Part shown: piece by piece, positions 1-64,000 of the stretch
How the letters are laid out: every line of letters starts with the position of its first letter
Position numbering within the stretch: the stretch's first letter is position 1
Assembly: GCA_045538335.1 (NCBI GenBank)
Contig: JAZSRF010000045.1
Location: 5,708-69,707, forward strand
Length of the DNA: 64,000 nt
Origin: Clostridia bacterium
Lineage (GTDB): Bacteria > Bacillota > Clostridia > TANB77 > CAG-465
Reading direction: 5' to 3'
Made by a program: the position numbers and the translations under genes
The notes under the pieces: generated by a model
What the model was told of the DNA's origin: nothing
The model's input: only the letters and a program-made list of their open reading frames with translations
Database searches by the model: none

Positions 1-1512
1 TTATACAAACATTCTGAACTTCAAACAACCCAATCTATGATACTACTTGCACTTGTAAATGGCGAACCTAAGATTCTTACACTAAAAGAAATTCTTTACC
101 ATTATATTGAACATAGAAAAGATATAATTGTAAGAAGAACTAAATACGATTTAAAGAAAGCTGAAGCTAGACTTCATATTTTAGAAGGGTTAAGAATTGC
201 AATAGATAATATTGACGAAATTATTAAGATAATTAAATCTGCCAAAGATGACAACTCGGCAAAATTAACATTAATGGAAAGATTTGGTCTTTCTGAAATT
301 CAAGCACAAGCAATTCTAGATATGAGACTTAGAACTTTAACAGGTCTATCTCGCGATAAAATTGAAGCAGAATACAATGCTTTACTTGAAACTATAAAAC
401 ACTTAAAAGCAATATTAGAAAGCGAAGCTTTAGTTCTAAATATAATAAAAGAAGAATTAACAGAAATCAAAAACACTTATGGTGATGAAAGAAGAACAAA
501 AGTAGTTCACGGTGAAAGTGATATTGAAATAGAAAGCTTAATCAAACAAGAAGACAACGTTGTTACAATAACTCACTTTGGTTACGTTAAGAGGATTTCT
601 GTAGATGCATACAAATCTCAAAGACGTGGTGGTAAAGGTGTTACTGGTATGGCAACAAGAGAAGACGACTTTGTTGAGCATCTATTCGTATCTTCTACAC
701 ACGATTACATTCTATTCTTTACAACTACTGGTAGAGTATTTAAGTTAAAAGCTTATGATCTTCCAGAAGCATCAAGAGTAGCTAAAGGTATGGCAATAGT
801 AAACCTACTTCAACTTGCACAAGGTGAAAAGATTGCTGCCGTTATACCTGTTAAGAACTTTGAAGATAAACTAAATGTTCTTATGGCTACAAAGAATGGT
901 CTTGTTAAAAAGACTCCTCTTTCTGAATATTCAAACATTAGAAAGACTGGTATCCTAGCAGTAACATTAAAAGATGATGATGAAATCATTGATGTTAGAA
1001 TTACAGACGGAAACAGTGATATAATCCTTGTAACAAATTCTGGTCTATCTATTAGATTCAAGGAAGAAGAAGCAAGACCTGTAGGAAGAACTTCAATGGG
1101 GGTTAAAGGTATAACTCTTGGAAAAGGCGATTATGTTGTTGGTATGGAACCAATTACAACAGAAAAAGATAACTACATTTTAGCTATAACAGAAAACGGA
1201 TTTGGCAAGAGAACAGAAGTTGAAGAATACCGTGCACAGTCTAGAGCAGGTAAAGGAATTTTAACATACAAAACTACTGAGAAAACCGGACATATTATAG
1301 GCGTTAAAGTTGTTACAGATGACGATGATGTTATGATAGTTACTGCAACAGGCATAATTATTAGAATTAACGTAAGCGATATATCTGTACTTGGCAGAAA
1401 TACTCAAGGGGTAACTTTAATGAGAACTTCAGAAGGCGGTAGAGTTGTAAATGTTGCAAAACTTGTTCACGAAGAAAGCGATGACCAATTGAGTATTGAA
1501 GAGAATAAGTAG
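1..1512 (+). CDS. gyrA: DNA gyrase subunit A, C-terminal part (5' end of gene lies upstream of window)
   Basis: Frame 1 is open from nt 1. The translation carries the GyrA C-terminal beta-pinwheel repeats and ends in an acidic tail (EESDDQLSIEENK). Confidence 0.9.
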   Translation, partial: LYKHSELQTTQSMILLALVNGEPKILTLKEILYHYIEHRKDIIVRRTKYDLKKAEARLHILEGLRIAIDNIDEIIKIIKSAKDDNSAKLTLMERFGLSEIQAQAILDMRLRTLTGLSRDKIEAEYNALLETIKHLKAILESEALVLNIIKEELTEIKNTYGDERRTKVVHGESDIEIESLIKQEDNVVTITHFGYVKRISVDAYKSQRRGGKGVTGMATREDDFVEHLFVSSTHDYILFFTTTGRVFKLKAYDLPEASRVAKGMAIVNLLQLAQGEKIAAVIPVKNFEDKLNVLMATKNGLVKKTPLSEYSNIRKTGILAVTLKDDDEIIDVRITDGNSDIILVTNSGLSIRFKEEEARPVGRTSMGVKGITLGKGDYVVGMEPITTEKDNYILAITENGFGKRTEVEEYRAQSRAGKGILTYKTTEKTGHIIGVKVVTDDDDVMIVTATGIIIRINVSDISVLGRNTQGVTLMRTSEGGRVVNVAKLVHEESDDQLSIEENK

Positions 1513-1550
1513 TTGATAAAACAAATTTCAAAATACAAATACAAACATAA

Positions 1551-1588
1551 CAGGTGGTTCATTGGAACCACCTGTTAATTATTTATTT
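1551..1588. terminator. Rho-independent terminator hairpin (CAGGTGGTTC-ATTG-GAACCACCTG) with T-rich tail
   Basis: Perfect 10-bp inverted repeat directly after the gyrA stop. It lies between the convergent gyrA (+) and the 217-aa gene (-). Confidence 0.6.
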
Positions 1589-1595
1589 ACTTTTC

Positions 1596-2249
1596 TTACT
1601 CATTCAAATACTTGACGTAGCATTTGAGAATTTCACCGGGAATAGGACTTTCATTACAGAAATTCCATTTCTTTTTAGCAACGTCATAATAAACATTTGC
1701 TTGAAAGAGAGGAATATACGCTTCTACGCCTTCTTCTGCGGTACATTTAACAACATACTGCTTGCCTCTGTATTCTTTCAAAACAACGGCAGTAAACGGT
1801 ACGCTGCCTTTAGTAAGCACACTGTTCCTCGCCACATTAAAAGTAAACACCTTTGCCTTAAGCGTTTTTAAACCAATATCTTCTAACACTCCATAGAATG
1901 TATAATCAAAAATGCTCTCCGCACTATCAACAGTCTCTTTTTCTTGAAGCAGCTCGTACATTTTAAGAAACGCTTCGGCCACATCATTATTTTCCGAAGG
2001 ATGCCACTCATCATCTTCTAAATACATGGTGGGTTCATACAACGTCACATATTCTCTATGTCCATCTGTGTATTGCAACTCTAAAACGTCTTGTTTGCTG
2101 CCATATTGTTTCAGAAGTTCTACCTCAAATCTGTATTCTCTCGGAGCCTTTTCAAGCACTCCTTCTGGCCGATCTGCCAAAGTTACTTTTGCATTACCAG
2201 CTAACCGCGGGAAATAGGCACCATACAACTTCAAATCATAAATAGTCAT
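1596..2249 (-). CDS. hypothetical protein with an internal tandem duplication of a ~90-aa domain (paralog of 4033..4359)
   Basis: The N-terminal domain (MTIYDLKLYGAYF...LLKQYGSKQDVLELQYTDGHREYVTLYEP) is repeated in the C-terminal half (IFDYTFYGV...VVLKEYRGKQYVVKCTAEEGVEAYIPLF). GC is clearly above the genome background. Confidence 0.5.
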   Translation of the reverse strand: MTIYDLKLYGAYFPRLAGNAKVTLADRPEGVLEKAPREYRFEVELLKQYGSKQDVLELQYTDGHREYVTLYEPTMYLEDDEWHPSENNDVAEAFLKMYELLQEKETVDSAESIFDYTFYGVLEDIGLKTLKAKVFTFNVARNSVLTKGSVPFTAVVLKEYRGKQYVVKCTAEEGVEAYIPLFQANVYYDVAKKKWNFCNESPIPGEILKCYVKYLNE

Positions 2250-2330
2250 TATAATTCCCCCTAGTTTTATTTTAGGTTTTAATTATATCACATGTATTGT
2301 AGTTTTTCAATATTATAAAATACTTATTCG

Positions 2331-2359
2331 TTGATTTGTTAACATAAATATGGTATAAT
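2331..2359 (+). promoter_or_regulatory. sigmaA-type promoter (TTGATT - 17 nt - TATAAT) for the 526-aa membrane protein gene
   Basis: -35/-10 hexamers with 17-nt spacing, followed by RBS AGGAGG at 2399 and ATG at 2411. Confidence 0.4.
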
Positions 2360-2410
2360 GTTATTGTAGTTTTAGCAAAGTTCCAAAAATAATTTTTTAG
2401 GAGGATATAT

Positions 2411-3991
2411 ATGAACGGTTTAAAAACTACTATTTTGCTCATCGTCGCTATTGTTTTAGATGCCTTTATGTGGTATCTCTGGCAACCGCCTATGAACTTC
2501 TCGTCGCCTAGTTTCTGGTGGTTCGTAATCGTGTCTGTAGGGATTATCGCTTGCGCTTTGTTTATAGCCGGTTGGGAAGATGATGTTTTATTACCCGCAG
2601 GAATTGCCGGTGCCATTGTTGCCATTGCTTTTATTATTTGGCTTATCGGAGCGTGCTTCAGCGGCGGGCTTTTCAATGCCAAATTAATGTCCAATCTTCT
2701 GGATGTGGAGACCACCTCCTTTGAAGCAGAGTTTGAAAACGTTAACTGGAATACTGTTCCGCAAATCGACCACGCAAGCTCCGCCATTTTGGGTGCTAGA
2801 AAAATGGGTACTCTTGTAGAGGAAGTCTCCCAGTACAATGTAGCGGAAAATTACACATTGATTAATCAAAACGGTAAACCTACCCGTGTTGCTCCCTTGG
2901 TTTATGCGAGCGTATTCAAATACTTTAACAATAAATACCAAGGAATCCCCGGTTACATTACCGTAAACTGTGTGGAAAAGACTGCAGAGTTTGTTCGGTT
3001 GGAAAAAGGTATTCAGTATTCGCCTTCTGCTTGCTTTAGCAAAGACCTCAATCGTCATCTGAGAAGCCAGTTTCCAGGTATGCTCTTCGATGAATTTTCA
3101 TTCGAAATTGATGACGAAGGAGTACCTTACTGGGTTGTTCCCACTTATACTTATTCTTGTGGTATTGGTGGTGGCAAGACTCCTAACGGCTGTATTGTTT
3201 GCGACCCCATTACTGGTTCGGCAGATTTCTACGCTATGGATAAAATTCCCGAATGGATCGACCACGCTGTAGATGATGACACTGTCGTAAACCTTATCAA
3301 ATGGTGGGGCAAATACCAAGATGGTTGGTGGAACAGTTGGGTTAGCCAAAGAAACGTAAAACAGGCTACTGAAGGTAACAATTTTGTAACCATCGGCAAC
3401 GATGTATACCTGTACACTGGTATTACCTCCGTTGCTATGGACGAATCCAACATTGGCTTTATTTTGGTAAACCAGCGAACTGCAGAAGCAAGATACTTTG
3501 AAATGCCTTCTGCCGAAGAATACTCTGCTATGGATTCTGCAAAAGGCCAGGTACAGCATCTGAACTACACTTCTACCTTCCCTATTCTTATCAACCTTAA
3601 CGGAGAGGCTGTTTACTATCTGTCTTTGAAAGATGCTGCGGGATTAGTTAAAATGTATGCTCTCGTATCTGTAGAGGATATTCAGAAGCTTGCCGTAACA
3701 GATTCTACTTTAGGTATTGAATACCTGGTAGAGCAGTATAATAAATCTTCTAGCTCTATCCAAATTTCTGGCGGCGAGACCAAAACTATCACCTTTGATA
3801 TCGCAAACATTTATACTTGTGTAATCGAAGGTAACACACAATACTACTTTGAAGACGCAAACGGTAATGTTTATATGACAGATATTACCAAGAGTGTCAA
3901 ACTTCCTGTATATTCTGTAGGAGATAAAGTTACTATTACCTATTCTTCCACGAATGTAGAAAACTACTTCAGTATTGTAAACATTGAGTAA
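2411..3991 (+). CDS. hypothetical polytopic membrane protein (3 N-terminal TM helices + large Cys-containing extracytoplasmic domain)
   Basis: Hydrophobic N-terminal segments (ILLIVAIVLDAFMWYLW, FWWFVIVSVGIIACALFIAGW, IAGAIVAIAFIIWLIGACF). GC is ~45-50% against a ~28-30% background. Strong RBS. Confidence 0.55.
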   Translation: MNGLKTTILLIVAIVLDAFMWYLWQPPMNFSSPSFWWFVIVSVGIIACALFIAGWEDDVLLPAGIAGAIVAIAFIIWLIGACFSGGLFNAKLMSNLLDVETTSFEAEFENVNWNTVPQIDHASSAILGARKMGTLVEEVSQYNVAENYTLINQNGKPTRVAPLVYASVFKYFNNKYQGIPGYITVNCVEKTAEFVRLEKGIQYSPSACFSKDLNRHLRSQFPGMLFDEFSFEIDDEGVPYWVVPTYTYSCGIGGGKTPNGCIVCDPITGSADFYAMDKIPEWIDHAVDDDTVVNLIKWWGKYQDGWWNSWVSQRNVKQATEGNNFVTIGNDVYLYTGITSVAMDESNIGFILVNQRTAEARYFEMPSAEEYSAMDSAKGQVQHLNYTSTFPILINLNGEAVYYLSLKDAAGLVKMYALVSVEDIQKLAVTDSTLGIEYLVEQYNKSSSSIQISGGETKTITFDIANIYTCVIEGNTQYYFEDANGNVYMTDITKSVKLPVYSVGDKVTITYSSTNVENYFSIVNIE

Positions 3992-4032
3992 TCCTACAAA
4001 AGAGGAGATTCATTTGAATCTCCTCTTCCTTT

Positions 4033-4359
4033 TTATTTCTTTGAAACGCTTTCAAAATACGCCTTCATAAATGCTTCCGGTGTAGATTTATTCTTCGATT
4101 CCCTCCACATATTGTCTCCCATATCCCAGAACAAATACGGATATTTTAAGGTCTCATATGCTTCTTCGCCATTCTCAAAAACGAGTTTTAATACGTCCTG
4201 TTTGCCTCGGTATTCCTTAAGAAGAGTTATCTCAAAGAACGAGTTGTTAAAACCAGGAATACAGTGTCTGTCCTCCCTTCTTGCAAATATACTAACACCC
4301 GAAAAATCAAACTTGTACCGAAAGTACACGCCGTAAAACTTTACATCATAAATACTCAT
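4033..4359 (-). CDS. hypothetical single-domain protein, paralog of the N-terminal domain of 1596..2249
   Basis: MSIYDVKFYGVYF...LLKEYRGKQDVLKLVFENGEEAYETLKYP aligns with both repeats of the 217-aa protein. Confidence 0.5.
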   Translation of the reverse strand: MSIYDVKFYGVYFRYKFDFSGVSIFARREDRHCIPGFNNSFFEITLLKEYRGKQDVLKLVFENGEEAYETLKYPYLFWDMGDNMWRESKNKSTPEAFMKAYFESVSKK

Positions 4360-4423
4360 TATGATTCCTCCTATTATTTTATTTTACAGTCGCATTATAT
4401 CACAAAAATATGGATTAGACAAG

Positions 4424-5197
4424 CTAGTCTAACCCATAAAATTCTATTGCATTTTTATATAAAATATTCGCCACTTCATTCTTATCCATCTCTTTTATTT
4501 CAGCAATTTTTTCTATAACATATGCTATATTTAACGACTCATTTCTTTCTCCTCTATGTGGTACAGGAGCAAGATAAGGCGCATCTGTTTCTGTCATAAT
4601 ATTTTCTATTGGCATTTCTTTTATAACTCTTATTGCTGTAGCTGTCCTTTTATATGTTATATTTCCTCCAACAGATATTCTGTATCCCTTTTCTATTATA
4701 TATCTTGCTGTTTGCTCATTTAAGTCAAAACAATGAAACATTATCTTTTCCGGCTTTTTGTCAGTGCTTTCTAGAACTTCTACTGTATCTATACTTGCAT
4801 CTCTTGAATGTATTTGAACAGGAAGGCCTACATCATAAGCAAATTCCAATTGGTCTTTAAAAAGTTTTTTCTGCTCCTCTTTAAACTCTTTTGTATAGTG
4901 ATAGTCCAGTCCAATTTCTCCAATTGCAACAATTTTGTCCTTAGAGTTTTCCCCATATAGCCTTCTTAAATCGTCTGCGTTTTCCCCATATTCCACATGT
5001 TCTGGGTGAATCCCTATTGTGCAATATACATTTGTATGATTATTTGCAATAGCCAATGCTCCCGTAGAAGATTCTATTCCAGCACCAGCATTTATTATAT
5101 AATCTACACCATTTGCGAATTGTCTATCTAACGTTTGTTCTCTATCCTCGTTATATCTTTCATCTTCATAATGCGCGTGTACATCAATTATTTTCAT
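4424..5197 (-). CDS. tatD: TatD-family metal-dependent DNase/hydrolase
   Basis: MKIIDVHAHY... N-terminus and conserved His/Asp/Glu pattern of TatD; 257 aa. Confidence 0.85.
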   Translation of the reverse strand: MKIIDVHAHYEDERYNEDREQTLDRQFANGVDYIINAGAGIESSTGALAIANNHTNVYCTIGIHPEHVEYGENADDLRRLYGENSKDKIVAIGEIGLDYHYTKEFKEEQKKLFKDQLEFAYDVGLPVQIHSRDASIDTVEVLESTDKKPEKIMFHCFDLNEQTARYIIEKGYRISVGGNITYKRTATAIRVIKEMPIENIMTETDAPYLAPVPHRGERNESLNIAYVIEKIAEIKEMDKNEVANILYKNAIEFYGLD

Positions 5198-5215
5198 ATT
5201 AATTTTTGTCTACTC

Positions 5216-6601
5216 CTATTTCATTATTGGAATTGTAACTATTACCTCTGTTCCAATTCCAACTTCACTCTTCATTTCAATAGTTCCATCGTGAGCTTCT
5301 ACTATTTCTTTAACTATAGAAAGTCCTAGACCTGTTCCACCCATTTGTCTTGAACGAGCTTTATCTACTCTATAGAACCTTTCAAATATACGTTTTAAGT
5401 CTTTTTCAGGTATTCCCATACCATTATCTACAAACTTAAGGTAAGCTTTACCACCAGCTGCTCCAATATATACAGTTATTTCTCCGCCTTCAGGTGTATA
5501 CTTTATGCTATTGCTAAGAATGTTTATCATAACCTGTTGTATGCCGTCTTTATCCACAAATACAGGCCCCGGTATCATATTAACAACACATTTTAAATTG
5601 TGCTTTTTCTCCTGTGCTACATACTGCATATTTTCTACAACTTGTTTTGCCAAATCATCAATGTTAAGTTTAATCTTATTCCATACATTTTTCTTATAAT
5701 CAAAACGAGAAAGTTGTAAAAGGTCTGCTACTATTCTATCCATTCTATTTGCTTCATCGTTTATTACTTGAGCAAATTTAGCTATTTCTTCTTTTTCTAG
5801 TTCCCTATCTAATATTGTTTCAGAATATCCTTTAATTGAGCAAAGCGGTGTTTTTAATTCGTGAGAAACGTTAGCAACAAATTCTTTTCTCATATTATCT
5901 AGTTTTTCACTTTCTGTTATGTTTTTTATAAACACAATAACACCCATTGGCATTAATCTTTCGTTTTGGAAAGGGACTAGCACAACATCAAGAACGTTAT
6001 CATTTACAGTTGTTTTTTCTTCTACATTTTTGTAGTTTGTCATATAAAGAACTTTATCAAAATCCACTTTTAGCTTAAGTTTTTTCATAACTTTTTCATA
6101 TGTGTTATCTTCTGAGCTAAGGTTTGCAAAAGTCTTAGCTGCAGAGTTTATTTGTATTATTTGTCTTTGCATTGAGAAAGCTATAACTCCATCTGGCATT
6201 CTTTCTATTATCTTTCCTGTTTTGCTGTCTTGGCTTGTAACTTCAAAGTTGTTTTTAGAAATACTTTGCATTATTTCGCTATATATATCAATTACGCTAT
6301 TTAGTTCTTTAAGCTCTGTACAACCGTTTAGCATACGAGAATCTACAGTTTTTCCATCTTTTATGTTTTTCATAGATTTTTCTATACGTCTAAGCGGTAA
6401 TAATATCTTATTATTGTATATGGCAGCAAATATTAATGCACATAAAAGTAGCACACCAATTGATATTACAATCGGTGCGTCAAATACAAATCCAAATTCC
6501 TTTGTAATAGAATAATTTATAACAATATTCATTACTACAAATGTAACTATTACAAACCCTAACACTAATACCTTTGTACTAGTTTTTATAGATTTAAACA
6601 T
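5216..6601 (-). CDS. sensor histidine kinase (WalK/VicK-like; TM + PAS + HisKA + HATPase_c)
   Basis: H-box HELKTPL, followed by N/G1/G2 ATP-lid motifs (GTGLGLSIVKEIVEAH) and an N-terminal TM segment. Overlaps its response regulator by 8 nt. Confidence 0.8.
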   Translation of the reverse strand: MFKSIKTSTKVLVLGFVIVTFVVMNIVINYSITKEFGFVFDAPIVISIGVLLLCALIFAAIYNNKILLPLRRIEKSMKNIKDGKTVDSRMLNGCTELKELNSVIDIYSEIMQSISKNNFEVTSQDSKTGKIIERMPDGVIAFSMQRQIIQINSAAKTFANLSSEDNTYEKVMKKLKLKVDFDKVLYMTNYKNVEEKTTVNDNVLDVVLVPFQNERLMPMGVIVFIKNITESEKLDNMRKEFVANVSHELKTPLCSIKGYSETILDRELEKEEIAKFAQVINDEANRMDRIVADLLQLSRFDYKKNVWNKIKLNIDDLAKQVVENMQYVAQEKKHNLKCVVNMIPGPVFVDKDGIQQVMINILSNSIKYTPEGGEITVYIGAAGGKAYLKFVDNGMGIPEKDLKRIFERFYRVDKARSRQMGGTGLGLSIVKEIVEAHDGTIEMKSEVGIGTEVIVTIPIMK

Positions 6602-7283
6602 AATATCCTATTCCTCTTTTTGTTATTATATATTTTGGTTCAGAAGTATTATCTTCTATTTTTTCTCTTATTCTTCTTATAGTAACGTCAACGCTTCTAA
6701 CATCACCATAATAATCATAACCCCATACGTTTTTAAGTATTTGTTCACGAGTAAATACTTGTCCAGAATGAGTTGCAAGTAGTTTTATAACTTCGAATTC
6801 TTTCATTGTTAAATCTATTATTTTTCCTTTTTTAACAACTACATATTTTTCTACATCTAAAACTAAGTCTTTTATCTTTAATTCATCTGCTTCGCTCTCT
6901 TTTTGAGTCTCTTCAGGTAACACGTGTTTTCTTAAGTTTGCTTTTACACGTGCTGTAAGTTCTCTTACGCTGAATGGTTTTGTCATATAGTCATCAGCGC
7001 CAAGTTCAAGACCAATTATTTTATCTACAACTTCCTCTTTAGCTGTAAGCATTATTATTGGGCAAGTAAGTTTTTGTCTTATCTTTTTACATACAGTAAA
7101 TCCGTCCATTTTAGGAAGCATTACATCTAAGATTATTAAATCTGGTTTTGCAGTTAGTGCCATTTCTACTGCTTGTTCTCCATCATATGCTTCGATTGTT
7201 TTATAGCCATCTTTTTCAAGGTTAAACTTTAACACATCTACTATTGGCTTTTCATCATCAACTATCAATATCTTCTTTTCCAT
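6594..7283 (-). CDS. walR: OmpR-family response regulator, WalR/YycF-like
   Basis: Receiver domain (ILIVDDEKPIVD..., LDVMLPKMDG) + winged-helix. Near-colinear with Bacillus WalR over its whole length. Confidence 0.8.
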   Translation of the reverse strand: MEKKILIVDDEKPIVDVLKFNLEKDGYKTIEAYDGEQAVEMALTAKPDLIILDVMLPKMDGFTVCKKIRQKLTCPIIMLTAKEEVVDKIIGLELGADDYMTKPFSVRELTARVKANLRKHVLPEETQKESEADELKIKDLVLDVEKYVVVKKGKIIDLTMKEFEVIKLLATHSGQVFTREQILKNVWGYDYYGDVRSVDVTIRRIREKIEDNTSEPKYIITKRGIGYYV

Positions 7284-7500
7284 ATCGACACCTCTTTACG
7301 AGATTATTTTATCACAAAAATATCTTTTGACAAGTCTTTTTGTTAAATTTGTGACATTTTACTGTCATTTATTTTCAATCATATTACAATTATGTTATGA
7401 CATTGTGTGAATTGTAATTTAAGGCTTAATATGCTATAATATTTCTAGCAAAAACACGTATAGATAGTTCTAATTAGATTACTATTAGGGAGAGGTTTTT

Positions 7501-7929
7501 ATGAACGATAAAAAGTTTATTGTAAAACAAGGCGAAGATGAATTTGCAATTGGTTACTTTGGCGCCGACCTATATTGGGTAATGAAAAATTATCACGAGG
7601 GCAATAAATTTATAATTACCAAAAAATACGGTACCTTATACGAGGGCTTACAAACCATATTTAGATTCATGAAAATGCGCCAAGCACCCGAATTTAAGGC
7701 TAACGTCTTTAATTGGCTTAGCGAAGCAAGACTACCTGAAGAATCTAACCATATGACAATTACCAAGCAAAAAAACAAATTTGTTGTTGAATTCTTTCAA
7801 AACCCCAATGATTACATTTCTATAAGAAGTAAAACCTGTGCTATTTGTTTTTGCTTAAGTGGGAGTAAAAATCCAAGTATTGCAAACATGTTCAGCGCTC
7901 TGACGCACAAATTATTAGCGGGAGATTAA
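7501..7929 (+). CDS. hypothetical protein
   Basis: 142-aa ORF with RBS GGGAGAGG upstream; no recognisable motif. Confidence 0.4.
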   Translation: MNDKKFIVKQGEDEFAIGYFGADLYWVMKNYHEGNKFIITKKYGTLYEGLQTIFRFMKMRQAPEFKANVFNWLSEARLPEESNHMTITKQKNKFVVEFFQNPNDYISIRSKTCAICFCLSGSKNPSIANMFSALTHKLLAGD

Positions 7930-7998
7930 TTTCTCCCGCTAATTATTTTAATAGTTTTGCAGCGAACACTCTACTTAACTCATTATTATTTAGCTTTA

Positions 7999-8631
7999 CT
8001 ACCATTCCGACCATTCTGGCCATCCTTGTACATCTTTAACAGAATCTTTTTTTGGCTGTTCTTTGTTTTCAACAATCTGATTATTCATACTTTCTTGATC
8101 ATCATATACTTTCGTCGACAAATCACTTGCTAAAGTTGCTTGCTTCTCTTTTTTTATATCAAACTTTTTTTCAAGCTTCTGTTCTGCGCATAATGGTAAC
8201 TGTATACTTTTTAACTTTGCATGTTTTATAGTGTCGCACATTAACTCAAAAACCGCTTCTCTATTTTCTAACAGTGTGTCAACAATTAAGCATGTTATTC
8301 CTCTATCAGAATACACTTCCGGGTAAGCATCATTTAAGTCAAAGTTATCATACATTGTTATTTCACAATTATATTTACTATCTATTAATTTTTTCGCTAT
8401 AGCCATAGCCATTTTCCTAGAATATTCATCATTTAAATTATATGAAATATATGGCGTACCAGTGTCTCCAGCACAACAAGCATGTGAGAGAAACCCTTTA
8501 TTATATCCTTGGTTTAATAATCTCTCTAGTTGTTTCGAACCTTCTGCCCATTCATGAAATGCTTTTTTACGTTCCTTCGCTGTTAATGTTTTTATGTCTA
8601 TAGGTTTTCCTGTATTGTACTTACTTTGCAA
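7999..8631 (-). CDS. hypothetical protein
   Basis: 210-aa ORF with RBS GGGGGAA upstream; no recognisable motif. Confidence 0.4.
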   Translation of the reverse strand: MQSKYNTGKPIDIKTLTAKERKKAFHEWAEGSKQLERLLNQGYNKGFLSHACCAGDTGTPYISYNLNDEYSRKMAMAIAKKLIDSKYNCEITMYDNFDLNDAYPEVYSDRGITCLIVDTLLENREAVFELMCDTIKHAKLKSIQLPLCAEQKLEKKFDIKKEKQATLASDLSTKVYDDQESMNNQIVENKEQPKKDSVKDVQGWPEWSEW

Positions 8632-8655
8632 AGTAATTCCCCCTTGTTATCCAGA

Positions 8656-10020
8656 TCAGTTATTTGTATACTTGATTACATATTCTTTAAATTTATCTCC
8701 ACGTTCTTCAAAGTTTTTAAACACTCCATAGCTTGCTGCTGCAGGAGACATTAAACATATTGTTCCTTTTTTAGTGATTTGAGTTGCAAGCTCTACTGCT
8801 TTTTCTAAATCTTCAGCTAGAACATAATTAGAATTTGTTCCTGTTTTCTTTAATTCCTCATAGATTTTCTTACCGCTATCATACATTAAGATAACATTTT
8901 CTACTTTACCTTGTGATAGGAATTCTATCAAAGATGAATAATGTATTCCTCTATCCATTCCTCCAACTATTACTGTATTTATATTTGGAATACTTTCTAC
9001 AGCAGAAATAACTGCTTCTGGAATAGTAGCAATAGAATCGTCTATATATGTTACTCCATCATACACACCAATATTTTCTAATCTATGTGCAAGCGGTTTA
9101 AATTCCATAATTGCTTTTGATATTTTTTCATCTTCTACGTCTAAAAGTTTGGCAACCGTTGTTGCAACCGCAATGTTATAACAGTTATGTGCACCGCGTA
9201 TATTTTCGTTTTTAGGCTCTCTCACGGTTATAATATCTCCGTGAATGTTAATACGAACTTGCTCTTCCGAATAACAGCAAGACTCTTGTTCTTCTGTTTC
9301 TTCTTTGCCAACACCAATATGATGTTGCTTTAATAGTCTATCGCCATTTAACACTTCTTTTTCAGCCTCATTAAATATGTAATAATCATTTTCGTCTTGG
9401 TATTTGTATATATTTCTTTTTGCCTCTTTATACTCTTCATAACCCTTGTAATGGTCTAAGTGGTCTTCATACATATTAAGAAGTACTGCAATATGAGGGC
9501 TACAGTCTACAAACTCCAATTGATGTGACGAAAGCTCATACACATAATAATCTGTTGTGTTATATGTTTCCATTTCTTCAAAAGCCGGAAGGCCAATGTT
9601 CCCAACAAGAAGCGTGTTGTATTTTTCTTTAAGCATTGAATATATTAATGAAGATGTTGTACTCTTACCTTTTGTTCCAGTAATTCCAATTATTTTATCT
9701 TTGCCATACTTTAAAAAAAGTTCCGTTTGAGATGTCACTTTATCTCTTAAACCTGTTAAATCTACATCTTTAAAAGACTGTCCTGGTGTTTTCATTATAA
9801 CATCATAGTCTTTCATTGCTTCTAAATAATTAGCCCCAGTATGAAGAGTTACATCTGAATTTAAAATTTCTTCGTCTGTTATCTCTTTAATATCTGCAAT
9901 ACCTACTTTACAGTCGATATTATTATTTTTTATAAATCTATATGTACTTCTTCCTTCACGGCCAAAGCCTAGGATAAGCACACTTTTACCTGTCAACTCT
10001 TGTATTATTTTTTCTTTCAC
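8656..10020 (-). CDS. murD: UDP-N-acetylmuramoyl-L-alanine--glutamate ligase (MurD; possibly L-Glu-adding MurD2 type)
   Basis: N-terminal Rossmann ILGFGREG, Mur-ligase P-loop GITGTKGKST, and an internal insertion (GVGKEETEEQESCCYSEEQVRINIHG). Confidence 0.8.
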   Translation of the reverse strand: MKEKIIQELTGKSVLILGFGREGRSTYRFIKNNNIDCKVGIADIKEITDEEILNSDVTLHTGANYLEAMKDYDVIMKTPGQSFKDVDLTGLRDKVTSQTELFLKYGKDKIIGITGTKGKSTTSSLIYSMLKEKYNTLLVGNIGLPAFEEMETYNTTDYYVYELSSHQLEFVDCSPHIAVLLNMYEDHLDHYKGYEEYKEAKRNIYKYQDENDYYIFNEAEKEVLNGDRLLKQHHIGVGKEETEEQESCCYSEEQVRINIHGDIITVREPKNENIRGAHNCYNIAVATTVAKLLDVEDEKISKAIMEFKPLAHRLENIGVYDGVTYIDDSIATIPEAVISAVESIPNINTVIVGGMDRGIHYSSLIEFLSQGKVENVILMYDSGKKIYEELKKTGTNSNYVLAEDLEKAVELATQITKKGTICLMSPAAASYGVFKNFEERGDKFKEYVIKYTNN

Positions 10021-10031
10021 AAAAGTTCCTC

Positions 10032-11390
10032 CTACTCAATATATTCTCTTAAAGCTTTTTTAAATTCTTCTGTCAGATTGTTATCCTCATTCCAATCTTT
10101 TTTTGCCTCTTCTATTGCTTGTTCTAAATTCGCTATATTTGGTTTAAAGTCTTTTAATAGCACTGGTAATTCTTTACCCTCTTTATTTAATCTTTCAACT
10201 ATCATATTAAGACTTAAGTTTATTTCATCTTTAGTTCCAACACATTCAAATGGTTTGTCGTAATCTGGATAAACAAGACCATTAAATATATCTCTTAAAG
10301 ATTCATTATTTAGCATATCTGTTTTAAAAATTCTAGCCATATCCTCATCTGTTAAGAATGCTTTAACCATAATATATACGTATAAACACTTAGGACAATT
10401 TTCACACCATATGTCTTGTTTAGAACCTACGTTACAACTTTTGAATACTTCAAAATATTTATCTGTTTTAACAAACGCCCTAACTATTTGCCATTCACTT
10501 AACGCTCTAAGTAAACTAAAATAGCTTGGTCCATTTTCACAAATATGTTTTTCCACATATTCTCTAAAGTCATTTTCAAATTCTATACTCTTAGAATATT
10601 GGTGGTTTATATTTGTACCACTAACATTTGCTTCGTTTGCACTAGCCTCATTAGATAATACTATGTTTTTTCTACCAAGTATTACAGCTGAAGCGTAAGA
10701 AGAAAATGCAAGTATTGCCGAAAACGGTGTATGCCCATTCAAAAAGCCTTGTTTATTTAATTCTAATAATCTTGAATCCAAAGTTCTCTTTGGCGCATAA
10801 ATCTTACCATCATATCCGCCAACAATGGCAGAATCTCTTGATGCTCCTCTTGGATTTACAATATAACACATATTATCCATATTTTTTAATACTTCTAAAG
10901 ATAACGAAGAGTCTTTGCCACCACCCACAGGCACAAGATTTCCTGTAAGGTCCTCTGTTAATTCTGTTTTTTTACTTGCGGTGTTTTCTACTTTAATTTC
11001 TAGAAATGTATCTATGTTCATTGCTTCTACAATATTATTTCTGTAGAAAAATTCACCAAGTCCATTAATGTATAACTTTTTATACCATGCTATCTGTTCC
11101 TCATTCAAATTTCCACATTTTACAACAAGAGTAGGTGAACAAGTAGACTTAAGGTATGACACAACTTCAACCATACCAAGATTAAATATTGTGTTTTCTA
11201 ATATCTTTCTTGAACTTGCATCTAACACTCTTCCTTGTGGCTTTGGAAAACTCCATGTTGGTTTAAACTCTGTTAAACCTGGCACAACAAAGTTAAATGA
11301 TACTTCAAAACTGTTTTCAGTTTCTGTAATATCATAAGAATTGTATTCAAATATTGGATATTTTTCTCTTAACTCATTAAATTTATCCAT
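10032..11390 (-). CDS. PP-loop (adenine-nucleotide alpha-hydrolase superfamily) protein coupled to murD; candidate MurL-like UDP-MurNAc-L-Ala-L-Glu epimerase
   Basis: PP-loop PVGGGKDSS, and a Cys cluster CENCPKC. Lies 11 nt downstream of murD in the same operon. Confidence 0.45.
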   Translation of the reverse strand: MDKFNELREKYPIFEYNSYDITETENSFEVSFNFVVPGLTEFKPTWSFPKPQGRVLDASSRKILENTIFNLGMVEVVSYLKSTCSPTLVVKCGNLNEEQIAWYKKLYINGLGEFFYRNNIVEAMNIDTFLEIKVENTASKKTELTEDLTGNLVPVGGGKDSSLSLEVLKNMDNMCYIVNPRGASRDSAIVGGYDGKIYAPKRTLDSRLLELNKQGFLNGHTPFSAILAFSSYASAVILGRKNIVLSNEASANEANVSGTNINHQYSKSIEFENDFREYVEKHICENGPSYFSLLRALSEWQIVRAFVKTDKYFEVFKSCNVGSKQDIWCENCPKCLYVYIMVKAFLTDEDMARIFKTDMLNNESLRDIFNGLVYPDYDKPFECVGTKDEINLSLNMIVERLNKEGKELPVLLKDFKPNIANLEQAIEEAKKDWNEDNNLTEEFKKALREYIE

Positions 11391-11391
11391 A

Positions 11392-11988
11392 TTACATTTC
11401 CCTTCTATTTTCCATTGCCTTTATTAGTGTAATTTCATCTGTATATTCTAAATCTCCGCCTACTGGTATTCCGTGTGCAATTCTAGACACTTTTATACCT
11501 GGTATTGTTTTAATAATTCTAGAAATATACATTGCAGTAGCTTCCCCTTCTATTGTTGGATTAGTCGCAAGAATTACTTCTTTCACATTTTCATCTGAAA
11601 GCCTAGATACTAATTCTTTTATTTTTATATCTTGCGCAGATATATTGTTCATAGGAGAAATAGCTCCATGAAGTACGTGGTATAATCCTTTGTACTCGTG
11701 TGTTTTTTCCATAGCAACTACATCTTTTACATTCTCTACTACGCATATAACACTTGTGTCTCTTTTAGAATTACCACAAATCTCACATTTGTCTGCTTCA
11801 GATAAGTTGTAGCAAGTCGAACAAAATCTCACTTTCTGTTTAGCTTCAAGCAAAGCTTCAGACATTGTTTTAGCTACTTCTGTATCTGATTCTAATATAT
11901 AGAATGCTAAACGAACTGCTGTCTTGTGACCAATTCCTGGCAACTTTTCAAATTCTCCTATTAATTTTTTAACTGATTCTGAATACAT
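11392..11988 (-). CDS. recR: recombination protein RecR
   Basis: C4 zinc finger CSTCYNLSEADKCEICGN, Toprim domain, 198 aa. Confidence 0.9.
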   Translation of the reverse strand: MYSESVKKLIGEFEKLPGIGHKTAVRLAFYILESDTEVAKTMSEALLEAKQKVRFCSTCYNLSEADKCEICGNSKRDTSVICVVENVKDVVAMEKTHEYKGLYHVLHGAISPMNNISAQDIKIKELVSRLSDENVKEVILATNPTIEGEATAMYISRIIKTIPGIKVSRIAHGIPVGGDLEYTDEITLIKAMENRREM

Positions 11989-11995
11989 AACCTAC

Positions 11996-12325
11996 CTACA
12001 TCAACCCTGGAATGTTTAATCCTCCAAGTCCTTCTTGCATCATATCATCTGCTTTTCTTAATGCTTCATTTACTGCAGTAAGAACGAGGTCTTGTAGCAT
12101 TTCTACATCATCTGGGTCTACTACTTCTTTTTTAATTATTATTTCTTTTATTTCTTTCGCACCTGTTGCTTTTACTATAACAGCTCCCCCACCAACGGAA
12201 GTTTCAAACTCCGTGTTTGCTGCTTCCTCTTGTTTCTTTTGCATTTCTGCTTGCATTTTTTGTGCCTGTCTCATTAAGTTTTGCATATTTCCCATTCCGC
12301 CTGGGAATCCTCCAAATTTAGCCAT
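11996..12325 (-). CDS. ybaB: YbaB/EbfC nucleoid-associated protein
   Basis: 109 aa with G-rich N-terminus and conserved core; positioned between dnaX and recR as is canonical. Confidence 0.85.
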
Positions 12326-12360
12326 TTTAATCTCCTCCTATATTATACTCTTTAACTAAA

Positions 12361-13962
12361 TTAATCTACTACTTCAAAAGGTACGCCTGAATCCTTCATC
12401 ATATTTTCGAATCCATTAGCTTCATCCTTTTTAGTCTCTTTAATATATTCAATTCTTACATTAAAATCATTATTCATTTCTTCATTTACTATTTTTCTCA
12501 AATCCTCACGTGTATTATCTTTATTTAATACCCCATACGCAAATGCGTTACATGTAGCAAATACAATTGTTTCATCTTCCTCAAAAGCTTGTGCCCCTGC
12601 AAGTGCAGAATAAAGTTTTAAGTTGTCTGAATCTACTGCTTTTTTCATTATTTTGTCTAACTCTTTAACTTTTTTTCTACCAAGCTTTACTTCAGCCACT
12701 TTTGCCTCTTTAGGTTTCTCCACTGTCTGAACTTGTTCTGTCGCCTCTTCTTTTGGTGCAGTTTCAACTTGTTTTTCTTGTTTTTGCACTTTTGCTTTAG
12801 GTTCAGCTTGAACTTTAATACCTGTCATTTCAAGCTTCTCTATTTTCATTTCTAGTTCTTTTATTTTTGCTAAAAGTTCACTTTCATCTAATGATACAAC
12901 TTTTGTTGAAAGCTCTAATAGTTTTGCTTTAAATAGCATTGCAACATTATTAGACTGTCTTAAATCGTCATCGAGTTTTGACATATGCTTAATAATTTCC
13001 TGTATTCTTGTAACACTTACTTTTCCACAAACGTCTTTTAATTCTTCGGATATATCCACATTATCCCCACAAGATACTGCTATTAATACTTTTAAGAATT
13101 CTTGTGTTATACTTGCAGATATGTTTCTTAAATCTTTACCTGATGAAAGTATTGTATTTACTAGTTCATCTACCTTAGTAATATTGTATTCAAGAACACC
13201 AGCCACTATATCTTGTATAAGTTTCTTTGGAACTGTACCAATTATTTCTTCTATTTTTTGTTCTGTAATTTCACCTTCTCCAGAAGTTATACATCTTTCT
13301 AGAATACTTAAAGCATCCCTCATTCCACCATCTGCAAGTTCAGCTATGTGTTCTAAAGCTTCTATATCATAATGGACATTATAATCTTTAAGCACGTGTT
13401 CTAGTCTTTGAACTATACCAGCTTTACCTATCTTTTTAAATTCAAATCTTATACAACGAGATAAAATTGTAGGTAAAATCTTGTGTTCTTCTGTTGTTGC
13501 TAAAATAAATATAACATTCTCTGGTGGTTCTTCTAGCGTCTTAAGTAACGCATTAAATGCACTAGTTGAAAGCATATGTGCTTCGTCTATAATATACACT
13601 TTATACTTTAGACCCGTTGTAGAATATGCAACTTCTTGGCGTATGCTACGTATATTTTCTACTGAATTGTTAGATGCAGCATCCATTTCAACCACATCTG
13701 TTGTATTTCCTTCTAATATGCTACGGCATGCTTCACATTCATTGCAAGGCTCACCCTCTTGGTTATTTAGACAGTTAACTGCTCTTGCAAAAACTTTAGC
13801 TGCTGTAGTTTTACCAGTACCTCTAGTTCCACTAAAAATATATGCATGAGATATTTTAGAAGACACTATTTGATTTTTCAAAATTTTAGTTATATGTTCT
13901 TGACCTATCATATCACTAAAATTTTGTGGTCTATATTTTCTATATAACGCTACGTATGACAT
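12361..13962 (-). CDS. dnaX: DNA polymerase III subunit tau/gamma
   Basis: Walker A GTRGTGKTT, zinc module CNECEAC, clamp-loader boxes. Confidence 0.9.
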   Translation of the reverse strand: MSYVALYRKYRPQNFSDMIGQEHITKILKNQIVSSKISHAYIFSGTRGTGKTTAAKVFARAVNCLNNQEGEPCNECEACRSILEGNTTDVVEMDAASNNSVENIRSIRQEVAYSTTGLKYKVYIIDEAHMLSTSAFNALLKTLEEPPENVIFILATTEEHKILPTILSRCIRFEFKKIGKAGIVQRLEHVLKDYNVHYDIEALEHIAELADGGMRDALSILERCITSGEGEITEQKIEEIIGTVPKKLIQDIVAGVLEYNITKVDELVNTILSSGKDLRNISASITQEFLKVLIAVSCGDNVDISEELKDVCGKVSVTRIQEIIKHMSKLDDDLRQSNNVAMLFKAKLLELSTKVVSLDESELLAKIKELEMKIEKLEMTGIKVQAEPKAKVQKQEKQVETAPKEEATEQVQTVEKPKEAKVAEVKLGRKKVKELDKIMKKAVDSDNLKLYSALAGAQAFEEDETIVFATCNAFAYGVLNKDNTREDLRKIVNEEMNNDFNVRIEYIKETKKDEANGFENMMKDSGVPFEVVD

Positions 13963-14011
13963 ATTTTAACCCCTTATATTTTATAATATTACTACAAATG
14001 CTATATATACA

Positions 14012-14108
14012 AAAATGTCGCCCACGGCACATAGTATCATTTGCTTATTGCTGCTTCCTTCCGGACCTGACAAGGTTCACAAACTCACTATTGCCAAAGC
14101 GACTTTAG
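14012..14108 (-). ncRNA. ffs: SRP RNA (small 4.5S/ffs type)
   Basis: The minus-strand transcript contains the domain IV motif GUCAGGUCCGGAAGGAAGCAGC (rc of 14051..14072). Terminal helix GTCGC.../...GCGAC. Sits in the canonical position upstream of dnaX. Confidence 0.65.
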
Positions 14109-14166
14109 TAATTATACAATATAGTCTTGTATTTTTCAAGTGTACTTTTCTATTTTATTCTAATCT

Positions 14167-14835
14167 TTAATTTACTTTAAATTTAAAGTCTGAAAGAGAT
14201 AGTCTTCTTACATCTGCTCCATTTGTTACAAGCTCTTCATTAGGTAGCAATAACTCTACTTTCATTGTATTTGTTTTTCCTGTACTTTCAACAATGTTTA
14301 GTTTAAATTTAAGTTTAAACTGTATGTTTTGTAATTTTATACCCGCAGTACTTAACATTCTACCATCATACACAATTTGTTTTGTAGACTCTGGAACTAT
14401 CCAATCTTTAAGAACATTTTCATTAAGAGCTACAAATTCTAATAGCATTTGATTATTTTCATCTAATGTATATTCTACTGCAAGTTCTTGTCCTTTATTA
14501 TCTAAAGCGAGTTTGCTTTCGTTATCTAGCTGTGAAAATATGACTTTTCCATTGTTTGAAGTTACATCACTTAAATATATTCTATTTATCCCTACACCTG
14601 TAGCAGCTGTAACAAGCATACTTAACTTATTTCTTTGAGATAAATCTATACTCCATACTCCATTTTTTTCTGTTTTGTTTGTAAGCTCTGCTGAACTTGT
14701 TAATATTACATCACTTACTCTAAACTTTCCTTCGTTTACTGTATCTTTTTTGAACACTAAATTTATTACTACAATTAGCAATAATATTGAAATTACTAAT
14801 GTTATTAATATCCAAAATATTTTTTTCTTATCCAT
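14167..14835 (-). CDS. hypothetical membrane-anchored protein (N-terminal TM, beta-rich ectodomain)
   Basis: N-terminal segment IFWILITLVISILLLIVVINLVF; RBS GGAGGG upstream. Confidence 0.45.
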   Translation of the reverse strand: MDKKKIFWILITLVISILLLIVVINLVFKKDTVNEGKFRVSDVILTSSAELTNKTEKNGVWSIDLSQRNKLSMLVTAATGVGINRIYLSDVTSNNGKVIFSQLDNESKLALDNKGQELAVEYTLDENNQMLLEFVALNENVLKDWIVPESTKQIVYDGRMLSTAGIKLQNIQFKLKFKLNIVESTGKTNTMKVELLLPNEELVTNGADVRRLSLSDFKFKVN

Positions 14836-15274
14836 TGTACCCTCCGAATTTGGTTAAACAATTCAAAAATTTCGAATAGTTGAATTTTATCTTTACCCTA
14901 TACTCTTTCTTTATTATTTCAGTTATTCAATTTTTTCGAATAACTGATTCCTTCTAATGTCATCCATATTATACAACGTAATACATAAAAACTCAAGTGA
15001 TTGAGTATATTTTAATAGGTGGTTTAATGGATAATTTTTTAGGCAATTTCGACTCATCTTTTATGAACAATTTAGGAATAAATTGTGATAATTTAGATAT
15101 AAACAAGCTGTTGGTGATTTTGTTAATTCTTACTGGTAGGCTTAAAATAGAATCAATAACAGTATTTCCAAATGACTTTACAGTAACTCTAGGAACATTT
15201 AGAATTCTGTAATTAAAAAACTGAGATAAAAGCGAATATTTTGCTTTATTTTATCCCAGTTTAAATTATATATA

Positions 15275-15634
15275 TTATTGTTTTTTAGAGGCTAACAAAC
15301 TATCTATATAGCCATCCACCTTACCCTTTTCTTTGTCAGATAACATATTGTATTTGGTTACTATATCACTTTGCTCTTCTGTTAATGTTATATGGGGCAA
15401 AGGATTGTCTGTAAAATCTATCAAATAATCTACTGAACAATTAAAAAATTCTGCTATTCTTTTTAATGATGGAATTGATGGATTAGATATTCCTCTTTCG
15501 TATTTGCTTATTAATTCCTGACTAAAGCCCAGCATTATGGATAAATTTCTTTGTGTTCTTCCACTTTGTTTCCTTATTTTAGCTAAATTCTTCATTGGAA
15601 CCGGTTTATTGTTCGAACCATCTAACTTTTGCAT
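15275..15634 (-). CDS. XRE-family HTH transcriptional regulator
   Basis: HTH_3 motif RTQRNLSIMLGFSQELISKYERGISNPSIPSLKRIAEFF. Confidence 0.7.
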   Translation of the reverse strand: MQKLDGSNNKPVPMKNLAKIRKQSGRTQRNLSIMLGFSQELISKYERGISNPSIPSLKRIAEFFNCSVDYLIDFTDNPLPHITLTEEQSDIVTKYNMLSDKEKGKVDGYIDSLLASKKQ

Positions 15635-15692
15635 ATGCTACCTCCTACAAAATTATTTTGTACTACTTATTGATAAATTATATTGCTAATTA

Positions 15693-15721
15693 TTGACAAC
15701 AAAAGGAATAAATAGTACAAT
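15693..15721 (+). promoter_or_regulatory. sigmaA-type promoter TTGACA - 17 nt - TACAAT for 15767..16871 operon
   Basis: Consensus -35 and near-consensus -10 in the divergent intergenic region with the XRE regulator gene. Confidence 0.4.
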
Positions 15722-15766
15722 TTGTGTAGATAGTTATTGACACTATTAATAAGGAGGTAAATATAT

Positions 15767-16420
15767 ATGAAAGAAGATAGATTGAGTATAGTATATGATA
15801 TGTTGAATAATCATGAAGATACAAAAAGCGAACTAGTGAGTTATAATATAGACCCTAGCTCTAAACGACAATGTGCTTTAAACGTTAAATTGTCTAAAGA
15901 CTCTCCGTTACTCCACGAACTGGAAAGTCAAGGGTTTAAGGCCATATATCCTGCCGAGCTTGCAGATGAAGAAATAGCAAGAATGAACGAAGATCAAAGA
16001 TTTATGTATGAATTAAATAGTCAACACGCATTACTCGTCGATTCAAAAGAACCACATTTGTCTTTAAATTTAGCAGGTCAAATAGCGAGCCATGTTTATT
16101 CTAATTCTGGAGCCGGAGTTTTAGATGGTTTAAATACAAAAGACAACACATTGACATTTTTTCCAGGCTGTTCTTCACGCTTTAAAGAAGGGACACATGA
16201 AAACCTACAAGCTACATTAACCGCTTTAGGATATAAAGCAGATTTAGATAAAGATAGTGTTACTGTTCAGTCAAATATTCCATACCCATCTGTAAATAAA
16301 TCCAAATTTGCTAAGATTTTTGAAATGGCAAAAGATAAAATTCATAGTGTTGCTGAAAAATTAGGACTTCACAAAAACAAAGAACCTAAGGTTAAGCAAG
16401 ATGATGATTTGGCAATATAG
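15767..16420 (+). CDS. hypothetical protein
   Basis: 217-aa ORF with strong RBS AAGGAGG. Confidence 0.4.
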   Translation: MKEDRLSIVYDMLNNHEDTKSELVSYNIDPSSKRQCALNVKLSKDSPLLHELESQGFKAIYPAELADEEIARMNEDQRFMYELNSQHALLVDSKEPHLSLNLAGQIASHVYSNSGAGVLDGLNTKDNTLTFFPGCSSRFKEGTHENLQATLTALGYKADLDKDSVTVQSNIPYPSVNKSKFAKIFEMAKDKIHSVAEKLGLHKNKEPKVKQDDDLAI

Positions 16421-16871
16421 AAACGAAAGAGGTGTAATTATGGATGATAACTACAGACAAGCTTTAACCGAAGTGTTAGAGGTATTAAACCACACAGAAA
16501 AGGAACTAGTAGAAAAGCTACCACAAGATTTTGTAACATTTTTATTGCAAAACTTAGATAGAAAATATGTTCCAGATATAGACTTTTCATTAGACAATTG
16601 GGAAACCTCTTTAAAAGAAGAGGCTCAAGCAATTCTAGCGCATATATACAAAGAATTCTTAGCTACTGAACAAGAAAAATCCACATTGTTGACAGATGAA
16701 GAATTAGTACAAAAGGGCGAAGAAATGTTGAAAAAATATGGTGTTGAAGATTTGTTTCAGAAAAATGAAACTAAAACTATTGAACCAATTACAGAAAATG
16801 TTCCAGTAGAAATCAAATCATCTCCGTGGTATAAAAAAATATTCCAAAAAATTGCAAACATATTTAAATAG
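16401..16871 (+). CDS. hypothetical protein
   Basis: 156 aa; its start (likely ATG at 16440, RBS AGAGGTG) lies at the end of the previous gene, so the two are translationally linked. Confidence 0.4.
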   Translation: MMIWQYRNERGVIMDDNYRQALTEVLEVLNHTEKELVEKLPQDFVTFLLQNLDRKYVPDIDFSLDNWETSLKEEAQAILAHIYKEFLATEQEKSTLLTDEELVQKGEEMLKKYGVEDLFQKNETKTIEPITENVPVEIKSSPWYKKIFQKIANIFK

Positions 16872-16974
16872 TATTTATTATGCAACTATATGAAAATCAT
16901 ATAGTTGTTTCATTTTTTCTATTGTAAATATCTTCTGTTTTTGATATACTTGTTATATTAAAGAGGTGAGACTA

Positions 16975-17985
16975 TTGCATAGTAACAAAAACAATGTAAT
17001 GATTATAGACGACGATATAGGTTTAACACAAGCTTTATCTATAGTGTTAGACAGCTATAACATAAAATTATCTACATTTACCGAACCACTTGCTGCAATA
17101 CAAGAATTAAGAACAAACAAACATGATATTTTAATAGTTAACTATCTAATGACTTCTACTAGAGGCGATGAAATAGTTAAGCTTGTTCGTGATTTTGATA
17201 AAGAAATATATATTATCCTTATGTCTGCACATAAAGATCTCGCTCCATCTATAGATATAATGCGTTCTTTGGATATACAAGCATTCTTTGAAAAAGGAGC
17301 ACGTTTTGATGACCTTATACTCCTTATAGAGAGCGGATACAAATATATAGAACAAATAAATGAAATAAAACAAATGAATCACACTATACAAAACTTTGGT
17401 TTAGAACTGGCTAATACTCTTAAAAGTACAGTTGGTGCAAGAGACCACTATACTAAAGAACATAGTGATAGAGTTGCAGAATATGCCAAACTATTTGGAG
17501 CTCATCTAGAACTTGACGAAGATGAACTAAAAACTTTAGTCCTTGCTGCAGATTTCCACGATATTGGGAAAATTGGTATATCTGATGCTGTTCTTCTAAA
17601 AGAAGGAAAACTTACAGATGAAGAATATACTAAAATCAAATTACATCCAATAATCTCCGTAAACATTCTGGCCGGTTCAGAAACATTTAAAGATGCTATA
17701 CTAGCAGTAAGACACCATCACGAAAGAATAGATGGTAGAGGTTATCCAGACGGTCTTAAAGGAGAGCAAATTCCAAGACTTGCTCGTATTCTTTCAATAT
17801 GTGATACTTTTGATGCTATAACATCAAGAAGAGTATATAGAGAACAAATGGCTATAGAAGATGCACTACTTGAAATAGATAGAGTTAAGGATGCTCAACT
17901 AGATAAAGAGCTTGCTGAAATATTTATTGAATTTGTTAGAACAAATCTAGATATTATAAATAAAATTATGGCAAAGAAACAATAA
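16975..17985 (+). CDS. response regulator with HD-GYP domain (putative c-di-GMP phosphodiesterase)
   Basis: REC-like N-terminus (MIIDDD), HD motif FHDIGKIG and HHERIDGRGYPDGL (GYP). Probable TTG start 7 nt after RBS AGAGGTGAG. Confidence 0.7.
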   Translation: MHSNKNNVMIIDDDIGLTQALSIVLDSYNIKLSTFTEPLAAIQELRTNKHDILIVNYLMTSTRGDEIVKLVRDFDKEIYIILMSAHKDLAPSIDIMRSLDIQAFFEKGARFDDLILLIESGYKYIEQINEIKQMNHTIQNFGLELANTLKSTVGARDHYTKEHSDRVAEYAKLFGAHLELDEDELKTLVLAADFHDIGKIGISDAVLLKEGKLTDEEYTKIKLHPIISVNILAGSETFKDAILAVRHHHERIDGRGYPDGLKGEQIPRLARILSICDTFDAITSRRVYREQMAIEDALLEIDRVKDAQLDKELAEIFIEFVRTNLDIINKIMAKKQ

Positions 17986-18010
17986 TGCGATAAACGTTGA
18001 TATTACTAGA

Positions 18011-18050
18011 CAAAACCATTTTCCCGATGTCGGAAAAATGGTTTTGTTTT
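18011..18050 (+). terminator. Rho-independent terminator (17-bp stem CAAAACCATTTTCCCGA/TCGGAAAAATGGTTTTG + U-tract)
   Basis: Near-perfect inverted repeat followed by TTTTTTCTTT directly after the HD-GYP gene stop. Confidence 0.6.
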
Positions 18051-18223
18051 TTCTTTACATTTTATACAACTCTTTTTCAAATTATCTTAATGTTAACGAT
18101 ACAAAACTGTAATAGTAGTTCACATTGCATTGTCGGCTCCGACATTACAATACATTTTACTAACATCACCTTTTGTTGTAATTACATTAGCCGTTCTGTC
18201 TTAACACAAGGCCAACAGCGATT

Positions 18224-18271
18224 CAGATCATATTGGCTATACCGCCAATATGATCTGATTTTATTACTTTT
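18224..18271 (+). terminator. second intrinsic terminator hairpin (14-bp perfect stem CAGATCATATTGGC/GCCAATATGATCTG + U-tract); possible 3' end of an sRNA
   Basis: Perfect palindrome + ATTTTATTACTTTT. About 200 nt downstream of the previous terminator, with no ORF in between. Confidence 0.4.
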
Positions 18272-18378
18272 AGTTTCAACTGCTTTTGCCATTAACAAGA
18301 AAGTCTTTGATGTTTCTATAATACTATCATTATTTTTTCGATTTTAGGCCCAATTTTTTGTTGTTTTATTATACGTTG

Positions 18379-19272
18379 TTACTCTTTTACTTGAGCGTCT
18401 TTTGACATATACTTCTTTTTCAGATCCGCATATGATATTTCACCTGCTTGAATTTTTCTGTTTAAAGCTATACCAAATTTTAATTGTGCTATATCCTTCT
18501 TTTTTTCTTCGTCGCTAAGTTCCTCATAAGGAACTGCTTGATCAGGGTTTCCATAACTCGGATCAAACACCCAATCATTTCTTTTCAACCATTCATCATG
18601 TATTTCACTTGCCATTTGGTGCACTTCTTTAAAAGATGTCAATTGTGTTTTAGAACCCACTAATCTAGCAACTACCTTTCCTGCTTCCAGGTTTTCAAAC
18701 TGCCAATCTTCAGATAACTCTCCAAAAGTTCTATTTGCTATATCTATTTCTACAATACCTTCTTGATTTTTTCTACAGGTATCTGATTCTACATATTTAA
18801 AATTAGGATCTTTTACTTTTTTCCATCTTGGCTCAAATGTTCCATCTTCATTTTTCCTTGTTTGTCTCCAATCTTCATGTAAACAAGACCCTATTTCTAA
18901 ACCTTCTAATATTATTTGTTCTTCTGATTTAACAGAATCATACTCTGTTACTTCTCTTTCATCTTTTACACTTACTTGAAGCCAATCACTTAAATTCTCT
19001 TTTCTTTTCTCTGGAGCATCTTTATAATGTATGTCAGATATTGGATTCCCACTTAATGTTTCCTCGTCAATATTTTCTCCGTCTCTATCATACCACCTTC
19101 TAACTCCCCTTGTTTCATATCTTCCTATAGCAATTTTTTCTATAATAGCATTGTTTAGATTCTCATCTCTTATTTCCTCACCAAATTCCTCTCTAGAAAA
19201 CAATTCTTCACAACCCCCAATAGATATTTGTTCTCCATATATACTAGGTCTTTTCATTGAACCCAAAAACAA
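18379..19272 (-). CDS. hypothetical protein with two H(E/D)(D/E)W...DP repeats
   Basis: 297 aa, internal repeats (CLHEDWRQTRKNEDG...DPNF / IHDEWLKRNDWVFDPSYGN). Confidence 0.4.
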   Translation of the reverse strand: MFLGSMKRPSIYGEQISIGGCEELFSREEFGEEIRDENLNNAIIEKIAIGRYETRGVRRWYDRDGENIDEETLSGNPISDIHYKDAPEKRKENLSDWLQVSVKDEREVTEYDSVKSEEQIILEGLEIGSCLHEDWRQTRKNEDGTFEPRWKKVKDPNFKYVESDTCRKNQEGIVEIDIANRTFGELSEDWQFENLEAGKVVARLVGSKTQLTSFKEVHQMASEIHDEWLKRNDWVFDPSYGNPDQAVPYEELSDEEKKKDIAQLKFGIALNRKIQAGEISYADLKKKYMSKDAQVKE

Positions 19273-19285
19273 TTTTGTTCTAAAT

Positions 19286-19549
19286 TCATTTCCGTTTAAT
19301 TTGTATATATAAACTTACTTTTGGCGCTCTCTTGCCCAACTCATATTCTGCTTGATATTGTGTTGATAGGCCATGTATGACAAAATACTTTTCATCATTC
19401 TTGCCATACTTATGTTCACCTTTTAATATATCCACACCTTTTATTGTTTCTGCAGCAAGATTTAGATCTTCCTTTTGTTGTTTTTCCTTACGCCAAGATC
19501 TATATATCTCTGTACTGCTTTTTTCAATATATACTCCACTTTTTACCAT
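19286..19549 (-). CDS. hypothetical small protein
   Basis: 87 aa, 13 nt upstream of the 297-aa gene, so co-transcribed with it. Confidence 0.35.
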   Translation of the reverse strand: MVKSGVYIEKSSTEIYRSWRKEKQQKEDLNLAAETIKGVDILKGEHKYGKNDEKYFVIHGLSTQYQAEYELGKRAPKVSLYIQIKRK

Positions 19550-19675
19550 ATTAAATCTCCTTTCTAGTATATAATATCACATAGCACCTACTTTTGCAAC
19601 TGTACACGGTGTATTTTTACACGGTTTGTAGTTCTATTTATTTGTATTTTTTATATATATAATTTACTATAGGAA

Positions 19676-20032
19676 GTGATTATGATGTCAGTATTTAGTT
19701 CAAACTTTAAACATGTAGAAAAATATGTGGAAAAATCTTTACGTGTAGACAGCTTACTATATAACAAACTTCAGGATATAGCACACAAAAAATATGAAGC
19801 TTCTATAAACCAATTAGTTAATGCTTCTATAGATAATCTTTTTGATTTGAAAGAAATAAAACTATATATTTCCAATAAAGACATAGATTATATTCAACGC
19901 TCATATCTGATTCGTGAAAGTTCTTTGGAAAAATTAAATAAGCTGAAACAACAAACTGGGATGTCAATTGCAGCTTTAGTAAATATTGCTATCTATGAAG
20001 CATTAAAGAGTGAAGATCAAAATATTTCTTAA
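19676..20032 (+). CDS. putative tandem ribbon-helix-helix DNA-binding protein
   Basis: Two RHH-like segments (SLRVDSLLYNKLQDIAHKKYEASINQLVNASI; RSYLIRESSLEKLNKLKQQTGMSIAALVNIAI). Confidence 0.35.
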   Translation: MIMMSVFSSNFKHVEKYVEKSLRVDSLLYNKLQDIAHKKYEASINQLVNASIDNLFDLKEIKLYISNKDIDYIQRSYLIRESSLEKLNKLKQQTGMSIAALVNIAIYEALKSEDQNIS

Positions 20033-20065
20033 AATATTTTGAGTATAAAATTATATATTTAACAC

Positions 20066-20110
20066 AAAACCAACCTAGTCAAACTTTCGTTTAACTAGGT
20101 TGGTTTATTT
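20066..20110. terminator. bidirectional terminator hairpin (AAAACCAACCTAGT...ACTAGGTTGGTTT)
   Basis: 13-bp inverted repeat between convergent 19676..20032 (+) and rpoC (-), with T-tract on the + side. Confidence 0.55.
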
Positions 20111-20123
20111 TGTTATTCTTGTA

Positions 20124-23100
20124 TTATTCGTATATTTCTTCTATTATATTAGAACTTAATACATCTTCGTCGGAATTATTATTTGTAGTTTCTTCTTCAT
20201 CAGAAGAGAAGCTTATATCTTTGTAATCTACAAGACCTGTACCTGCTGGTATTAGTCTACCTATGATTACGTTTTCTTTTAATCCTAGAAGTTTATCTGT
20301 CTTACCTTTAATTGCTGCATCTGTTAATACTCTTGCTGTTTCTTGGAATGATGCTGCAGATAAGAATGAGTCTGTAAGAAGAGCAACTTTAGTAATACCA
20401 AGTAATTCTCTCTTACCAGTAGCAAGTTTTTTGCCTTGTTCTTGAGCTTCTTTGTTAGCCGCTTTAAATTGGTTAATGTCTATAACAGAACCAGCAACAA
20501 GTTTAGTTTCTCCTGCATCATTTACTTTTATTTTTCTAAGCATTTGTTTTGCAACAATTTCAATGTGTTTATCGTTAATGTGAACACCTTGAGTTCTATA
20601 TGCTTTTTGTATTTCTTGTATAATATAGTTTTGTACGGCAACTTCACCATTTATACGAATTATATCGTGTGGGTCAAGTGAACCTTCTGTTAGTCTATCA
20701 CCTGCTGCTATAACGTCTCCGTCTTTAACGACTGGTCTAGCACTGTATAGTTCATAAGTCGCACTTGTTCCATCTTCACTTGTTACAGTTACATTTTTGT
20801 TTATATCATCTAGAGCAGTAACTTTAACAGTACCTGCTATTTCAGTAACTATAGCAACACCCTTTGGTTTTCTCGCTTCGAATAATTCTTCAACACGAGG
20901 AAGACCTTGAGTAATATCTGCGCCTCCAGCGACACCACCTGTGTGTATTGTTCTCATTGTAAGCTGTGTTCCTGGCTCACCTATTGATTGTGCTGCTATA
21001 ACACCAACTGCTTCTCCAACTGTAATTGGTTCACCAGTTGCAAGGTTTTTACCATAACATTTACAACATACTCCTCTACCCATATCACAAGTAAGGGCTG
21101 AACGTATTTTAACTTTAGTAAATCCTCTTCCTACAATATCTTTAGCTATAGCTGATGTTACGTATGTATCTCTAGCATAAATAACTTCTCCAGCTTCATC
21201 AGTAATATCGTCAGATAGGTATCTACCTTCAATTCTTTCAGATAATTTTTCAATTGGTTCTCCACTTTCCATGATTGCTTCAACCCAAAGACCATCTTTA
21301 GTTCCACAATCTTCAGAAGTGATTGTAACTTCTTGGTTAACGTCAACAAGTCTTCTTGTTAGGTAACCAGAGTCAGCTGTTCTTAAAGCTGTATCTGCAA
21401 GACCTTTTCTAGCACCATGTGAAGAAATGAAGTACTCAAGAACGTCTAGACCATCTCTAAAGCTTGATCTAATTGGTATTTCTACCGCTTTACCTGAAGT
21501 ATCTGCCATAAGTCCACGAATACCAGATAATTGTCTCATCTGTTTAGGGTTACCTCTGGCGCCTGTGTGAGCCATGATACGAACTGGGTTTTTGATGTTA
21601 GGGTTGCTCATTATAGCATCTTGGATGTCATCTGTAGCTTTACCCCAAATCTTAACAACTTCGTTGTATCTTTGTTCATCAGATATTAAACCACGTTTGT
21701 AGTTTTTGTATATTGCGTCAACTGCTTCATCAGCTTCTTTAAGTATTTTTTCTCTTTCAGCTGGAACTTCCATGTCTGCAACAGAAACTGTGATAGCACT
21801 TATTGTAGAATATTTGTATCCTAATTCTTTGATATTATCTAAGAATATTGCAGTTTCAGGGATACCAAATTTTTCGATACACATATCTATCATTTGTCCA
21901 ATTTCTTTCTTTCTAACAGGGAATTCTATTTCTTGTCTGAAAGCGTTTTCTGGATTTGTTCTATCTACATATCCTAATGTTTGTGGGACAATTCCATTAA
22001 ATATGATTCTACCAACTGTAGTATCTATTATTTTAGATTTCATTTCGCCATCAATTTCCTTAGTTACTCTAAGTTTAATTGGAGCGTGTAAGCCTACAAC
22101 TTTTTGGTCATAAGCCATTAAAGCTTCGTCTTCATCTTTAAATACTTTACCAGCACCTGGTTCGTCATCATATTGAACTGTTAGGTAATAGCTTCCAAGT
22201 ATCATATCTTGAGAAGGTACTGTAACTGCTTTACCATCTTGTGGTTTAAGCAAGTTATTTGATGCAAGCATCAAGAATTTTGCTTCAGATTGTGCTTCTG
22301 GTGATAATGGTACGTGTACCGCCATTTGGTCACCATCGAAGTCTGCGTTAAACGCTGCACAAACTAATGGATGTAGCTTAATTGCTCTTCCTTCTACTAG
22401 AACTGGTTCAAACGCTTGAATACCAAGTCTGTGTAGTGTAGGTGCACGGTTAAGTAGAACTGGTCTATCTTTGATTACATCTTCTAGTACATCCCATACT
22501 TCTACAACCGCTCTTTCAACCATTCTCTTTGCATTTTTAATGTTAAATGCCATTTCTCTTTTAACAAGTTCTTTCATAACGAAAGGTTTGAATAGTTCTA
22601 GAGCCATTTCTCTTGGAAGTCCACATTGGTGTATTTTTAGGCTTGGTCCTACAACGATAACTGAACGACCAGAATAGTCAACTCTCTTACCTAGTAGGTT
22701 TTGTCTAAATCTACCTTGTTTACCTTTTAACATGTCTGATAGAGATTTTAATGCTCTGTTGCCAGCACCTGTTACAGGTCTACCACGTCTTCCATTGTCT
22801 ATTAATGCATCTACTGATTCTTGAAGCATTCTCTTTTCATTACGTATAATAATGTCTGGAGCTTCAAGCTCAATAAGTCTTTTTATTCTGTTATTTCTGT
22901 TTATAACTCTTCTATATAAATCATTTAGGTCAGAAGTAGCAAATCTACCTCCATCTAATTGTACCATTGGTCTTAAATCTGGTGGGATTACTGGTATTAC
23001 TTCTAGTACCATCCATTCTGGTTTGTTTCCAGATTTTCTAAATGCTTCTATAGTTTCAAGTCTTTTTATAAGTTTCAAACGTTTTTGTGAAGTTGCTGTC

Positions 23101-23705
23101 TCAAGAGCCTTTCTAATTTCTTTTTCTTCTTTTTCAAGATCTACTTTAGATAAAAGTTCTTTTATTGCTTCAGCACCCATTCCAACTACGAATGAATCTT
23201 CACCGTATTTTTCTACAGCTTCTCTATATTCTTTTTCAGAAAGAATTTGTTTGTACATAAGTCCTGTATCTTTTGGATCCATAACTATGTATGCTGCGAA
23301 ATATACAACTCTTTCAAGGGCTTTAGGAGAAACGTCTATTATTAAGCTCATTCTACTTGGTATTCCCTTGAAGAACCAGATGTGAGACACTGGTGTTGCA
23401 AGTTCAATGTGTCCTAATCTTTCACGTCTTACGCTCTTTTTAGTAACTTCAACACCACATCTATCACATATTATTCCTTTATATCTTATTTTTTTGTATT
23501 TACCACAGTAACATTCCCAGTCTTTTGTTGGTCCGAATATCTTTTCACAGAACAGACCATCACGCTCAGGTTTTAGGGATCTGTAGTTAATTGTTTCAGG
23601 TTTTTTAACTTCTCCTTTAGACCATTCTCTAATCTTTTCTGGAGATGCTATTCCTATGCTTAATCTATCAAAAACTTCTGGATTTACATTATTCATATCT
23701 GCCAT
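20124..23705 (-). CDS. rpoC: DNA-directed RNA polymerase subunit beta'
   Basis: NADFDGD catalytic motif, zinc finger CxxC...CxxC near N-terminus, 1193 aa; acidic C-terminal tail. Confidence 0.95.
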
Positions 23706-23728
23706 TTTAACATTTTCCTCCCTTCACC

Positions 23729-26700
23729 TTAAACTTCTTCATCATCAAGATAAATGTCACCATCTAAATCATCCATATCTTCTTCATCATCTTCACCTTC
23801 GATAGACATTGAATCTTCATCATCTAAAACGTATAATTCATCGTCGTCTAATGGTTCGAAGTCTTGCATTTTAGATAGAGGTACTATATCTTTTTCTGTT
23901 AAATCTACTGTTTCTTTTACTTCTACTTCTTCGTTGTGGTTATATAACTTCATGTCTAAGCCTAAACTTTGTAGTTCTTTAATAAGAACTCTAAATGATT
24001 CTGGTATTCCTGGTTCTGGAACACTTTCACCTTTAACGATAGCTTCATATGTTTTAAGTCTTCCTGTAATATCGTCAGATTTTACTGTTAGGATTTCTTG
24101 TAATGCATATGCTGCACCGTAAGCTTCTAGAGCCCAAACTTCCATCTCACCAAATCTTTGTCCACCAAATTGCGCTTTACCACCAAGAGGTTGTTGTGTA
24201 ACCATTCCGTATGGTCCAATAGAACGCGCGTGGATTTTATCATCAACTAAGTGATATAGTTTTAACATATACATGTATCCAACTGTAACTTCGTTATCGA
24301 ATAATTCACCTGTTCTACCATCTCTTACAGGGAACTTACAAGTTTCGCTAAGTCCTGCTTTCTTGAATAGTTCTTCTATATCTTCTTCCTTAGCTCCATC
24401 GAATACAGGTGTTGCAACTTTCCAACCAAGTTGTTTTGCAATGTATCCTAAGTGTACTTCAAGTACTTGACCAACGTTCATACGAGAAGGTATACCTAGT
24501 GGGTTAAGAACGATTTGTAGTGGTGTACCATCTGGAAGATATGGCATATCTTCTCTTGGTAATACTCTAGAAATAATACCTTTGTTTCCGTGACGTCCAC
24601 AAATCTTGTCACCAACAGATATTTTCTTCTTTTGAGCAATGTATATTCTTACTACTTTATTTACCCCAGGAGCTAATTCATCAGAAGTTTCTCTAGTATA
24701 GATTTTTACGTCTATAACTGTACCAGCTTCTCCGTGTGGAACTCTAAGTGAAGTATCTCTTACTTCTCTAGATTTCTCACCAAATATAGCTCTTAGAAGT
24801 TTTTCTTCAGCTGTAAGCTCTGTTTCTCCCTTAGGAGTAACTTTACCAACAAGGATGTCTCCTGGTCTTACTTCAGCACCAATACGTATAATACCATCTT
24901 CATCAAGGTCTGTTAACGCGTCATCACCAACGTTTGGTATTTCACGAGTAATTTCTTCAGGTCCTAGTTTAGTGTCTCTAGCTTCACAGTCATAATCTTC
25001 TATATGTATTGATGTTAATACATCATCTTTTACTAAATCTTCAGAGATTAGTATAGCATCTTCGTAGTTGTAACCTTCCCAAGTCATGAAACCAACTAGA
25101 ATGTTCTTTCCTAGTGACATTTCACCTTGGTCTGTAGAAGAACCATCTACAAGAACATCGCCTTTTTTAACCTTAGTTCCTTTTGTTACTATTGGTCTTT
25201 GGTTTAGGCAAGTACCTTGGTTAGAACGTTTAAACTTAGTTAATACGTGTTCTTCTTTTCCTTGTTTACCTTCAACTACAACTTTGTCTCCGCTTACATA
25301 TGTTACAATACCGTCTTGGCCTGCAACTATACATGTACCCGAGTCTTGTGCTGCTTTATACTCAATTCCTGTTCCAATAATTGGAGCTTCTGCTTTTACT
25401 AGCGGAACTGCTTGACGTTGCATGTTAGATCCCATTAGAGAACGTTTAGCGTCGTCGCTTTCAAGGAATGGTATCATAGCTGTAGCAACAGATACTAATT
25501 GTTTTGGAGATACGTCCATGTAATCAACTTTTTCTGGTGCAACTTCTAACACTTCATTTCTATATCTTACTTTAATTTTCTTGTTTGCAAATTTGTTATC
25601 TTTGTCTAGTTTTTCGTTAGCTTGTGCAATTATGAAATCATCTTCAGTATCAGCTGTCATATATTCAATTTCGTCAGTTACAACTCCAGTTGCTTTATCT
25701 ACTTTTCTATATGGAGATTCAACAAATCCATATCTGTTGATTCTTGCATAAGTTGGAAGTGATGAAATAAGTCCTATGTTAGGTCCTTCTGGAGATTCGA
25801 TTGGACATAGTCTTCCGTAGTGAGTATAGTGAACGTCACGCACTTCGAAACCAGCTCTTTCACGAGAAAGTCCTCCAGGTCCTAATGCAGATATTCTTCT
25901 CTTATGTGTTAATTCTGCAAGTGGATTTATTTGATCCATGAATTGAGATAATTGGCTGCTTCCAAAGAATTCTTTTATTGCACCAACTACTGGTTTTATA
26001 TTTATTAACATTTGAGGTGTTGCCACATCAATATCTTGAGTTGCCATTCTTTCACGAACAACTCTTTCAAGTCTTGTAAGCCCAATTCTGAATTGGTTTT
26101 GTAGAAGTTCACCAACGCATCTTACTCTTCTGTTTCCTAAATGGTCAATATCTTCTATTTTACCCATTCCATGATAGAAGTTTACAAAGTAGTTTATAGA
26201 TGCGATTATATCGTCTATTGTAATGTGTTTAACTACAAGCTCTTCTCTTCTTTTCTTAATTTCGTTGCGTATTGCTTTCTCATCTTTACCTTCAGTTTTA
26301 GCTATTATTTCTTTAAGCACTGGTAAGTAAACTTCTTCTTTTATAACATTCTTGTCTATTTCAATTCCTAGATATGTTGAAATATCTACTGTGTTGTTAC
26401 CTATAACTTTAACTTTCTTACCATTTTTATCTACATATACAACATTTATTCCAGCTTGTTTTATTTCATTTGCAACTTCACGAGAAATTTTTTCGCCTTT
26501 TTTAACAAAGATTTCTCCCGTTTCTGCATTTATTATATCTTCAGCCGCAATCTCGTTTGTTATTCTTGAAGCTATGCTTAGTTTTTTATTGTATTTATAT
26601 CTACCAACTCTAGAAAGGTCGTATCTTCTTGCATCGTACATCAAGCCATAAAGTAATGATTCTGCTGCATCTACATGTAGAGGTTCACCTGGTCTTAATT

Positions 26701-27409
26701 TTTTGTATATTTCAAGAAGTGCTTCATCTGTTGTTTTAGATGGATCTTTTTCAAGAGTTGCTGCTATCTTATCATCTTCGAATAAATCTAAGATTTCAGC
26801 ATCTTTTTCTATACCTAAAGCACGTACAAAAGTAGTCATCGGTATTTTACGAGTTCTATCTACTCTTACCCATAACATATCTTGAAGGTCTGTTTCGTAC
26901 TCAAGCCAAGTACCTCTGTTAGGCATAACAGTTCCAGTAAAGATAAGTTTACCAGTTTTGTCCTTTTGCGTATCAAAATATACACCAGGACTTCTTACTA
27001 ACTGGCTTACTACAACTCTTTCTGCTCCATTTATTATGAATGTTCCGTTATCTGTCATAAGAGGGAAATCACCCATAAATATCTCTTGCTCTTTAATTTC
27101 GCTTGTTTCTTTATTCATCAAACGAACTTTAACTTGCAAACGAGACGCATAAGTAGTATTTCTTTCCTTTGCTTGTTCTATTGTGTATTTCGTTTCATCT
27201 TCTAATCTATAATCAACAAACTCTAGCATTAGGTTTCCAGAGTAGTCAACTATTGGAGAGATGTCGTGAAAAACATCTTTTAAACCAGAATCTAAAAACC
27301 ATTTATATGATGATTTTTGTACCTCAATTAAATCTGGCATGTCAATAACTTCTGCAATTCTTGAAAAACTTTTTCTTGTTGTTTTTCCATTTTTTACTTC
27401 ATGTACCAC
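23729..27409 (-). CDS. rpoB: DNA-directed RNA polymerase subunit beta (GTG start at 27409 after RBS AGGGGGAA)
   Basis: Conserved N-terminus [10 protein letters not shown], rifampicin-cluster region, ~1226 aa. It carries a ~70-aa acidic C-terminal extension ([13 protein letters not shown]...DDEEV). Confidence 0.95.
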
Positions 27410-27610
27410 GTAAATTCCCCCTAAACATATTATATTTACATAAAAAGTTCGATAAGACAACAAAAAACCAAATTGATTTTATTATCCAAAATCAACTTGA
27501 TTTTACATATTTAATTTTATGCTTTACGAACTTCTTTTTTCAACAATTGTACCATCCTTAAACACTTTAGTTTACATAGTTTTTCGAATGTTACGATAAA
27601 CATTTCGTAT

Positions 27611-27640
27611 ATTTTATCATACGAAAGTCAGCTTGTCAAC
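27611..27640 (-). promoter_or_regulatory. putative sigmaA promoter for rpoBC (minus strand TTGACA - 18 nt - TAAAAT), ~200-nt leader
   Basis: rc of 27635..27640 is TTGACA; rc of 27611..27616 is TAAAAT. A second TTGACA sits 35 nt further upstream. Confidence 0.35.
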
Positions 27641-27783
27641 TTTTTGTCCTAAGTTTTTACCCGATTTTGTCAACTTTTTCAAACTACATTTTAATTATAC
27701 CAAATTTTATGTAAAAAGGCAAGAAAAACAACGATAAATTTAGCCACTTTTGTTAGCTTTATGATTTAGCCGGAATGGCATCA

Positions 27784-27999
27784 TTAGTATTTTATTTTGT
27801 CTTGTATTCCCGAACCATCTCCATATCTCATTGGCACTTTAACGTTCTTATTTTGCCTTGTTACAACATTTTCCATTAATTCATTTATAAAATTGTTTTC
27901 TTTACCATATGATATTTTTTTCGGCTCATCAATCATCTTTGTACGTTCTTTTTTTAATACCTTTTTCAAAAACAAAATAATATTTTTTATAAAAGCCAT
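27784..27999 (-). CDS. hypothetical small basic protein
   Basis: 71 aa, 1 nt downstream of the 628-aa gene, so co-transcribed with it. Confidence 0.3.
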   Translation of the reverse strand: MAFIKNIILFLKKVLKKERTKMIDEPKKISYGKENNFINELMENVVTRQNKNVKVPMRYGDGSGIQDKIKY

Positions 28000-28000
28000 A

Positions 28001-29887
28001 CTACCTTACCTCTTCACCTTTTATTATTACCCTGCGTGTTTTTAGATTTATATCTTCAATATCGCCGTCTCTTTCCCACGGCCTATACCCACCCAATTTT
28101 TCTAAGTCCATATCATAGCATTCAAATTTTGATTCAAACTCTTCTCGAGCTAACTCTCCAAAGCATCCTTGTTGTCCATCCACAAAATAAAATTTCTCTC
28201 CTATATCCGAAAAATTCATATACATGTACATAATTGGTTTCTTTTCTTTGTCATCACGCATATACACTCTATCTATAACGCACTCATTAAAGTCCATTTC
28301 TTCTCTTTGGGCTAATACCACCTCTCTTAAAATAGTAATTGTTTCTTCTTGGCACAAAGCAAATTCAGGACAATATTCTTCAAATATAGCCAGCTGTCTC
28401 TTTATTATTTCATCATCTGTTAATCCCAATTTGAGGACGTTTGCAAGCCTCTCATCCAAATATTTACCTGGAAAATTCCCTTGTCTATCAGCAATCCCTA
28501 TACTAGAAAATATCCTTTTCAAACTTTCTTCATCTAAGCTTAACTGCACTCCACTTAATTCCTCATCCTTTTTATGAGACTCTGTATCCTTACCATCTTT
28601 ATTGATATCTTCTTTTCTTATTTCTTGGTAGCTTTTGCAAAAGTTTTTAGGCATCATTCCATACCTATGCGAAGCCAAATTCCAAGTAGGGTCCAAAATT
28701 GTATCTCCAACAACAAGCTCACCATTCAATGTCGGCAAAGATATTTCTTCTAATTTTAAAAACGCGTGTTTATCATTCGAAACCAATTTTGACTTAATCC
28801 CAACTTTACTCAAAATATACTGTTCTACTTGGGCTACCCCAGCACATATACCACAGCTAGAACGTATTGTCTTCCATAATGCACGTGTACCATTTTCATC
28901 AAACAACTCTGTATCAACATCCAGGCTATAGCTTATCTTTTTACCAATAGCATTATCTATAAATGCTACCTTCTGAATATCTGTCCATTCAGGATTTATA
29001 TTTTGCAACAAACTTTCTACCCATACTTCTGCCTCTTTATAATCTTCTATCGTGGATATTTTTCCCATGTAATCGCTTATGTTCATACTTGGACAAATTT
29101 CACCCAATTCTAATAGCTTTTCCTTATATTCTACTGGCAACTGAGTAGGATCAACATAAACAAGCTCATCTAATCCACGATAAATTTCCAAGTCGTTAGC
29201 GAAATCTACCTTTATTTTCTCGTGCCATTCACCCTCTGAATTATATTCCATTTGCAAAACCGTTGCATATTCCATTGAAAGATTAGAAGTATCTATAGCT
29301 TTTTTACTACTTTCATTCAAAACAAGCAACGCCAATCTCTTCTCTCCAAGCGTCAATCCTGCTTCTTCCATTTTAGAAATAAATTCAAGCCCCCTATTTT
29401 GATCTTCCAAAATTATTACTACTTTATACGGCCTTATTCCATTTTTTAACAATATTTCCTTATCTTCTCTTAAAAAGTCGCATAATTCATCAACACCCAA
29501 AGTTGATGCCAAACTATTTAAATGATGAGCATCTAAATTGTATTTGTTAGAAATTATCGCCTCTTTCCTAATTTTAATACTCATTGTTGCAAGTACATTG
29601 CTTATTTGATTACCATCCAACTCTGATATAATATTATGATTTTCAAGCAACTCCAATCTTATTTTCTCGTCAGCAACACTCATTAATATTTGTACCTTTA
29701 CATTGCTAGATAGCAGCTCCCCATTTCTAGTTGCCAACATTTTACTTTTATCCTCATCATTTAAATAAACATTGCACAATAACACAAAAAGCTCCTCAGC
29801 TCCTTTAAAAGCCTCCATTGTTTTCTCATCTAAAAGGGCCTCTACCTTATCTTCTGCATTCTGTAATAATTTTATTATATTTTTCAA
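28001..29887 (-). CDS. hypothetical protein with central transglutaminase-like cysteine-protease core
   Basis: Cys-His-Asp arrangement: SCGICAGVAQVEQY ... KHAFLKLEE ... VVGDTILDPTWN, as in the transglutaminase-like superfamily. Confidence 0.45.
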   Translation of the reverse strand: MKNIIKLLQNAEDKVEALLDEKTMEAFKGAEELFVLLCNVYLNDEDKSKMLATRNGELLSSNVKVQILMSVADEKIRLELLENHNIISELDGNQISNVLATMSIKIRKEAIISNKYNLDAHHLNSLASTLGVDELCDFLREDKEILLKNGIRPYKVVIILEDQNRGLEFISKMEEAGLTLGEKRLALLVLNESSKKAIDTSNLSMEYATVLQMEYNSEGEWHEKIKVDFANDLEIYRGLDELVYVDPTQLPVEYKEKLLELGEICPSMNISDYMGKISTIEDYKEAEVWVESLLQNINPEWTDIQKVAFIDNAIGKKISYSLDVDTELFDENGTRALWKTIRSSCGICAGVAQVEQYILSKVGIKSKLVSNDKHAFLKLEEISLPTLNGELVVGDTILDPTWNLASHRYGMMPKNFCKSYQEIRKEDINKDGKDTESHKKDEELSGVQLSLDEESLKRIFSSIGIADRQGNFPGKYLDERLANVLKLGLTDDEIIKRQLAIFEEYCPEFALCQEETITILREVVLAQREEMDFNECVIDRVYMRDDKEKKPIMYMYMNFSDIGEKFYFVDGQQGCFGELAREEFESKFECYDMDLEKLGGYRPWERDGDIEDINLKTRRVIIKGEEVR

Positions 29888-30121
29888 ATCAATATACCTC
29901 TCATTTATAAACCTATGTCTTTATTTAGAATACCACATATAATACTAAAAGGAAACCTTTTAGTTACAATATTTTCCATTTTTTATATATTGTATACAAG
30001 AAACTGTTTTTTACACATGAGTATTATTACAAGTAGCAAGCGCCTTTTAATTTGCTCTATAACAAAATTTTAAGTTTTGAAACCTTAATATATATTTTTT
30101 TACTATGTTTTTAATAATCCA

Positions 30122-30643
30122 TTATGTAATTCCCATATTAACAAGAGCTATTGCTGTTATTATGGCTACGCCATCTGCTATAATTGCTGCTATTATCGTT
30201 CCCCTTACATTCTTAACTTTTGCCGCTCCAAATAAAACTGTAGTAACGTAAAACGTCGTTTCAGTGCCACCCATAATTATTGATGCTATTTTTCCCTCTA
30301 TAGAATCAGGGCCGTATCTTTTAAATATGTCCATTACAACAGATGTAGAGGCTCCACCCGAAAGAGGTCTAAACAATGCTAAAGGGATAATACTTTCTGG
30401 TATTCCTAACTTTGCAAGTATACCTTGTATCGGTTTAATTAGCCAAGCCAAAACGCCCGTATCTTGTAAAAGTGTTATAGCAATTGTTATAGCTAGAATA
30501 TATGGAAATATACTGAGAGCCGTTTTTAGTCCCTCCAAAACACCTTCCGTAAACAGCTTTAAAACATCCAATTTATACTTTATCCCAACTACTATTGTTA
30601 TTAATATAAAAGCTGGAACTATAGCAGAAAAAATATATACCAT
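30122..30643 (-). CDS. spmB: spore maturation protein B
   Basis: 173-aa polytopic nucleoside-recognition (Gate) domain protein immediately downstream of spmA. Confidence 0.75.
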   Translation of the reverse strand: MVYIFSAIVPAFILITIVVGIKYKLDVLKLFTEGVLEGLKTALSIFPYILAITIAITLLQDTGVLAWLIKPIQGILAKLGIPESIIPLALFRPLSGGASTSVVMDIFKRYGPDSIEGKIASIIMGGTETTFYVTTVLFGAAKVKNVRGTIIAAIIADGVAIITAIALVNMGIT

Positions 30644-31218
30644 TACTTTATCACCTTATTTAGTATTTTTATTGAGAGAATTCCTAATATAAGAGCTGCT
30701 ATACTTACAATCCACACCGCTATAATTATACCGCCCGGATTATCGCTACCATATATAGCTCTTAAAGATATTATTGTAGTTGGAATCAACTGTATAGATG
30801 CTGTGTTTAGAAGGATAAAAGCCGTCATGCTATCATTTGCCTTTTCCTTGCTCATATTCTTTTTCTGCATCTTTTTTGTCGCACTTATACCAAATACCGT
30901 TGCAGCATTTCCTACCCCTATTGCATTAGATGTTACATTTAATGCGACATCTTGCATTATTTCATCATCTATTTCATCCTTTTTAAACAGCTTGCTTGTT
31001 AGTGGCTTTACTAAATTAGCCAGCCTTTCTATAAGAGGAGTGTGTTTTAATATATTAAAAATTCCCGTCCAAAAGCACAGCATTCCTGCCAGAGTCATTA
31101 TATTTTCAATAGAATTAGTAGATGCTTTGGTTATATGTTCAATTAAACCATCCGCACTTCCTGTAATAAATGTAAATACTATTGCTAGTATTATCATACA
31201 AGACCAAATTATAGACAT
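30643..31218 (-). CDS. spmA: spore maturation protein A
   Basis: 191-aa Gate-domain membrane protein (MSIIWSCMIILAIVFTFITG...); 1-nt overlap with spmB. Confidence 0.75.
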   Translation of the reverse strand: MSIIWSCMIILAIVFTFITGSADGLIEHITKASTNSIENIMTLAGMLCFWTGIFNILKHTPLIERLANLVKPLTSKLFKKDEIDDEIMQDVALNVTSNAIGVGNAATVFGISATKKMQKKNMSKEKANDSMTAFILLNTASIQLIPTTIISLRAIYGSDNPGGIIIAVWIVSIAALILGILSIKILNKVIK

Positions 31219-31265
31219 AGCACACCTCTATACATTGTACTATGTCTACATTTACTTTTATTACA

Positions 31266-31598
31266 CTATTTATATTTTTTTATTATTTTAATAATATCTA
31301 TCATCATTTCTTTTTGCTTGTTTGTTGCATCTTTTAACTCTTCTACGATCTTATCATCTATACCGTCAGCTTGTTCAAATCTAAAATTGCCAATCAAATA
31401 ATCTAAGCTCACATTTAATGCTTGTGCAATTAATACGAGTTTGGACATGCTTGCGCTGCGTTCCCCTCTTTCGATTTGCCCTATATATGCACCTGTACTA
31501 TCTATTTTTTCTCCCAACTCCTCTTGTGTATAGCCTTTTTCTATTCTTTCTTCCTTTATCTTTTTGCCCAAATCTATATATAACATATTACCTCCCAA
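31266..31598 (-). CDS. XRE-family HTH transcriptional regulator
   Basis: HTH_3 motif YTQEELGEKIDSTGAYIGQIERGERSASMSKLVLIAQAL. Confidence 0.7.
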   Translation of the reverse strand: MGGNMLYIDLGKKIKEERIEKGYTQEELGEKIDSTGAYIGQIERGERSASMSKLVLIAQALNVSLDYLIGNFRFEQADGIDDKIVEELKDATNKQKEMMIDIIKIIKKYK

Positions 31599-31711
31599 AT
31601 TAACGCCTAGTGCGTATATTTATATATTATAACTATACACCAGTAGCTATGATTTTTAAAACGGCTATATGCTTTAAAAGAAGCGTATGGCAGACATACG
31701 CTTCTTTATAT

Positions 31712-32020
31712 TTAATTTGTAGCCTCAAGGAACACTCTATCTTTAAACGCTCCTCTTTGTTCGCATTTTTTCTCACGCATCTTATCAAAATCTTCATAAG
31801 ATACACCTTTTAGTGTAATAAGAGCTCTTAACACTTCTTCAATATCTGCAAGTTCCTCTATGTTTCCATCCGCTAAATATTCATTAACTTCTTCTTGCAG
31901 TTTTTTATTAAGCTCTCTTTCGTATTCTTTATCACCCAAAATTCTAACCGTAGGCGTTTCACCATTTCCGCGAATAATATCAGGAATTGTATCTCTAACC
32001 AGTTTATTAAAAGTTTTCAT
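31712..32020 (-). CDS. MazG-like all-alpha nucleoside triphosphate pyrophosphohydrolase (house-cleaning NTP-PPase)
   Basis: MKTFNKLVRDTIPDII...EEVNEY...ELADIEEVL pattern. True start is ATG 32020 after RBS GGAGGTG. The longer ORF call would overlap the tRNA. Confidence 0.6.
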   Translation of the reverse strand: MKTFNKLVRDTIPDIIRGNGETPTVRILGDKEYERELNKKLQEEVNEYLADGNIEELADIEEVLRALITLKGVSYEDFDKMREKKCEQRGAFKDRVFLEATN

Positions 32021-32045
32021 ATAAACACCTCCAAACATATTATTG

Positions 32046-32120
32046 ATGGTGCCCCCTGCGAGAATCGAACCCACAACTAGCCCTTAGGAGGGGCTTATTA
32101 TATCCATTTAACTAAGGGGA
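32046..32120 (-). tRNA. tRNA-Arg (anticodon CCU)
   Basis: Manual fold: acceptor GTCCCCT/AGGGGGC, D-arm GTTA-AATGGATA-TAAT, anticodon stem AGCCC/GGGCT with loop CTCCTAA, T-loop TTCGATT, encoded CCA. Confidence 0.85.
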
Positions 32121-32208
32121 CATTGCCTCTCAATTATACACAAGATTTAATTGTTTTTCAATATTTCATTGATTTTTTTGTTTTAGTAGTGTATAATAAT
32201 TCCCACAA

Positions 32209-32247
32209 GCACCAATAGCTCAACTGGATAGAGCGTCAGACTACGAA
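32209..32247 (+). other. 5' half (acceptor-5' strand, D-arm, anticodon 5' stem and loop) of a disrupted tRNA-Arg(ACG) gene; attL junction
   Basis: GCACCAATAGCTCAACTGGATAGAGCGTCAGACTACGAA is tRNA-like up to anticodon-loop position 38, then diverges. A TGTATAAT -10 lies just upstream. It pairs perfectly with the 3' half at 40498..40544. Confidence 0.7.
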
Positions 32248-32311
32248 CAGAACGCTCAAAACCTTATACCTATTGATAATGCTGTTTTTCAGGGTTTGGG
32301 AATTTTTCATT

Positions 32312-32328
32312 CCCCAGTTTTACCCCAA
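32312..32328. repeat. 17-bp direct repeat CCCCAGTTTTACCCCAA (left-arm copy; candidate Int arm-type site)
   Basis: Identical 17-mer recurs at 40309..40325 near the other end of the element. Each copy is next to a short palindrome (GGGAATttttcATTCCC / TTCCCAAAATTGGGGAA). Confidence 0.5.
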
Positions 32329-32353
32329 AAAACTAAAATACAATTTAACATAT

Positions 32354-32430
32354 GCGGCAGTAGCTCAATTGGATAGAGTAACGGACTACGAATCCGTCGG
32401 TTGGGGGTTCAAATCCCTTCTGCCGCACCA
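32354..32430 (+). tRNA. tRNA-Arg (anticodon ACG), intact, carried just inside the element
   Basis: Acceptor GCGGCAG/CTGCCGC, anticodon stem ACGGA/TCCGT with loop CTACGAA, T-loop GGTTCAAATCC, encoded CCA; 77 nt. Confidence 0.9.
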
Positions 32431-32465
32431 CTTTTACAGCTTTTAGTTTACAGAAGGCTGTATTT

Positions 32466-33747
32466 TTATCCCCAAATTTTATTAATTTCTTCTCTTTTTC
32501 TTGTTAATGTAACGTGTATATAATACTTCTTTGTTGTAGATGAGTCAGAGTGCCCCATTAGTTCTTTTAACACAACATCAGGCACACCTCTTTCACTGCA
32601 TAATGTTGCAAAACTATGCCTTAAACCATACAAGGTTACTTTCCCCAATTTGTACTTTTTAATAAATGTTGGTATTTTATTTGTTAATCTTTCAGATACA
32701 TAAGGTCCTCCGTTTTCATTTAGAAAAACATATTCTTCATCCGACCATTTTATATTATTCCTTTTTGCCTTTTCTTTTTTGCTTTCTTTTAACTTAATTA
32801 ACATTTTAAATAACCTTGGCGACATTGGTATAATTCTATAACTTTCTTTAGTTTTAAGACTGCTATCTGCTTTCTTATAGCCAATAGCATTAAAGTTCTC
32901 ATCAAATATTTGAATTTCTTTATATGCATTTTCTACACATATAGTCTCATCTTTAAAATTTACACATTTCCATTTTAAGCCACAACCGTTCTTCTGGTCT
33001 CATACCAGTTTGAATTATGGTAGCAAAGAGCAGCGCCCAATCTCTACCATCTTGTTCGGCACAATCTAACCACTTTACTTGTTCTTCAGATGTTAAATAA
33101 CTAATCTCTTTTCTTCTCTTGGGTGGTAACACAATATCTACAATAGGGTTAATACTAATTAAATTTTGCTGTCTTGCAAAGTCCATTATTTGTTTCATTG
33201 TAATGTAATTATCTCTTGCCATTTTAGGTGCATTTCTATTATCTATGTAATTTTGAAACATCTCTTTTGTAATTTCATTTATTAAGTATTCTCCAAATGC
33301 AGGTATTAAATTAGACTTAACATTGTATACATATTGTTCAAAAGTTTTACTGCTTAATCTTTTTGCTCTGTTAGGCATTGTTTCTTGTCTTCTTTTTTCC
33401 AGCCAATTAAAAGCAACCTTATTAAACTTATTACACTCTTTTGCTTTAGAAATAATTTCTTGTGTAACATCCTCATTGTTATATTCTTTTAGTTTTCTCA
33501 AACTTTTAGAACATGTCCTATTTGTTTCTTCTTCATTTAACCCTTTGCCTTGTGATGCCCTAATGTATGCCTCAGCTATTGCTTCACCAAGTTTTCTTTT
33601 TGCCTCCTTTTCTGAAACAGAACTAAACCTAGATAATCTATAGTTTTTTATACCATCAATATCTAAAGTTATTCTTGCTTCATAACCATTATTTCTTTTT
33701 CTAACGCTTATAGTGCCCTTTTTAGCCCTTTCTTTTATTTTCTTCAT
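32466..33747 (-). pseudogene. int: tyrosine site-specific integrase, disrupted by a frameshift near 32950..32990
   Basis: The N-terminal ORF (32953..33747) ends inside box I (...TGMRPEERLW). The C-terminal ORF (32466..32825) carries LRHSFATL...HSD...Y catalytic residues in a different frame (lower coordinate mod 3 = 0 vs 1). The alternative frame reads through as ...GLKWKCVNFKDET.... Confidence 0.7.
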
Positions 33748-33844
33748 ACAATTCCCTCCTAATATAAAGAAAATGTTTAAATTAGCGTTTAGAAAGGTAA
33801 ATCATAGTTATTATAACATCTCTTTATATGTAAAGTCTAATCTT

Positions 33845-34033
33845 TTAATAATAATATTTGCCGTAATTTTCGTGAATCCACTTTTCAAGATCTTGCTTAT
33901 TAATAATTACTTTTCGCTTAAATCTTATACAAGGGAATCCATCAACTTTAATTAGTTCTAGCATTAAGTTTCTTCCAATGCCCAACATCTTTCTTGCTTC
34001 CTCAATGCTAATACATACCTTTTCGTCTTGCAT
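33845..34033 (-). CDS. xis: excisionase/AlpA-like small HTH DNA-binding protein
   Basis: 62 aa from ATG 34033 (RBS AAGGAGG): MQDEKVCISIEEARKMLGIGRNLMLELIKVDGFP. Directly upstream of int. Confidence 0.5.
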   Translation of the reverse strand: MQDEKVCISIEEARKMLGIGRNLMLELIKVDGFPCIRFKRKVIINKQDLEKWIHENYGKYYY

Positions 34034-34140
34034 ACTATACCTCCTTCTTCTTAAATTGAAAGGATTTGTTATATAAATAATCTGTCCACTTAATATAACT
34101 AAAAATAACAAATGTAAAATTTAAAATTATATATTTTTTA

Positions 34141-34540
34141 CTTTGCTTATTACTTGCCCCTTCACTTACTATATATCCTTCAAACACTAAAAATCGGACA
34201 AGATTTATAAAAATAGCGACTTTTTACAAAATTTCACATAATCTTCTTTGTTTTTAGTATTAATTTTTATATTCTCTCATTACTTAACAGTCCTCCAAAC
34301 ATATAAATAATTAGAAGATTTACAAAAATAACACAATTTTCTTTATTTGTTATAATTAGTTTTATCCCCTTTCACTTCCCTATCGATTGAAACAGTGAAA
34401 GTCGGACAAAATATTAAAAATTTATTTAATTTTTTATAAATTAGATTATTTACCCCTTCACTTATATAAACAGTTGAAACACCAAAAATCTGACAAAATT
34501 TATAAAAACCGTGCTTTTTCACACAATTTCACACAAAAAT
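34141..34540. repeat. iteron-like imperfect direct repeats (CCCCTTCACTTA ... AAAAATC(G/T)GACAA(G/A)ATTTATAAAAA ... ATTTCACA) x ~2.5 in AT-rich non-coding DNA
   Basis: Copy 1 is 34156..34238; a partial copy with the hairpin CTTTCACT..AGTGAAAG is 34365..34420; copy 3 is 34455..34534. The two ~50-bp units are ~80% identical. Confidence 0.5.
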
Positions 34541-35244
34541 ACCCTTATAATTGGAAATATCAATGTAATAAAAAAGCAGTATTAAAACCACTCAAACAAA
34601 ACAAATAACTTTTGATATCTGTTTTATACATTAACTTTTGTTCATTAAATAAGAAGAAGTACTTTATTAAGTATATCAACTTTCACTTAAAATAAAGAAA
34701 AGCTTTAAAAAGGGAACATATAATATAATTAATTTAGTTTATGATGCAATACTAGATAACTTGACCTTTCCTAATGGCAAAAACCAAAGTGTTTATTCTC
34801 TACGAACCATGAAGCTGACAATAGTTATCCATAAGAAATAAAAATGTATAAATTTGAATATTACTTAAATTGTAAACTCAAAGATCAATTTCCTAAAGTT
34901 ACAGCTAACAAAAGAGTTAATTTTTAAAAAGTTCTAAAAGTTTAAAGATAAAGCAAAAAATCTATTATCAAAACAAAACTATCATATAAGAAGCAAACGA
35001 CACCAAGAGGTAAAGTATTCTTTTGCGCAAGCAAAATTGAATAAAGAAATTAAAAATCTTACTAAGATAACTTAAAACCAGATACATAATGGTACATTAT
35101 TTGTATGCATTTGACACCGAGATATGTTTAATAGTATGATAACCACACTATCTATAGTATAACTGAAAATGAGAAATCAAGCAATATTGTTTAAAAATTT
35201 GGGCGCCCTAAAATTATTTTAGGGTGCCCTCTTTGTTTTGAGAC

Positions 35245-35418
35245 CTATTCAAGTGCAAAACTAGCAAAATACATATCCTTGCCCGTGCAACGCTGTCTGC
35301 ACTTGGAAGTGCTCAATACACGAAACTTCTTTCCTTGCGTCTTTGCATCATTACGTTGAGCTTTGATATAAGCCCTACGCTCTTTAGGAGAATCAAACCA
35401 CGTTGACCAATTTTTCAT
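35245..35418 (-). CDS. small hypothetical protein (57 aa) with its own RBS and terminator
   Basis: GGAGGTG RBS; MKNWSTWFDSPKERRAYIKAQRND...; downstream hairpin GGGCGCCCTAAAAT/ATTTTAGGGTGCCC at 35204..35232. Confidence 0.3.
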   Translation of the reverse strand: MKNWSTWFDSPKERRAYIKAQRNDAKTQGKKFRVLSTSKCRQRCTGKDMYFASFALE

Positions 35419-35445
35419 TAGTGCACCTCCAATATGAGTCTTCTT

Positions 35446-35661
35446 CTACAATTCAAAAAATTCTTTTCGTTCTTCCGCAGTTATATTAAAAAGTCCCCCG
35501 TGTCCATCTTTAACTTCCCAGACCCCATCTTCGCAAGAACCTGATTTCCCAGGGAACTTATCCTTGACGCCGAGAATTGTTCCAGATGTAATCTGAACAC
35601 CCGTCTTTGTAACATAATCTTTATTGCATTTTATTTGCCATAAATTTCTGCAACAAGTCAT
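35446..35661 (-). CDS. small Cys-rich hypothetical protein (71 aa from ATG 35661)
   Basis: RBS AAGGAGG + ATG giving MTCCRNLWQIKCNKDY...SGSCEDGVWEV. The longer ORF call lacks an RBS. Confidence 0.35.
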   Translation of the reverse strand: MTCCRNLWQIKCNKDYVTKTGVQITSGTILGVKDKFPGKSGSCEDGVWEVKDGHGGLFNITAEERKEFFEL

Positions 35662-36180
35662 ATTTTTAATCCTCCTTATAATTTGTTGATGTTTATTCGA
35701 CAAGGTACTACTGCTATACAATACAGTGCCTCCTTAAAGTCGTACAAAACCTAAATGCTTTTATTATTTCATTATAGTAAAATGAAATTCAATTAAACTG
35801 ACACCTATATTATAACATATATTTTATGTAAAGTCAAATAAGAATACGCCGAGACATTTTCTACTTATTATGTTAATATTTCCAAATCACAGTCGAGCAA
35901 CTGTATATATTAGTATAGTATCACTAACTATCAGTACTATATATAAGGTCAATAATAAATGCTATATTTTAATGCAACTTATTTGTTTTTTCATTAGATT
36001 AATTTTTAAACCCGTTATTTCTTAATTTATTTATACCTAATACAGGAATAGATGCAAGACACATCGGCTCACATCTTAGAGGCACAGCCACTAAACTTGT
36101 ATTACAATTTCAATTTTGTATTACATTTGTAATACGATAACCAAGTTGGTCATTTTAAGTAGAATGCTACATATAAGCAA

Positions 36181-36232
36181 AACTACAGTATCTCTTGTTT
36201 AAGAGTAACTGTAGTTTTATTTTATTTATCCA
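36181..36232. terminator. hairpin AAAACTACAGT...ACTGTAGTTTT with T-rich flank at 3' end of the defence operon
   Basis: 11-bp inverted repeat overlapping the stop of the RloB-like gene. Confidence 0.4.
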
Positions 36233-36908
36233 TCATTTCTTCTAATAACAATCCCACATTAGAGCCCAATTCAGTCTTTAAATATTTAACATCTTCACAA
36301 AAAGACTTTTCATTTTCTATTGCTGTTCTAATATTAGCTTTAAATTTTTTGAAATCAATATTTCTTTTATTACAACCAAATATTTGATTTAACTTAACCT
36401 CTAAAAACCTTCTGTTATTGCTTATTTTTTCATTATTTAACATATCCTCTTTGCTTATGTTAAAAACTTCTTTACTATGCAATACAAGAAAAAATTCAAA
36501 AGTAGGATTTGTTACAAAAGGGAAATATCCACATCTACTAACACCCTCTAAAAACTCATCATATTGATTGTCTTTAAAATTTTGTGGATCCCTATCGACT
36601 ATAAAACATACCTTGTCTATTTCTTTACTGTACACAAATTTATCTTCATCTAAAGATTTATTAAAGTTTTCTAATTTTTTAAGCGGATGGCTTTGTCCAT
36701 ATTCGCTTTCTTCATTTTCTACCGGAACAATCTCTATCAAATCTTTTATTCCTATTTCTTCCGAATTTTCTTTTACACCTTGAAAGTATTGTAATTCTGT
36801 TTTATCTCCTTCAGAAACAATAAAATATTTAGACTTAGGTTCTTTACTTCCTTTTCTTCTTTCTAGGTTTAATCCATTTTCACTAATTATTCTCATCTGA
36901 TAAATCAC
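36222..36908 (-). CDS. RloB-like (AbiLii-type, Toprim/OLD-related) defence protein
   Basis: Toprim-like signatures YFIVSEGDKTELQYF and FIVDRDPQ. Overlaps the preceding ATPase gene by 26 nt (operon). Confidence 0.6.
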   Translation of the reverse strand: MIYQMRIISENGLNLERRKGSKEPKSKYFIVSEGDKTELQYFQGVKENSEEIGIKDLIEIVPVENEESEYGQSHPLKKLENFNKSLDEDKFVYSKEIDKVCFIVDRDPQNFKDNQYDEFLEGVSRCGYFPFVTNPTFEFFLVLHSKEVFNISKEDMLNNEKISNNRRFLEVKLNQIFGCNKRNIDFKKFKANIRTAIENEKSFCEDVKYLKTELGSNVGLLLEEMMDK

Positions 36909-38283
36909 CTACCGGAAATACAGTTTCAAAAATTGGTACTCCACCATAACGGCCTTCTAAATATGCTTTATCAATCTTTTTATCAAATCTCTCATTATAA
37001 TCTTCTAAAGAATATAACTCTGTTTGACCATATTTTTGTCTATTTGCAAACCAAACCTCATCTCTCCTTAATAAGTCAAAATCTAAAAGCCTAGATTCAT
37101 GTGTAGTAACTATTAATTGTGTATTCTTATCTTCAGAGTTAGCTAAAAATCTTTTTACAAATTCAAACGTTAATTGTGGATGCAAACATCTATCTACTTC
37201 ATCTATTAAATAAACTTTCTCTTTATTTTTATTCATCAAAATTTCAATTAGATCGAATAATCTTTGTGTACCATCGGATTCCTCAGAAAATAAATATTCA
37301 CTTTCATTATTTTTATGCTTTAATACTATCTTTTGAACTTGAATACCAGCTAATTCTGCTTTTCTCAAGATATACATTTCCTTATTTATTCTAATATTTG
37401 CTTGTTGAACAATTATTTTGTTGTATTTCTTCAAATTATCCATAAAAGCTTTTTCTATAGTATCAATCATATTCTTTAGAATATCTGGTGGTATGTTGTC
37501 TTTTAATTCTTGCAAACTTGATTTTACAACTTTACATTTGCTGATTCCCGTTCCAAATGTAGAAATTATATCATTTATTTTTTCAATATTTTCTTCTGTA
37601 GAAAAATACGGTGTATTATCTAAACCTACTTGTGGAAAAATGATAGTTAAAGTATTATTAAACCAATTAAATAAATCTCTAAAAATACATACATTATTAT
37701 CTGGAAATTCTTTATACATTGTATCTTTGTTTTTATTCATAATGGTTAAAAATAATATATTATCTTGGCTCTTCATATCTGAATAATAAACGTTATTTCT
37801 ATTTATTATATCTTGGACATCATTAAAATATTAACTGTTTAATTCTATATTTTCATTTAGTTTTCTTGTATAAATAAGTATTTCCTTATTTTTATTTTTA
37901 TCCAACTCATATAGCCATTCTGCACGAATACTATTTTCTGATAATAGCATATCAAATCCATAAGCATAATATTTATCATTAATTTTTATTTCATATTCAA
38001 ATGAAGATATCTTATCCTTATTTGAATTGTTGATTCTGCAATATAGACTTGTGACATTAAATGCTACTCCTCTTAAAATAATGTTTTTCCCAAAATTAAT
38101 TGCTTTTAATAAATTAGATTTTCCGGATGCATTAGCCCCATATACCGCTGAAAATTTTAGTAATTTTAGTTTTTCATCGCTTACTAAGTGCGCTGCTTTA
38201 TTTTTTACAGCACCCGCTATCATAGAGAATTCTTGTTCTTCATTAAAAGATAAAAAATTTGAAACTTTAAATCTTATTAACAT
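36883..38283 (-). pseudogene. ABC-type AAA_21/AAA_15 ATPase (AbiLi/AriA-like) interrupted by a single in-frame TAA (37831..37833)
   Basis: N-terminal part has Walker A FSAVYGANASGKSNLLKAI. C-terminal part has ABC signature ESDGTQRLF, Walker B VYLIDEVDRCLHP and H-loop VTTHE. Both ORFs share one frame. The 18 codons between stop and next ATG have no further stops. Confidence 0.7.
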
Positions 38284-38491
38284 ATTCTTCCTCTCCTTTT
38301 ATATTATTTTATGTGATAAAATCGTTTTTGTCAATAATGTTTTATGTAATTTAGAGCAATTTTATGAATTTGTAGGTGATTTTTTCACTTTAGCGTTGTT
38401 TTATTAACTATTTTGTATTTACACAATATTTTTATAGCATTGATTTTAATTATATCTGTTGATATAATTAATTTGTACAGGAGGTGTACTT

Positions 38492-38902
38492 ATGATTTTA
38501 TTAAGTGAAATAATCGCTGGGTTAGAAACAGTTAGTGATATCACTGATGTTTACTACAATCCCGAAACAGAAGAAACATTTTTATCTGATATCGGAGATT
38601 TTGAGGATTTAGATGAAGATGAATTAGATGAACTTTTTGAAAAATCTATAATGTTGCCTACAAGATATGATATAAACGAATATGGAATGATGGAAGAATT
38701 TATAGAAACCAAAAACAACAATACTCTTTTATATAATCAACTATGCATTGCAATTAATGGTCCTGGTGCATTTAGAAGATTCAAGGATACTTGTATTAAC
38801 TTTGATATTATTGACGAATGGTGCAAATTTAGAGATGCTAAATATAGAGAACTTGCGATAGAATGGTGTAACGAACACAATATCAAATATAAGGAGGACT
38901 AG
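38492..38902 (+). CDS. hypothetical acidic protein (element cargo)
   Basis: 136 aa with RBS AGGAGGTG, run of acidic residues (DFEDLDEDELDELFE) and motif GPGAFRRFKD. Confidence 0.45.
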   Translation: MILLSEIIAGLETVSDITDVYYNPETEETFLSDIGDFEDLDEDELDELFEKSIMLPTRYDINEYGMMEEFIETKNNNTLLYNQLCIAINGPGAFRRFKDTCINFDIIDEWCKFRDAKYRELAIEWCNEHNIKYKED

Positions 38903-38904
38903 CC

Positions 38905-39633
38905 ATGTTAAAAGCAAAATTAACAGACAATTTAGCAGGACTTACTATTAGTGGTGATCACGAAGATTTAGACAAGCTTTACGATGCTATAAATTATTTA
39001 ATTAAAGGCGAACCCAATAGTATACAAGAATATACTATGCAAAACCATTTGTATGGCTTTTTATATGATGTAAGACACGCTTATCAAGGTGATAGAGAGA
39101 TAGAATTAATAGATAACTGGGTTAGCGAAGACGTAAGAAAATGGCATGGCTTTAAAAAAGCTGAGATTACAGATAAAAACGCATATTTTAGTTTTAACTA
39201 CCCTTTACCAGATATGTTACTAGATATGGTCTTAATTCAACACTTTATCAGAAAAGTACATAAGAAAGAAAATGACATTTACAATCCATACATAAACATT
39301 GTAAATTTATTTTATAGTATTGCATTAGATCCGTTATATCAAGTACTAACACCAAACAAATTTAATACTATAAAGAACGGCCTATTGGAATCAGTTGTTC
39401 CAGTAAAATCTTTCTGTCCACAATGGTTTCAAATGATAACTTGTGATTATTTAAAATGGCCTAAAGAAAAACGATTGAAAAATCTGCCTAAGATAGCAGA
39501 TGAAATATATAATTTTATGGAATATGAGGATTATGTTAAAATAAAAATAGATATGGATAAATATTGTAAAGAAAACAATTGTACACTAGATGATGTTACT
39601 ATGGGCGAATATCCAACCGAAATAATTTGGTAA
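38905..39633 (+). CDS. hypothetical protein (element cargo), translationally coupled to 38492..38902
   Basis: 242 aa, RBS AAGGAGG, start 2 nt after upstream stop. Confidence 0.45.
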   Translation: MLKAKLTDNLAGLTISGDHEDLDKLYDAINYLIKGEPNSIQEYTMQNHLYGFLYDVRHAYQGDREIELIDNWVSEDVRKWHGFKKAEITDKNAYFSFNYPLPDMLLDMVLIQHFIRKVHKKENDIYNPYINIVNLFYSIALDPLYQVLTPNKFNTIKNGLLESVVPVKSFCPQWFQMITCDYLKWPKEKRLKNLPKIADEIYNFMEYEDYVKIKIDMDKYCKENNCTLDDVTMGEYPTEIIW

Positions 39634-39664
39634 ACAAAAACAATATTCTGTCTAGTATTTTTTA

Positions 39665-39715
39665 GAGAAATCTGGAGTTGCACTCCAAATTTCTCTAAAT
39701 TTTTGTTTTTTTCTT
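39665..39715 (+). terminator. Rho-independent terminator (TTTAGAGAAAT-CTGGAGTTGCACTCCA-AATTTCTCTAAA + T-tract)
   Basis: Nested inverted repeats followed by TTTTTGTTTTTTTC after the 242-aa gene. Confidence 0.55.
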
Positions 39716-39784
39716 TATATGCATTTTTGTTAATATAATAACTTGTAATAATAATTTTATAGTATTTAATTTATATTATTATAT

Positions 39785-39873
39785 TCTACAATTTTGTATA
39801 TACCTTCTCTACATTTTTGTATAGTACCTATAGTCATTTTTGATAATACCCTCTCTACAAAATTGTAGAGAAG
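39785..39873. repeat. three copies of CTACA(A/T)TTTTGTA(T/G)A; third copy is a 16-bp palindrome TCTACAAAATTGTAGA
   Basis: Copies at 39785..39800, 39808..39824 and 39855..39870, immediately 3' of the HTH_36 replication-like gene. Confidence 0.45.
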
Positions 39874-39890
39874 TTGCCATTTAATCCCCT

Positions 39891-40244
39891 TTAGTACCCT
39901 GCATCTATATAATCATTATAATCTAATTCATAGTCTATATTTTTCTTACGAGTGAGCCTACTGTTATCTAGTAAGTATATCTTTCTTTTTGAATCCTCAC
40001 TATTTTTTACTATCTCTACTTCTAGATATCCCTCCTTAACAAGTTTGCTTATCCATCTAGATATTGTGTTTGGATCACAATTATATAATCTTGCGAAATA
40101 TTTGTTTCCTGCAAAACAATATCCCTTTTTATTTGTTAATGCTGTTATTTCACCATATAACAATTTTTGTCCATTATTTAGATTTTCATCATATCTTACC
40201 TTTGCAGGTATTATTGCATAGTAACTTGGTTTTATTTTTTCCAT
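39891..40244 (-). CDS. HTH_36 / phage replisome-organiser N-terminal-domain-like DNA-binding protein (candidate replication initiator)
   Basis: YYAIIPAKVRYDENLNNGQKLLYGEITALTNKKGYCFAGNKYFARLYNCDPNTISRWISKLVKEGYLEVE matches the winged-helix pattern of DnaD-like/replisome-organiser N-terminal domains. Confidence 0.5.
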   Translation of the reverse strand: MEKIKPSYYAIIPAKVRYDENLNNGQKLLYGEITALTNKKGYCFAGNKYFARLYNCDPNTISRWISKLVKEGYLEVEIVKNSEDSKRKIYLLDNSRLTRKKNIDYELDYNDYIDAGY

Positions 40245-40308
40245 ATATTTTTACCTTTGATTTACCTTTCCCAAAATTGGGGAATAAAATTTATTTGCTT
40301 ATACTATA

Positions 40309-40325
40309 CCCCAGTTTTACCCCAA
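40309..40325. repeat. 17-bp direct repeat CCCCAGTTTTACCCCAA (right-arm copy)
   Basis: Identical to 32312..32328. Confidence 0.5.
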
Positions 40326-40497
40326 TTTTTGTAATTTTTCTTAAACTAATTTAAACTTTTTCGTATTTTTTTAAATTAAAATAAATTTTTGTTTTATCAA
40401 AGGTAATAAGATTTTTTGCAGTATTTTCAACACTTGTAACGTTTTTTCTTGATTTTTCTAGTGCTTAATGATATACTCATTTTGACTATTGGTGTAC

Positions 40498-40544
40498 GAC
40501 TACGAATCTGAAGGTTGGGGGTTCGAGTCCCTTTTGGTGCACCA
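40498..40544 (+). other. 3' half (anticodon loop through CCA) of the disrupted tRNA-Arg(ACG) gene; attR junction
   Basis: GACTACGAATCTGAAGGTTGGGGGTTCGAGTCCCTTTTGGTGCACCA. The acceptor 3' strand TTGGTGC is the exact complement of GCACCAA at 32209. There is no local 5' partner. Confidence 0.7.
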
Positions 40545-40615
40545 ACAAGTATACAGCTCATGTTATACTTGTTTTTTAATATTCAATAGTTGCAAACTAT
40601 TTCCAGGGGGTTAAC

Positions 40616-41627
40616 TGTGAAGAAAATTATATATCTTTTTAAAAGAATATGTGAAATGGATTTCAAATCTATGTTTAAAACAGCAAGGCGTGTTGGAAAA
40701 GCTAATAAGGCATCATCTATTATAGTTTTGTTTGATATAATTCGTTGCGGAATAAAATATATGGCAGGGTATGTAGATTACGAAGTTTTTGGATTTTACA
40801 ACCTAACCAAAGAGCAAAGAGAAACAATTATAACAAGAGGCATTAATAATCGTTTTGTTGCAACACTAAACGACAAAGAATTAGCAAACACTTTAGATAA
40901 CAAGTTACTATTTAACAAAAGATTTAATGAGTTATTAAAAAGAGACTGGCTTAATTTAAAAGAAACTTCAAAAGAAGAATTTGCAAAGTTTCTTAAAGAC
41001 AAAACAAATATAATTGTTAAACCAGTAGACCAGGCATGCGGAAGAAACGTTGAGAAAATAAGCGTTAAAGAAATTAATGATATTAACAATTTATATGACA
41101 ACCTAATATCTAAAAAACAATATTTGGTAGAAGATTGCATTGTGCAACATCCTAAAATGTCTGAAATATATCCTAACGCAGTTAATACCCTAAGAATAGT
41201 TACTGTTACTAAAAACAATAAAGTTAACATTATGTTTAGAAGCATTCGCATGGGCAATTCAGGTAATGTTGTAGACAATTTCAATCACGGCGGATTATTT
41301 ACAACAATAGAAGAAAATGGAGTTATTCAAAAACCAGCTGTAGACAAACTTGGTAATATCTATGATAGTCATCCATTTACAAATACACCGCTTATAGGAT
41401 ATGAAATCCCTTTATTTAAACAAGCAATCGAATTCGTAAAAACAATGGCAATTTCCATACCAGAAGTTGGATACGTCGGTTGGGATATCGCTATTACAGA
41501 AAACGGGCCTGTTGTTGTAGAAGCAAATCCATTCCCAGGCCACGATATATATCAATCAAAAATACACATGAAGGCAGACGGAACAGGACTTAGAAAAGAT
41601 TTTGAAAAAATAATATATGAAGACTAG
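40616..41627 (+). CDS. ATP-grasp family protein (sugar-transfer-associated ATP-grasp type)
   Basis: ATP-grasp fold signatures (IIVKPVDQACGRNVEKI, EVGYVGWDIAITENGPVVVEANPFPG). Likely GTG start at 40616 after RBS AGGGGG. Confidence 0.55.
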
Positions 41628-42094
41628 CTCTTGCTAGTCTTCTTTTTTTTCCTTAATTCCTTAAAGAATTCTTTTATTAATGTTTCACAATCCTCTTTAC
41701 AGATTCCTTGTTCAAATTCTACTTTGTGATTAGATTTTATCCCAAAGGCATTAACTACACTTGTTACTGTTCCATATTTTTCATCACACGCTCCGAAATA
41801 CACTTTTCTAATCCTCGATTGTACTATCGCACCAGAACACATCAGACATGGCTCAACCGTCACATATAAATCACAATTTTCAAGTCTAAAATTATTTAAC
41901 TTTTTACACGCCTTATCTATAGCAATTATTTCAGCATGTTTCAAACTGTTTTGTTTGCTTTCACGCAAATTATATCCTCTAGATATAATCTTTCCACCCT
42001 TTACTATTACAGCACCTATAGGCACTTCGTCTTTTTTCCTTGCCTTTATAGCCTCTTTTATAGCCTCTTTCATAAACTTTTCTTGTTCATTCAT
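41624..42094 (-). CDS. tadA: tRNA-specific adenosine(34) deaminase
   Basis: CMP/dCMP deaminase zinc motifs HAEIIAI and PCLMCSGAI; 156 aa. Confidence 0.85.
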   Translation of the reverse strand: MNEQEKFMKEAIKEAIKARKKDEVPIGAVIVKGGKIISRGYNLRESKQNSLKHAEIIAIDKACKKLNNFRLENCDLYVTVEPCLMCSGAIVQSRIRKVYFGACDEKYGTVTSVVNAFGIKSNHKVEFEQGICKEDCETLIKEFFKELRKKKKTSKS

Positions 42095-42803
42095 CTTGTT
42101 CCTCCATAAAATACTTTTGTATTCCCAAATATATTCCCCATGCGAGTTGTGATTGGTAATTATCTGTCTTTAATTTTGCCTCATCACTTTTGTTTGATAA
42201 GAAACCACACTCTACAATAACCGCTGGTATCTGAACTTTATCCATTATATATGCACCTTTTATAGCCATAGGCACCCTTTTATTTTGCCCTATATTTTCA
42301 TTAAGAGATTGTTGTATTATGGTTGCCAATCTTTTACTGTCTTCACTCTTTGATTGATAAAACGTTTGCCATCCACTGTACTGAGAATCTGTGTAATAGT
42401 TCATGTGAATTGACACATATGTATCCGCCTTCGAATTATTCCCAATATACACTCTGTTTTTCATGTCACTTATTTTTTTAGAACGTATTGAGTACTTGTC
42501 TACTTCATATATCCCATTGTCGTCACTACGTGTTAGTATTACTTTAGTTCCACTTTGTTCAAGTAATTGTTGTAATTTCAATGTGATTGCCAAATTCAAC
42601 TCTTGCTCTGTTGTACCATTTTCACTTTCAGTACCATAATCTGGAACACCATGACCAGCATCCAATATTACAGTCATATTTGTAGCTGGTGTAACATTAG
42701 TTTGAATTGCAATGTTACTTGATGCCACTATTATACCACATATGCATATACTAAAACAAATCAATACTATTATTTGTTTTTTTGTAATCATAAAAACTTT
42801 CAT
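42087..42803 (-). CDS. cwlD: N-acetylmuramoyl-L-alanine amidase, CwlD-like (Amidase_3)
   Basis: LDAGHGVPDYGTES...E...VSIHMNY...E pattern with N-terminal signal/anchor; overlaps tadA by 8 nt. Confidence 0.7.
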   Translation of the reverse strand: MKVFMITKKQIIVLICFSICICGIIVASSNIAIQTNVTPATNMTVILDAGHGVPDYGTESENGTTEQELNLAITLKLQQLLEQSGTKVILTRSDDNGIYEVDKYSIRSKKISDMKNRVYIGNNSKADTYVSIHMNYYTDSQYSGWQTFYQSKSEDSKRLATIIQQSLNENIGQNKRVPMAIKGAYIMDKVQIPAVIVECGFLSNKSDEAKLKTDNYQSQLAWGIYLGIQKYFMEEQDE

Positions 42804-42884
42804 ATAATCACCAATATATGTATATGTAATATAACAAAAACAATATCACCCTGAAATTAAACTCAGAGTGATTTTTTATTTTCA

Positions 42885-43451
42885 TTATATAATCAGTACC
42901 AATATTAAAAATATTATTTTATCTAAAATCATTTGCGGGAATGCAATCCATTTGTTCTTATCTATATATTCTATACCTTGTTGTATATCTTCATCCGTTA
43001 CATCTACTACTAATCCTTTATATACTATTTCTTTAGCCAATTTTGTAGAACCATTTGTAGCTCCCACCTCTAATATTAGTCTAATACCTATGCTTGTTAC
43101 TAAAGCTGTTATCGTTGCTGTTTTTATCCATAGCAAACTTGTCCAAAAAAGTGCCATAACAATATATACAAGGAATAATATCATAGAAACATTTGCAAAT
43201 ATCGTGTTTAATATGTGTAAAGTTTTACTTTGCACAGAATGAATGCATTCGTGACATATCACAATAAGTTCAGCAGCCTTTTTATTTATATTTTTAGCAT
43301 CATCTGGAACTTTTGTATTTTCAAAGTCTTCAGCAATATATATTGTGTCTATTAGCGGACTATAATAGTTACCCATAAATCCTTGTTTTCTTTCTACTTT
43401 AGTATGCTCATTTCCTAAATGCTTTAAAATTTCTTTTGCTATATTTTCCAT
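42885..43451 (-). CDS. putative membrane-associated zinc metallopeptidase (HExxH)
   Basis: HECIH motif followed by two hydrophobic segments. Confidence 0.4.
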   Translation of the reverse strand: MENIAKEILKHLGNEHTKVERKQGFMGNYYSPLIDTIYIAEDFENTKVPDDAKNINKKAAELIVICHECIHSVQSKTLHILNTIFANVSMILFLVYIVMALFWTSLLWIKTATITALVTSIGIRLILEVGATNGSTKLAKEIVYKGLVVDVTDEDIQQGIEYIDKNKWIAFPQMILDKIIFLILVLII

Positions 43452-43452
43452 A

Positions 43453-43791
43453 TTAGAACTCTATTACATCTTGAAGGCCTTCGCCTAGTATTTTTTGCAT
43501 ATCTGCAAGTAGCACATCTAATTTTATTTCAGCTTGAAAGAATTCCACAGCAAGTGGGCTTTGAATAATTAAAGAATATTCTTGTTGTAGTTCATTTTTC
43601 GCTGCTTCGTCTATAGCAATTCCACTTATATGTTTCATTTGTTCTTCTCTTTGACGTGCTCTAAATCTCTTAATTTTTTCACTTAGCTCACTATCCGCTT
43701 TAACTCTTTCTTTTAATGCCATATAATTTGTATACTCTGGCGTATCTTTCAAATCTCTTACTAAAGCGTGTATTTTATCATAAAAATTCAT
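43453..43791 (-). CDS. UPF0342/YheA-YmcA-YlbF family regulatory protein
   Basis: MNFYDKIHALVRDLKDTPEYTNYMALKERVKADSELSEKIKRFR... is colinear with the YheA/YmcA family. Confidence 0.55.
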   Translation of the reverse strand: MNFYDKIHALVRDLKDTPEYTNYMALKERVKADSELSEKIKRFRARQREEQMKHISGIAIDEAAKNELQQEYSLIIQSPLAVEFFQAEIKLDVLLADMQKILGEGLQDVIEF

Positions 43792-43806
43792 AATAATCCC
43801 TCTTTT

Positions 43807-44046
43807 CTATTCTTCAGAAGTTATGGGCTCACTATCTTGTAAAAGCATACTCACCCATCTATATACCCTTAATTTCTCTGCAGGTACTTCATAACCCAAA
43901 GTATATTTTGCTAAATAATATACTTGTGTTACTGTAAATATCATTAACACTATAGATATTAACATTATAACAAGTTGCTTCTTTGCGCCAGGTTTCATAG
44001 TTGTAGTCTTAGCCGAAGCACCTCTTCTAGACTTTCTGCTTGCCAT
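43807..44046 (-). CDS. small membrane protein, basic N-terminus + one TM
   Basis: 79 aa, KKQLVIMLISIVLMIFTVTQVYYL. Confidence 0.3.
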   Translation of the reverse strand: MASRKSRRGASAKTTTMKPGAKKQLVIMLISIVLMIFTVTQVYYLAKYTLGYEVPAEKLRVYRWVSMLLQDSEPITSEE

Positions 44047-44099
44047 ACACTTCCCTCCATCGCAATTATACTATACACCCACTTAACTTTCAACAAAAA

Positions 44100-44840
44100 C
44101 TAAATAACTTCACACAATCTTTGCTGATTTACTGTTAAAATATCCTTTTTACTGTTTACCATGGCTGTTATATTTTGTATAACATTATTTTCCTTTGCAC
44201 AATCATTATATCTACTCAGTACGTATTTGTTTTCATTAAGTTTATCTGCAATTTCATTTGCTCTTTCTAAATCTTTGTTTTTATATGCTTTATACCATTC
44301 TTCACATTTCTTTAAAAATTCATTTTTCTTTTGTTCTAATTTATCTATAACATTATTTAAATACTTTATAAACTCACTATTCATTATATAATTTTTAAGT
44401 TTATCAAAAAATTTATATACATAATCTCCTACTATATTATTTTTTAAGTAGTTTGATTCAACTATTTCAATACCATTTTTTAAAGAGGTTATAAGTCCGC
44501 CTTTTTTAGCTATATCTTTTAACTCACTTAATGAATTAATACTCTTTTTGGATAAGCCCATGATCTCAAGGCCCTCTCTTATTGTACTTTTTACAGCTGT
44601 AGCTATTACCTCTTTAATATCTTTCGTCTTTATTGCATCCTTTATGTCCATAAGTACGTCCTTTACCGCATCCGGAACAGGCAAAGCTTTAATAACATAT
44701 TTTGTCGCGTGATCTACTGTTTTTTCTACAGCGCCCGTTAAATCTTCCTTTAAAGTTTCCATTTTACTATCCTTACTAAGGTCCATGGCCAACTCCTTTG
44801 TATTTTGTATAATTTCATTTATTTCATTAGACAAATTCAT
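44100..44840 (-). CDS. hypothetical alpha-helical protein, last gene of the Tad-like operon
   Basis: 246 aa, 2 nt after the TadB-like gene. Confidence 0.35.
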   Translation of the reverse strand: MNLSNEINEIIQNTKELAMDLSKDSKMETLKEDLTGAVEKTVDHATKYVIKALPVPDAVKDVLMDIKDAIKTKDIKEVIATAVKSTIREGLEIMGLSKKSINSLSELKDIAKKGGLITSLKNGIEIVESNYLKNNIVGDYVYKFFDKLKNYIMNSEFIKYLNNVIDKLEQKKNEFLKKCEEWYKAYKNKDLERANEIADKLNENKYVLSRYNDCAKENNVIQNITAMVNSKKDILTVNQQRLCEVI

Positions 44841-44842
44841 AT

Positions 44843-45715
44843 TTATTCCTCCTTATATATTTTTGAAATTAAATATGCTATTAAAATGTAAGAAAACGCA
44901 TTAAAGTTTAACACAAGTTTGCCAAAAAACGTTTCACGCATAATACTTGCATATTCGTTATTTGTAAATACAAACATTACCACGACTAAAACATTTAACA
45001 CTACCATTATTAGTAATGTTAAAATGTCTGCATATGCTTTTTCTTTTGCAGATTCTTTATGTATATTTTCTTTTGTTATTATATTTATATACCTCTCTAA
45101 CACATTGTTAAAATCTCCACCATTTAAATAACAAACTTGACAAGCATTAACAAAACCATCAAACGCTTTTACATTTACTTCATTTTTTAAATTATTAAAA
45201 GCCTCTATTACATTCATTCCTCTAGATATATTGTTTTTGAAGGCACCTACATATTTCCTTAGCGGTTCTCCCACCTCTGTTCTTTGAATAGCGCCAATAA
45301 TATTGTTGTCTCTGTCTATGTGATTTTTTATATTCACAACATACATTGGTAATAATTTTATAATCTTTGATTTTTCGTGGTTTAACAGAATCTTAAATAA
45401 TATAATTGGCGAAAATAAAAATGGTAAAGATAAAATTAATGCTGTTGTAAGGACTTTAATATACGAATAAAACACTGTAAAGAATATTACAAAAAGGCAA
45501 AACATTATTATTAATAAAATAACAGGGCTTAATTTATTAGTTTTTTCAGGAACAAGTCTTCTTTTTAAAGATATGCTAATATATTCTGAAAGTCTTATAT
45601 ACGGTTTTGTTTGTATAATTTTAGATTTTAAATTGTTTGTTTGAATAGCCGGAGTAACAAGATAGATTAAATTACCAAGGATTAATATGCTAATTATTAC
45701 AATGATTACTATCAT
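44843..45715 (-). CDS. TadB/TadC-like (T2SS-F family) inner-membrane platform protein
   Basis: N-terminal TM, cytoplasmic helical domain, C-terminal TM pair; 290 aa. Overlaps the CpaF gene. Confidence 0.5.
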   Translation of the reverse strand: MIVIIVIISILILGNLIYLVTPAIQTNNLKSKIIQTKPYIRLSEYISISLKRRLVPEKTNKLSPVILLIIMFCLFVIFFTVFYSYIKVLTTALILSLPFLFSPIILFKILLNHEKSKIIKLLPMYVVNIKNHIDRDNNIIGAIQRTEVGEPLRKYVGAFKNNISRGMNVIEAFNNLKNEVNVKAFDGFVNACQVCYLNGGDFNNVLERYINIITKENIHKESAKEKAYADILTLLIMVVLNVLVVVMFVFTNNEYASIMRETFFGKLVLNFNAFSYILIAYLISKIYKEE

Positions 45716-46889
45716 ATTTTTTCTCCTTTAGTTTATACAAGCTCTTATATTCAATTTCTTCCGTAGTATTGTTTAATACAATTTCTGCTATTTCATTTAC
45801 TTTGAAATCTTTCATAAAAACAATATAATCTATACTACTAGCTAAAAATCTTCTTAAGAAGGGTTCAGTATAATGTTGAGCCTTAATGTCTTTTTTGATT
45901 AGAGTTATAAGTCGATCTATTGTATTAGTTACACTATCTGCATGAACTGTTGCAAGGCCGGTATGCCCGGTAGAAATTGCATCAAAAAATGAGTTTGCTT
46001 CAGCACCTTTAAGCTCACCAATTATTATAATATCGTTAGACATTACGAGAGAATGTCTAGAAAGCTTGTCTAGGTCTATATTCTTCTCTTGACCCCTATT
46101 TAATATACATTCCCTCTGTATAACATTTCTACCACTTAAATAAAACTCTGCCGTCTCTTCATTTGTTGTTATCGCATACTCTTTTGGTATCCTTTCAATA
46201 AGAGCCTTCAATAAAGTTGTTTTTCCACTTCCACCTTTACCACATAAAATAACATTTTTCATGCTACCAACATGAAATTTTAGTATTTTATATGCCTCTT
46301 TATCTAGCAAATTGTATTCAGCATAAAGTTTTTCTAAACTCACACCCCTATTTTTTCTATGAATACGTATAACAAGGCTCGGTCCTATAACATTTGCAGG
46401 TTCTAATCCCGCTTCAATTCTTAAAGAGTTTTTTCTATCACTAAATACAACTATTGGAGTTTCAAAATTTATATTTGCATTATTTTTTAAAGCGCAAAAT
46501 CTTACATACTCTTCAAAATCCTCATTTGATTCAAACGACTGATTGGTTCTTGTCCACTTGCCCTTTTCTTTTATATATATACCGTTATATGCAACCACCC
46601 TGATATCACTTATATTTTCATTATCTATATACTTTTGTAAAATCCCATAACCATATATTTTATCCATTATTTCACTTGTAATACTTCTTATTCTTGTTAT
46701 ATCATTTAAATGATACTTGTTATACAGCTCACTTGTTATCCTTTCCTTTACATCTTGTTTTCTACTACTTATTATTATTTCATCTTGCTCTTTTATTAAG
46801 CCTAGTGTTAACTCTTTTATTATCTGCTTGTCTGTTTTTATATCTTGTTTTTCTTCTTTAGCTATCACTTTATACGCATTAATTATCAT
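45690..46889 (-). CDS. CpaF/TadA-type secretion ATPase (T2SS-E/VirB11 superfamily)
   Basis: Walker A ILCGKGGSGKTTLL, Asp box, Walker B IIIIGELKG, His box GHTGLATVHA. Confidence 0.8.
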   Translation of the reverse strand: MIINAYKVIAKEEKQDIKTDKQIIKELTLGLIKEQDEIIISSRKQDVKERITSELYNKYHLNDITRIRSITSEIMDKIYGYGILQKYIDNENISDIRVVAYNGIYIKEKGKWTRTNQSFESNEDFEEYVRFCALKNNANINFETPIVVFSDRKNSLRIEAGLEPANVIGPSLVIRIHRKNRGVSLEKLYAEYNLLDKEAYKILKFHVGSMKNVILCGKGGSGKTTLLKALIERIPKEYAITTNEETAEFYLSGRNVIQRECILNRGQEKNIDLDKLSRHSLVMSNDIIIIGELKGAEANSFFDAISTGHTGLATVHADSVTNTIDRLITLIKKDIKAQHYTEPFLRRFLASSIDYIVFMKDFKVNEIAEIVLNNTTEEIEYKSLYKLKEKKYDSNHCNN

Positions 46890-48099
46890 AAAACGCTCCT
46901 ATCTTTGAGTCTATTTCGTTTTCCATATTTTTATTTGACATTAAGCCTAAAATTTGTGCTACATTATCCACTTTGTCAACAGATGAAATGTTTAATTCAC
47001 CTAGTCCATTTATTATACCCTCCAACCTTGTGTCTTCTGCCACCTCTAAACATATATTATACCCCTCAAGTACTGCTGCTATTTGTTTTAAAGAAAGGGA
47101 ATCTTTCTTGACTTTGTTTATAACTACACATACTTTTTCTTTTGGTATTTTCCAAATGTTTGTTATAAGGTCTAAATATTTTACAGCTTGTCTCATACTT
47201 ATAAAATTAGCATTAACTACAAAAAATATTTTGTCCGCTTTTGCAAGTGAATATGGCACAACATCTAAAAACGGAGCTGATGGCATATCCAATATGAGTA
47301 CGTCATATTCATTTTCTGTTTCAGAATATAGTTTAGAGTAATACTCCTCTGAAAGTTTATTTTGACATTCGTATATTCCCATATTATTAGTTATAAAAGA
47401 AAGTTTTCCATTTCTTCTTTTCTCTTTACTAACAAGTTCATTTAACATTTGCGCATTAAATGAGCCTCTATCTATTTCTTCCATTACAAATTGCAAACTG
47501 TTGCCAGAACTATTTAAGTTGTTATATATATCTATTGCTGCATTTTGTATATCCATATCTACAAGAAGTGTATTTAACTTTAATTTTCTGCTTGTTATTT
47601 GTGCTAAGATACTTGCGATATATGACTTTCCTGCTCCACTAGTGCCAAACACACATATCTTTTGTTTTGTTAGAATATTTATTTTACTATTATTACTTAT
47701 ATTTTCTTTTATTACTTTATTGCTATTTTTTAATACAATCATCTTTTGTTTAGAATCTATCATATTAAAAATATCACTAAAACCTGCCTCGCTTCCCTCT
47801 ATAATATCAAAAATATTTTTAGAAAACAGAAAACCTTTATATATTTCATCTAGCTTATCCACACACAATATCACTTTTAATTCTGCTGTTATGCTTCTGA
47901 TACTATTTACATAGTCCTCTTTACTCATATTTCCTTCCAGTGTATCTTTTGTTATTAAAACATCTACTTTATATTTTTGAAGATATTCTAGCGTATCCTC
48001 TTTAGTTGTCATATCATAAGTGTGGACATCATATTTTCCACATCTTTTAATTTTTTCTAAAAGCGCAATGTTATTCATTGCTATTAATATTTTCTTCAT
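46879..48099 (-). CDS. CpaE/TadZ-like ATPase: N-terminal receiver-like domain + MinD/ParA-fold ATPase with atypical P-loop GTSGAGKS
   Basis: MinD-like DxD LLVDMD, Walker B VLILDMPSA, VCVVINKV; P-loop VFGTSGAGKSY instead of KGGxGKT. Confidence 0.5.
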   Translation of the reverse strand: MKKILIAMNNIALLEKIKRCGKYDVHTYDMTTKEDTLEYLQKYKVDVLITKDTLEGNMSKEDYVNSIRSITAELKVILCVDKLDEIYKGFLFSKNIFDIIEGSEAGFSDIFNMIDSKQKMIVLKNSNKVIKENISNNSKINILTKQKICVFGTSGAGKSYIASILAQITSRKLKLNTLLVDMDIQNAAIDIYNNLNSSGNSLQFVMEEIDRGSFNAQMLNELVSKEKRRNGKLSFITNNMGIYECQNKLSEEYYSKLYSETENEYDVLILDMPSAPFLDVVPYSLAKADKIFFVVNANFISMRQAVKYLDLITNIWKIPKEKVCVVINKVKKDSLSLKQIAAVLEGYNICLEVAEDTRLEGIINGLGELNISSVDKVDNVAQILGLMSNKNMENEIDSKIGAFYDN

Positions 48100-49774
48100 A
48101 ACTCTCTCCTTCTATTAATCCGTGTTCAAAAGGTGATGCTTTTATTTCTAAATTAAAATTTGTACTATTCATACAAATATGTGCATTTCCTCTAGACAGC
48201 GCTGATATGCTTTTTATAGCCATATTATTTTTCAACATTCTTTCAAACATTTCTATATCTTGCCATTCCATCCTAAACATTACTTTGCTATTTGTATTAT
48301 TTAATATGCTCTTTCCAAAATTCCCATTATCCAAGTTAAACAAATCACATATATCTTGACTTATAGCAACAATCCCCGCTTTTTTCTTTCTTAATGTTTT
48401 AAACATATTGTATATATTTTGTACTACATAGCTATCTTGTCCAAAGCCTATCGTTTTCCATAACTCATCAAAATATATAAGTGTTTTTTGCCTTATTAAC
48501 TCATATATCTTAGGTATAAATACTTTCATTTCTTTAGAAATATCTTTTATATCTTTGTTTGATAAATCAAAACAATATATTTCAGTATTATTTCTACTAG
48601 TAGTACAACTGCTTTCTCCCATGTTATTTAATAATTCTATATCTTTGTTAGCATTTTGCTCTTTTAACACATTGTATAAATCTTTCATCGTTGGAAACTT
48701 TCTTTTATATTTTGGCTTAATATATAAATTATCCGCATCTTGCAAGTCATACAGAGATGCCTCATTTTTGTCAATTCCATAACTCTTATATATTTTTATA
48801 ACAGTATTTCTTAACATTTCTTTATCCAAGGAAGGTACTAACAATAGCACACATTGTATTATTTGCTCTACCTTTTCACTCAAGAAGTCATTACTTTGCA
48901 AACAAGACTCATTTATCTCAAACGGATTGTAGTTTTGTATATTATAAACTTGTCCTCCCAGAGTTTTTACAAGTTTTACATACTCCCCTTCAGGGTCAAC
49001 TATTATTTGTCTAATTCCTTTATACGCATTTCTTAAAATCATAAGCTTTACAAAATACGACTTTCCCGCGCCACTGCTCCCAAACACACACATGTTGTAA
49101 TTATTATTCTTAATGTCAAACAAATCTATCATACACAAATTATTATTTGTTTTTCCTAATAATATCCCCTCTTTATTTAACATTTCTCTTTCAAAGAATG
49201 GAAATAGCTTAGTTAATGCTTCTTCTGTAAATATGCTATATGAATATTTTGAAATACTTTCATTATTATTCATAATAGGTAGTGTTGCAATATATGCCTC
49301 CTTCTGCCTAAAGTTAGCAGGTTTTGCTATTATCTGTTTTGTATACAACATATTTATACATGCTTTTTGCTTTGCCATTAATTCTTCTATACTTTTTGCT
49401 TTTATAACAATATATGTGCTCAATAGATAAACTTGTTCATCATCTATTTGTATCTTCTTTCTAAGCTCAGTTGCTTCTTTTTTTGTGTTGTTTATTAGAT
49501 TAATGTCTATTTGATTCTTAGAAGCACCACTTATTTCTGAACTTGATTGAGATATTATATTTGTTAACTTTTTGAGAATCTCATAATTATTTTCACGTGT
49601 TATATGAAAAGATATTTCTCCTTCTTGCTTAGACGTTAAGACTTCCATTGTTTTTAGCATATGTATATTCTGTTCATATTTAATTACTATAATTGTTGAC
49701 ACATATATTCCATCTATCCTTAAATGATCATATTTAATCTGTACATTTAACGGTAAAATTTTAACTATATCCAT
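48071..49774 (-). CDS. VirB4/HerA-like (AAA_10) P-loop ATPase
   Basis: Walker A VFGSSGAGKSY, then IVDPEGEY, Walker B LIYFDELWK; 567 aa. Confidence 0.5.
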   Translation of the reverse strand: MDIVKILPLNVQIKYDHLRIDGIYVSTIIVIKYEQNIHMLKTMEVLTSKQEGEISFHITRENNYEILKKLTNIISQSSSEISGASKNQIDINLINNTKKEATELRKKIQIDDEQVYLLSTYIVIKAKSIEELMAKQKACINMLYTKQIIAKPANFRQKEAYIATLPIMNNNESISKYSYSIFTEEALTKLFPFFEREMLNKEGILLGKTNNNLCMIDLFDIKNNNYNMCVFGSSGAGKSYFVKLMILRNAYKGIRQIIVDPEGEYVKLVKTLGGQVYNIQNYNPFEINESCLQSNDFLSEKVEQIIQCVLLLVPSLDKEMLRNTVIKIYKSYGIDKNEASLYDLQDADNLYIKPKYKRKFPTMKDLYNVLKEQNANKDIELLNNMGESSCTTSRNNTEIYCFDLSNKDIKDISKEMKVFIPKIYELIRQKTLIYFDELWKTIGFGQDSYVVQNIYNMFKTLRKKKAGIVAISQDICDLFNLDNGNFGKSILNNTNSKVMFRMEWQDIEMFERMLKNNMAIKSISALSRGNAHICMNSTNFNLEIKASPFEHGLIEGESYEENINSNE

Positions 49775-49777
49775 AAT

Positions 49778-50320
49778 CTATTCCTTTTGTATATACCTTC
49801 TTAAAATATTTTCTACTTGTTGTTTAGACTTTATCTGACTTATTCTTATTCCAAACTCTTGCAAATTTGAAAATATATTTTCTATTTCATCTGTGATATC
49901 TTTTTGTGAATCTTCAACAATTAAATAATGATTTGTTTTATATAATTTGTTTGAATTTTCTATTTCCTTTAAATATTTTATATATTTTTCTATTGCAAAT
50001 TTTAATCGGTCACTAGACACCTCTCTCATTCGTACCTTATACTCTGCTATTTGTTCATCAAAATTTGAATTATCCTTAGATATTAAAATTTGAAATTTAT
50101 CCGGCAATCCCCTTATACATGCTAAATATGCTTGATATATCTTATACTTTGTTTCCTCATCACATGCAATAATATTTGCCGGGTCTATTTTATAAATAAT
50201 TACATATTTATCTTTTAAAATTATTTGTCCTTTTTCTGTTATGGACTGTACATTATACAAATCTTGTATATTTTTAATCTTTAAATTGGCTGTTATTTTA
50301 TTCATATTTTCCCCTTTCAA
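49778..50320 (-). CDS. hypothetical protein, first gene of the operon
   Basis: 180 aa with RBS GGGGAAAA; 3 nt upstream of the VirB4-like gene. Confidence 0.35.
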   Translation of the reverse strand: MKGENMNKITANLKIKNIQDLYNVQSITEKGQIILKDKYVIIYKIDPANIIACDEETKYKIYQAYLACIRGLPDKFQILISKDNSNFDEQIAEYKVRMREVSSDRLKFAIEKYIKYLKEIENSNKLYKTNHYLIVEDSQKDITDEIENIFSNLQEFGIRISQIKSKQQVENILRRYIQKE

Positions 50321-50554
50321 AAGTAACTTTTATTCTCCTCTAGCATATACTTTAATATATAGATTAAGGAGATGGTTTTGTGAATAACATGTTAAATTCA
50401 AATTTATTAAATTTACTAGCTGGTGTAGATAAAGACAAATTGGAACAAGTGTCTAATATGGTAAGAAATATGTCAAAAGACGATTTGAACAACTTAGTTG
50501 GAATGCTTGGAATGAACAATACTAATAACGAACAAAAATAAGGTTGTGGTATAA

Positions 50555-51013
50555 ATGAATGAACAATTAAATGAAATCAACAATAGTTCAGATAATCCAA
50601 TATTGGATATTGTAAATACTATTCAGAGCAAACTAAACGAAAACAATTCTAATAATACTACTAATAATGTGAATAATAATATAAATAATAATTTCAATGA
50701 TTCAAATAAAAAAGATTTAAGTGGATTAGATATTTCAAAGATTTTGGAGAACTTTACTGGTGCATCGACAAAAAGTAATTTTAGCGCACCGAATTTAGGT
50801 AGTAACAATTCAGGATTAAATTTAGATATGAATACCATTATGAATGTCTCAAAAGTATTAAATGGAGTAAATCAAGCTGATCCTAGAAGAGACTTGCTAA
50901 CCTCACTTAAACCCTTTTTACGAGAAACTAGGCAGAAGAATATAGATACTTATATAACGTTACTTGGTGTTATGAAAGCGTTTAACATTTTTACAAATAA
51001 GGACCGTGATTAA
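50555..51013 (+). CDS. hypothetical Asn-rich low-complexity protein
   Basis: 152 aa, NNSNNTTNNVNNNINNNFN stretch; divergent from the Tad-like operon. Confidence 0.35.
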   Translation: MNEQLNEINNSSDNPILDIVNTIQSKLNENNSNNTTNNVNNNINNNFNDSNKKDLSGLDISKILENFTGASTKSNFSAPNLGSNNSGLNLDMNTIMNVSKVLNGVNQADPRRDLLTSLKPFLRETRQKNIDTYITLLGVMKAFNIFTNKDRD

Positions 51014-51365
51014 AATGTATTATCCTTTGTATAACAACCCATTTTATTACCCTAACGGCGCATATATGCAAAATATGTGCTATTTTGGGCATGTTCAGGA
51101 TATAAACACTAATACACCTAACATACACGCTACACAAAATTTTAATAACGAAGATAACTTTATAAGAAGCGAAAACTACGATACAAACAGTATATTAAAC
51201 AATGATTTGTTTTCCTTAAACGGAGACAGATTAGAAGTATTCGGGATAAGCATAAACATTGACGACTTAATAATACTAATAATGCTTTTCTTTATGTTTA
51301 GAGAAAAGCAAATAGATTATAGCATAATCATAATTCTCGCTCTTATACTATTTGACCAAAATTAA
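51006..51365 (+). CDS. hypothetical Tyr/Asn-rich protein with C-terminal TM segment
   Basis: 119 aa, overlaps the upstream gene by 8 nt; C-terminal LIILIMLFFMF...IIIILALILF. Confidence 0.35.
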   Translation: MIKMYYPLYNNPFYYPNGAYMQNMCYFGHVQDINTNTPNIHATQNFNNEDNFIRSENYDTNSILNNDLFSLNGDRLEVFGISINIDDLIILIMLFFMFREKQIDYSIIIILALILFDQN

Positions 51366-51366
51366 A

Positions 51367-51519
51367 TTAAGCTATTAAATTGGTAGTTGATATACTTTCA
51401 TAATATTCTACTAATAGTTTGTCTATCTCTTTACTTGTTGTAAGTATCTCCTCATAAGACTTGTTTTCTAGAATTTGTGTTTCTAGTTTCTCTCTTAACA
51501 CATTTATTTGTTCTAACAT
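51367..51519 (-). CDS. Spo0E-like small sporulation regulatory phosphatase (~48-50 aa; not in ORF track)
   Basis: MLEQINVLREKLETQILENKSYEEILTTSKEIDKLLVEYY contains the Spo0E-family S-x-E-[IL]-D-K-L-[IL] motif. The 3' end coordinate is approximate. Confidence 0.4.
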   Translation of the reverse strand: MLEQINVLREKLETQILENKSYEEILTTSKEIDKLLVEYYESISTTNLIA

Positions 51520-51806
51520 GTTAATCACATCCCTTATGATTTATTTATAACATTTTTGTACAAGCATGTCAATATTTTTTCACCAACAATCGACCGCAAG
51601 TTTCGCTATTTTTCGACATTTTTTAATATGTTAGTAGTCATAAAACAAATATGTGACTTTTTGTCAACTATTTACAAACCAACGTTCTAATAGTATAATA
51701 TTTCTATATTTCTAATTGCATTTATGATGTTTTTCATTAATTTTCGACATAAAATTTTAGTTTGACATTTATTAAAATATTATTATACTAATTTTTAGAA
51801 AGGAAA

Positions 51807-52049
51807 GTGATTAAAATGGGATATTCACAAACAAAGAAGCTAAAATTACCAAACATTGTTGTAAACAAAGAAGAATTAAATAATGTTACCGTTATTGAAC
51901 CTATTAACTTTATATCTAAAAAGGAAAACGAAAAAATAATTGAAAGTCTTAAACAAAGTATCATAGACTTTAAAAATCCAGATAAATGGATGACATGGGA
52001 AGAGTCAAACAAAATTCTTATGGAGAAATATTTTAGTGGGAACTTATAA
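51807..52049 (+). CDS. putative antitoxin of a RelE/ParE-type TA pair
   Basis: 80 aa, overlaps downstream toxin gene by 14 nt. Confidence 0.4.
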   Translation: MIKMGYSQTKKLKLPNIVVNKEELNNVTVIEPINFISKKENEKIIESLKQSIIDFKNPDKWMTWEESNKILMEKYFSGNL

Positions 52050-52350
52050 TATTATAATCAACAAGACTGCTCACGCTGATATCGACAACATATATAATTA
52101 TTGTTGTAATATTAGTGTTGAATATGCTTTTAAAGTTAAAACCAACATAATAGTTGCTATAAATTCTATCTTATACTTCCCTTATGCTTCTCCTATTTAT
52201 ATTATATTTCAAAATATTGTTTTCCGAAAGAAAATAGTTGATAAGCGATATTTAATTATTTTTTCAATATTTGAAGATTCAATTATTATTCACAGAATAT
52301 ATGACGGGCGTAGAAACATTAATCCTGCCAGTTTATTCAATACAAATTAA
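52036..52350 (+). CDS. RelE/ParE-family toxin
   Basis: C-terminal YLIIFSIFEDSIIIHRIYDGRRNIN matches the RelE/ParE Y-x-[IL]-x-Y...h-[IL]-x-R-[IV]-x-H-x-R motif; 104 aa. Confidence 0.5.
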   Translation: MGTYNIIINKTAHADIDNIYNYCCNISVEYAFKVKTNIIVAINSILYFPYASPIYIIFQNIVFRKKIVDKRYLIIFSIFEDSIIIHRIYDGRRNINPASLFNTN

Positions 52351-52563
52351 TTTTTTATCTAAAACATTCAAACTTATTAAATATAAATCCACCTATAATT
52401 ATATTAATTTTACCATTAATCCAAAATTTAGTATCAATTTTTATTCTCAAATATATTTACTTTTACATTAACCTTGACGTATTGTAAGCAATTCAAATAT
52501 AACATTTATATGTTAATATTAGAACAAAGTTCCACTATTTTCACAAATAGCAGAACTTTTTAA

Positions 52564-53853
52564 TTAATTTTTCTCAACAACTTTAGAAATAACCATATTA
52601 TTTTCTCTTAAATATTGTTTTATAAAATATTCTATATCTTGTTTTGTTATGCTGTCTAATGCTGTCACTTCTTCATATACTGGTGTATTTTGTATTATAC
52701 TATCTATAATTTGTCTATGAATATGCATCAAATCTTCTGTTTGATGTATTTGCTCACCTTGTTTTTGTTTTTTTACAATATTAAATAGTTGTTCATCAAC
52801 ACCCTTTTCTTTAAGCTCAGCAATATATGATTTTACCTTACTAATACATTCATTATAATTCTTTGACGTAGCAAATATCATAGTATGTGCAAAGTCTGCA
52901 CCACATTCATAGCTAATTTGCATTGGTTCGTTTATAATACCCTCATTGTACATTTCCTCATAAAAGTCAGACATTGTAGAAAAACACATTTCATTTAATA
53001 TATCTACGATTACTGTGTTTTTTATATTTGTTTTTCCATCTTGTTTTTTATGCTTAAATCCAATACATATATATGGCATATATACATCTAATTTTTTCTC
53101 TATTGTCTCTATTGCTATCTCAACTGGTTCAACAGGACAAAATCTTTCTACCTCTTTAGAAGTTCTTGAAGTTTTTGTCATCTCATCATTTATCTTGTTT
53201 ATTGTATAATCCACATCTACATCACCTATTACAATAACAAACATATTTGCTGGATTATAGAAAGTGTTGTAACAAGAATAAAGTGCTTGTTTATCTACCC
53301 TATTTACAGATTCAACTGTTCCTGCAATATCTACTTTTAAAGGATGCTCCTTATACATTGCTCTCAATGTATTATAATAACAAACAGCATTTGCATCATC
53401 GTCATACATACGTATTTCTTGACCTATTATTCCTTTTTCTTTTTCAACATTTTCATCTGTAAAATATGGTGTATTTACAAAATCTAATAACTTTTCTAAA
53501 CACTCTTCATATTTACTACTTGTTTCAAAGAAATATACTGTATGATCAAAAGACGTGTATGCATTTGAACTTACTCCCATTTTTGCAAATACATCTAACG
53601 CATTATCCCCTTCTTGTTCAAATAATTTATGCTCCAAAAAGTGAGCTATTCCATCTTCTACTTTAATTCTCTGTCCTGTTGTAATATCTATAAAATCATT
53701 ATCTATAGAACCATAAATTGTGCCATACATTCCTATTTTTTTAGTAAATCCTGGTTTAGGACACACAAACACTTTAAGTCCATTTTCTAAAATTGTTTTA
53801 TATACTTTTTCACCAGTCTTTATATTTTCTTCTATATTATACACGAGCCACAC
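52564..53853 (-). CDS. M16-family zinc peptidase (active subunit, HxxEH)
   Basis: Inverted zinc motif HFLEHKLFE near N-terminus; 429 aa. Confidence 0.75.
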   Translation of the reverse strand: MWLVYNIEENIKTGEKVYKTILENGLKVFVCPKPGFTKKIGMYGTIYGSIDNDFIDITTGQRIKVEDGIAHFLEHKLFEQEGDNALDVFAKMGVSSNAYTSFDHTVYFFETSSKYEECLEKLLDFVNTPYFTDENVEKEKGIIGQEIRMYDDDANAVCYYNTLRAMYKEHPLKVDIAGTVESVNRVDKQALYSCYNTFYNPANMFVIVIGDVDVDYTINKINDEMTKTSRTSKEVERFCPVEPVEIAIETIEKKLDVYMPYICIGFKHKKQDGKTNIKNTVIVDILNEMCFSTMSDFYEEMYNEGIINEPMQISYECGADFAHTMIFATSKNYNECISKVKSYIAELKEKGVDEQLFNIVKKQKQGEQIHQTEDLMHIHRQIIDSIIQNTPVYEEVTALDSITKQDIEYFIKQYLRENNMVISKVVEKN

Positions 53854-55102
53854 CTCCTAGCAAGAAAACGTTTGTAGCTTTTACTTTTTCTGCAACCCCT
53901 ACAATATCTTTTATTGTTAATTGTTGTAGTTTTTCTATCATTTCATCTATATCTACATCTCGGCCAAAAAGCATTTCATTATTTAACATGTTACGTGTTA
54001 TTCCCATCTTAGAATCTTTAAGCTCTCTATATGCAGATATTAGACTTTGTTTTGCAGCATAAAATTCTTCATCAGAAACATCACCATTTTTTATTAGTTC
54101 TAACTGCTCTAACATTACTCTTTTAGCTTTTTCATTATTTACTGGATCAATTCCTGAAAACATGTATATAACTTGTTTCAATTTGCTATATTGTGATTTT
54201 GCAAAATATGCTAAACTTTCTTTCTCTCTTACATTTTGAAACAATTTAGATGCAGGCGTTCCACCAAGTATTGCATTATATAATGTAAGTGCATAAGTAT
54301 CTTCTGGAGCAACATTTTGTACTTTTAACCCAATGCATAACACGCTTTGATTTATATCTTGATTTTCAGCACGTTCTTTTGTTCCTTCACAAACAGTTTC
54401 CATGTCCTTTGTATTCTGAACAACATGTTTTCCACATTGTTCACATATATCTTTTTGTATTTCCTGTGGAAAATTCTCCATGCCTGTCAAATTACCCACA
54501 GCAGTAACTACTATTTCAGCTGTATCTATAACATAATCATAATGCTTAATTAAATCCTCATTTGTAATTTTTTCTACCATCTCAATATTTCCTAACGAAG
54601 ATGTCTCATATTCTGTACCCTTGAACATATCTTGTCTTAAACATTCTAAGGCGTATTTTTTCTTGTCGTCTCTTTCTTCAGCTATTCTTTCTAAAAGAGT
54701 AGCTTTTTCCCTTTCAAATATGTCTTGGTCAAATTTTCCATCTATAATATTAGGTCTACATATTATAGCACAAAGTATTTGCTTTGCTTTTTCAATGTCT
54801 TCTTTAGACATATATTTTCCATTTAATAGTTCCATACATATTTGTATGTTATATATATTGTCTAACTTCTCAACATTCATATCTATTGTTGTATCATAAA
54901 GTCCAGCCAAAGCTCTTTCTAATTCTTTTTCAGTTTTATACAATTCATTGCTTTTCTTAAGCACCATAGCAAGAAGAGCATTCTTGCCAGTCATTGTTGC
55001 CTTAAGCGGCAACAACATATTAACTGTTACAAAAACACTCTTAAATCTATCACCATTTTTAATAATAATATCTCTCATTTTTACTCCTTTACATTTTGGC
55101 AA
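53837..55102 (-). CDS. M16-family peptidase-like protein (non-catalytic partner)
   Basis: M16 fold, no HxxEH; overlaps partner gene by 17 nt. Confidence 0.6.
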   Translation of the reverse strand: MPKCKGVKMRDIIIKNGDRFKSVFVTVNMLLPLKATMTGKNALLAMVLKKSNELYKTEKELERALAGLYDTTIDMNVEKLDNIYNIQICMELLNGKYMSKEDIEKAKQILCAIICRPNIIDGKFDQDIFEREKATLLERIAEERDDKKKYALECLRQDMFKGTEYETSSLGNIEMVEKITNEDLIKHYDYVIDTAEIVVTAVGNLTGMENFPQEIQKDICEQCGKHVVQNTKDMETVCEGTKERAENQDINQSVLCIGLKVQNVAPEDTYALTLYNAILGGTPASKLFQNVREKESLAYFAKSQYSKLKQVIYMFSGIDPVNNEKAKRVMLEQLELIKNGDVSDEEFYAAKQSLISAYRELKDSKMGITRNMLNNEMLFGRDVDIDEMIEKLQQLTIKDIVGVAEKVKATNVFLLGGVARV

Positions 55103-55538
55103 GTTCAGCTTTAACTATATCTGATACTAATTTGCCATCTGCTTTTCCTGCTGTTTTTTCACGAAGGGCTCCCATTACTTTTCCCATGTCTTTCATTCCT
55201 GTTGCACCAACCTCACTTATTGTAGCATTTACTAATTCTACTACTTGTGCTTCGCTTAATTGTTCAGGTAAATAATTAGATAAAATTTCTATCTCTTTAT
55301 TTGTCTGTTCAACTAAATCTTGTCTTCCACCTTTTTCAAAGTCTGCGATTGATTCTTTTCTCTTTTTAACTTCTTTTGCAACTATTGCTTGCATTTCATT
55401 TTCAGAAAGTTCTTTTTGTCCATCCTTTTCTACTTGTAATATTGCTGCTCTAAGCATTGTTATTGTATCTTTTTTTAATGTATCTTTATTTTGCATTGCT
55501 TCCTTTAAAGCTGCCATTAAATCTTGTTTTATTCCCAT
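55089..55538 (-). CDS. yqeY: GatB/YqeY-domain protein
   Basis: Colinear with YqeY (ITMLRAAILQVEKD ... DMGKVMGAL). Confidence 0.8.
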   Translation of the reverse strand: MGIKQDLMAALKEAMQNKDTLKKDTITMLRAAILQVEKDGQKELSENEMQAIVAKEVKKRKESIADFEKGGRQDLVEQTNKEIEILSNYLPEQLSEAQVVELVNATISEVGATGMKDMGKVMGALREKTAGKADGKLVSDIVKAELAKM

Positions 55539-55541
55539 AAT

Positions 55542-56642
55542 CTATTCCTCCTTTTTATTCTCACCAGTTTCTTCTGGTATCATAGTGTTTCTTTTTAATT
55601 TCAAATCATTATATACATAACCTATTACCCATATTATTATAGCTAAAATTATGCAAAGTATTCCTTGTTTTGTCATTCCTGTAACTAAAGTTACTGCTGT
55701 TATACCTAATATACTTGTTAAACCATAAAGTATTAATACTGCTTGCTTTTGTGAAAATCCGTGTTTTAACAATCTATGATGTATATGTCCTTTATCTGGA
55801 GCAGTTAGTTTTTGATGTTTTGCAAGTCTTCTAACAATTGCAAATATCATATCAAAAACTGGCACTCCACATACAATAAGTGGTGCTACAATAGCCAAAA
55901 TTGTATAACCTTTAGCCATTCCCATTATTGAAACAGTTGCTAAAGTATATCCTAAAAAGTTTGAACCTGTATCCCCCATAAATGTTTTTGCTGGATTAAA
56001 ATTGTATGGTAGAAAACCTATAGTTGCTCCAACCAAAGCTATAGTTATAATTAACGCCTCCATAGGAGCCCCTACTATTGCAAATATTATTAATAAAGAT
56101 ATACTAGCTATAGAAGATATACCTGCAGCCAATCCATCTAAACCATCAATTAAATTTACTGCATTTGTAATTCCTAACACCCAAGCTAATGTTATTGGAA
56201 ATGCCCAAATACCAAAATCTATCATCTGTGGATATATAAATGGTATTTTTACTCCTACAATACTTATTCCAAATACGTATATTACCATACCCGCTATTAG
56301 TTGCAATAAAAATTTATATAATGGTTTTAGATTTTTCAAGTCATCTACAAATCCCATTGTAATTATTACAACCGCTCCTAACACATAACCTATAAGTCTA
56401 TTATCTATGTTTATATCAATAAAAAATGATAATATATAAAATAACAATACTGAAAGCATAACTCCTGCAACCATTGCTATGCCACCAACTCTAGGTGTTG
56501 GCGCTTTATGCACTCTTCTATCATCTTGCTTTGGATTATCTATTATTCCTAATTTATAAGCCAATCTTATTGCCCAAGGTACTGTTACAAAGCTTACTAT
56601 AAACGAAAATAGTAATACTCCCCCATATATTAAATATTCCAT
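55542..56642 (-). CDS. tagO: undecaprenyl-phosphate N-acetylhexosamine 1-phosphate transferase (MraY/WecA/TagO family)
   Basis: NAVNLIDGLDGLAAG motif, 10-11 TM helices, 366 aa. Confidence 0.75.
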   Translation of the reverse strand: MEYLIYGGVLLFSFIVSFVTVPWAIRLAYKLGIIDNPKQDDRRVHKAPTPRVGGIAMVAGVMLSVLLFYILSFFIDINIDNRLIGYVLGAVVIITMGFVDDLKNLKPLYKFLLQLIAGMVIYVFGISIVGVKIPFIYPQMIDFGIWAFPITLAWVLGITNAVNLIDGLDGLAAGISSIASISLLIIFAIVGAPMEALIITIALVGATIGFLPYNFNPAKTFMGDTGSNFLGYTLATVSIMGMAKGYTILAIVAPLIVCGVPVFDMIFAIVRRLAKHQKLTAPDKGHIHHRLLKHGFSQKQAVLILYGLTSILGITAVTLVTGMTKQGILCIILAIIIWVIGYVYNDLKLKRNTMIPEETGENKKEE

Positions 56643-56653
56643 ATTATTCTCCC

Positions 56654-57115
56654 CTATAATTCCTTTTTAATAAATCCTTCTACACTATCTACTATTTCTT
56701 TTGCACATTTTTCATATACATCTAAACTATATCCCCAAGGGTCATCTATTTCTTTATATTTTTTATCTTTTGCATACTCACCCAATAATTTTACTCTGTC
56801 TGCAAGTTTTGGATATCTTGCTATAACATCTCTTTTATGTCTTTCTGTCATAACTAATATATGTGTTGCTTGCTCTAGATTGGCTTTATCTAATGTTGTT
56901 GCTGTATGAGAAGATATATTTGCACCATACTTTTCTATTGCTCGTTTTGCATTTATTGGTGATTCTTCTCCCTGCATTGCATATATTCCAGCTGAATTTA
57001 CAACAATTTCAGCTTCTTTTCCCATTTCTTTTATTCTATACTTTAGGTATCCTTCCGCCATTGCACTTCTACAAATATTTCCTGTGCATATAAATGTAAC
57101 ATGTATCAAAAACAA
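56654..57115 (-). CDS. low-molecular-weight protein-tyrosine phosphatase
   Basis: CX5R P-loop CTGNICRS and DP motif. Confidence 0.8.
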   Translation of the reverse strand: MFLIHVTFICTGNICRSAMAEGYLKYRIKEMGKEAEIVVNSAGIYAMQGEESPINAKRAIEKYGANISSHTATTLDKANLEQATHILVMTERHKRDVIARYPKLADRVKLLGEYAKDKKYKEIDDPWGYSLDVYEKCAKEIVDSVEGFIKKEL

Positions 57116-57312
57116 TCACTCTCTTTTTTCGACATAATATTATCACAACGTGCTTACAAAGTCAATAAATTCACACATTATAGCACAATTGTTACTAAAA
57201 TAGTTTTTCCTATATTTATTAATTATATACCATTTTAAAATTAAAACTATTTGCTGTTGAAAACAGAAGTTTTGTATTATATAATATTAGTTAAATTTAA
57301 GGGGGCTTTATT

Positions 57313-58896
57313 TTGGCTATAAAAAAACAAACTTTTATGAAAAGTGTAGCAGTCGTCATGGGTGCTCAACTTTTAATAAAACTTATGGGATTTATATATA
57401 GGGTAATCCTTACAAATATAGAAGGGTTCCAAGATGCAGGAAATAGCTATTATGGTACTGGTTATAAGGTATATGTATTTATATTAGCTATTGCAACAAC
57501 AGGTGTTCCTAACGCAATTTCTAAACTGGTAGCAGAGAAAATGGCAGTAGGGGACCACAAAGGTGCTCACAAAATATTCAAAACTGCAACTCAAATATTC
57601 ACATTAGTTGGCTTATTCTTTGCTGCCGTATTATTCTTTGGAGCAGATTTTATATCTATACACTTATTGTCCAATCCAGGTGTGGCTGGAACTTTGGCAA
57701 CGCTTGCACCAGCAGTATTATTTGTTTCAATAGCATCTGTATTTAGAGGTTATTTTATTGGAATGCAAAATGTATCTGCTCATAGTGTAGCACAAATAAT
57801 AGAACAAATTGTAAATAGCATATGTTCTGTAGTATTTGTACTTATGCTTATGGGAAAATCTCCTGAAATAATGGCGATGGGTTCAACTGCAGCTACAGCA
57901 GCATCTACATTAGTTGCTTTAGTATATTTATATATGTTCTATCAAAAGAACAAATCAAGCATACACGAAAACATTCGTAATGCAACACCTCACATTGTAG
58001 AAAGTACAAAAGTAACAGTAAAAAGAATTATAAAATACGTAGTTCCTATCTCATTTGCAAGTATAGTAGTTTCGCTTTCTGGCCTTGTAGATATTTTATC
58101 TGTTATGGAAGGCCTTCAAAATTACGGTTATTCTATAGAGAAAGCAAATGAAATATACGGTATCATTGTGGGTAAAGTAGATATATTGGTTTCAATTCCA
58201 CATACATTTAACGTGGCAATTGTTACTCCACTTATACCAATGATTACAGAGTTTATGGTTAAGAAAGATTATAAAGGAGCTCAAGATAGAATAAACTTTT
58301 CTATGAAACTCTCTTCTATAATAGCTCTACCTTGCACTATAGGATTAGTTATTTTAGCAGAACCCGTATTTCAAGCTATATTTCCAAATGCGCCCCAAGG
58401 TTCAATGTTGCTTCAAATAGAAGCATGGGCAATTATATTCTCATTACTTGCACAAGTTGCTCAGGGAGCATTAAATGGTATTGGAAAGCTCGTAGTTCCT
58501 GGAATTTCTGTGGTTATAGCAGCTGTCATTAAATATATACTAAATGTAACTCTTATTCCTATCTATGGTGAGATTATTGTTCCTATTACAACTATAGTTT
58601 ATCACTTAGTTAACTGCTTAATAGTTACAACTGTTCTTTACAAAGCACTAAAGAGTAAACGAGATATTAAAAATGTCATTGTAAAACCTTTATTTGCTGC
58701 AATAGCAATGGGAATTGCAGTATATTTCACATATAAAGGATTGGGTTTAATAATTTCAAGCAACGTACTAAATATGGGAATAAGTATAATAATTGGTGCG
58801 TTAGTATATTTCATATTATTACTAATACAAAAAACATTAACCAAAGAAGAACAAAAATCTATTCCTGTACTTAATAAAGTATTTAGCCGATTTTAA
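57313..58896 (+). CDS. SpoVB/polysaccharide-biosynthesis (MOP flippase) family protein
   Basis: ~14-TM MOP-superfamily topology, N-terminal VMGAQLLIKLMGFIYRVILTN; 527 aa. Confidence 0.6.
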   Translation: MAIKKQTFMKSVAVVMGAQLLIKLMGFIYRVILTNIEGFQDAGNSYYGTGYKVYVFILAIATTGVPNAISKLVAEKMAVGDHKGAHKIFKTATQIFTLVGLFFAAVLFFGADFISIHLLSNPGVAGTLATLAPAVLFVSIASVFRGYFIGMQNVSAHSVAQIIEQIVNSICSVVFVLMLMGKSPEIMAMGSTAATAASTLVALVYLYMFYQKNKSSIHENIRNATPHIVESTKVTVKRIIKYVVPISFASIVVSLSGLVDILSVMEGLQNYGYSIEKANEIYGIIVGKVDILVSIPHTFNVAIVTPLIPMITEFMVKKDYKGAQDRINFSMKLSSIIALPCTIGLVILAEPVFQAIFPNAPQGSMLLQIEAWAIIFSLLAQVAQGALNGIGKLVVPGISVVIAAVIKYILNVTLIPIYGEIIVPITTIVYHLVNCLIVTTVLYKALKSKRDIKNVIVKPLFAAIAMGIAVYFTYKGLGLIISSNVLNMGISIIIGALVYFILLLIQKTLTKEEQKSIPVLNKVFSRF

Positions 58897-58902
58897 AACA
58901 TA

Positions 58903-58934
58903 AAAGAAGCACCATTTGGTGCTTCTTTTATGTA
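58903..58934. terminator. terminator hairpin CATAAAAGAAGCACCA-TTT-GGTGCTTCTTTTATG
   Basis: 15-bp stem between convergent genes; core AAGAAGCACCATTTGGTGCTTCTT repeated at 59350..59385. Confidence 0.6.
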
Positions 58935-58944
58935 TGAAACCATA

Positions 58945-59211
58945 TTATTTTAAGAATCTTGCAACTATTTCTCTTCTAAATAAGCCCTGTTCATCAACAG
59001 AAATGGTTCCATTTATGTTGTTCTGTTGTTTTACCTCTTCAAGCATTTCAACGCAGGCTTCAACAGCAACTCGTTGAACTTCAAATTTTACCTCAAATAT
59101 ATGTCTCCCCTCTTTTAAGGCAAGTGCAGAAAAAACGCTATCTGCTGTTACCTGTTTAAGTGTCTCCAAATCCCGAATAAGCTCTGCAACCTCGCTAACA
59201 ACTTTTCTCAT
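58945..59211 (-). CDS. small hypothetical protein (88 aa from ATG 59211), paralog of 59399..59665
   Basis: RBS AGGAGGT; MRKVVSEVAELIRDLETLKQV... aligns with MVELIKEVASIVRDLETLRLI.... Confidence 0.45.
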   Translation of the reverse strand: MRKVVSEVAELIRDLETLKQVTADSVFSALALKEGRHIFEVKFEVQRVAVEACVEMLEEVKQQNNINGTISVDEQGLFRREIVARFLK

Positions 59212-59349
59212 TTTTACCTCCTGTTTTTTAGGGCATTTATGCCCGAAATTATTCGAGAACATTTTATGTTCTAACAAATACCATTATACCACGTCTTCTT
59301 TTTTATGTCAAGTTTAGCTTGTCGAAAGTTTTATTGGGTGTGATTTAAT

Positions 59350-59385
59350 AGAAAGAAGCACCATTTGGTGCTTCTTTCTATTAAA
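59350..59385. terminator. terminator hairpin, second copy (18-bp stem TTAATAGAAAGAAGCACCA/TGGTGCTTCTTTCTATTAA)
   Basis: Same 24-nt core as the hairpin at 58903..58934. Confidence 0.6.
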
Positions 59386-59398
59386 TCACATTGCATGT

Positions 59399-59665
59399 TC
59401 ATTTATTACGAAATTCGAATTCTATATATTTACCTCTACTCGAGTCAAAAATTACTGGACTTGCTACATATCCTTTTTCTCTAACCGATTCAAACATAGC
59501 ATCGCATAAAGCAATATTTTCAGGAGTAGTTCTAAATCCCACTCTAAAAATACGCTCCCCTTTTTCGTCCCATTTCTTAATGGTATTTACAAGGCCTGGT
59601 TCTATTAACCTCAAAGTCTCTAAATCCCGAACAATAGACGCAACCTCTTTTATAAGTTCAACCAT
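59399..59665 (-). CDS. small hypothetical protein (88 aa), paralog of 58945..59211
   Basis: RBS GAAAGGAGAAA; shared (I/V)RDLETL(K/R) N-terminal helix. Confidence 0.45.
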   Translation of the reverse strand: MVELIKEVASIVRDLETLRLIEPGLVNTIKKWDEKGERIFRVGFRTTPENIALCDAMFESVREKGYVASPVIFDSSRGKYIEFEFRNK

Positions 59666-59815
59666 ATTTTTCTCCTTTCAAATTATTAATAAGTTTATTT
59701 ATTTTTTACGTATCTATTATACTATCCTTGTCAAGCGAGGTCATTAAAATTACGTTGTACATCTTGTATCTAAATACATATTTGAGTATAATATAGGCAT
59801 AAGTGAGGTAACAAT

Positions 59816-61147
59816 ATGAAAGTTATAGCAATATTATTAGGAAAAATGGCTGTGTTAGCAGGGAAAATATTAGGTAGAGGTAGCTCTTTACCTGGTGAAG
59901 TAGCGTTAAAAGCAGATAAAAATTTACTTAAAAAATTCAAACTACCAAATACTATTATAGCAGTTACTGGTTCTTCTGGAAAAGGAAGTACTTCTAGCAT
60001 AATAGCACATGTTTATAGGAAAATGGGATATAAAGTAGTACATAATGCATCCGGAGCAAATCTAACTGCAGGTATTACAACTATGCTTTTAGAAAATTGT
60101 AATATGTTTGGAAAAGTTAATGGGGATATACTTGTTTACGAAATGGATGAAAGATATGCTAAATTTGTCTTTAATGACGTGAAACCATCTCACATTGTTA
60201 TTACAAACATTACTCGTGACCAACCACCCCGTCAAGGACATTTCGACATGGTATATAATGAAGTTAAAAAAGCTTTACCAAAAGGTGCAACATTAGTACT
60301 TAATGGTGACGACCCATATCTTATGAAATTCAATTTAGATAACGAGTATAATACTGTATATTACACATTAGATAAAACTGAATGGTCATATGAAAATAAT
60401 AAATTTAAAAACTTAAATCTTATTTATTGCCCTAAGTGTAATCAAAAGTTAGAATACGAATATTATCACTTTGAAAGTACTGGTAAATTTAATTGTCCTA
60501 AATGTGACTTTTCACATCCAAAATCTAAATATCACATAACAAATTTAGATTACACGAATTTTGAAATGACAGTAAACAATGGTTTAAAACTAAAGTTACA
60601 ATACGACTTATTATATAGTGTATATAACACAATGGCAGCTTTTACAGTATGTTCAGAGTTAGGATTGGATAATGATCAAGTTGCATCATATATTAATGAG
60701 CTTAATCAAAATAACAAAATGTATAATCACTATGAATATAACAATAAAGATGTATATGTTTTAAACAATAAAAATGAGAATAGTACTACATTTAATCAAT
60801 CACTACTTTTTACAGAACGATTTAAAGGAAGTAAAACAATAGTTATTGGTTGGAAAGAAATAAGTAGAAGATATAATTTTGATGATTTGTCTTGGCTTTA
60901 TGATATAGATTTTGAAATATTAGCTAATATAGACGTAGATAAGGTTATTTGTACAGGACCACACGCTTATGACATAGCTACACGTATAAAATTGGCTGGC
61001 ATTAACAATATAGAAATTTACAATAATATTCCTGAGGCTAAAGATGCAATATTAAACACAGATTCAAAATATATATTTGGTATTTTAAACTTTGACTATG
61101 TTGCTCCATTTAAAGCAATATTTGAATCTAAGGAGGGCTCAAAATGA
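59816..61147 (+). CDS. murT: lipid II isoglutaminyl synthase, Mur-ligase subunit MurT
   Basis: Mur-ligase P-loop IAVTGSSGKGST; C4 zinc ribbon CPKCNQ...CPKCDF; C-terminal DUF1727-type domain. Confidence 0.75.
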   Translation: MKVIAILLGKMAVLAGKILGRGSSLPGEVALKADKNLLKKFKLPNTIIAVTGSSGKGSTSSIIAHVYRKMGYKVVHNASGANLTAGITTMLLENCNMFGKVNGDILVYEMDERYAKFVFNDVKPSHIVITNITRDQPPRQGHFDMVYNEVKKALPKGATLVLNGDDPYLMKFNLDNEYNTVYYTLDKTEWSYENNKFKNLNLIYCPKCNQKLEYEYYHFESTGKFNCPKCDFSHPKSKYHITNLDYTNFEMTVNNGLKLKLQYDLLYSVYNTMAAFTVCSELGLDNDQVASYINELNQNNKMYNHYEYNNKDVYVLNNKNENSTTFNQSLLFTERFKGSKTIVIGWKEISRRYNFDDLSWLYDIDFEILANIDVDKVICTGPHAYDIATRIKLAGINNIEIYNNIPEAKDAILNTDSKYIFGILNFDYVAPFKAIFESKEGSK

Positions 61148-61863
61148 AAATAATAATTGGACATTTATTTTATGATTTATTAAATCTTTATGGTGAAAAT
61201 GGTAATGTTTTAGCATTAGAAAAAGCTTTAACTTCACAAGGACTAGAAGTTGAAATTAAGTATTTAAGTATAGATAATGAACCTTGGAACTTAGATGAAT
61301 TGGATGTTGTTTACATGGGTGCTGGTACAGAACATAATCAATTACTTGTACTAAATACTCTTATGAAATATAAAGATGAGATTAATCAAATGGTTCTAAA
61401 TAACAAACTGTTTATTTGCACAGGAAATTCTATTGAATTATTTGGCAAACAAATAAGCCAAGATGAAAACGTCATTGAAACGCTTAATGTTTTTGATTAC
61501 ACAACCAAAAGAACAAAAGACAGAATAGTTTCTGAATGTGTGTTTAACTATAATGAATTAAAAGATAAAATTCTTGGTTTTGAGAACCATCAAGGAGAAA
61601 TTATTGGTATAGACGAACCGCTTTTTACAGTAGAAACAGGATATGGTTCAACAACAAATTCAATGCTTGAAGGATTTAAAAAAAATAACTTTTATGGTAC
61701 ATATTTAATAGGTCCTTTACTTGTTAGAAATCCAAAGTTGTTAGAAAAAATTTGTAAAGAATTAATCTTAAGTAAAGACGATAATTTTAATTTTAAAGAC
61801 TTTAATTTAAATTTAGAGCAAACTGCTCATGATAAATTTTTAACAAAATATAACAAAGGCTAG
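61144..61863 (+). CDS. gatD: lipid II isoglutaminyl synthase glutaminase subunit GatD (CobQ/CobB-type GATase)
   Basis: 4-nt overlap with murT. Carries a candidate GATase catalytic Cys at FICTGNS. Confidence 0.7.
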   Translation: MKIIIGHLFYDLLNLYGENGNVLALEKALTSQGLEVEIKYLSIDNEPWNLDELDVVYMGAGTEHNQLLVLNTLMKYKDEINQMVLNNKLFICTGNSIELFGKQISQDENVIETLNVFDYTTKRTKDRIVSECVFNYNELKDKILGFENHQGEIIGIDEPLFTVETGYGSTTNSMLEGFKKNNFYGTYLIGPLLVRNPKLLEKICKELILSKDDNFNFKDFNLNLEQTAHDKFLTKYNKG

Positions 61864-61876
61864 TCTTCTTATGAAG

Positions 61877-62746
61877 CTAGTCTTTGTACCATTCTAATAT
61901 ATTTTTGCTAATATGCAAATTATCTGAACCAACTTTTAATTTTATTTCTGGTTTGTTTACCCCGTGATAATCGCTACCACCAGAAATATATAAATTGTTT
62001 CTCTTAGCATATTCTTGTATTTCTAACATTTTGTCTAATGTAAAAGTAGAATGAAAAGCCTCTACTCCATCTAAGTCACACTCTTTTCTTAAATCTGTTA
62101 TCATATCTAAAATATTATCAAAAGAATATTGATATGGATGAGCTAAAAACGCCTTTCCTCCCGCCTTATGAATTAAATCTGTTATTTCCTTTGGTGTTGG
62201 TCTATATTTTGATACATCTACGTATATAGGATGGGCTGGATTACATATGCAGTTTCTAAATAAAAATCTTAAATTATCCAGTATCCCTTTTCCCAATATT
62301 TTCTCATTTTCTTCTTTATTTAATATTAATTTTCTATATACTGCTCTATCATAGCCACAATCGGTATCCAAAGAATTTATATCTATATGTATTCCTAATT
62401 TAGCTAGATTATTTATCAATTGCTCTTTACAATCCTTTATTCTTTGCTGTCTTTTCTCCTCACTATAATATTTACTTTTCCAGTCATTTATTAAATCTGT
62501 ATTAATTCTATATCCCAATATTTCAATTGTTCTACCTTTATATAGCGTTGTAAACTCACATCCCGGTATAATTTGGCCTTTAAATATTTTCTTAATATCT
62601 ATATTTTTTAAATCATCATAGCTTTTACATGTATCATGATCAGTTATTGAAATATATTCTAAATCTAATTCTTGACATTTCTTAAGTATTTCTTCTGGTG
62701 TGTCCGAACCATCCGAATTAGTTGTATGCATATGTAAATCTATCAT
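61877..62746 (-). CDS. PHP-domain metal-dependent phosphoesterase
   Basis: N-terminal IDLHMHTTNSDGS...ITDHD His/Asp motifs. Confidence 0.7.
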   Translation of the reverse strand: MIDLHMHTTNSDGSDTPEEILKKCQELDLEYISITDHDTCKSYDDLKNIDIKKIFKGQIIPGCEFTTLYKGRTIEILGYRINTDLINDWKSKYYSEEKRQQRIKDCKEQLINNLAKLGIHIDINSLDTDCGYDRAVYRKLILNKEENEKILGKGILDNLRFLFRNCICNPAHPIYVDVSKYRPTPKEITDLIHKAGGKAFLAHPYQYSFDNILDMITDLRKECDLDGVEAFHSTFTLDKMLEIQEYAKRNNLYISGGSDYHGVNKPEIKLKVGSDNLHISKNILEWYKD

Positions 62747-62816
62747 TTGTTTTCATCTCCGTTTGAAATTATATAATATAACTAAATTAATGTAAAGATA
62801 TTAATTTTATCTGTTA

Positions 62817-63713
62817 TTACACATCTTTCATTATTATTTCTATAAACTTACTTGCCGCATAATTTAATGTGTTGTTTTTTAAAGTTATTATTCCTAAATC
62901 CCTTGTTGGTATTTTAGGCGTTACTGCTATTTCATAAAGTTCTTTGTTTTTTAATTCTTGTTTTATAAACTCTTTTGTAACATAGCCTATTCCAAATCCT
63001 GCTTTAATAAATTCAATAACTAAATTATAACTAACTATTTCTATATCCGGCTTAAAATCAATACCATTTTTTTTCATATATTTATTTAAAAATGCCCTCG
63101 TATTAGAAGGTTCCTTCTGAGTTATTGTCTTGTATTTTAGAAGTTGTTCTAATGTGTATACTTTATCCTGTTTTTCTAGAAATTTCTCGCTACAAGCAAA
63201 TGAATCATGTAATTTTGCACACACCTTAACATCTAAATCTAAATAGTCTTTCATTGGCAAATTTGTAACTAAAAAATCTATATAGCCGTTTCTTAAATCT
63301 TTTATTAAATTAGGGGTGAGTTCGTTTGTAATCTCAATATCTATATTAGGATAAAGCCTATGAAATTCCTCTAAATAAGGCATCAAAAAATGTTTAGACA
63401 CCGTAGCGCTAGCACCTATATGGATTTTTCCTTCTTCCAACTGTATAAGTGAATTAAATTTGTTCTGTGCATTCTTTGCCTCTTCTAAAATATTTTTCAC
63501 ATATTCAAACAATACTTTGCCCTCTTCTGTAAGAATTACTCCTTTCTTTGTTCTAATAAACAAAGCTCCTCCTAAGCTGTTTTCAAGTTGTTTTATAGCC
63601 TTTGTAACAGCTGGTTGTGAAATATATAATCCTTCTGCTGCCTTTGTAATATTGCCTGTTATAGCAACACTATAAAATACTTTATATAAATTTAAATCTA
63701 TATCTGTTCCCAT
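62817..63713 (-). CDS. LysR-family transcriptional regulator
   Basis: N-terminal HTH LYKVFYSVAITGNITKAAEGLYISQPAVTKAIKQLE + LysR substrate-binding domain. Confidence 0.8.
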   Translation of the reverse strand: MGTDIDLNLYKVFYSVAITGNITKAAEGLYISQPAVTKAIKQLENSLGGALFIRTKKGVILTEEGKVLFEYVKNILEEAKNAQNKFNSLIQLEEGKIHIGASATVSKHFLMPYLEEFHRLYPNIDIEITNELTPNLIKDLRNGYIDFLVTNLPMKDYLDLDVKVCAKLHDSFACSEKFLEKQDKVYTLEQLLKYKTITQKEPSNTRAFLNKYMKKNGIDFKPDIEIVSYNLVIEFIKAGFGIGYVTKEFIKQELKNKELYEIAVTPKIPTRDLGIITLKNNTLNYAASKFIEIIMKDV

Positions 63714-64000
63714 AATATCACCATAGTAATTATATATTAGATTTGATATATTTTCAATATTGCCATAACAAAAAGTTATTGTTAATATGAATATTATGTA
63801 TTTGTGTTATCATTATGATGGTAATATAATATCTGTGGAGGTGATAAATATGCTGAAAAATAATTATTTGTCAGTAATGTTATTTCAATTGAGACTAAAA
63901 ATTAAATGTGACAGTACCCATGATTATTTAGAAGTTGATGATGAATATGTAGAACAAATAGAAAAGAGCATACAGCATATCTGTGAATTCGAGCCAGACA

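Follow-up and report, generated by a model that had tools for sequence, protein, structure and literature searches.

AbiL, in the account given in PMC13064643, is an abortive-infection system of the Lactococcus lactis plasmid pND861 (Deng et al., 1999, as cited there), and in Lactococcus it blocks infection after phage transcription (PMC13064643). The abortive-infection phenotype is known only for this lactococcal system (PMC13064643). AbiL has been placed together with PARIS among systems pairing an ABC ATPase with a TOPRIM protein (PMC11464382, PMC13064643). In PARIS, trigger binding is followed by release of AriB and cleavage of tRNA-Lys (PMC11464382), and AbiLii shows no significant sequence similarity to AriB and superposes poorly on it (PMC13064643). 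Expressed in E. coli, the AbiLii of F. nucleatum is toxic and its AbiLi has no neutralising effect; lactococcal AbiLii is non-toxic (PMC3985639). RloA and RloB are introduced in PMC13064643 as 'restriction-linked ORFs' of Campylobacter type I restriction-modification (R-M) loci (Miller et al., 2005, as cited there).

Here we analyse an AbiL-type gene pair in a 64,000-nucleotide stretch of clostridial DNA, referred to as the window. Our preferred reading, to which we give a probability of about 80%, is that the pair is an AbiL operon on an island that splits a tRNA gene and that its ATPase gene, abiLi, was killed by a recent nonsense mutation, K151*.

An ABC ATPase gene interrupted by one in-frame stop codon

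The abiLi frame translates into 467 codons containing one internal stop and a terminal TAG (Table 1). The internal stop at codon 151 is the sole interruption of a 466-codon ABC-ATPase frame, and the 18 codons that lead from it to the next ATG (37776) contain no stop and can be aligned to homologues. The deposited assembly annotates the two pieces as separate proteins of 150 aa (P0241) and 297 aa (P0045). The first-pass annotation had instead taken the two ORFs as the N- and C-terminal parts of one ABC-type ATPase separated by nothing but this TAA, and translation, alignment and profile searches all agree with it. The two parts fall on adjoining stretches of the same models: in Pfam AAA_21 the N-terminal part covers profile positions 1-109 (2.7e-12) and the C-terminal part 130-304 (6.6e-17), and in the PADLOC AbiLi model PDLC02335 they cover 49-143 (1.8e-31) and 144-290 (2.5e-47). 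Pfam AAA_15 also matches. The ATPase motifs quoted in that annotation are all present, namely the Walker A motif GANASGKSNLLKAI (residues 49-62, core GANASGKS 49-56), the signature SDGTQRLF (336-343; SDGTQR 336-341), the Walker B motif LIDEVDRCLHP (359-369; YLIDEVD 358-364) and the H-loop TTHE (393-396; H395). They follow the order of an ABC ATPase (Walker A, signature, Walker B/D-loop, H-loop) and are divided by the stop between the two ORFs. Since the joined frame is up to 81% identical to intact 466-aa proteins, a single full-length frame arising by chance can be dismissed.

TAA terminates 20 of the 37 long ORFs of the window, where it is the commonest genuine stop, and is therefore a normal stop codon in this organism. 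The base that follows the premature stop is T, and TAAT is a strong terminator context in bacteria. We looked for a Shine-Dalgarno sequence upstream of ATG 37776 and found none. Both a reassignment of TAA under an alternative code and a conserved recoding site were considered and rejected on the same grounds, namely the regular use of TAA as a stop and the presence of AAA at this codon in an orthologous locus (L083, described below), which speaks against a conserved recoding signal. With a GC content of 25% and 190 of its 466 codons one substitution away from a stop, abiLi would be expected to decay by nonsense mutation, an ordinary route for such a gene.

Table 1. Positions of the AbiL genes, their signals and the features of the carrier island in the window.
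Feature	Position	Strand	Basis
Island carrying the AbiL module	32248..40506	.	9-bp repeats, excision; same site in L083
Host tRNA-Arg(ACG) 5' half, attL side	32209..32247	+	split tRNA
Host tRNA-Arg(ACG) 3' half, attR side	40507..40544	+	in-silico excision
Island-borne complete tRNA-Arg(ACG)	32354..32430	+	tRNA, replaces split host gene
Tyrosine integrase pseudogene, 264-aa + 119-aa ORFs	32466..33747	-	domains; frameshift, also in L083
HTH_17 excisionase-like gene, 62 aa	33845..34033	-	profile match
Hairpin directly after the abiLii stop, then UUUU; likely operon terminator	36179..36218	-	dG -19.4 kcal/mol, z -4.4, 0/200 shuffles fold as well
abiLii, RloB-family gene, 224 aa, own AGGTGA Shine-Dalgarno	36222..36896	-	Pfam, PADLOC, invariant residues, AlphaFold
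abiLi pseudogene (AAA_21/AAA_15 ABC ATPase, 466 codons)	36883..38283	-	translation, HMM matches, homologue alignment
Premature TAA, codon 151	37831..37833	-	orthologue AAA (Lys); other homologues K, E, R or N
N-terminal 150-aa fragment with Walker A GANASGKS	37834..38283	-	translation, Pfam/PADLOC; annotated P0241
C-terminal open frame: helical insert, SDGTQR, YLIDE, TTHE	36883..37830	-	translation, Pfam/PADLOC; first ATG 37776; annotated P0045
Shine-Dalgarno GGAGAGG, 6 nt before the abiLi ATG	38290..38296	-	sequence
Candidate sigma-70-like promoter TTGACA-17-TAAAAT upstream of abiLi	38306..38334	-	consensus match only, 11/12
HTH_36 protein, 117 aa, truncated Rep	39891..40244	-	N-terminal ~90 residues of phage/plasmid Rep profiles

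The partner gene is an intact RloB homologue

Directly downstream of abiLi and overlapping it by 14 nt lies abiLii, which is intact. The first-pass annotation had recognised this gene as RloB/AbiLii with EG...E and DRD motifs; the gene itself was confirmed, with a change at its 5' end. The likely start is ATG 36896 rather than GTG 36908, as indicated by a Shine-Dalgarno sequence 8 nt upstream of the ATG and by agreement with the annotated protein (P0121) and its homologues. The 224-aa product matches Pfam RloB (PF13707) end to end (6.1e-25, profile 1-195 of 195) and the PADLOC AbiLii model PDLC02337 (6e-17). All 23 residues shared without exception by 45 homologues are preserved in it, among them E29-G30, E34, D101-R-D103, NPTFE, H140 and LGSNVG.

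An AlphaFold model of the AbiLii protein (pLDDT 89) has a core of four strands in alternating beta/alpha order, with E29-G30 following strand 1 (22-28) and D101-R-D103 at the end of strand 3 (95-101). The TOPRIM layout consists of a conserved glutamate after strand 1 and a DxD motif after strand 3 in a four-stranded parallel sheet. The predicted arrangement of motifs and strands in AbiLii fits this classical layout and may be called TOPRIM-like. The earlier designation as Toprim-like is kept as a candidate one, supported by its motifs, by the order of strands in the model and by published work. It gained no confirmation from structure or profile comparison, as a Foldseek search of the model against the PDB returned nothing better than E 0.06 and no OLD or TOPRIM structure, and hhalign of the AbiLii profile against P2 Old gave no match. 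A BFVD search returned only an RloB-like phage protein. No Pfam Toprim model matched any of the 45 members of the AbiLii family, and no sequence relatives of either AbiLi or AbiLii were found in the PDB.

The pair is assigned to AbiL and the locus is probably a pseudo-system

By its profile matches, the pair is classed as an AbiL-type module of an ABC ATPase and an RloB protein. The locus has the two components by which PADLOC defines AbiL, an AbiLi match and an adjacent AbiLii/RloB match, and the pairing is conserved in relatives, but its genes are not both intact. Because of the premature TAA in abiLi, it is an AbiL pseudo-system and not a working one.

Of the earlier designation 'AbiL/PARIS-like', the AbiL part holds and the PARIS part does not. 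The intact orthologous ATPase (P0243) scores 271 bits (3.1e-81) on the PADLOC AbiLi model and far less, 102 bits (1e-29), on the AriA model PDLC02980. Even with a cut-off of E<=5, DUF4435 (PF14491) gave no match to AbiLii or to its 44 homologues, and PADLOC gave no AriB match at the pair. PARIS was rejected on the AriA score and the lack of DUF4435. The profile searches suggested earlier returned AAA_21, AAA_15, RloB and the PADLOC AbiLi and AbiLii models. We also rejected a housekeeping ABC system, the alternative against which the first-pass annotation had set its own reading: NCBIfam yields nothing beyond RecF P-loop matches below threshold, the best models are defence models, and relatives of the pair lie beside R-M or Wadjet-like genes.

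The window pair belongs to a clade of gut Clostridia. Among plasmid and phage sequences, the best matches of this clade, from Bacillus and Fusobacterium, reach 39-41% identity, and an 'abortive phage resistance protein' of a lactococcal prophage shows ~26% identity to the clade.

The module is cargo of a decayed island that splits a tRNA-Arg gene

The AbiL pair is carried by an island of 8,259 bp bounded by 9-bp direct repeats, GACTACGAA (32239-32247 and 40498-40506), which correspond to the anticodon loop of the host tRNA-Arg(ACG). The two halves of the host tRNA gene now lie 8 kb apart, and no tRNA is rebuilt at the island junction. Excision of the island in silico restores a canonical 77-nt tRNA-Arg(acg), and a complete replacement tRNA-Arg(ACG) is present on the island beside the integrase. 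The element accordingly has the features of a tRNA-integrated island, with repeats at its ends, a tyrosine integrase at one end and a target that is restored on excision, and its integrase gene is frameshifted. The frameshift lies just past the TGMRPEE box and the same split is found in L083. Of replication-initiator profiles 283-455 positions in length, the HTH_36 protein matches no more than the first ~90 residues. Further cargo includes a UPF0158 and DUF6904 pair, for which there is no PADLOC match. The first-pass annotation had regarded the module as cargo of an element and pairs of this kind as frequent in satellite/integrase hotspots. Carriage by an element is borne out by the tRNA island, but an active satellite is not, since a frameshifted integrase and a truncated Rep indicate that the island has been immobilised.

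An orthologous island carries an intact abiLi

Using a 91%-identical AbiLii protein (P0122), we identified an 11.2-kb contig from another sample, L083, that is 94.5-95% identical to the window at the nucleotide level over both island arms and into both flanks. From this alignment, L083 evidently represents this island, inserted at an identical site in a related strain. In the variable segment of the island, L083 holds an 870-aa ABC_tran/FtsX gene. Its abiLi (P0243) is intact and encodes 466 aa, with AAA (Lys) at codon 151 where the window has TAA, which supplies the intact ATPase of this length that the first-pass annotation had proposed to look for at orthologous loci.

The two abiLi alleles differ at 32 codons, of which 25 are synonymous, six missense and one nonsense. 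As the differences are mainly synonymous, purifying selection acted on abiLi during nearly the whole divergence and the stop arose recently. The comparison points to a single A-to-T transversion (AAA to TAA) as the probable origin of K151*. Among the three options offered earlier for the stop, namely recent inactivation, a sequencing error or read-through, the AAA codon of L083 and the largely synonymous divergence favour recent inactivation and argue against conserved read-through. In the window lineage, two substitutions fall at otherwise conserved AbiLi positions, I163N and L363V, the latter in the D-loop at the residue after the Walker B glutamate; these numbers are too small to prove relaxed selection. 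The AbiLii proteins differ at 20 amino acids, all at variable positions. The integrase frameshift is shared with L083 and is therefore real and older than the abiLi stop.

Most homologues are uninterrupted and disrupted copies are of several kinds

A search with the joined abiLi frame returned more than 5,000 relatives, of which the best 120 were examined. Almost all of these 120 are uninterrupted, 447-468 aa long and cover 98-100% of the query at identities of up to 81%; more than 100 homologues without interruption have lengths of 455-468 aa. The residue at position 151 is K, E, R or N. We further scanned GTDB with one genome per species and kept 80 loci, and added L001 and L082 to obtain a set of 82 for the analysis of gene neighbourhoods. 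The ATPase frame is uninterrupted in 79 of the 80 species-representative loci, the exception being an internal stop in L079. An RloB homologue lies immediately downstream of the ATPase gene in 71 of the 82 loci, and in the close clade the two genes overlap by 13-16 nt, matching the window. Apart from two weak integrase matches, none of the other island genes is found beside AbiL in these loci (L001-L082), indicating that the pair is a self-contained mobile module that moves independently of the island. The surroundings of relatives are typical of defence islands, with type I and type II R-M, Wadjet-like genes and SieB: L001 neighbours UvrD and Wadjet-like DUF2397/DUF2398/SbcC genes, L088 a cytosine methylase with Eco47II, and L089, a relative with 72% identity, lies directly beside type I R-M HsdS and HsdR genes and also has SieB.

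Several copies are disrupted. In L001, which represents a lineage of 71% identity, abiLi is interrupted by a TAA of independent origin, in frame at codon 144 (GAA to TAA, E144*), and abiLii is intact; an intact twin of this abiLi (P0021) has GAA at that codon. In L082, abiLi is truncated at its N-terminus and RloB is broken. L085 is near-identical to the window and carries a 1-nt deletion in Walker A (frameshift, codon 54) on a short contig of 2.3x coverage that ends before abiLii. In L086 and L087, abiLi is intact and RloB, next to an IS605-family gene, is shortened to 56 aa. A clustering of the independent stops at codons 144 and 151 was judged not significant. Any lesion between about codons 113 and 169 leaves the same long 297-aa ORF and ranks high in the search, so that the search favours lesions of this kind and the closeness of the two codons carries no meaning.

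Interpretation and alternative readings

In the intact state, which we infer from the layout of L083, one promoter would serve both genes, with abiLii starting 14 nt inside abiLi and the transcript ending at the terminal hairpin. By analogy with PARIS (PMC11464382), intact AbiLi may serve as infection sensor and regulator of AbiLii. Again by analogy, AbiLii might be released or activated on infection, cleave nucleic acids in a metal-dependent manner and abort the infection. In the genome studied here, the change of Lys-151 from AAA to TAA would end translation past Walker A, leaving out the helical insert, signature, Walker B, D-loop and H-loop. Lacking a functional ATPase, the AbiL system is most likely dead, and K151* would represent a further step of decay in an island already immobilised by its integrase frameshift and truncated Rep. 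Some residual function of the intact abiLii is possible.

It is unlikely that the TAA is an artefact of assembly, base calling or strain consensus and that the organism carries an intact, functional AbiL like that of L083. In its favour, the source is apparently a draft assembly, with a contig of 84.8 kb, from a lineage known mostly from metagenomes, the gene is one base away from its intact orthologue, and for the different lesion of L085, on its low-coverage contig, sequencing or assembly error is plausible. Substitution errors are, however, rare in consensus assemblies, and long genes elsewhere in the window, such as the ORFs of 1193 and 1244 aa, read without interruption. The reproduction of the integrase frameshift in an independent assembly and the presence of I163N and L363V in the window lineage likewise argue against an artefact. 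There is very little to recommend a split abiLi that is tolerated or functional, either because the stop is read through or suppressed or because the 150-aa piece reassembles with a re-initiated 297-aa piece. Such a reading could draw on the retention of every motif by the two halves, on the open codons between them and on L001, where an independent TAA seven codons away again accompanies an intact abiLii. Against this, the stop is not conserved, with AAA in the orthologue and GAA in the twin of L001; the TAAT context, the lack of a Shine-Dalgarno sequence before ATG 37776 and the status of TAA as the usual stop of the window speak for termination; and nearby hits at codons 144 and 151 are expected from the design of the search.

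We likewise consider it highly improbable that, once the ATPase was lost, abiLii was kept for an independent role as a solitary nuclease or toxin. The complete set of invariant residues in abiLii, its own Shine-Dalgarno sequence and the confinement of its 20 differences to variable positions would suit such a role, as would the intact abiLii beside the nonsense abiLi of L001. The nonsense mutation, however, has probably left too little time for abiLii to show decay, RloB is almost always found beside an ATPase across the 82 loci, and L086 and L087 present the opposite case. Early truncations of abiLi (K151*, E144* in L001 and the codon-54 frameshift in L085) could conceivably reflect recurrent selection to disarm the sensor and keep RloB, as a solo effector or in a reversible off state, an idea to which we attach only slight probability. 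A more remote idea would link the tRNA-Arg(ACG) of the island to a putative tRNA-directed activity of AbiLii. The occurrence of AbiLi-null/AbiLii-intact genotypes (window, L001) and of the reverse (L086, L087) argues against a strict toxin-antitoxin dependence.

The preferred reading, inactivation by a recent K151*, has practical consequences for annotation: the two ATPase ORFs ought to be joined into a single entry marked as a pseudogene, and the locus should be recorded as AbiL (inactive) and counted neither as a working defence system nor as PARIS. The intact L083 allele and K151* form a clean natural allele pair for a large, uncharacterised AbiL clade of gut Clostridia. The locus adds one more data point that AbiLi-null/AbiLii-intact genotypes are viable, which fits published evidence that AbiL is no simple toxin-antitoxin pair. 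The island is a tidy non-phage case from a Firmicute of tRNA-splitting integration with a replacement tRNA. Beyond annotation the locus matters little, being an unremarkable AbiL module, pseudogenised and carried by a decayed tRNA island.

Comparison with known systems

The design of the island, a split host tRNA gene and a replacement tRNA, is shared with tRNA-dependent lysogeny of actinobacteriophages (Guerrero-Bustamante and Hatfull, 2024; PMC10865867). In contrast to those phages, the element described here is a non-phage island of 8.3 kb, found in a low-GC Firmicute, with an integrase that now carries a frameshift.

For the gene pair, OLD-family proteins (P2 Old, Gabija GajA) share the combination of an ABC ATPase with a TOPRIM-type acidic set (E ... 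DxD), and their ATPase models match weakly. They are single polypeptides, whereas the window has two genes, and neither hhalign nor Foldseek gave an OLD match. The shared logic with PARIS (AriA and AriB; PMC11464382) is an AAA_15/21 ATPase combined with a small nuclease-like effector, often on satellites or islands bearing an integrase, and AriA models give secondary matches to AbiLi (1e-29 for the intact orthologue). The sequence of trigger, AriB release and tRNA-Lys cleavage belongs to PARIS, however, and applies to AbiL by analogy only. With RloA/RloB, the relation is through AbiLii, which matches the whole PF13707 profile, and through the 72%-identical relative that adjoins HsdS and HsdR; the window pair itself has no R-M linkage and lies in a tRNA-integrated island. 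The closest likeness in gene content is to AbiL of pND861, with which the window pair shares its two-gene order, an AAA_15/21 ABC/Rad50-like ATPase followed by an RloB-type partner, and the PADLOC AbiLi and AbiLii models as best matches, the likeness being drawn through these models. Unlike the plasmid-borne pND861 system, the window pair is cargo of a chromosomal island and its ATPase gene is a nonsense pseudogene.

The island integrase and probable replication protein
The tyrosine integrase of the island is broken into ORFs of 264 and 119 aa by a 1-nt frameshift directly past the TGMRPEE box. An identical frameshift is found in L083, a contig from another sample carrying the same island at the same site, and because this is an independent assembly, the lesion is a genuine, ancestral one. 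The island can no longer move. The HTH_36 protein aligns only with the N-terminal ~90 residues of phage and plasmid replication-initiator PHROG profiles (283-455 positions) and is probably a truncated Rep.

Window coordinates of island and flanking features
Feature	Position	Strand	Remark
tRNA-Arg(CCT)	32047-32121	-	
Split tRNA-Arg(ACG), core and island tRNA	32209-32247, 32354-32430, 40498-40544		
Tyrosine integrase, split	32466-33747	-	frameshift near 32985
72-nt direct repeats	34170-34241, 34465-34536		
Variable cargo segment	34596-36025		
abiLii	36222-36896	-	RloB-family partner
abiLi	36883-38283	-	AbiL ABC ATPase
UPF0158 (136 aa) and DUF6904 (242 aa) gene pair	38492-39633	+	Pfam
HTH_36 protein, 117 aa	39891-40244	-	replication-initiator PHROG profile match
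TadA-like deaminase	41624-42094	-	MafB19-deam / dCMP_cyt_deam_1

Variable and conserved cargo
A variable cargo segment lies between the excisionase gene and abiLii. In L083 (5594-8720) it holds an ABC_tran/FtsX gene of 870 aa, whereas in the window it spans 1.4 kb and its sole ORFs, of 57 and 91 aa, have no known function. Imperfect direct repeats (78% identical) occupy the adjoining non-coding stretch. Compared with L083, abiLii shows 92.3% nucleotide identity, with 20 missense and 27 synonymous codons, while abiLi is far less diverged at 97.7%. Divergence between the window and L083 climbs toward the variable segment, a pattern suggestive of a recombination boundary and not of decay.

The UPF0158/DUF6904 pair is oriented divergently to abiLi and is kept in L083. 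Its DUF6904 protein matches the Pfam family over its full length (1.8e-53), and neither PADLOC nor PHROG gave a match for the pair, which could represent further uncharacterised cargo or a defence pair.

Related loci contain other broken defence genes and long-form RloB partners
In L001, a related metagenomic locus, codon 144 of abiLi (2970-4370) is an independent in-frame TAA. Next to it, the Wadjet-like SbcC/JetC gene (7997-12083) is interrupted as well, its two parts of 148 aa and 1192 aa lying in different frames, so that one contig holds two broken defence genes. In two related loci (L086 and L087, 9388-10865), abiLi is intact and RloB is cut to a 56-aa remnant directly adjoining an IS605 OrfB/TnpB-like gene; here, loss struck the RloB partner and not the ATPase.

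More distant relatives (L018-L081) encode RloB partners of ~310 aa, which in an alignment of AbiLii/RloB homologues (A2) carry an insertion, ~85-90 residues long, that separates the EG...SHP region from the DRD motif. Their genes begin just past the ATPase stop without overlap. These proteins are a separate long-form subfamily.

The island interrupts a host tRNA-Arg gene and carries its own
The island interrupts the host tRNA-Arg(ACG) within the anticodon loop at a 9-bp core (GACTACGAA). Insertion leaves the host gene un-rebuilt, and in-silico excision of the island regains a canonical tRNA. The island contains a complete tRNA-Arg(ACG) of its own with a different acceptor stem, which may by now be the sole working copy at the locus. 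On the opposite strand, ~90 nt upstream of the split gene, lies tRNA-Arg(CCT), and the two form a small tRNA-Arg cluster at an integration hotspot. The TadA-like deaminase gene is located ~1.1 kb from the split gene; the substrate of bacterial TadA is tRNA-Arg(ACG). The combination of a split host tRNA and an island-borne complete tRNA-Arg(ACG) fits 'tRNA-dependent lysogeny' (PMC10865867), but the carrier here is a small non-phage island in a low-GC Firmicute.

Follow-up and report, generated by a model that had tools for sequence, protein, structure and literature searches.

We describe a minus-strand operon in which, on a still tentative reading, a monoderm type IV secretion ATPase could well have been combined with the motor of a Tad-type pilus into a chimera that has been domesticated and is inherited vertically; we read it as neither a self-sufficient conjugation system nor a canonical Flp pilus locus. 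It occupies a fixed slot and joins VirB4 to Tad-type parts and an orphan protein, and genes for a pilus, a channel or DNA processing are missing; it therefore has the look of machinery from a mobile element co-opted by its host. No description of this module was found in the literature searched. The window, a 64-kb stretch of DNA analysed as a whole, has gyrA at its start and contains all seven minus-strand ORFs listed in a preliminary description (7/7 in an ORF check), together with the motifs quoted there. A split VirB4 is followed by a trio ordered tadZ-tadA-tadB and then by the gene for p246; the operon leaves no room for further genes, its sole gaps measuring 53 and 59 nt. The Pfam searches proposed in that description yielded T2SSE, T2SSF, AAA_10 and CbiA/ParA matches.

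The first gene, p180 (positions 49778–50320, minus strand; translation probably begins with the ATG at 50305), had been left without a family. It instead encodes a detached VirB4/TraC-type N-terminal domain: the protein aligns with positions 98–273 of the NCBIfam VirB4_plasma profile (E = 1.1e-7), and p567 (48071–49774, minus) continues the profile at positions 302–672, supplying the end of the N-domain and the ATPase domain. Precomputed Pfam annotation places orthologues of p180 in PF26593 (TraC-like), and p180 has no membrane segment. That p567 is a VirB4-type ATPase, as proposed earlier, was borne out by Pfam (P-loop_TraG, 2.6e-15; DUF87; AAA_10), NCBIfam (VirB4_plasma, 6.5e-49; CD1110 family, 6.8e-38; TraC, 1.9e-28) and the VirB4 C-terminal domain structure 4ag5 (E = 2.8e-18). 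Its motifs VFGSSGAGKSY, VDPEGEY and YFDELW were confirmed, the Walker A (GSSGAGKS) lying at nt 49081–49058 and YFDELW forming the Walker B. Its homologues number 232, and the full-length ones among the matches listed are ~540–610 aa long. At the junction (49772–49786, minus), an SD motif AAGGAA (49786–49781) precedes the TAG stop (49780–49778), an ATT codon and the p567 ATG (49774–49772); the two genes thus share one reading frame, with only TAG-ATT between them. A separate p180 gene is kept in every locus examined, and the junction geometry in relatives varies (4-nt overlap, 12-nt gap, 65-nt gap, 13-nt overlap). The split is therefore a genuine gene fission, and VirB4 is here encoded as two genes; the same observations rule out a sequencing error or a read-through site. 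The dN/dS values were 0.23–0.34 for p180 and 0.10–0.15 for p567.

Together, p180 and p567 span the N- and C-domains of VirB4 from monoderm conjugative type IV secretion systems (MPF-FATA/FA), whose VirB4 homologues include the CD1110 family, the Mbov_0397 ICE ATPase and TrsE/PrgJ. The profiles they match best belong to VirB4 families of monoderm ICEs, and plasmid VirB4/TrsE proteins are 24–27% identical over the full length. In contrast to those systems, VirB4 is split here, VirB3/PrgI, VirB6, VirB8, VirD4, a relaxase and a cell-wall hydrolase are missing, and the locus is passed on vertically in a single chromosomal slot. Among the window ORFs scanned, none matched a relaxase, VirD4, VirB6 or VirB8 family. 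Weak PADLOC matches of p567 to mad8 (3.4e-17) and HerA models raise the idea of a defence system against phages or plasmids, with a HerA/VirB4-like ATPase at its centre. We consider this highly improbable: there was no system-level PADLOC match, p180, p290 and p246 had no match at all, and the strict vertical inheritance and fixed core-genome position are unlike those of defence islands. The real defence-like island of the window lies away from the operon, at 32–40 kb.

Downstream of the split VirB4, p406 (46879–48099, minus) is a TadZ-like protein in which an atypical receiver-like domain (~aa 1–115) is followed by a MinD/ParA-fold ATPase domain. The best Foldseek PDB match of its AF2 model (pLDDT = 75.8) was 3FKQ (E = 4.9e-11, both domains aligned), identified in the literature as Eubacterium rectale TadZ; MinD, ParA and FlhG came next, and Pfam returned CbiA (2e-8). 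This agrees with its earlier description as TadZ/CpaE-like, with an N-terminus that resembles a receiver and a P-loop that is not of the deviant type (VFGTSGAGKSY, confirmed). The classical Walker A GTSGAGKS lies at nt 47646–47623, FGTSGxGKS is near-invariant among 120 homologues, and dN/dS is 0.08–0.09. Because p406 has neither the signature lysine of MinD nor a TadZ-type Walker A, its biochemistry may differ from that of either protein.

The next protein, p399 (45690–46889, minus), is a secretion-type hexameric ATPase of the TadA(CpaF)/VirB11/FlaI clade (Pfam T2SSE, E = 7e-27). Its Walker A, GKGGSGKTT, was confirmed within CGKGGSGKTT; we take IIIGELKG to be Walker B-like and GHTGLATVHA to be His-box-like. 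It had been named CpaF, and it is indeed a CpaF-like T2SSE ATPase, but VirB11 is equally close: the NCBIfam scores, all below their cut-offs, were 135 bits for VirB11 (TIGR02788), 115 bits for the TadA-family model and 106 bits for FlaI, while the PDB matches to VirB11 HP0525 (1.7e-23) and CpaF (9.1e-23) were nearly equal. Judged by these matches, p399 appears assignable to neither VirB11 nor TadA. Its presumed partner p290 (44843–45715, minus), the operon's only membrane protein, has at least three hydrophobic segments in a hydrophobicity scan. The view of p290 as a TadB/TadC-type platform protein gained support from a single T2SSF domain matched by 7/7 orthologues (best E = 4.8e-8) and from an hhalign probability of 97.6% against the T2SSF protein of the Vallitalea pronyensis plasmid pVpro.

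The order tadZ-tadA-tadB/C, the T2SSE hexameric ATPase, the single-T2SSF platform and the hub with its receiver-like domain and MinD fold are all shared with Tad/Flp (type IVc) systems. The operon might therefore be an ordinary Tad pilus or pseudopilus motor, with pilin, peptidase and minor pilins encoded elsewhere and with VirB4 and p246 as plasmid-derived passengers. This we regard as unlikely, even though the gene order is canonical, the folds fit, the genome portion inspected spans 64 kb only, and peptidase-less Tad and MSH loci that borrow a peptidase from elsewhere are documented in the literature. Compared with tadZ-tadA-tadB-tadC, flp, tadV and tadE/F loci, the operon lacks a Flp pilin, a prepilin peptidase and a pseudopilin, and has one platform gene where the rule is TadB plus TadC; its hub carries a classical GxxGxGKS P-loop rather than the TadZ-type K/RGGxGxS/T consensus; its trio is joined to a split VirB4 and an orphan protein; and its inheritance is vertical, as opposed to that of the horizontally spread "widespread colonisation island". 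The preliminary description had noted no pilin, prepilin peptidase or relaxase, and we found none in the window: motifs of Flp pilin, type IV pilin and A24 peptidase were absent from every frame of the 64 kb in a regular-expression search, a weak one that missed its positive control. Nor was a pilin or peptidase found within ~10 kb of any chromosomal locus, part of the evidence again coming from this weak search. No complete canonical Tad locus was thus identified. Furthermore, the parts that are lost in sister lineages are the Tad-type ATPase and platform.

The distribution of the module was followed in chromosomal relatives, all of them MAG or metagenome assemblies. All 8 relatives with readable flanks (L001, L002, L004, L006, L010, L011, L017 and L018) hold it in the same slot, with GT4-yqeY-yfmF/yfmH upstream and ylbF-(cwlD)-tadA downstream, at VirB4 identities falling to 33%; L003 and L005 show the downstream flank only and L009 the upstream flank only. 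The slot is origin-proximal: gyrA opens the window, gidB-soj-spo0J lies upstream in L009 and soj-spo0J in L010, the order in L012 is dnaA-dnaN-recF-gyrB-[module]-gyrA, and in L014 the module directly precedes gyrA. Chromosomal VirB4s were monophyletic relative to the two plasmid VirB4s tested (96% bootstrap; neighbour-joining tree of 14 sequences). Three nested loci lack the Tad-type ATPase and platform, and such loci group with T2SSE/T2SSF-bearing ones inside a 100%-bootstrap clade. The p290 gene is missing from L011, L017, L018, L012 and L014, and the MinD-fold domain has also been lost in some lineages. The Tad-type ATPase and platform are therefore dispensable, and the split VirB4, the TadZ-like receiver domain and p246, which are always kept, form the core.

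Stepwise gene loss of this kind, the missing relaxase, coupling protein, channel and hydrolase genes, a frameshifted VirB4 in L003 and a T2SSE gene interrupted in L009 by a prophage with a large serine recombinase are what one would expect of the remains of an integrated conjugative element that is decaying and no longer functional. That reading is very improbable and was already disfavoured. Slot and gene order persist down to ~33% VirB4 identity, the catalytic motifs of each ATPase do not vary across >100 homologues, and there is no integrase or att-like boundary beside the operon. System-wide dN/dS is 0.06–0.34, with 0.06–0.2 in five of six genes, overlapping the 0.03–0.22 of the housekeeping flanks. 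Across a broad, uncultured, gut-type lineage of Clostridia, the cluster is under purifying selection and keeps to one chromosomal slot near the origin.

The remaining core component, p246 (44100–44840, minus), is an orphan soluble protein with no family match in Pfam or NCBIfam. Its AF2 model is all-helical (pLDDT = 68.6) and had no Foldseek match in the PDB (best E = 0.88). Only 140 clusters among 1.84 billion representatives contain it; it is specific to this system and belongs to its invariant core (dN/dS = 0.06–0.11). In L012 and L014, a p246 domain is fused to the TadZ-like receiver domain (hhalign probabilities of 93% and 96%), and this fusion in a sister clade supports our proposal that the receiver domain binds p246. 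If the operon is the co-opted chimera we favour, the TadZ-like protein would serve as the hub for localisation and assembly, the part that TadZ/CpaE plays in Tad machines, and with p246 would bring the VirB4 hexamer to a particular site on the membrane. In this genome, the p399 hexamer could dock on the p290 platform and act beside VirB4, as VirB11 does in type IV secretion energy centres. That VirB4 and the Tad-type proteins co-operate we infer from operon structure and co-inheritance. The complex may translocate a macromolecule, any filament or channel subunits being encoded elsewhere; as no substrate, filament, channel or DNA-processing genes were found, translocation is suggested by the families involved only.

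None of the core proteins has a membrane segment in the hydrophobicity scan, and together with the dispensability of the sole membrane protein this is as compatible with a role in the cytoplasm as with secretion. Because the kept core lacks a membrane protein and the Tad motor and platform are the dispensable part of the operon, secretion or pilus assembly is not established, and the earlier label "Tad/Flp-like secretion operon" does not hold. A cytoplasmic or septal DNA or chromosome machine, in which a VirB4 of the FtsK/HerA superfamily is positioned by a MinD/ParA-like protein for segregation, division or sporulation, would account for the membrane-free core, the placement beside gyrA and near the origin, and a MinD/ParA-fold partner whose best NCBIfam match, sub-threshold, is the septum-site protein Ssd. 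Nearby cwlD, a Spo0E-like gene and a divergent operon whose promoter motif is of the mother-cell type point the same way, as does the prophage inside the L009 T2SSE gene, an insertion resembling the sporulation-excised elements of Bacillus. We nevertheless think such a machine improbable: no DNA-binding domain was identified in the system, we know of no VirB4 protein that serves as a chromosome pump, the sporulation link is one of neighbourhood only, and the promoter matches are short and lie in AT-rich DNA. Origin proximity may also reflect gene dosage only, as proposed in the literature for Patescibacteria.

The combination of VirB4 and Tad parts had been called atypical; the combination is real, but it has precedents on Firmicutes plasmids. 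On pVpro, the pLS20 family (genes 37–38) and Bacillus velezensis pID-A02, a VirB4-type ATPase lies within ~6–9 kb of a T2SSE ATPase. As here, a T2SSF-like membrane protein follows the ATPase on pVpro and apparently on pLS20, whose family has "VirB11" and then a membrane protein. pVpro carries PrgI-VirB4-VirB6-like genes and, upstream, a receiver-like protein, with T2SSE and T2SSF; its ATPase is 35% identical to p399. In contrast to our operon, these plasmids keep PrgI, a VirB6-like protein and a hydrolase, pID-A02 and pLS20 also VirD4 together with conjugation functions; none encodes a p246 homologue, and no equivalent split of their VirB4 was detectable. Published parallels include PAPI-1, a chimera of VirB4/VirD4 and a type IV pilus, and the chromosomal relaxase-less type IV secretion systems of Patescibacteria near dnaA/oriC. 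The likeness lies in VirB4 with type-IV-filament machinery and in a chromosomal, origin-proximal, relaxase-less setting read as non-conjugation co-option. Unlike our operon, which has none of these, they still possess pilins and/or VirB6, VirB8 and T4CP components; here a TadZ-like hub and an orphan protein are added, and the host is a member of the Clostridia. The actinobacterial pair of an Ssd/CpaE homologue and a TadA-family "conjugal transfer-associated" ATPase (TIGR03815, TIGR03819) likewise places ParA-family and TadA-family proteins outside a classical pilus context. Matches to these models were sub-threshold (36.6 versus 154 bits and 115 versus 373 bits), and no VirB4 or p246 is described there.

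At the distal end of the operon, p79 (43807–44046, minus) had been counted as one of its membrane proteins. Its homology to the N-terminal anchor of CapA/PGA_cap proteins marks it as a leftover membrane anchor of a CapA-like gene, outside the system, and rules it out as a pilin. At the proximal end, a short divergent control region (50321–50379) separates the operon from the p53-p152-p119 genes. Read by eye, TTCACA-17 nt-TATATA on the minus strand is a candidate sigma-A-like operon promoter, which overlaps the p53 start.

Seven tightly packed minus-strand ORFs of 180, 567, 406, 399, 290, 246 and 79 aa, here named p180 to p79 by length, lie at 43807-50320 as the preliminary description had reported, and all motifs quoted there were found in them. 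Neighbouring ORFs abut or overlap by 11-29 nt, the sole gaps being one of 53 nt that separates p246 from p79 and one of 59 nt 5' of p180. GC content at the operon is ~27-31%, and the minus strand holds nearly all genes. Besides a platform protein and an orphan protein, the operon encodes three ATPases, each of a different class; annotation pipelines label these genes DUF87, ATP-binding protein or hypothetical. The sequence inspected comprised 64 kb of the operon's own genome and, for each relative, ~10 kb to either side of the gene; every chromosomal relative included is a MAG or metagenome assembly.

Conjugation and type IV secretion have a single universal marker, VirB4, and this hallmark of monoderm conjugative and effector type IV secretion systems (T4SSs) is present here in two encoded pieces. 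The VirB4-like identity first proposed for p567 was confirmed by matches to Pfam P-loop_TraG, DUF87 and AAA_10, by NCBIfam VirB4 models (mycoplasma ICE, 6.5e-49; CD1110 family, 6.8e-38; also TraC) and by the solved VirB4 domain PDB 4ag5, which aligns to its C-terminal two-thirds. p180, originally listed as unknown, is the VirB4 N-domain: it covers positions 98-273 of the same NCBIfam model of which p567 covers 302-672, and its orthologues match Pfam TraC-like. The two ORFs share one frame and are separated by just TAG-ATT, with AAGGAA right before the ATG. Since the split is kept in every locus but its junctions vary, it represents an old gene fission.

The p406 gene overlaps that of p399 by 11 nt and lies immediately upstream of this tadA-type ATPase gene, as expected of TadZ/CpaE. 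By sequence, its likeness to CbiA/ParA is weak (Pfam CbiA, 2e-8), and Pfam Response_reg found no match in it. An AlphaFold (AF2) model built with 31 homologues (pLDDT 75.8) predicts a five-fold beta-alpha, receiver-like region at aa 1-115 and a MinD/ParA fold. The top Foldseek match in the PDB was 3FKQ, aligned over both domains, followed by MinD, ParA and FlhG (TM-scores 0.65-0.78 relative to the target). The deposited title of 3FKQ is "NtrC-like two-domain protein", from Eubacterium rectale, and we take it to be the TadZ structure of that species. The literature attributes a TadZ structure from E. rectale to Xu et al. 2012. As modelled, p406 contains both TadZ/CpaE domains, an N-terminal atypical receiver and a C-terminal MinD/ParA fold.

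Its P-loop is indeed GTSGAGKS rather than the deviant KGGxGK[ST]. The Walker-A-like consensus of TadZ is K/RGGxGxS/T (bioRxiv 10.64898/2026.07.08.737194); in contrast to TadZ/CpaE, p406 does not carry this atypical motif. Its Walker A, T-S-G-A-G-K-S, is near-invariant in 120 homologues and, because Thr occupies the signature Lys/Arg site while the canonical P-loop Lys is kept, resembles neither MinD/ParA nor TadZ. A 13-residue strand and P-loop, C[IV]FG[ST]SG[AS]GKSY, is common to the p406 and VirB4 families (~120 members each); the motif lies at 47623-47646 in p406 and 49058-49081 in p567, both on the minus strand, and gives rise to weak p406/VirB4 cross-matches and a borderline DUF87 match on p406. 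As the two folds differ, the shared motif suggests convergence or local conversion. Separately, many distant p406 homologues end in K-(I/L)-x-x-x-(F/L)-G-V-(K/R), a tail like the membrane-targeting helix of MinD. Such a helix was considered for p406 and rejected: the tail is not universal and is missing from the window's protein, which ends in ...SKIGAFYDN, so membrane targeting was left out of the model.

p399 matches Pfam T2SSE (7e-27), the ATPase class of TadA/CpaF in Tad systems. Against the PDB, VirB11 HP0525 (1.7e-23) and CpaF (9.1e-23) are nearly equal, and among NCBIfam models VirB11 TIGR02788 scored best with 135 bits (cut-off 249.95), followed by TadA-family (115 bits) and FlaI (106 bits). 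Given this tie and scores below threshold for every NCBIfam subfamily, we leave p399 in a "TadA/VirB11 clade": the initial CpaF call holds as a T2SSE/CpaF match but not as an exclusive assignment, VirB11 being equally close. p290, the sole membrane protein of the operon, has a single T2SSF domain, matched by all seven of seven orthologues and by hhalign of its profile to an annotated T2SSF protein (97.6% probability), in agreement with its description as a TadB/C-like platform. The p246 family has no Pfam or NCBIfam match; its model is all-helical at moderate to modest confidence and finds no structural match, and a profile search recovered only 140 clusters among 1.84 billion representatives. 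DotZ surfaced as a candidate relative when distant members were run against Pfam, but at a sub-threshold 18 bits, and was not used. The last ORF, p79 (43807-44046, minus strand), corresponds by alignment to the N-terminal membrane anchor of 430-443-aa CapA/PGA_cap proteins, which fill its position in four relatives (L006, L010, L017 and L018), and a promoter-like site separates it from the system. It is a truncated remnant outside the system, not a component as had been supposed. In the window's clade, where the catalytic domain has been lost, the stub is still conserved (dN/dS ~0.09-0.15).

Whereas a Tad system has two platform proteins with one T2SSF domain each, the operon has one: only p290 carries the domain, and the second member of the expected TadB/TadC pair was found neither in the operon nor in its flanks. 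No Flp prepilin (G/XXXXEY) is encoded in the operon, where every ORF is assigned and the intergenic gaps leave no room for another. Regular expressions for Flp pilin, type IV pilin and A24 peptidase were negative in a six-frame scan of the window and in all loci; they are unvalidated, the intended control plasmid pVpro also being negative, so that the absence of a pilin is argued chiefly from the operon having no room to encode one. For the prepilin peptidase TadV/CpaA, no GxGDxK occurs in any window frame and no A24 Pfam match among the ORFs scanned. The pseudopilins TadE/TadF have no match among the operon ORFs, the lone small membrane ORF being the CapA-anchor remnant. On the T4SS side, VirB3/PrgI, VirB6 and VirB8-like proteins have no Pfam or NCBIfam match in the operon or flanks and are absent from the relatives' gene tables, and the scanned ORFs of the window yielded neither a VirD4 coupling protein nor a relaxase. 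The absence of pilin, prepilin peptidase and relaxase from the operon, an observation made at the outset, is thus upheld by ORF accounting and Pfam/NCBIfam searches. For genomes bearing the T2SSE and T2SSF genes, we give a plain Tad pilus with remotely encoded pilins a low probability. PADLOC returned only generic ATPase matches, none of them for p180, p290 or p246, and nothing at the level of a defence system; a defence function, fitting no system there, is unlikely. Near one relative, L014, an opposite-strand cluster downstream of gyrA (8008-13466, minus strand) contains DnaA/IstB-like, DnaB_2 and weak TraG-D_C (VirD4-like) genes. The last is the only T4CP-like gene near any member, and the cluster is probably a separate integrated element.

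At 90% identity, homologues form 232 (p567), 194 (p406) and 147 (p246) clusters, the majority from metagenome assemblies; the few that are named are all "Clostridia bacterium". All eight relatives readable on both sides (L001, L002, L004, L006, L010, L011, L017 and L018) share one slot, with VirB4 identity down to 33% across them; L003 and L005 are readable on the downstream side only and L009 on the upstream side only. On the upstream side are a GT4 phosphotransferase, yqeY and a yfmF/yfmH-type M16 pair, after which come a Spo0E-like gene and a set of three small divergent genes; downstream are ylbF, a p188-like gene, in most cases cwlD, and tadA. The region is origin-proximal, with gyrA at the window start and gidB and/or soj-spo0J just upstream in L009 and L010. 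Against three relatives, dN/dS is 0.06-0.20 for p246, p290, p399, p406 and p567, 0.23-0.34 for p180 and 0.03-0.22 for flanking genes, all approximate as dS is near saturation. The module is conserved, selected and chromosomal; a dead ICE remnant is an unlikely reading. Individual loci show signs of decay or of assembly error: L003 has a frameshift in VirB4-C (1777-3475), and the p246 of L006 is broken into two ORFs of 116 and 134 aa (15086-15815).

The small divergent genes of the window (50380-51365, plus strand) encode p53, p152 (rich in N) and p119 (rich in Tyr, Asn and Pro), the last with a C-terminal membrane segment. No family matches were found for them; most loci of the slot keep them together with the system, L009 is without them, and they may encode spore-coat-like proteins. 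Upstream of them, at 50325-50354, a conserved AAC-16 nt-CATATACTTTA, also present in L001, L004 and L006, resembles a sigma-K/sigma-E mother-cell promoter. As promoter counts do not exceed the shuffled expectation, we mention just two promoter sites, as leads; promoters were assigned here by matching motifs within AT-rich sequence. The ORF at 51367-51528 (minus strand), 53 aa long, encodes a Spo0E-like aspartyl-phosphate phosphatase (Pfam SpoOE-like, 7.7e-6); most relatives have a small gene at this position, with tblastn matches in L001-L006. Between it and yfmH, an 80-aa and 104-aa pair (51807-52350, plus strand), the second ParE-toxin-like at sub-threshold score, has no counterpart in L001-L003 and is therefore probably a genome-specific toxin-antitoxin insertion.

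The main new result is a division into core and accessory parts. L011, L017 and L018 keep VirB4-N, VirB4-C, the TadZ-like protein and p246; their T2SSE and T2SSF genes are missing. In a neighbour-joining VirB4 tree (14 sequences, 575 columns, 200 bootstraps), these loci nest among those bearing both genes in a 100% clade, to which the window's clade (99%) is sister. By this nesting, the Tad-type motor and platform were ancestral to the crown group and then lost. In L011 (11739-12881), the TadZ-like protein is also without a canonical P-loop, a further sign of decay or of assembly error. In L009, a prophage-like element (13051-21806) with a large serine recombinase, Bro-N, an S24 repressor and an integrase cuts the T2SSE gene at about codon 292, its distal end lying beyond the readable sequence. 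The arrangement is like the intervening elements of Bacillus that are excised during sporulation.

A profile search with p246 recovered the longer proteins P0429, P0456 and P0478. By hhalign, P0456 consists of an N-terminal TadZ-like receiver domain (93%, E 3.3e-7) and a C-terminal p246 domain (96%). Around P0456 and P0429, three genes, for a TraC-like N-domain, VirB4 and the fusion protein, lie directly upstream of gyrA; P0415, P0483 and P0478 are on contigs of 1-2 kb only. In some lineages the module is wedged between gyrB and gyrA, as in L012 (dnaA-dnaN-recF-gyrB-[module]-gyrA), whose VirB4 is 30% identical to p567. With the window's order of TadZ-like, T2SSE, T2SSF and p246 genes, a single deletion from the middle of the first to the start of the last would yield exactly the fusion. 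We infer that reduction is the more plausible direction, since receiver plus MinD is a pre-existing TadZ design. The loss and fusion patterns across loci thus leave an invariant core of split VirB4, receiver domain and p246, proteins in which no membrane segments are predicted. Such stepwise reduction across lineages, from six genes to four and to three with domain fusion, points to VirB4, receiver domain and p246 as the contacts that matter.

By analogy with TadZ/CpaE, the TadZ-like protein may serve as a positioning hub; its receiver domain would contact p246, as the fusion suggests, and the two together might organise the two-piece VirB4. Where present, a p399 hexamer on the p290 platform could act as a membrane-anchored partner analogous to VirB11 beside VirB4. 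Very tentatively, we propose an undescribed class of host-owned VirB4 machine, built of split VirB4, TadZ-type receiver and p246, origin-linked and vertically inherited, which might carry out a housekeeping cell-cycle or sporulation task such as the transport of DNA or some other macromolecule at a septum; it would derive by exaptation from a conjugative T4SS/Tad element and now be losing its membrane motor. A cytoplasmic or septal role in DNA handling would fit a core that is soluble, a location by gyrB-gyrA or the origin, and neighbours of sporulation type; we give it a low probability. Tad genes, for their part, mark adhesion pili that are horizontally mobile. In this large, uncultured, low-GC Clostridia lineage, VirB4 and Tad-type genes have become fixed in the core genome under purifying selection, with the usual VirB4/Tad partners gone and a lineage-specific partner protein added. 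Such a situation would be a clear capture of a mobile-element nanomachine for host function. CONJScan/TXSScan-style rules would probably report no system or flag nothing beyond a lone VirB4.

On Firmicutes plasmids, T4SS genes of the VirB4 type also stand beside T2SSE/T2SSF genes. pVpro of Vallitalea pronyensis encodes PrgI, VirB4, a VirB6-like protein and an M23 hydrolase, then a receiver-like 427-aa protein, T2SSE, two T2SSF proteins and a SAF protein; its T2SSE is 35% identical to p399, and hhalign of the VirB4 N-domain and p246 against its neighbour genes found no relation. pID-A02 of Bacillus velezensis encodes T2SSE, VirB4, VirD4 and TrbL, and in the pLS20 family gene 37, called VirB11, is followed by a gene for a 268-aa membrane protein. 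Relative to the two plasmid VirB4s included in the tree, those from chromosomes form a monophyletic group (96% bootstrap). Chimeric VirB4 and type-IV-pilus systems, chromosomal T4SSs near the origin without relaxase in Patescibacteria, and T7SS loci adjoining Tad loci have already been described. No description of the present module was found in the literature, the coverage being incomplete and not proof of absence.

Elsewhere in the window, a low-GC (0.26-0.28) genomic island at ~32400-40300 looks like a decayed defence-type island. It carries a tyrosine integrase in two ORFs (32466-33747), RloB together with an AAA_21 ATPase that is divided between two ORFs (36222-38283), and HTH_17 excisionase-like, UPF0158, DUF6904 and HTH_36 genes; no relaxase was found in it. 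Peptidoglycan-precursor genes lie at 8656-11390 (minus strand) and 59816-61863 (plus strand). The window's murT/gatD-like pair scores sub-threshold, as does the murD neighbour, which resembles a MurL-type UDP-MurNAc-L-Ala-L-Glu epimerase at 228.6 bits against a cut-off of 700.
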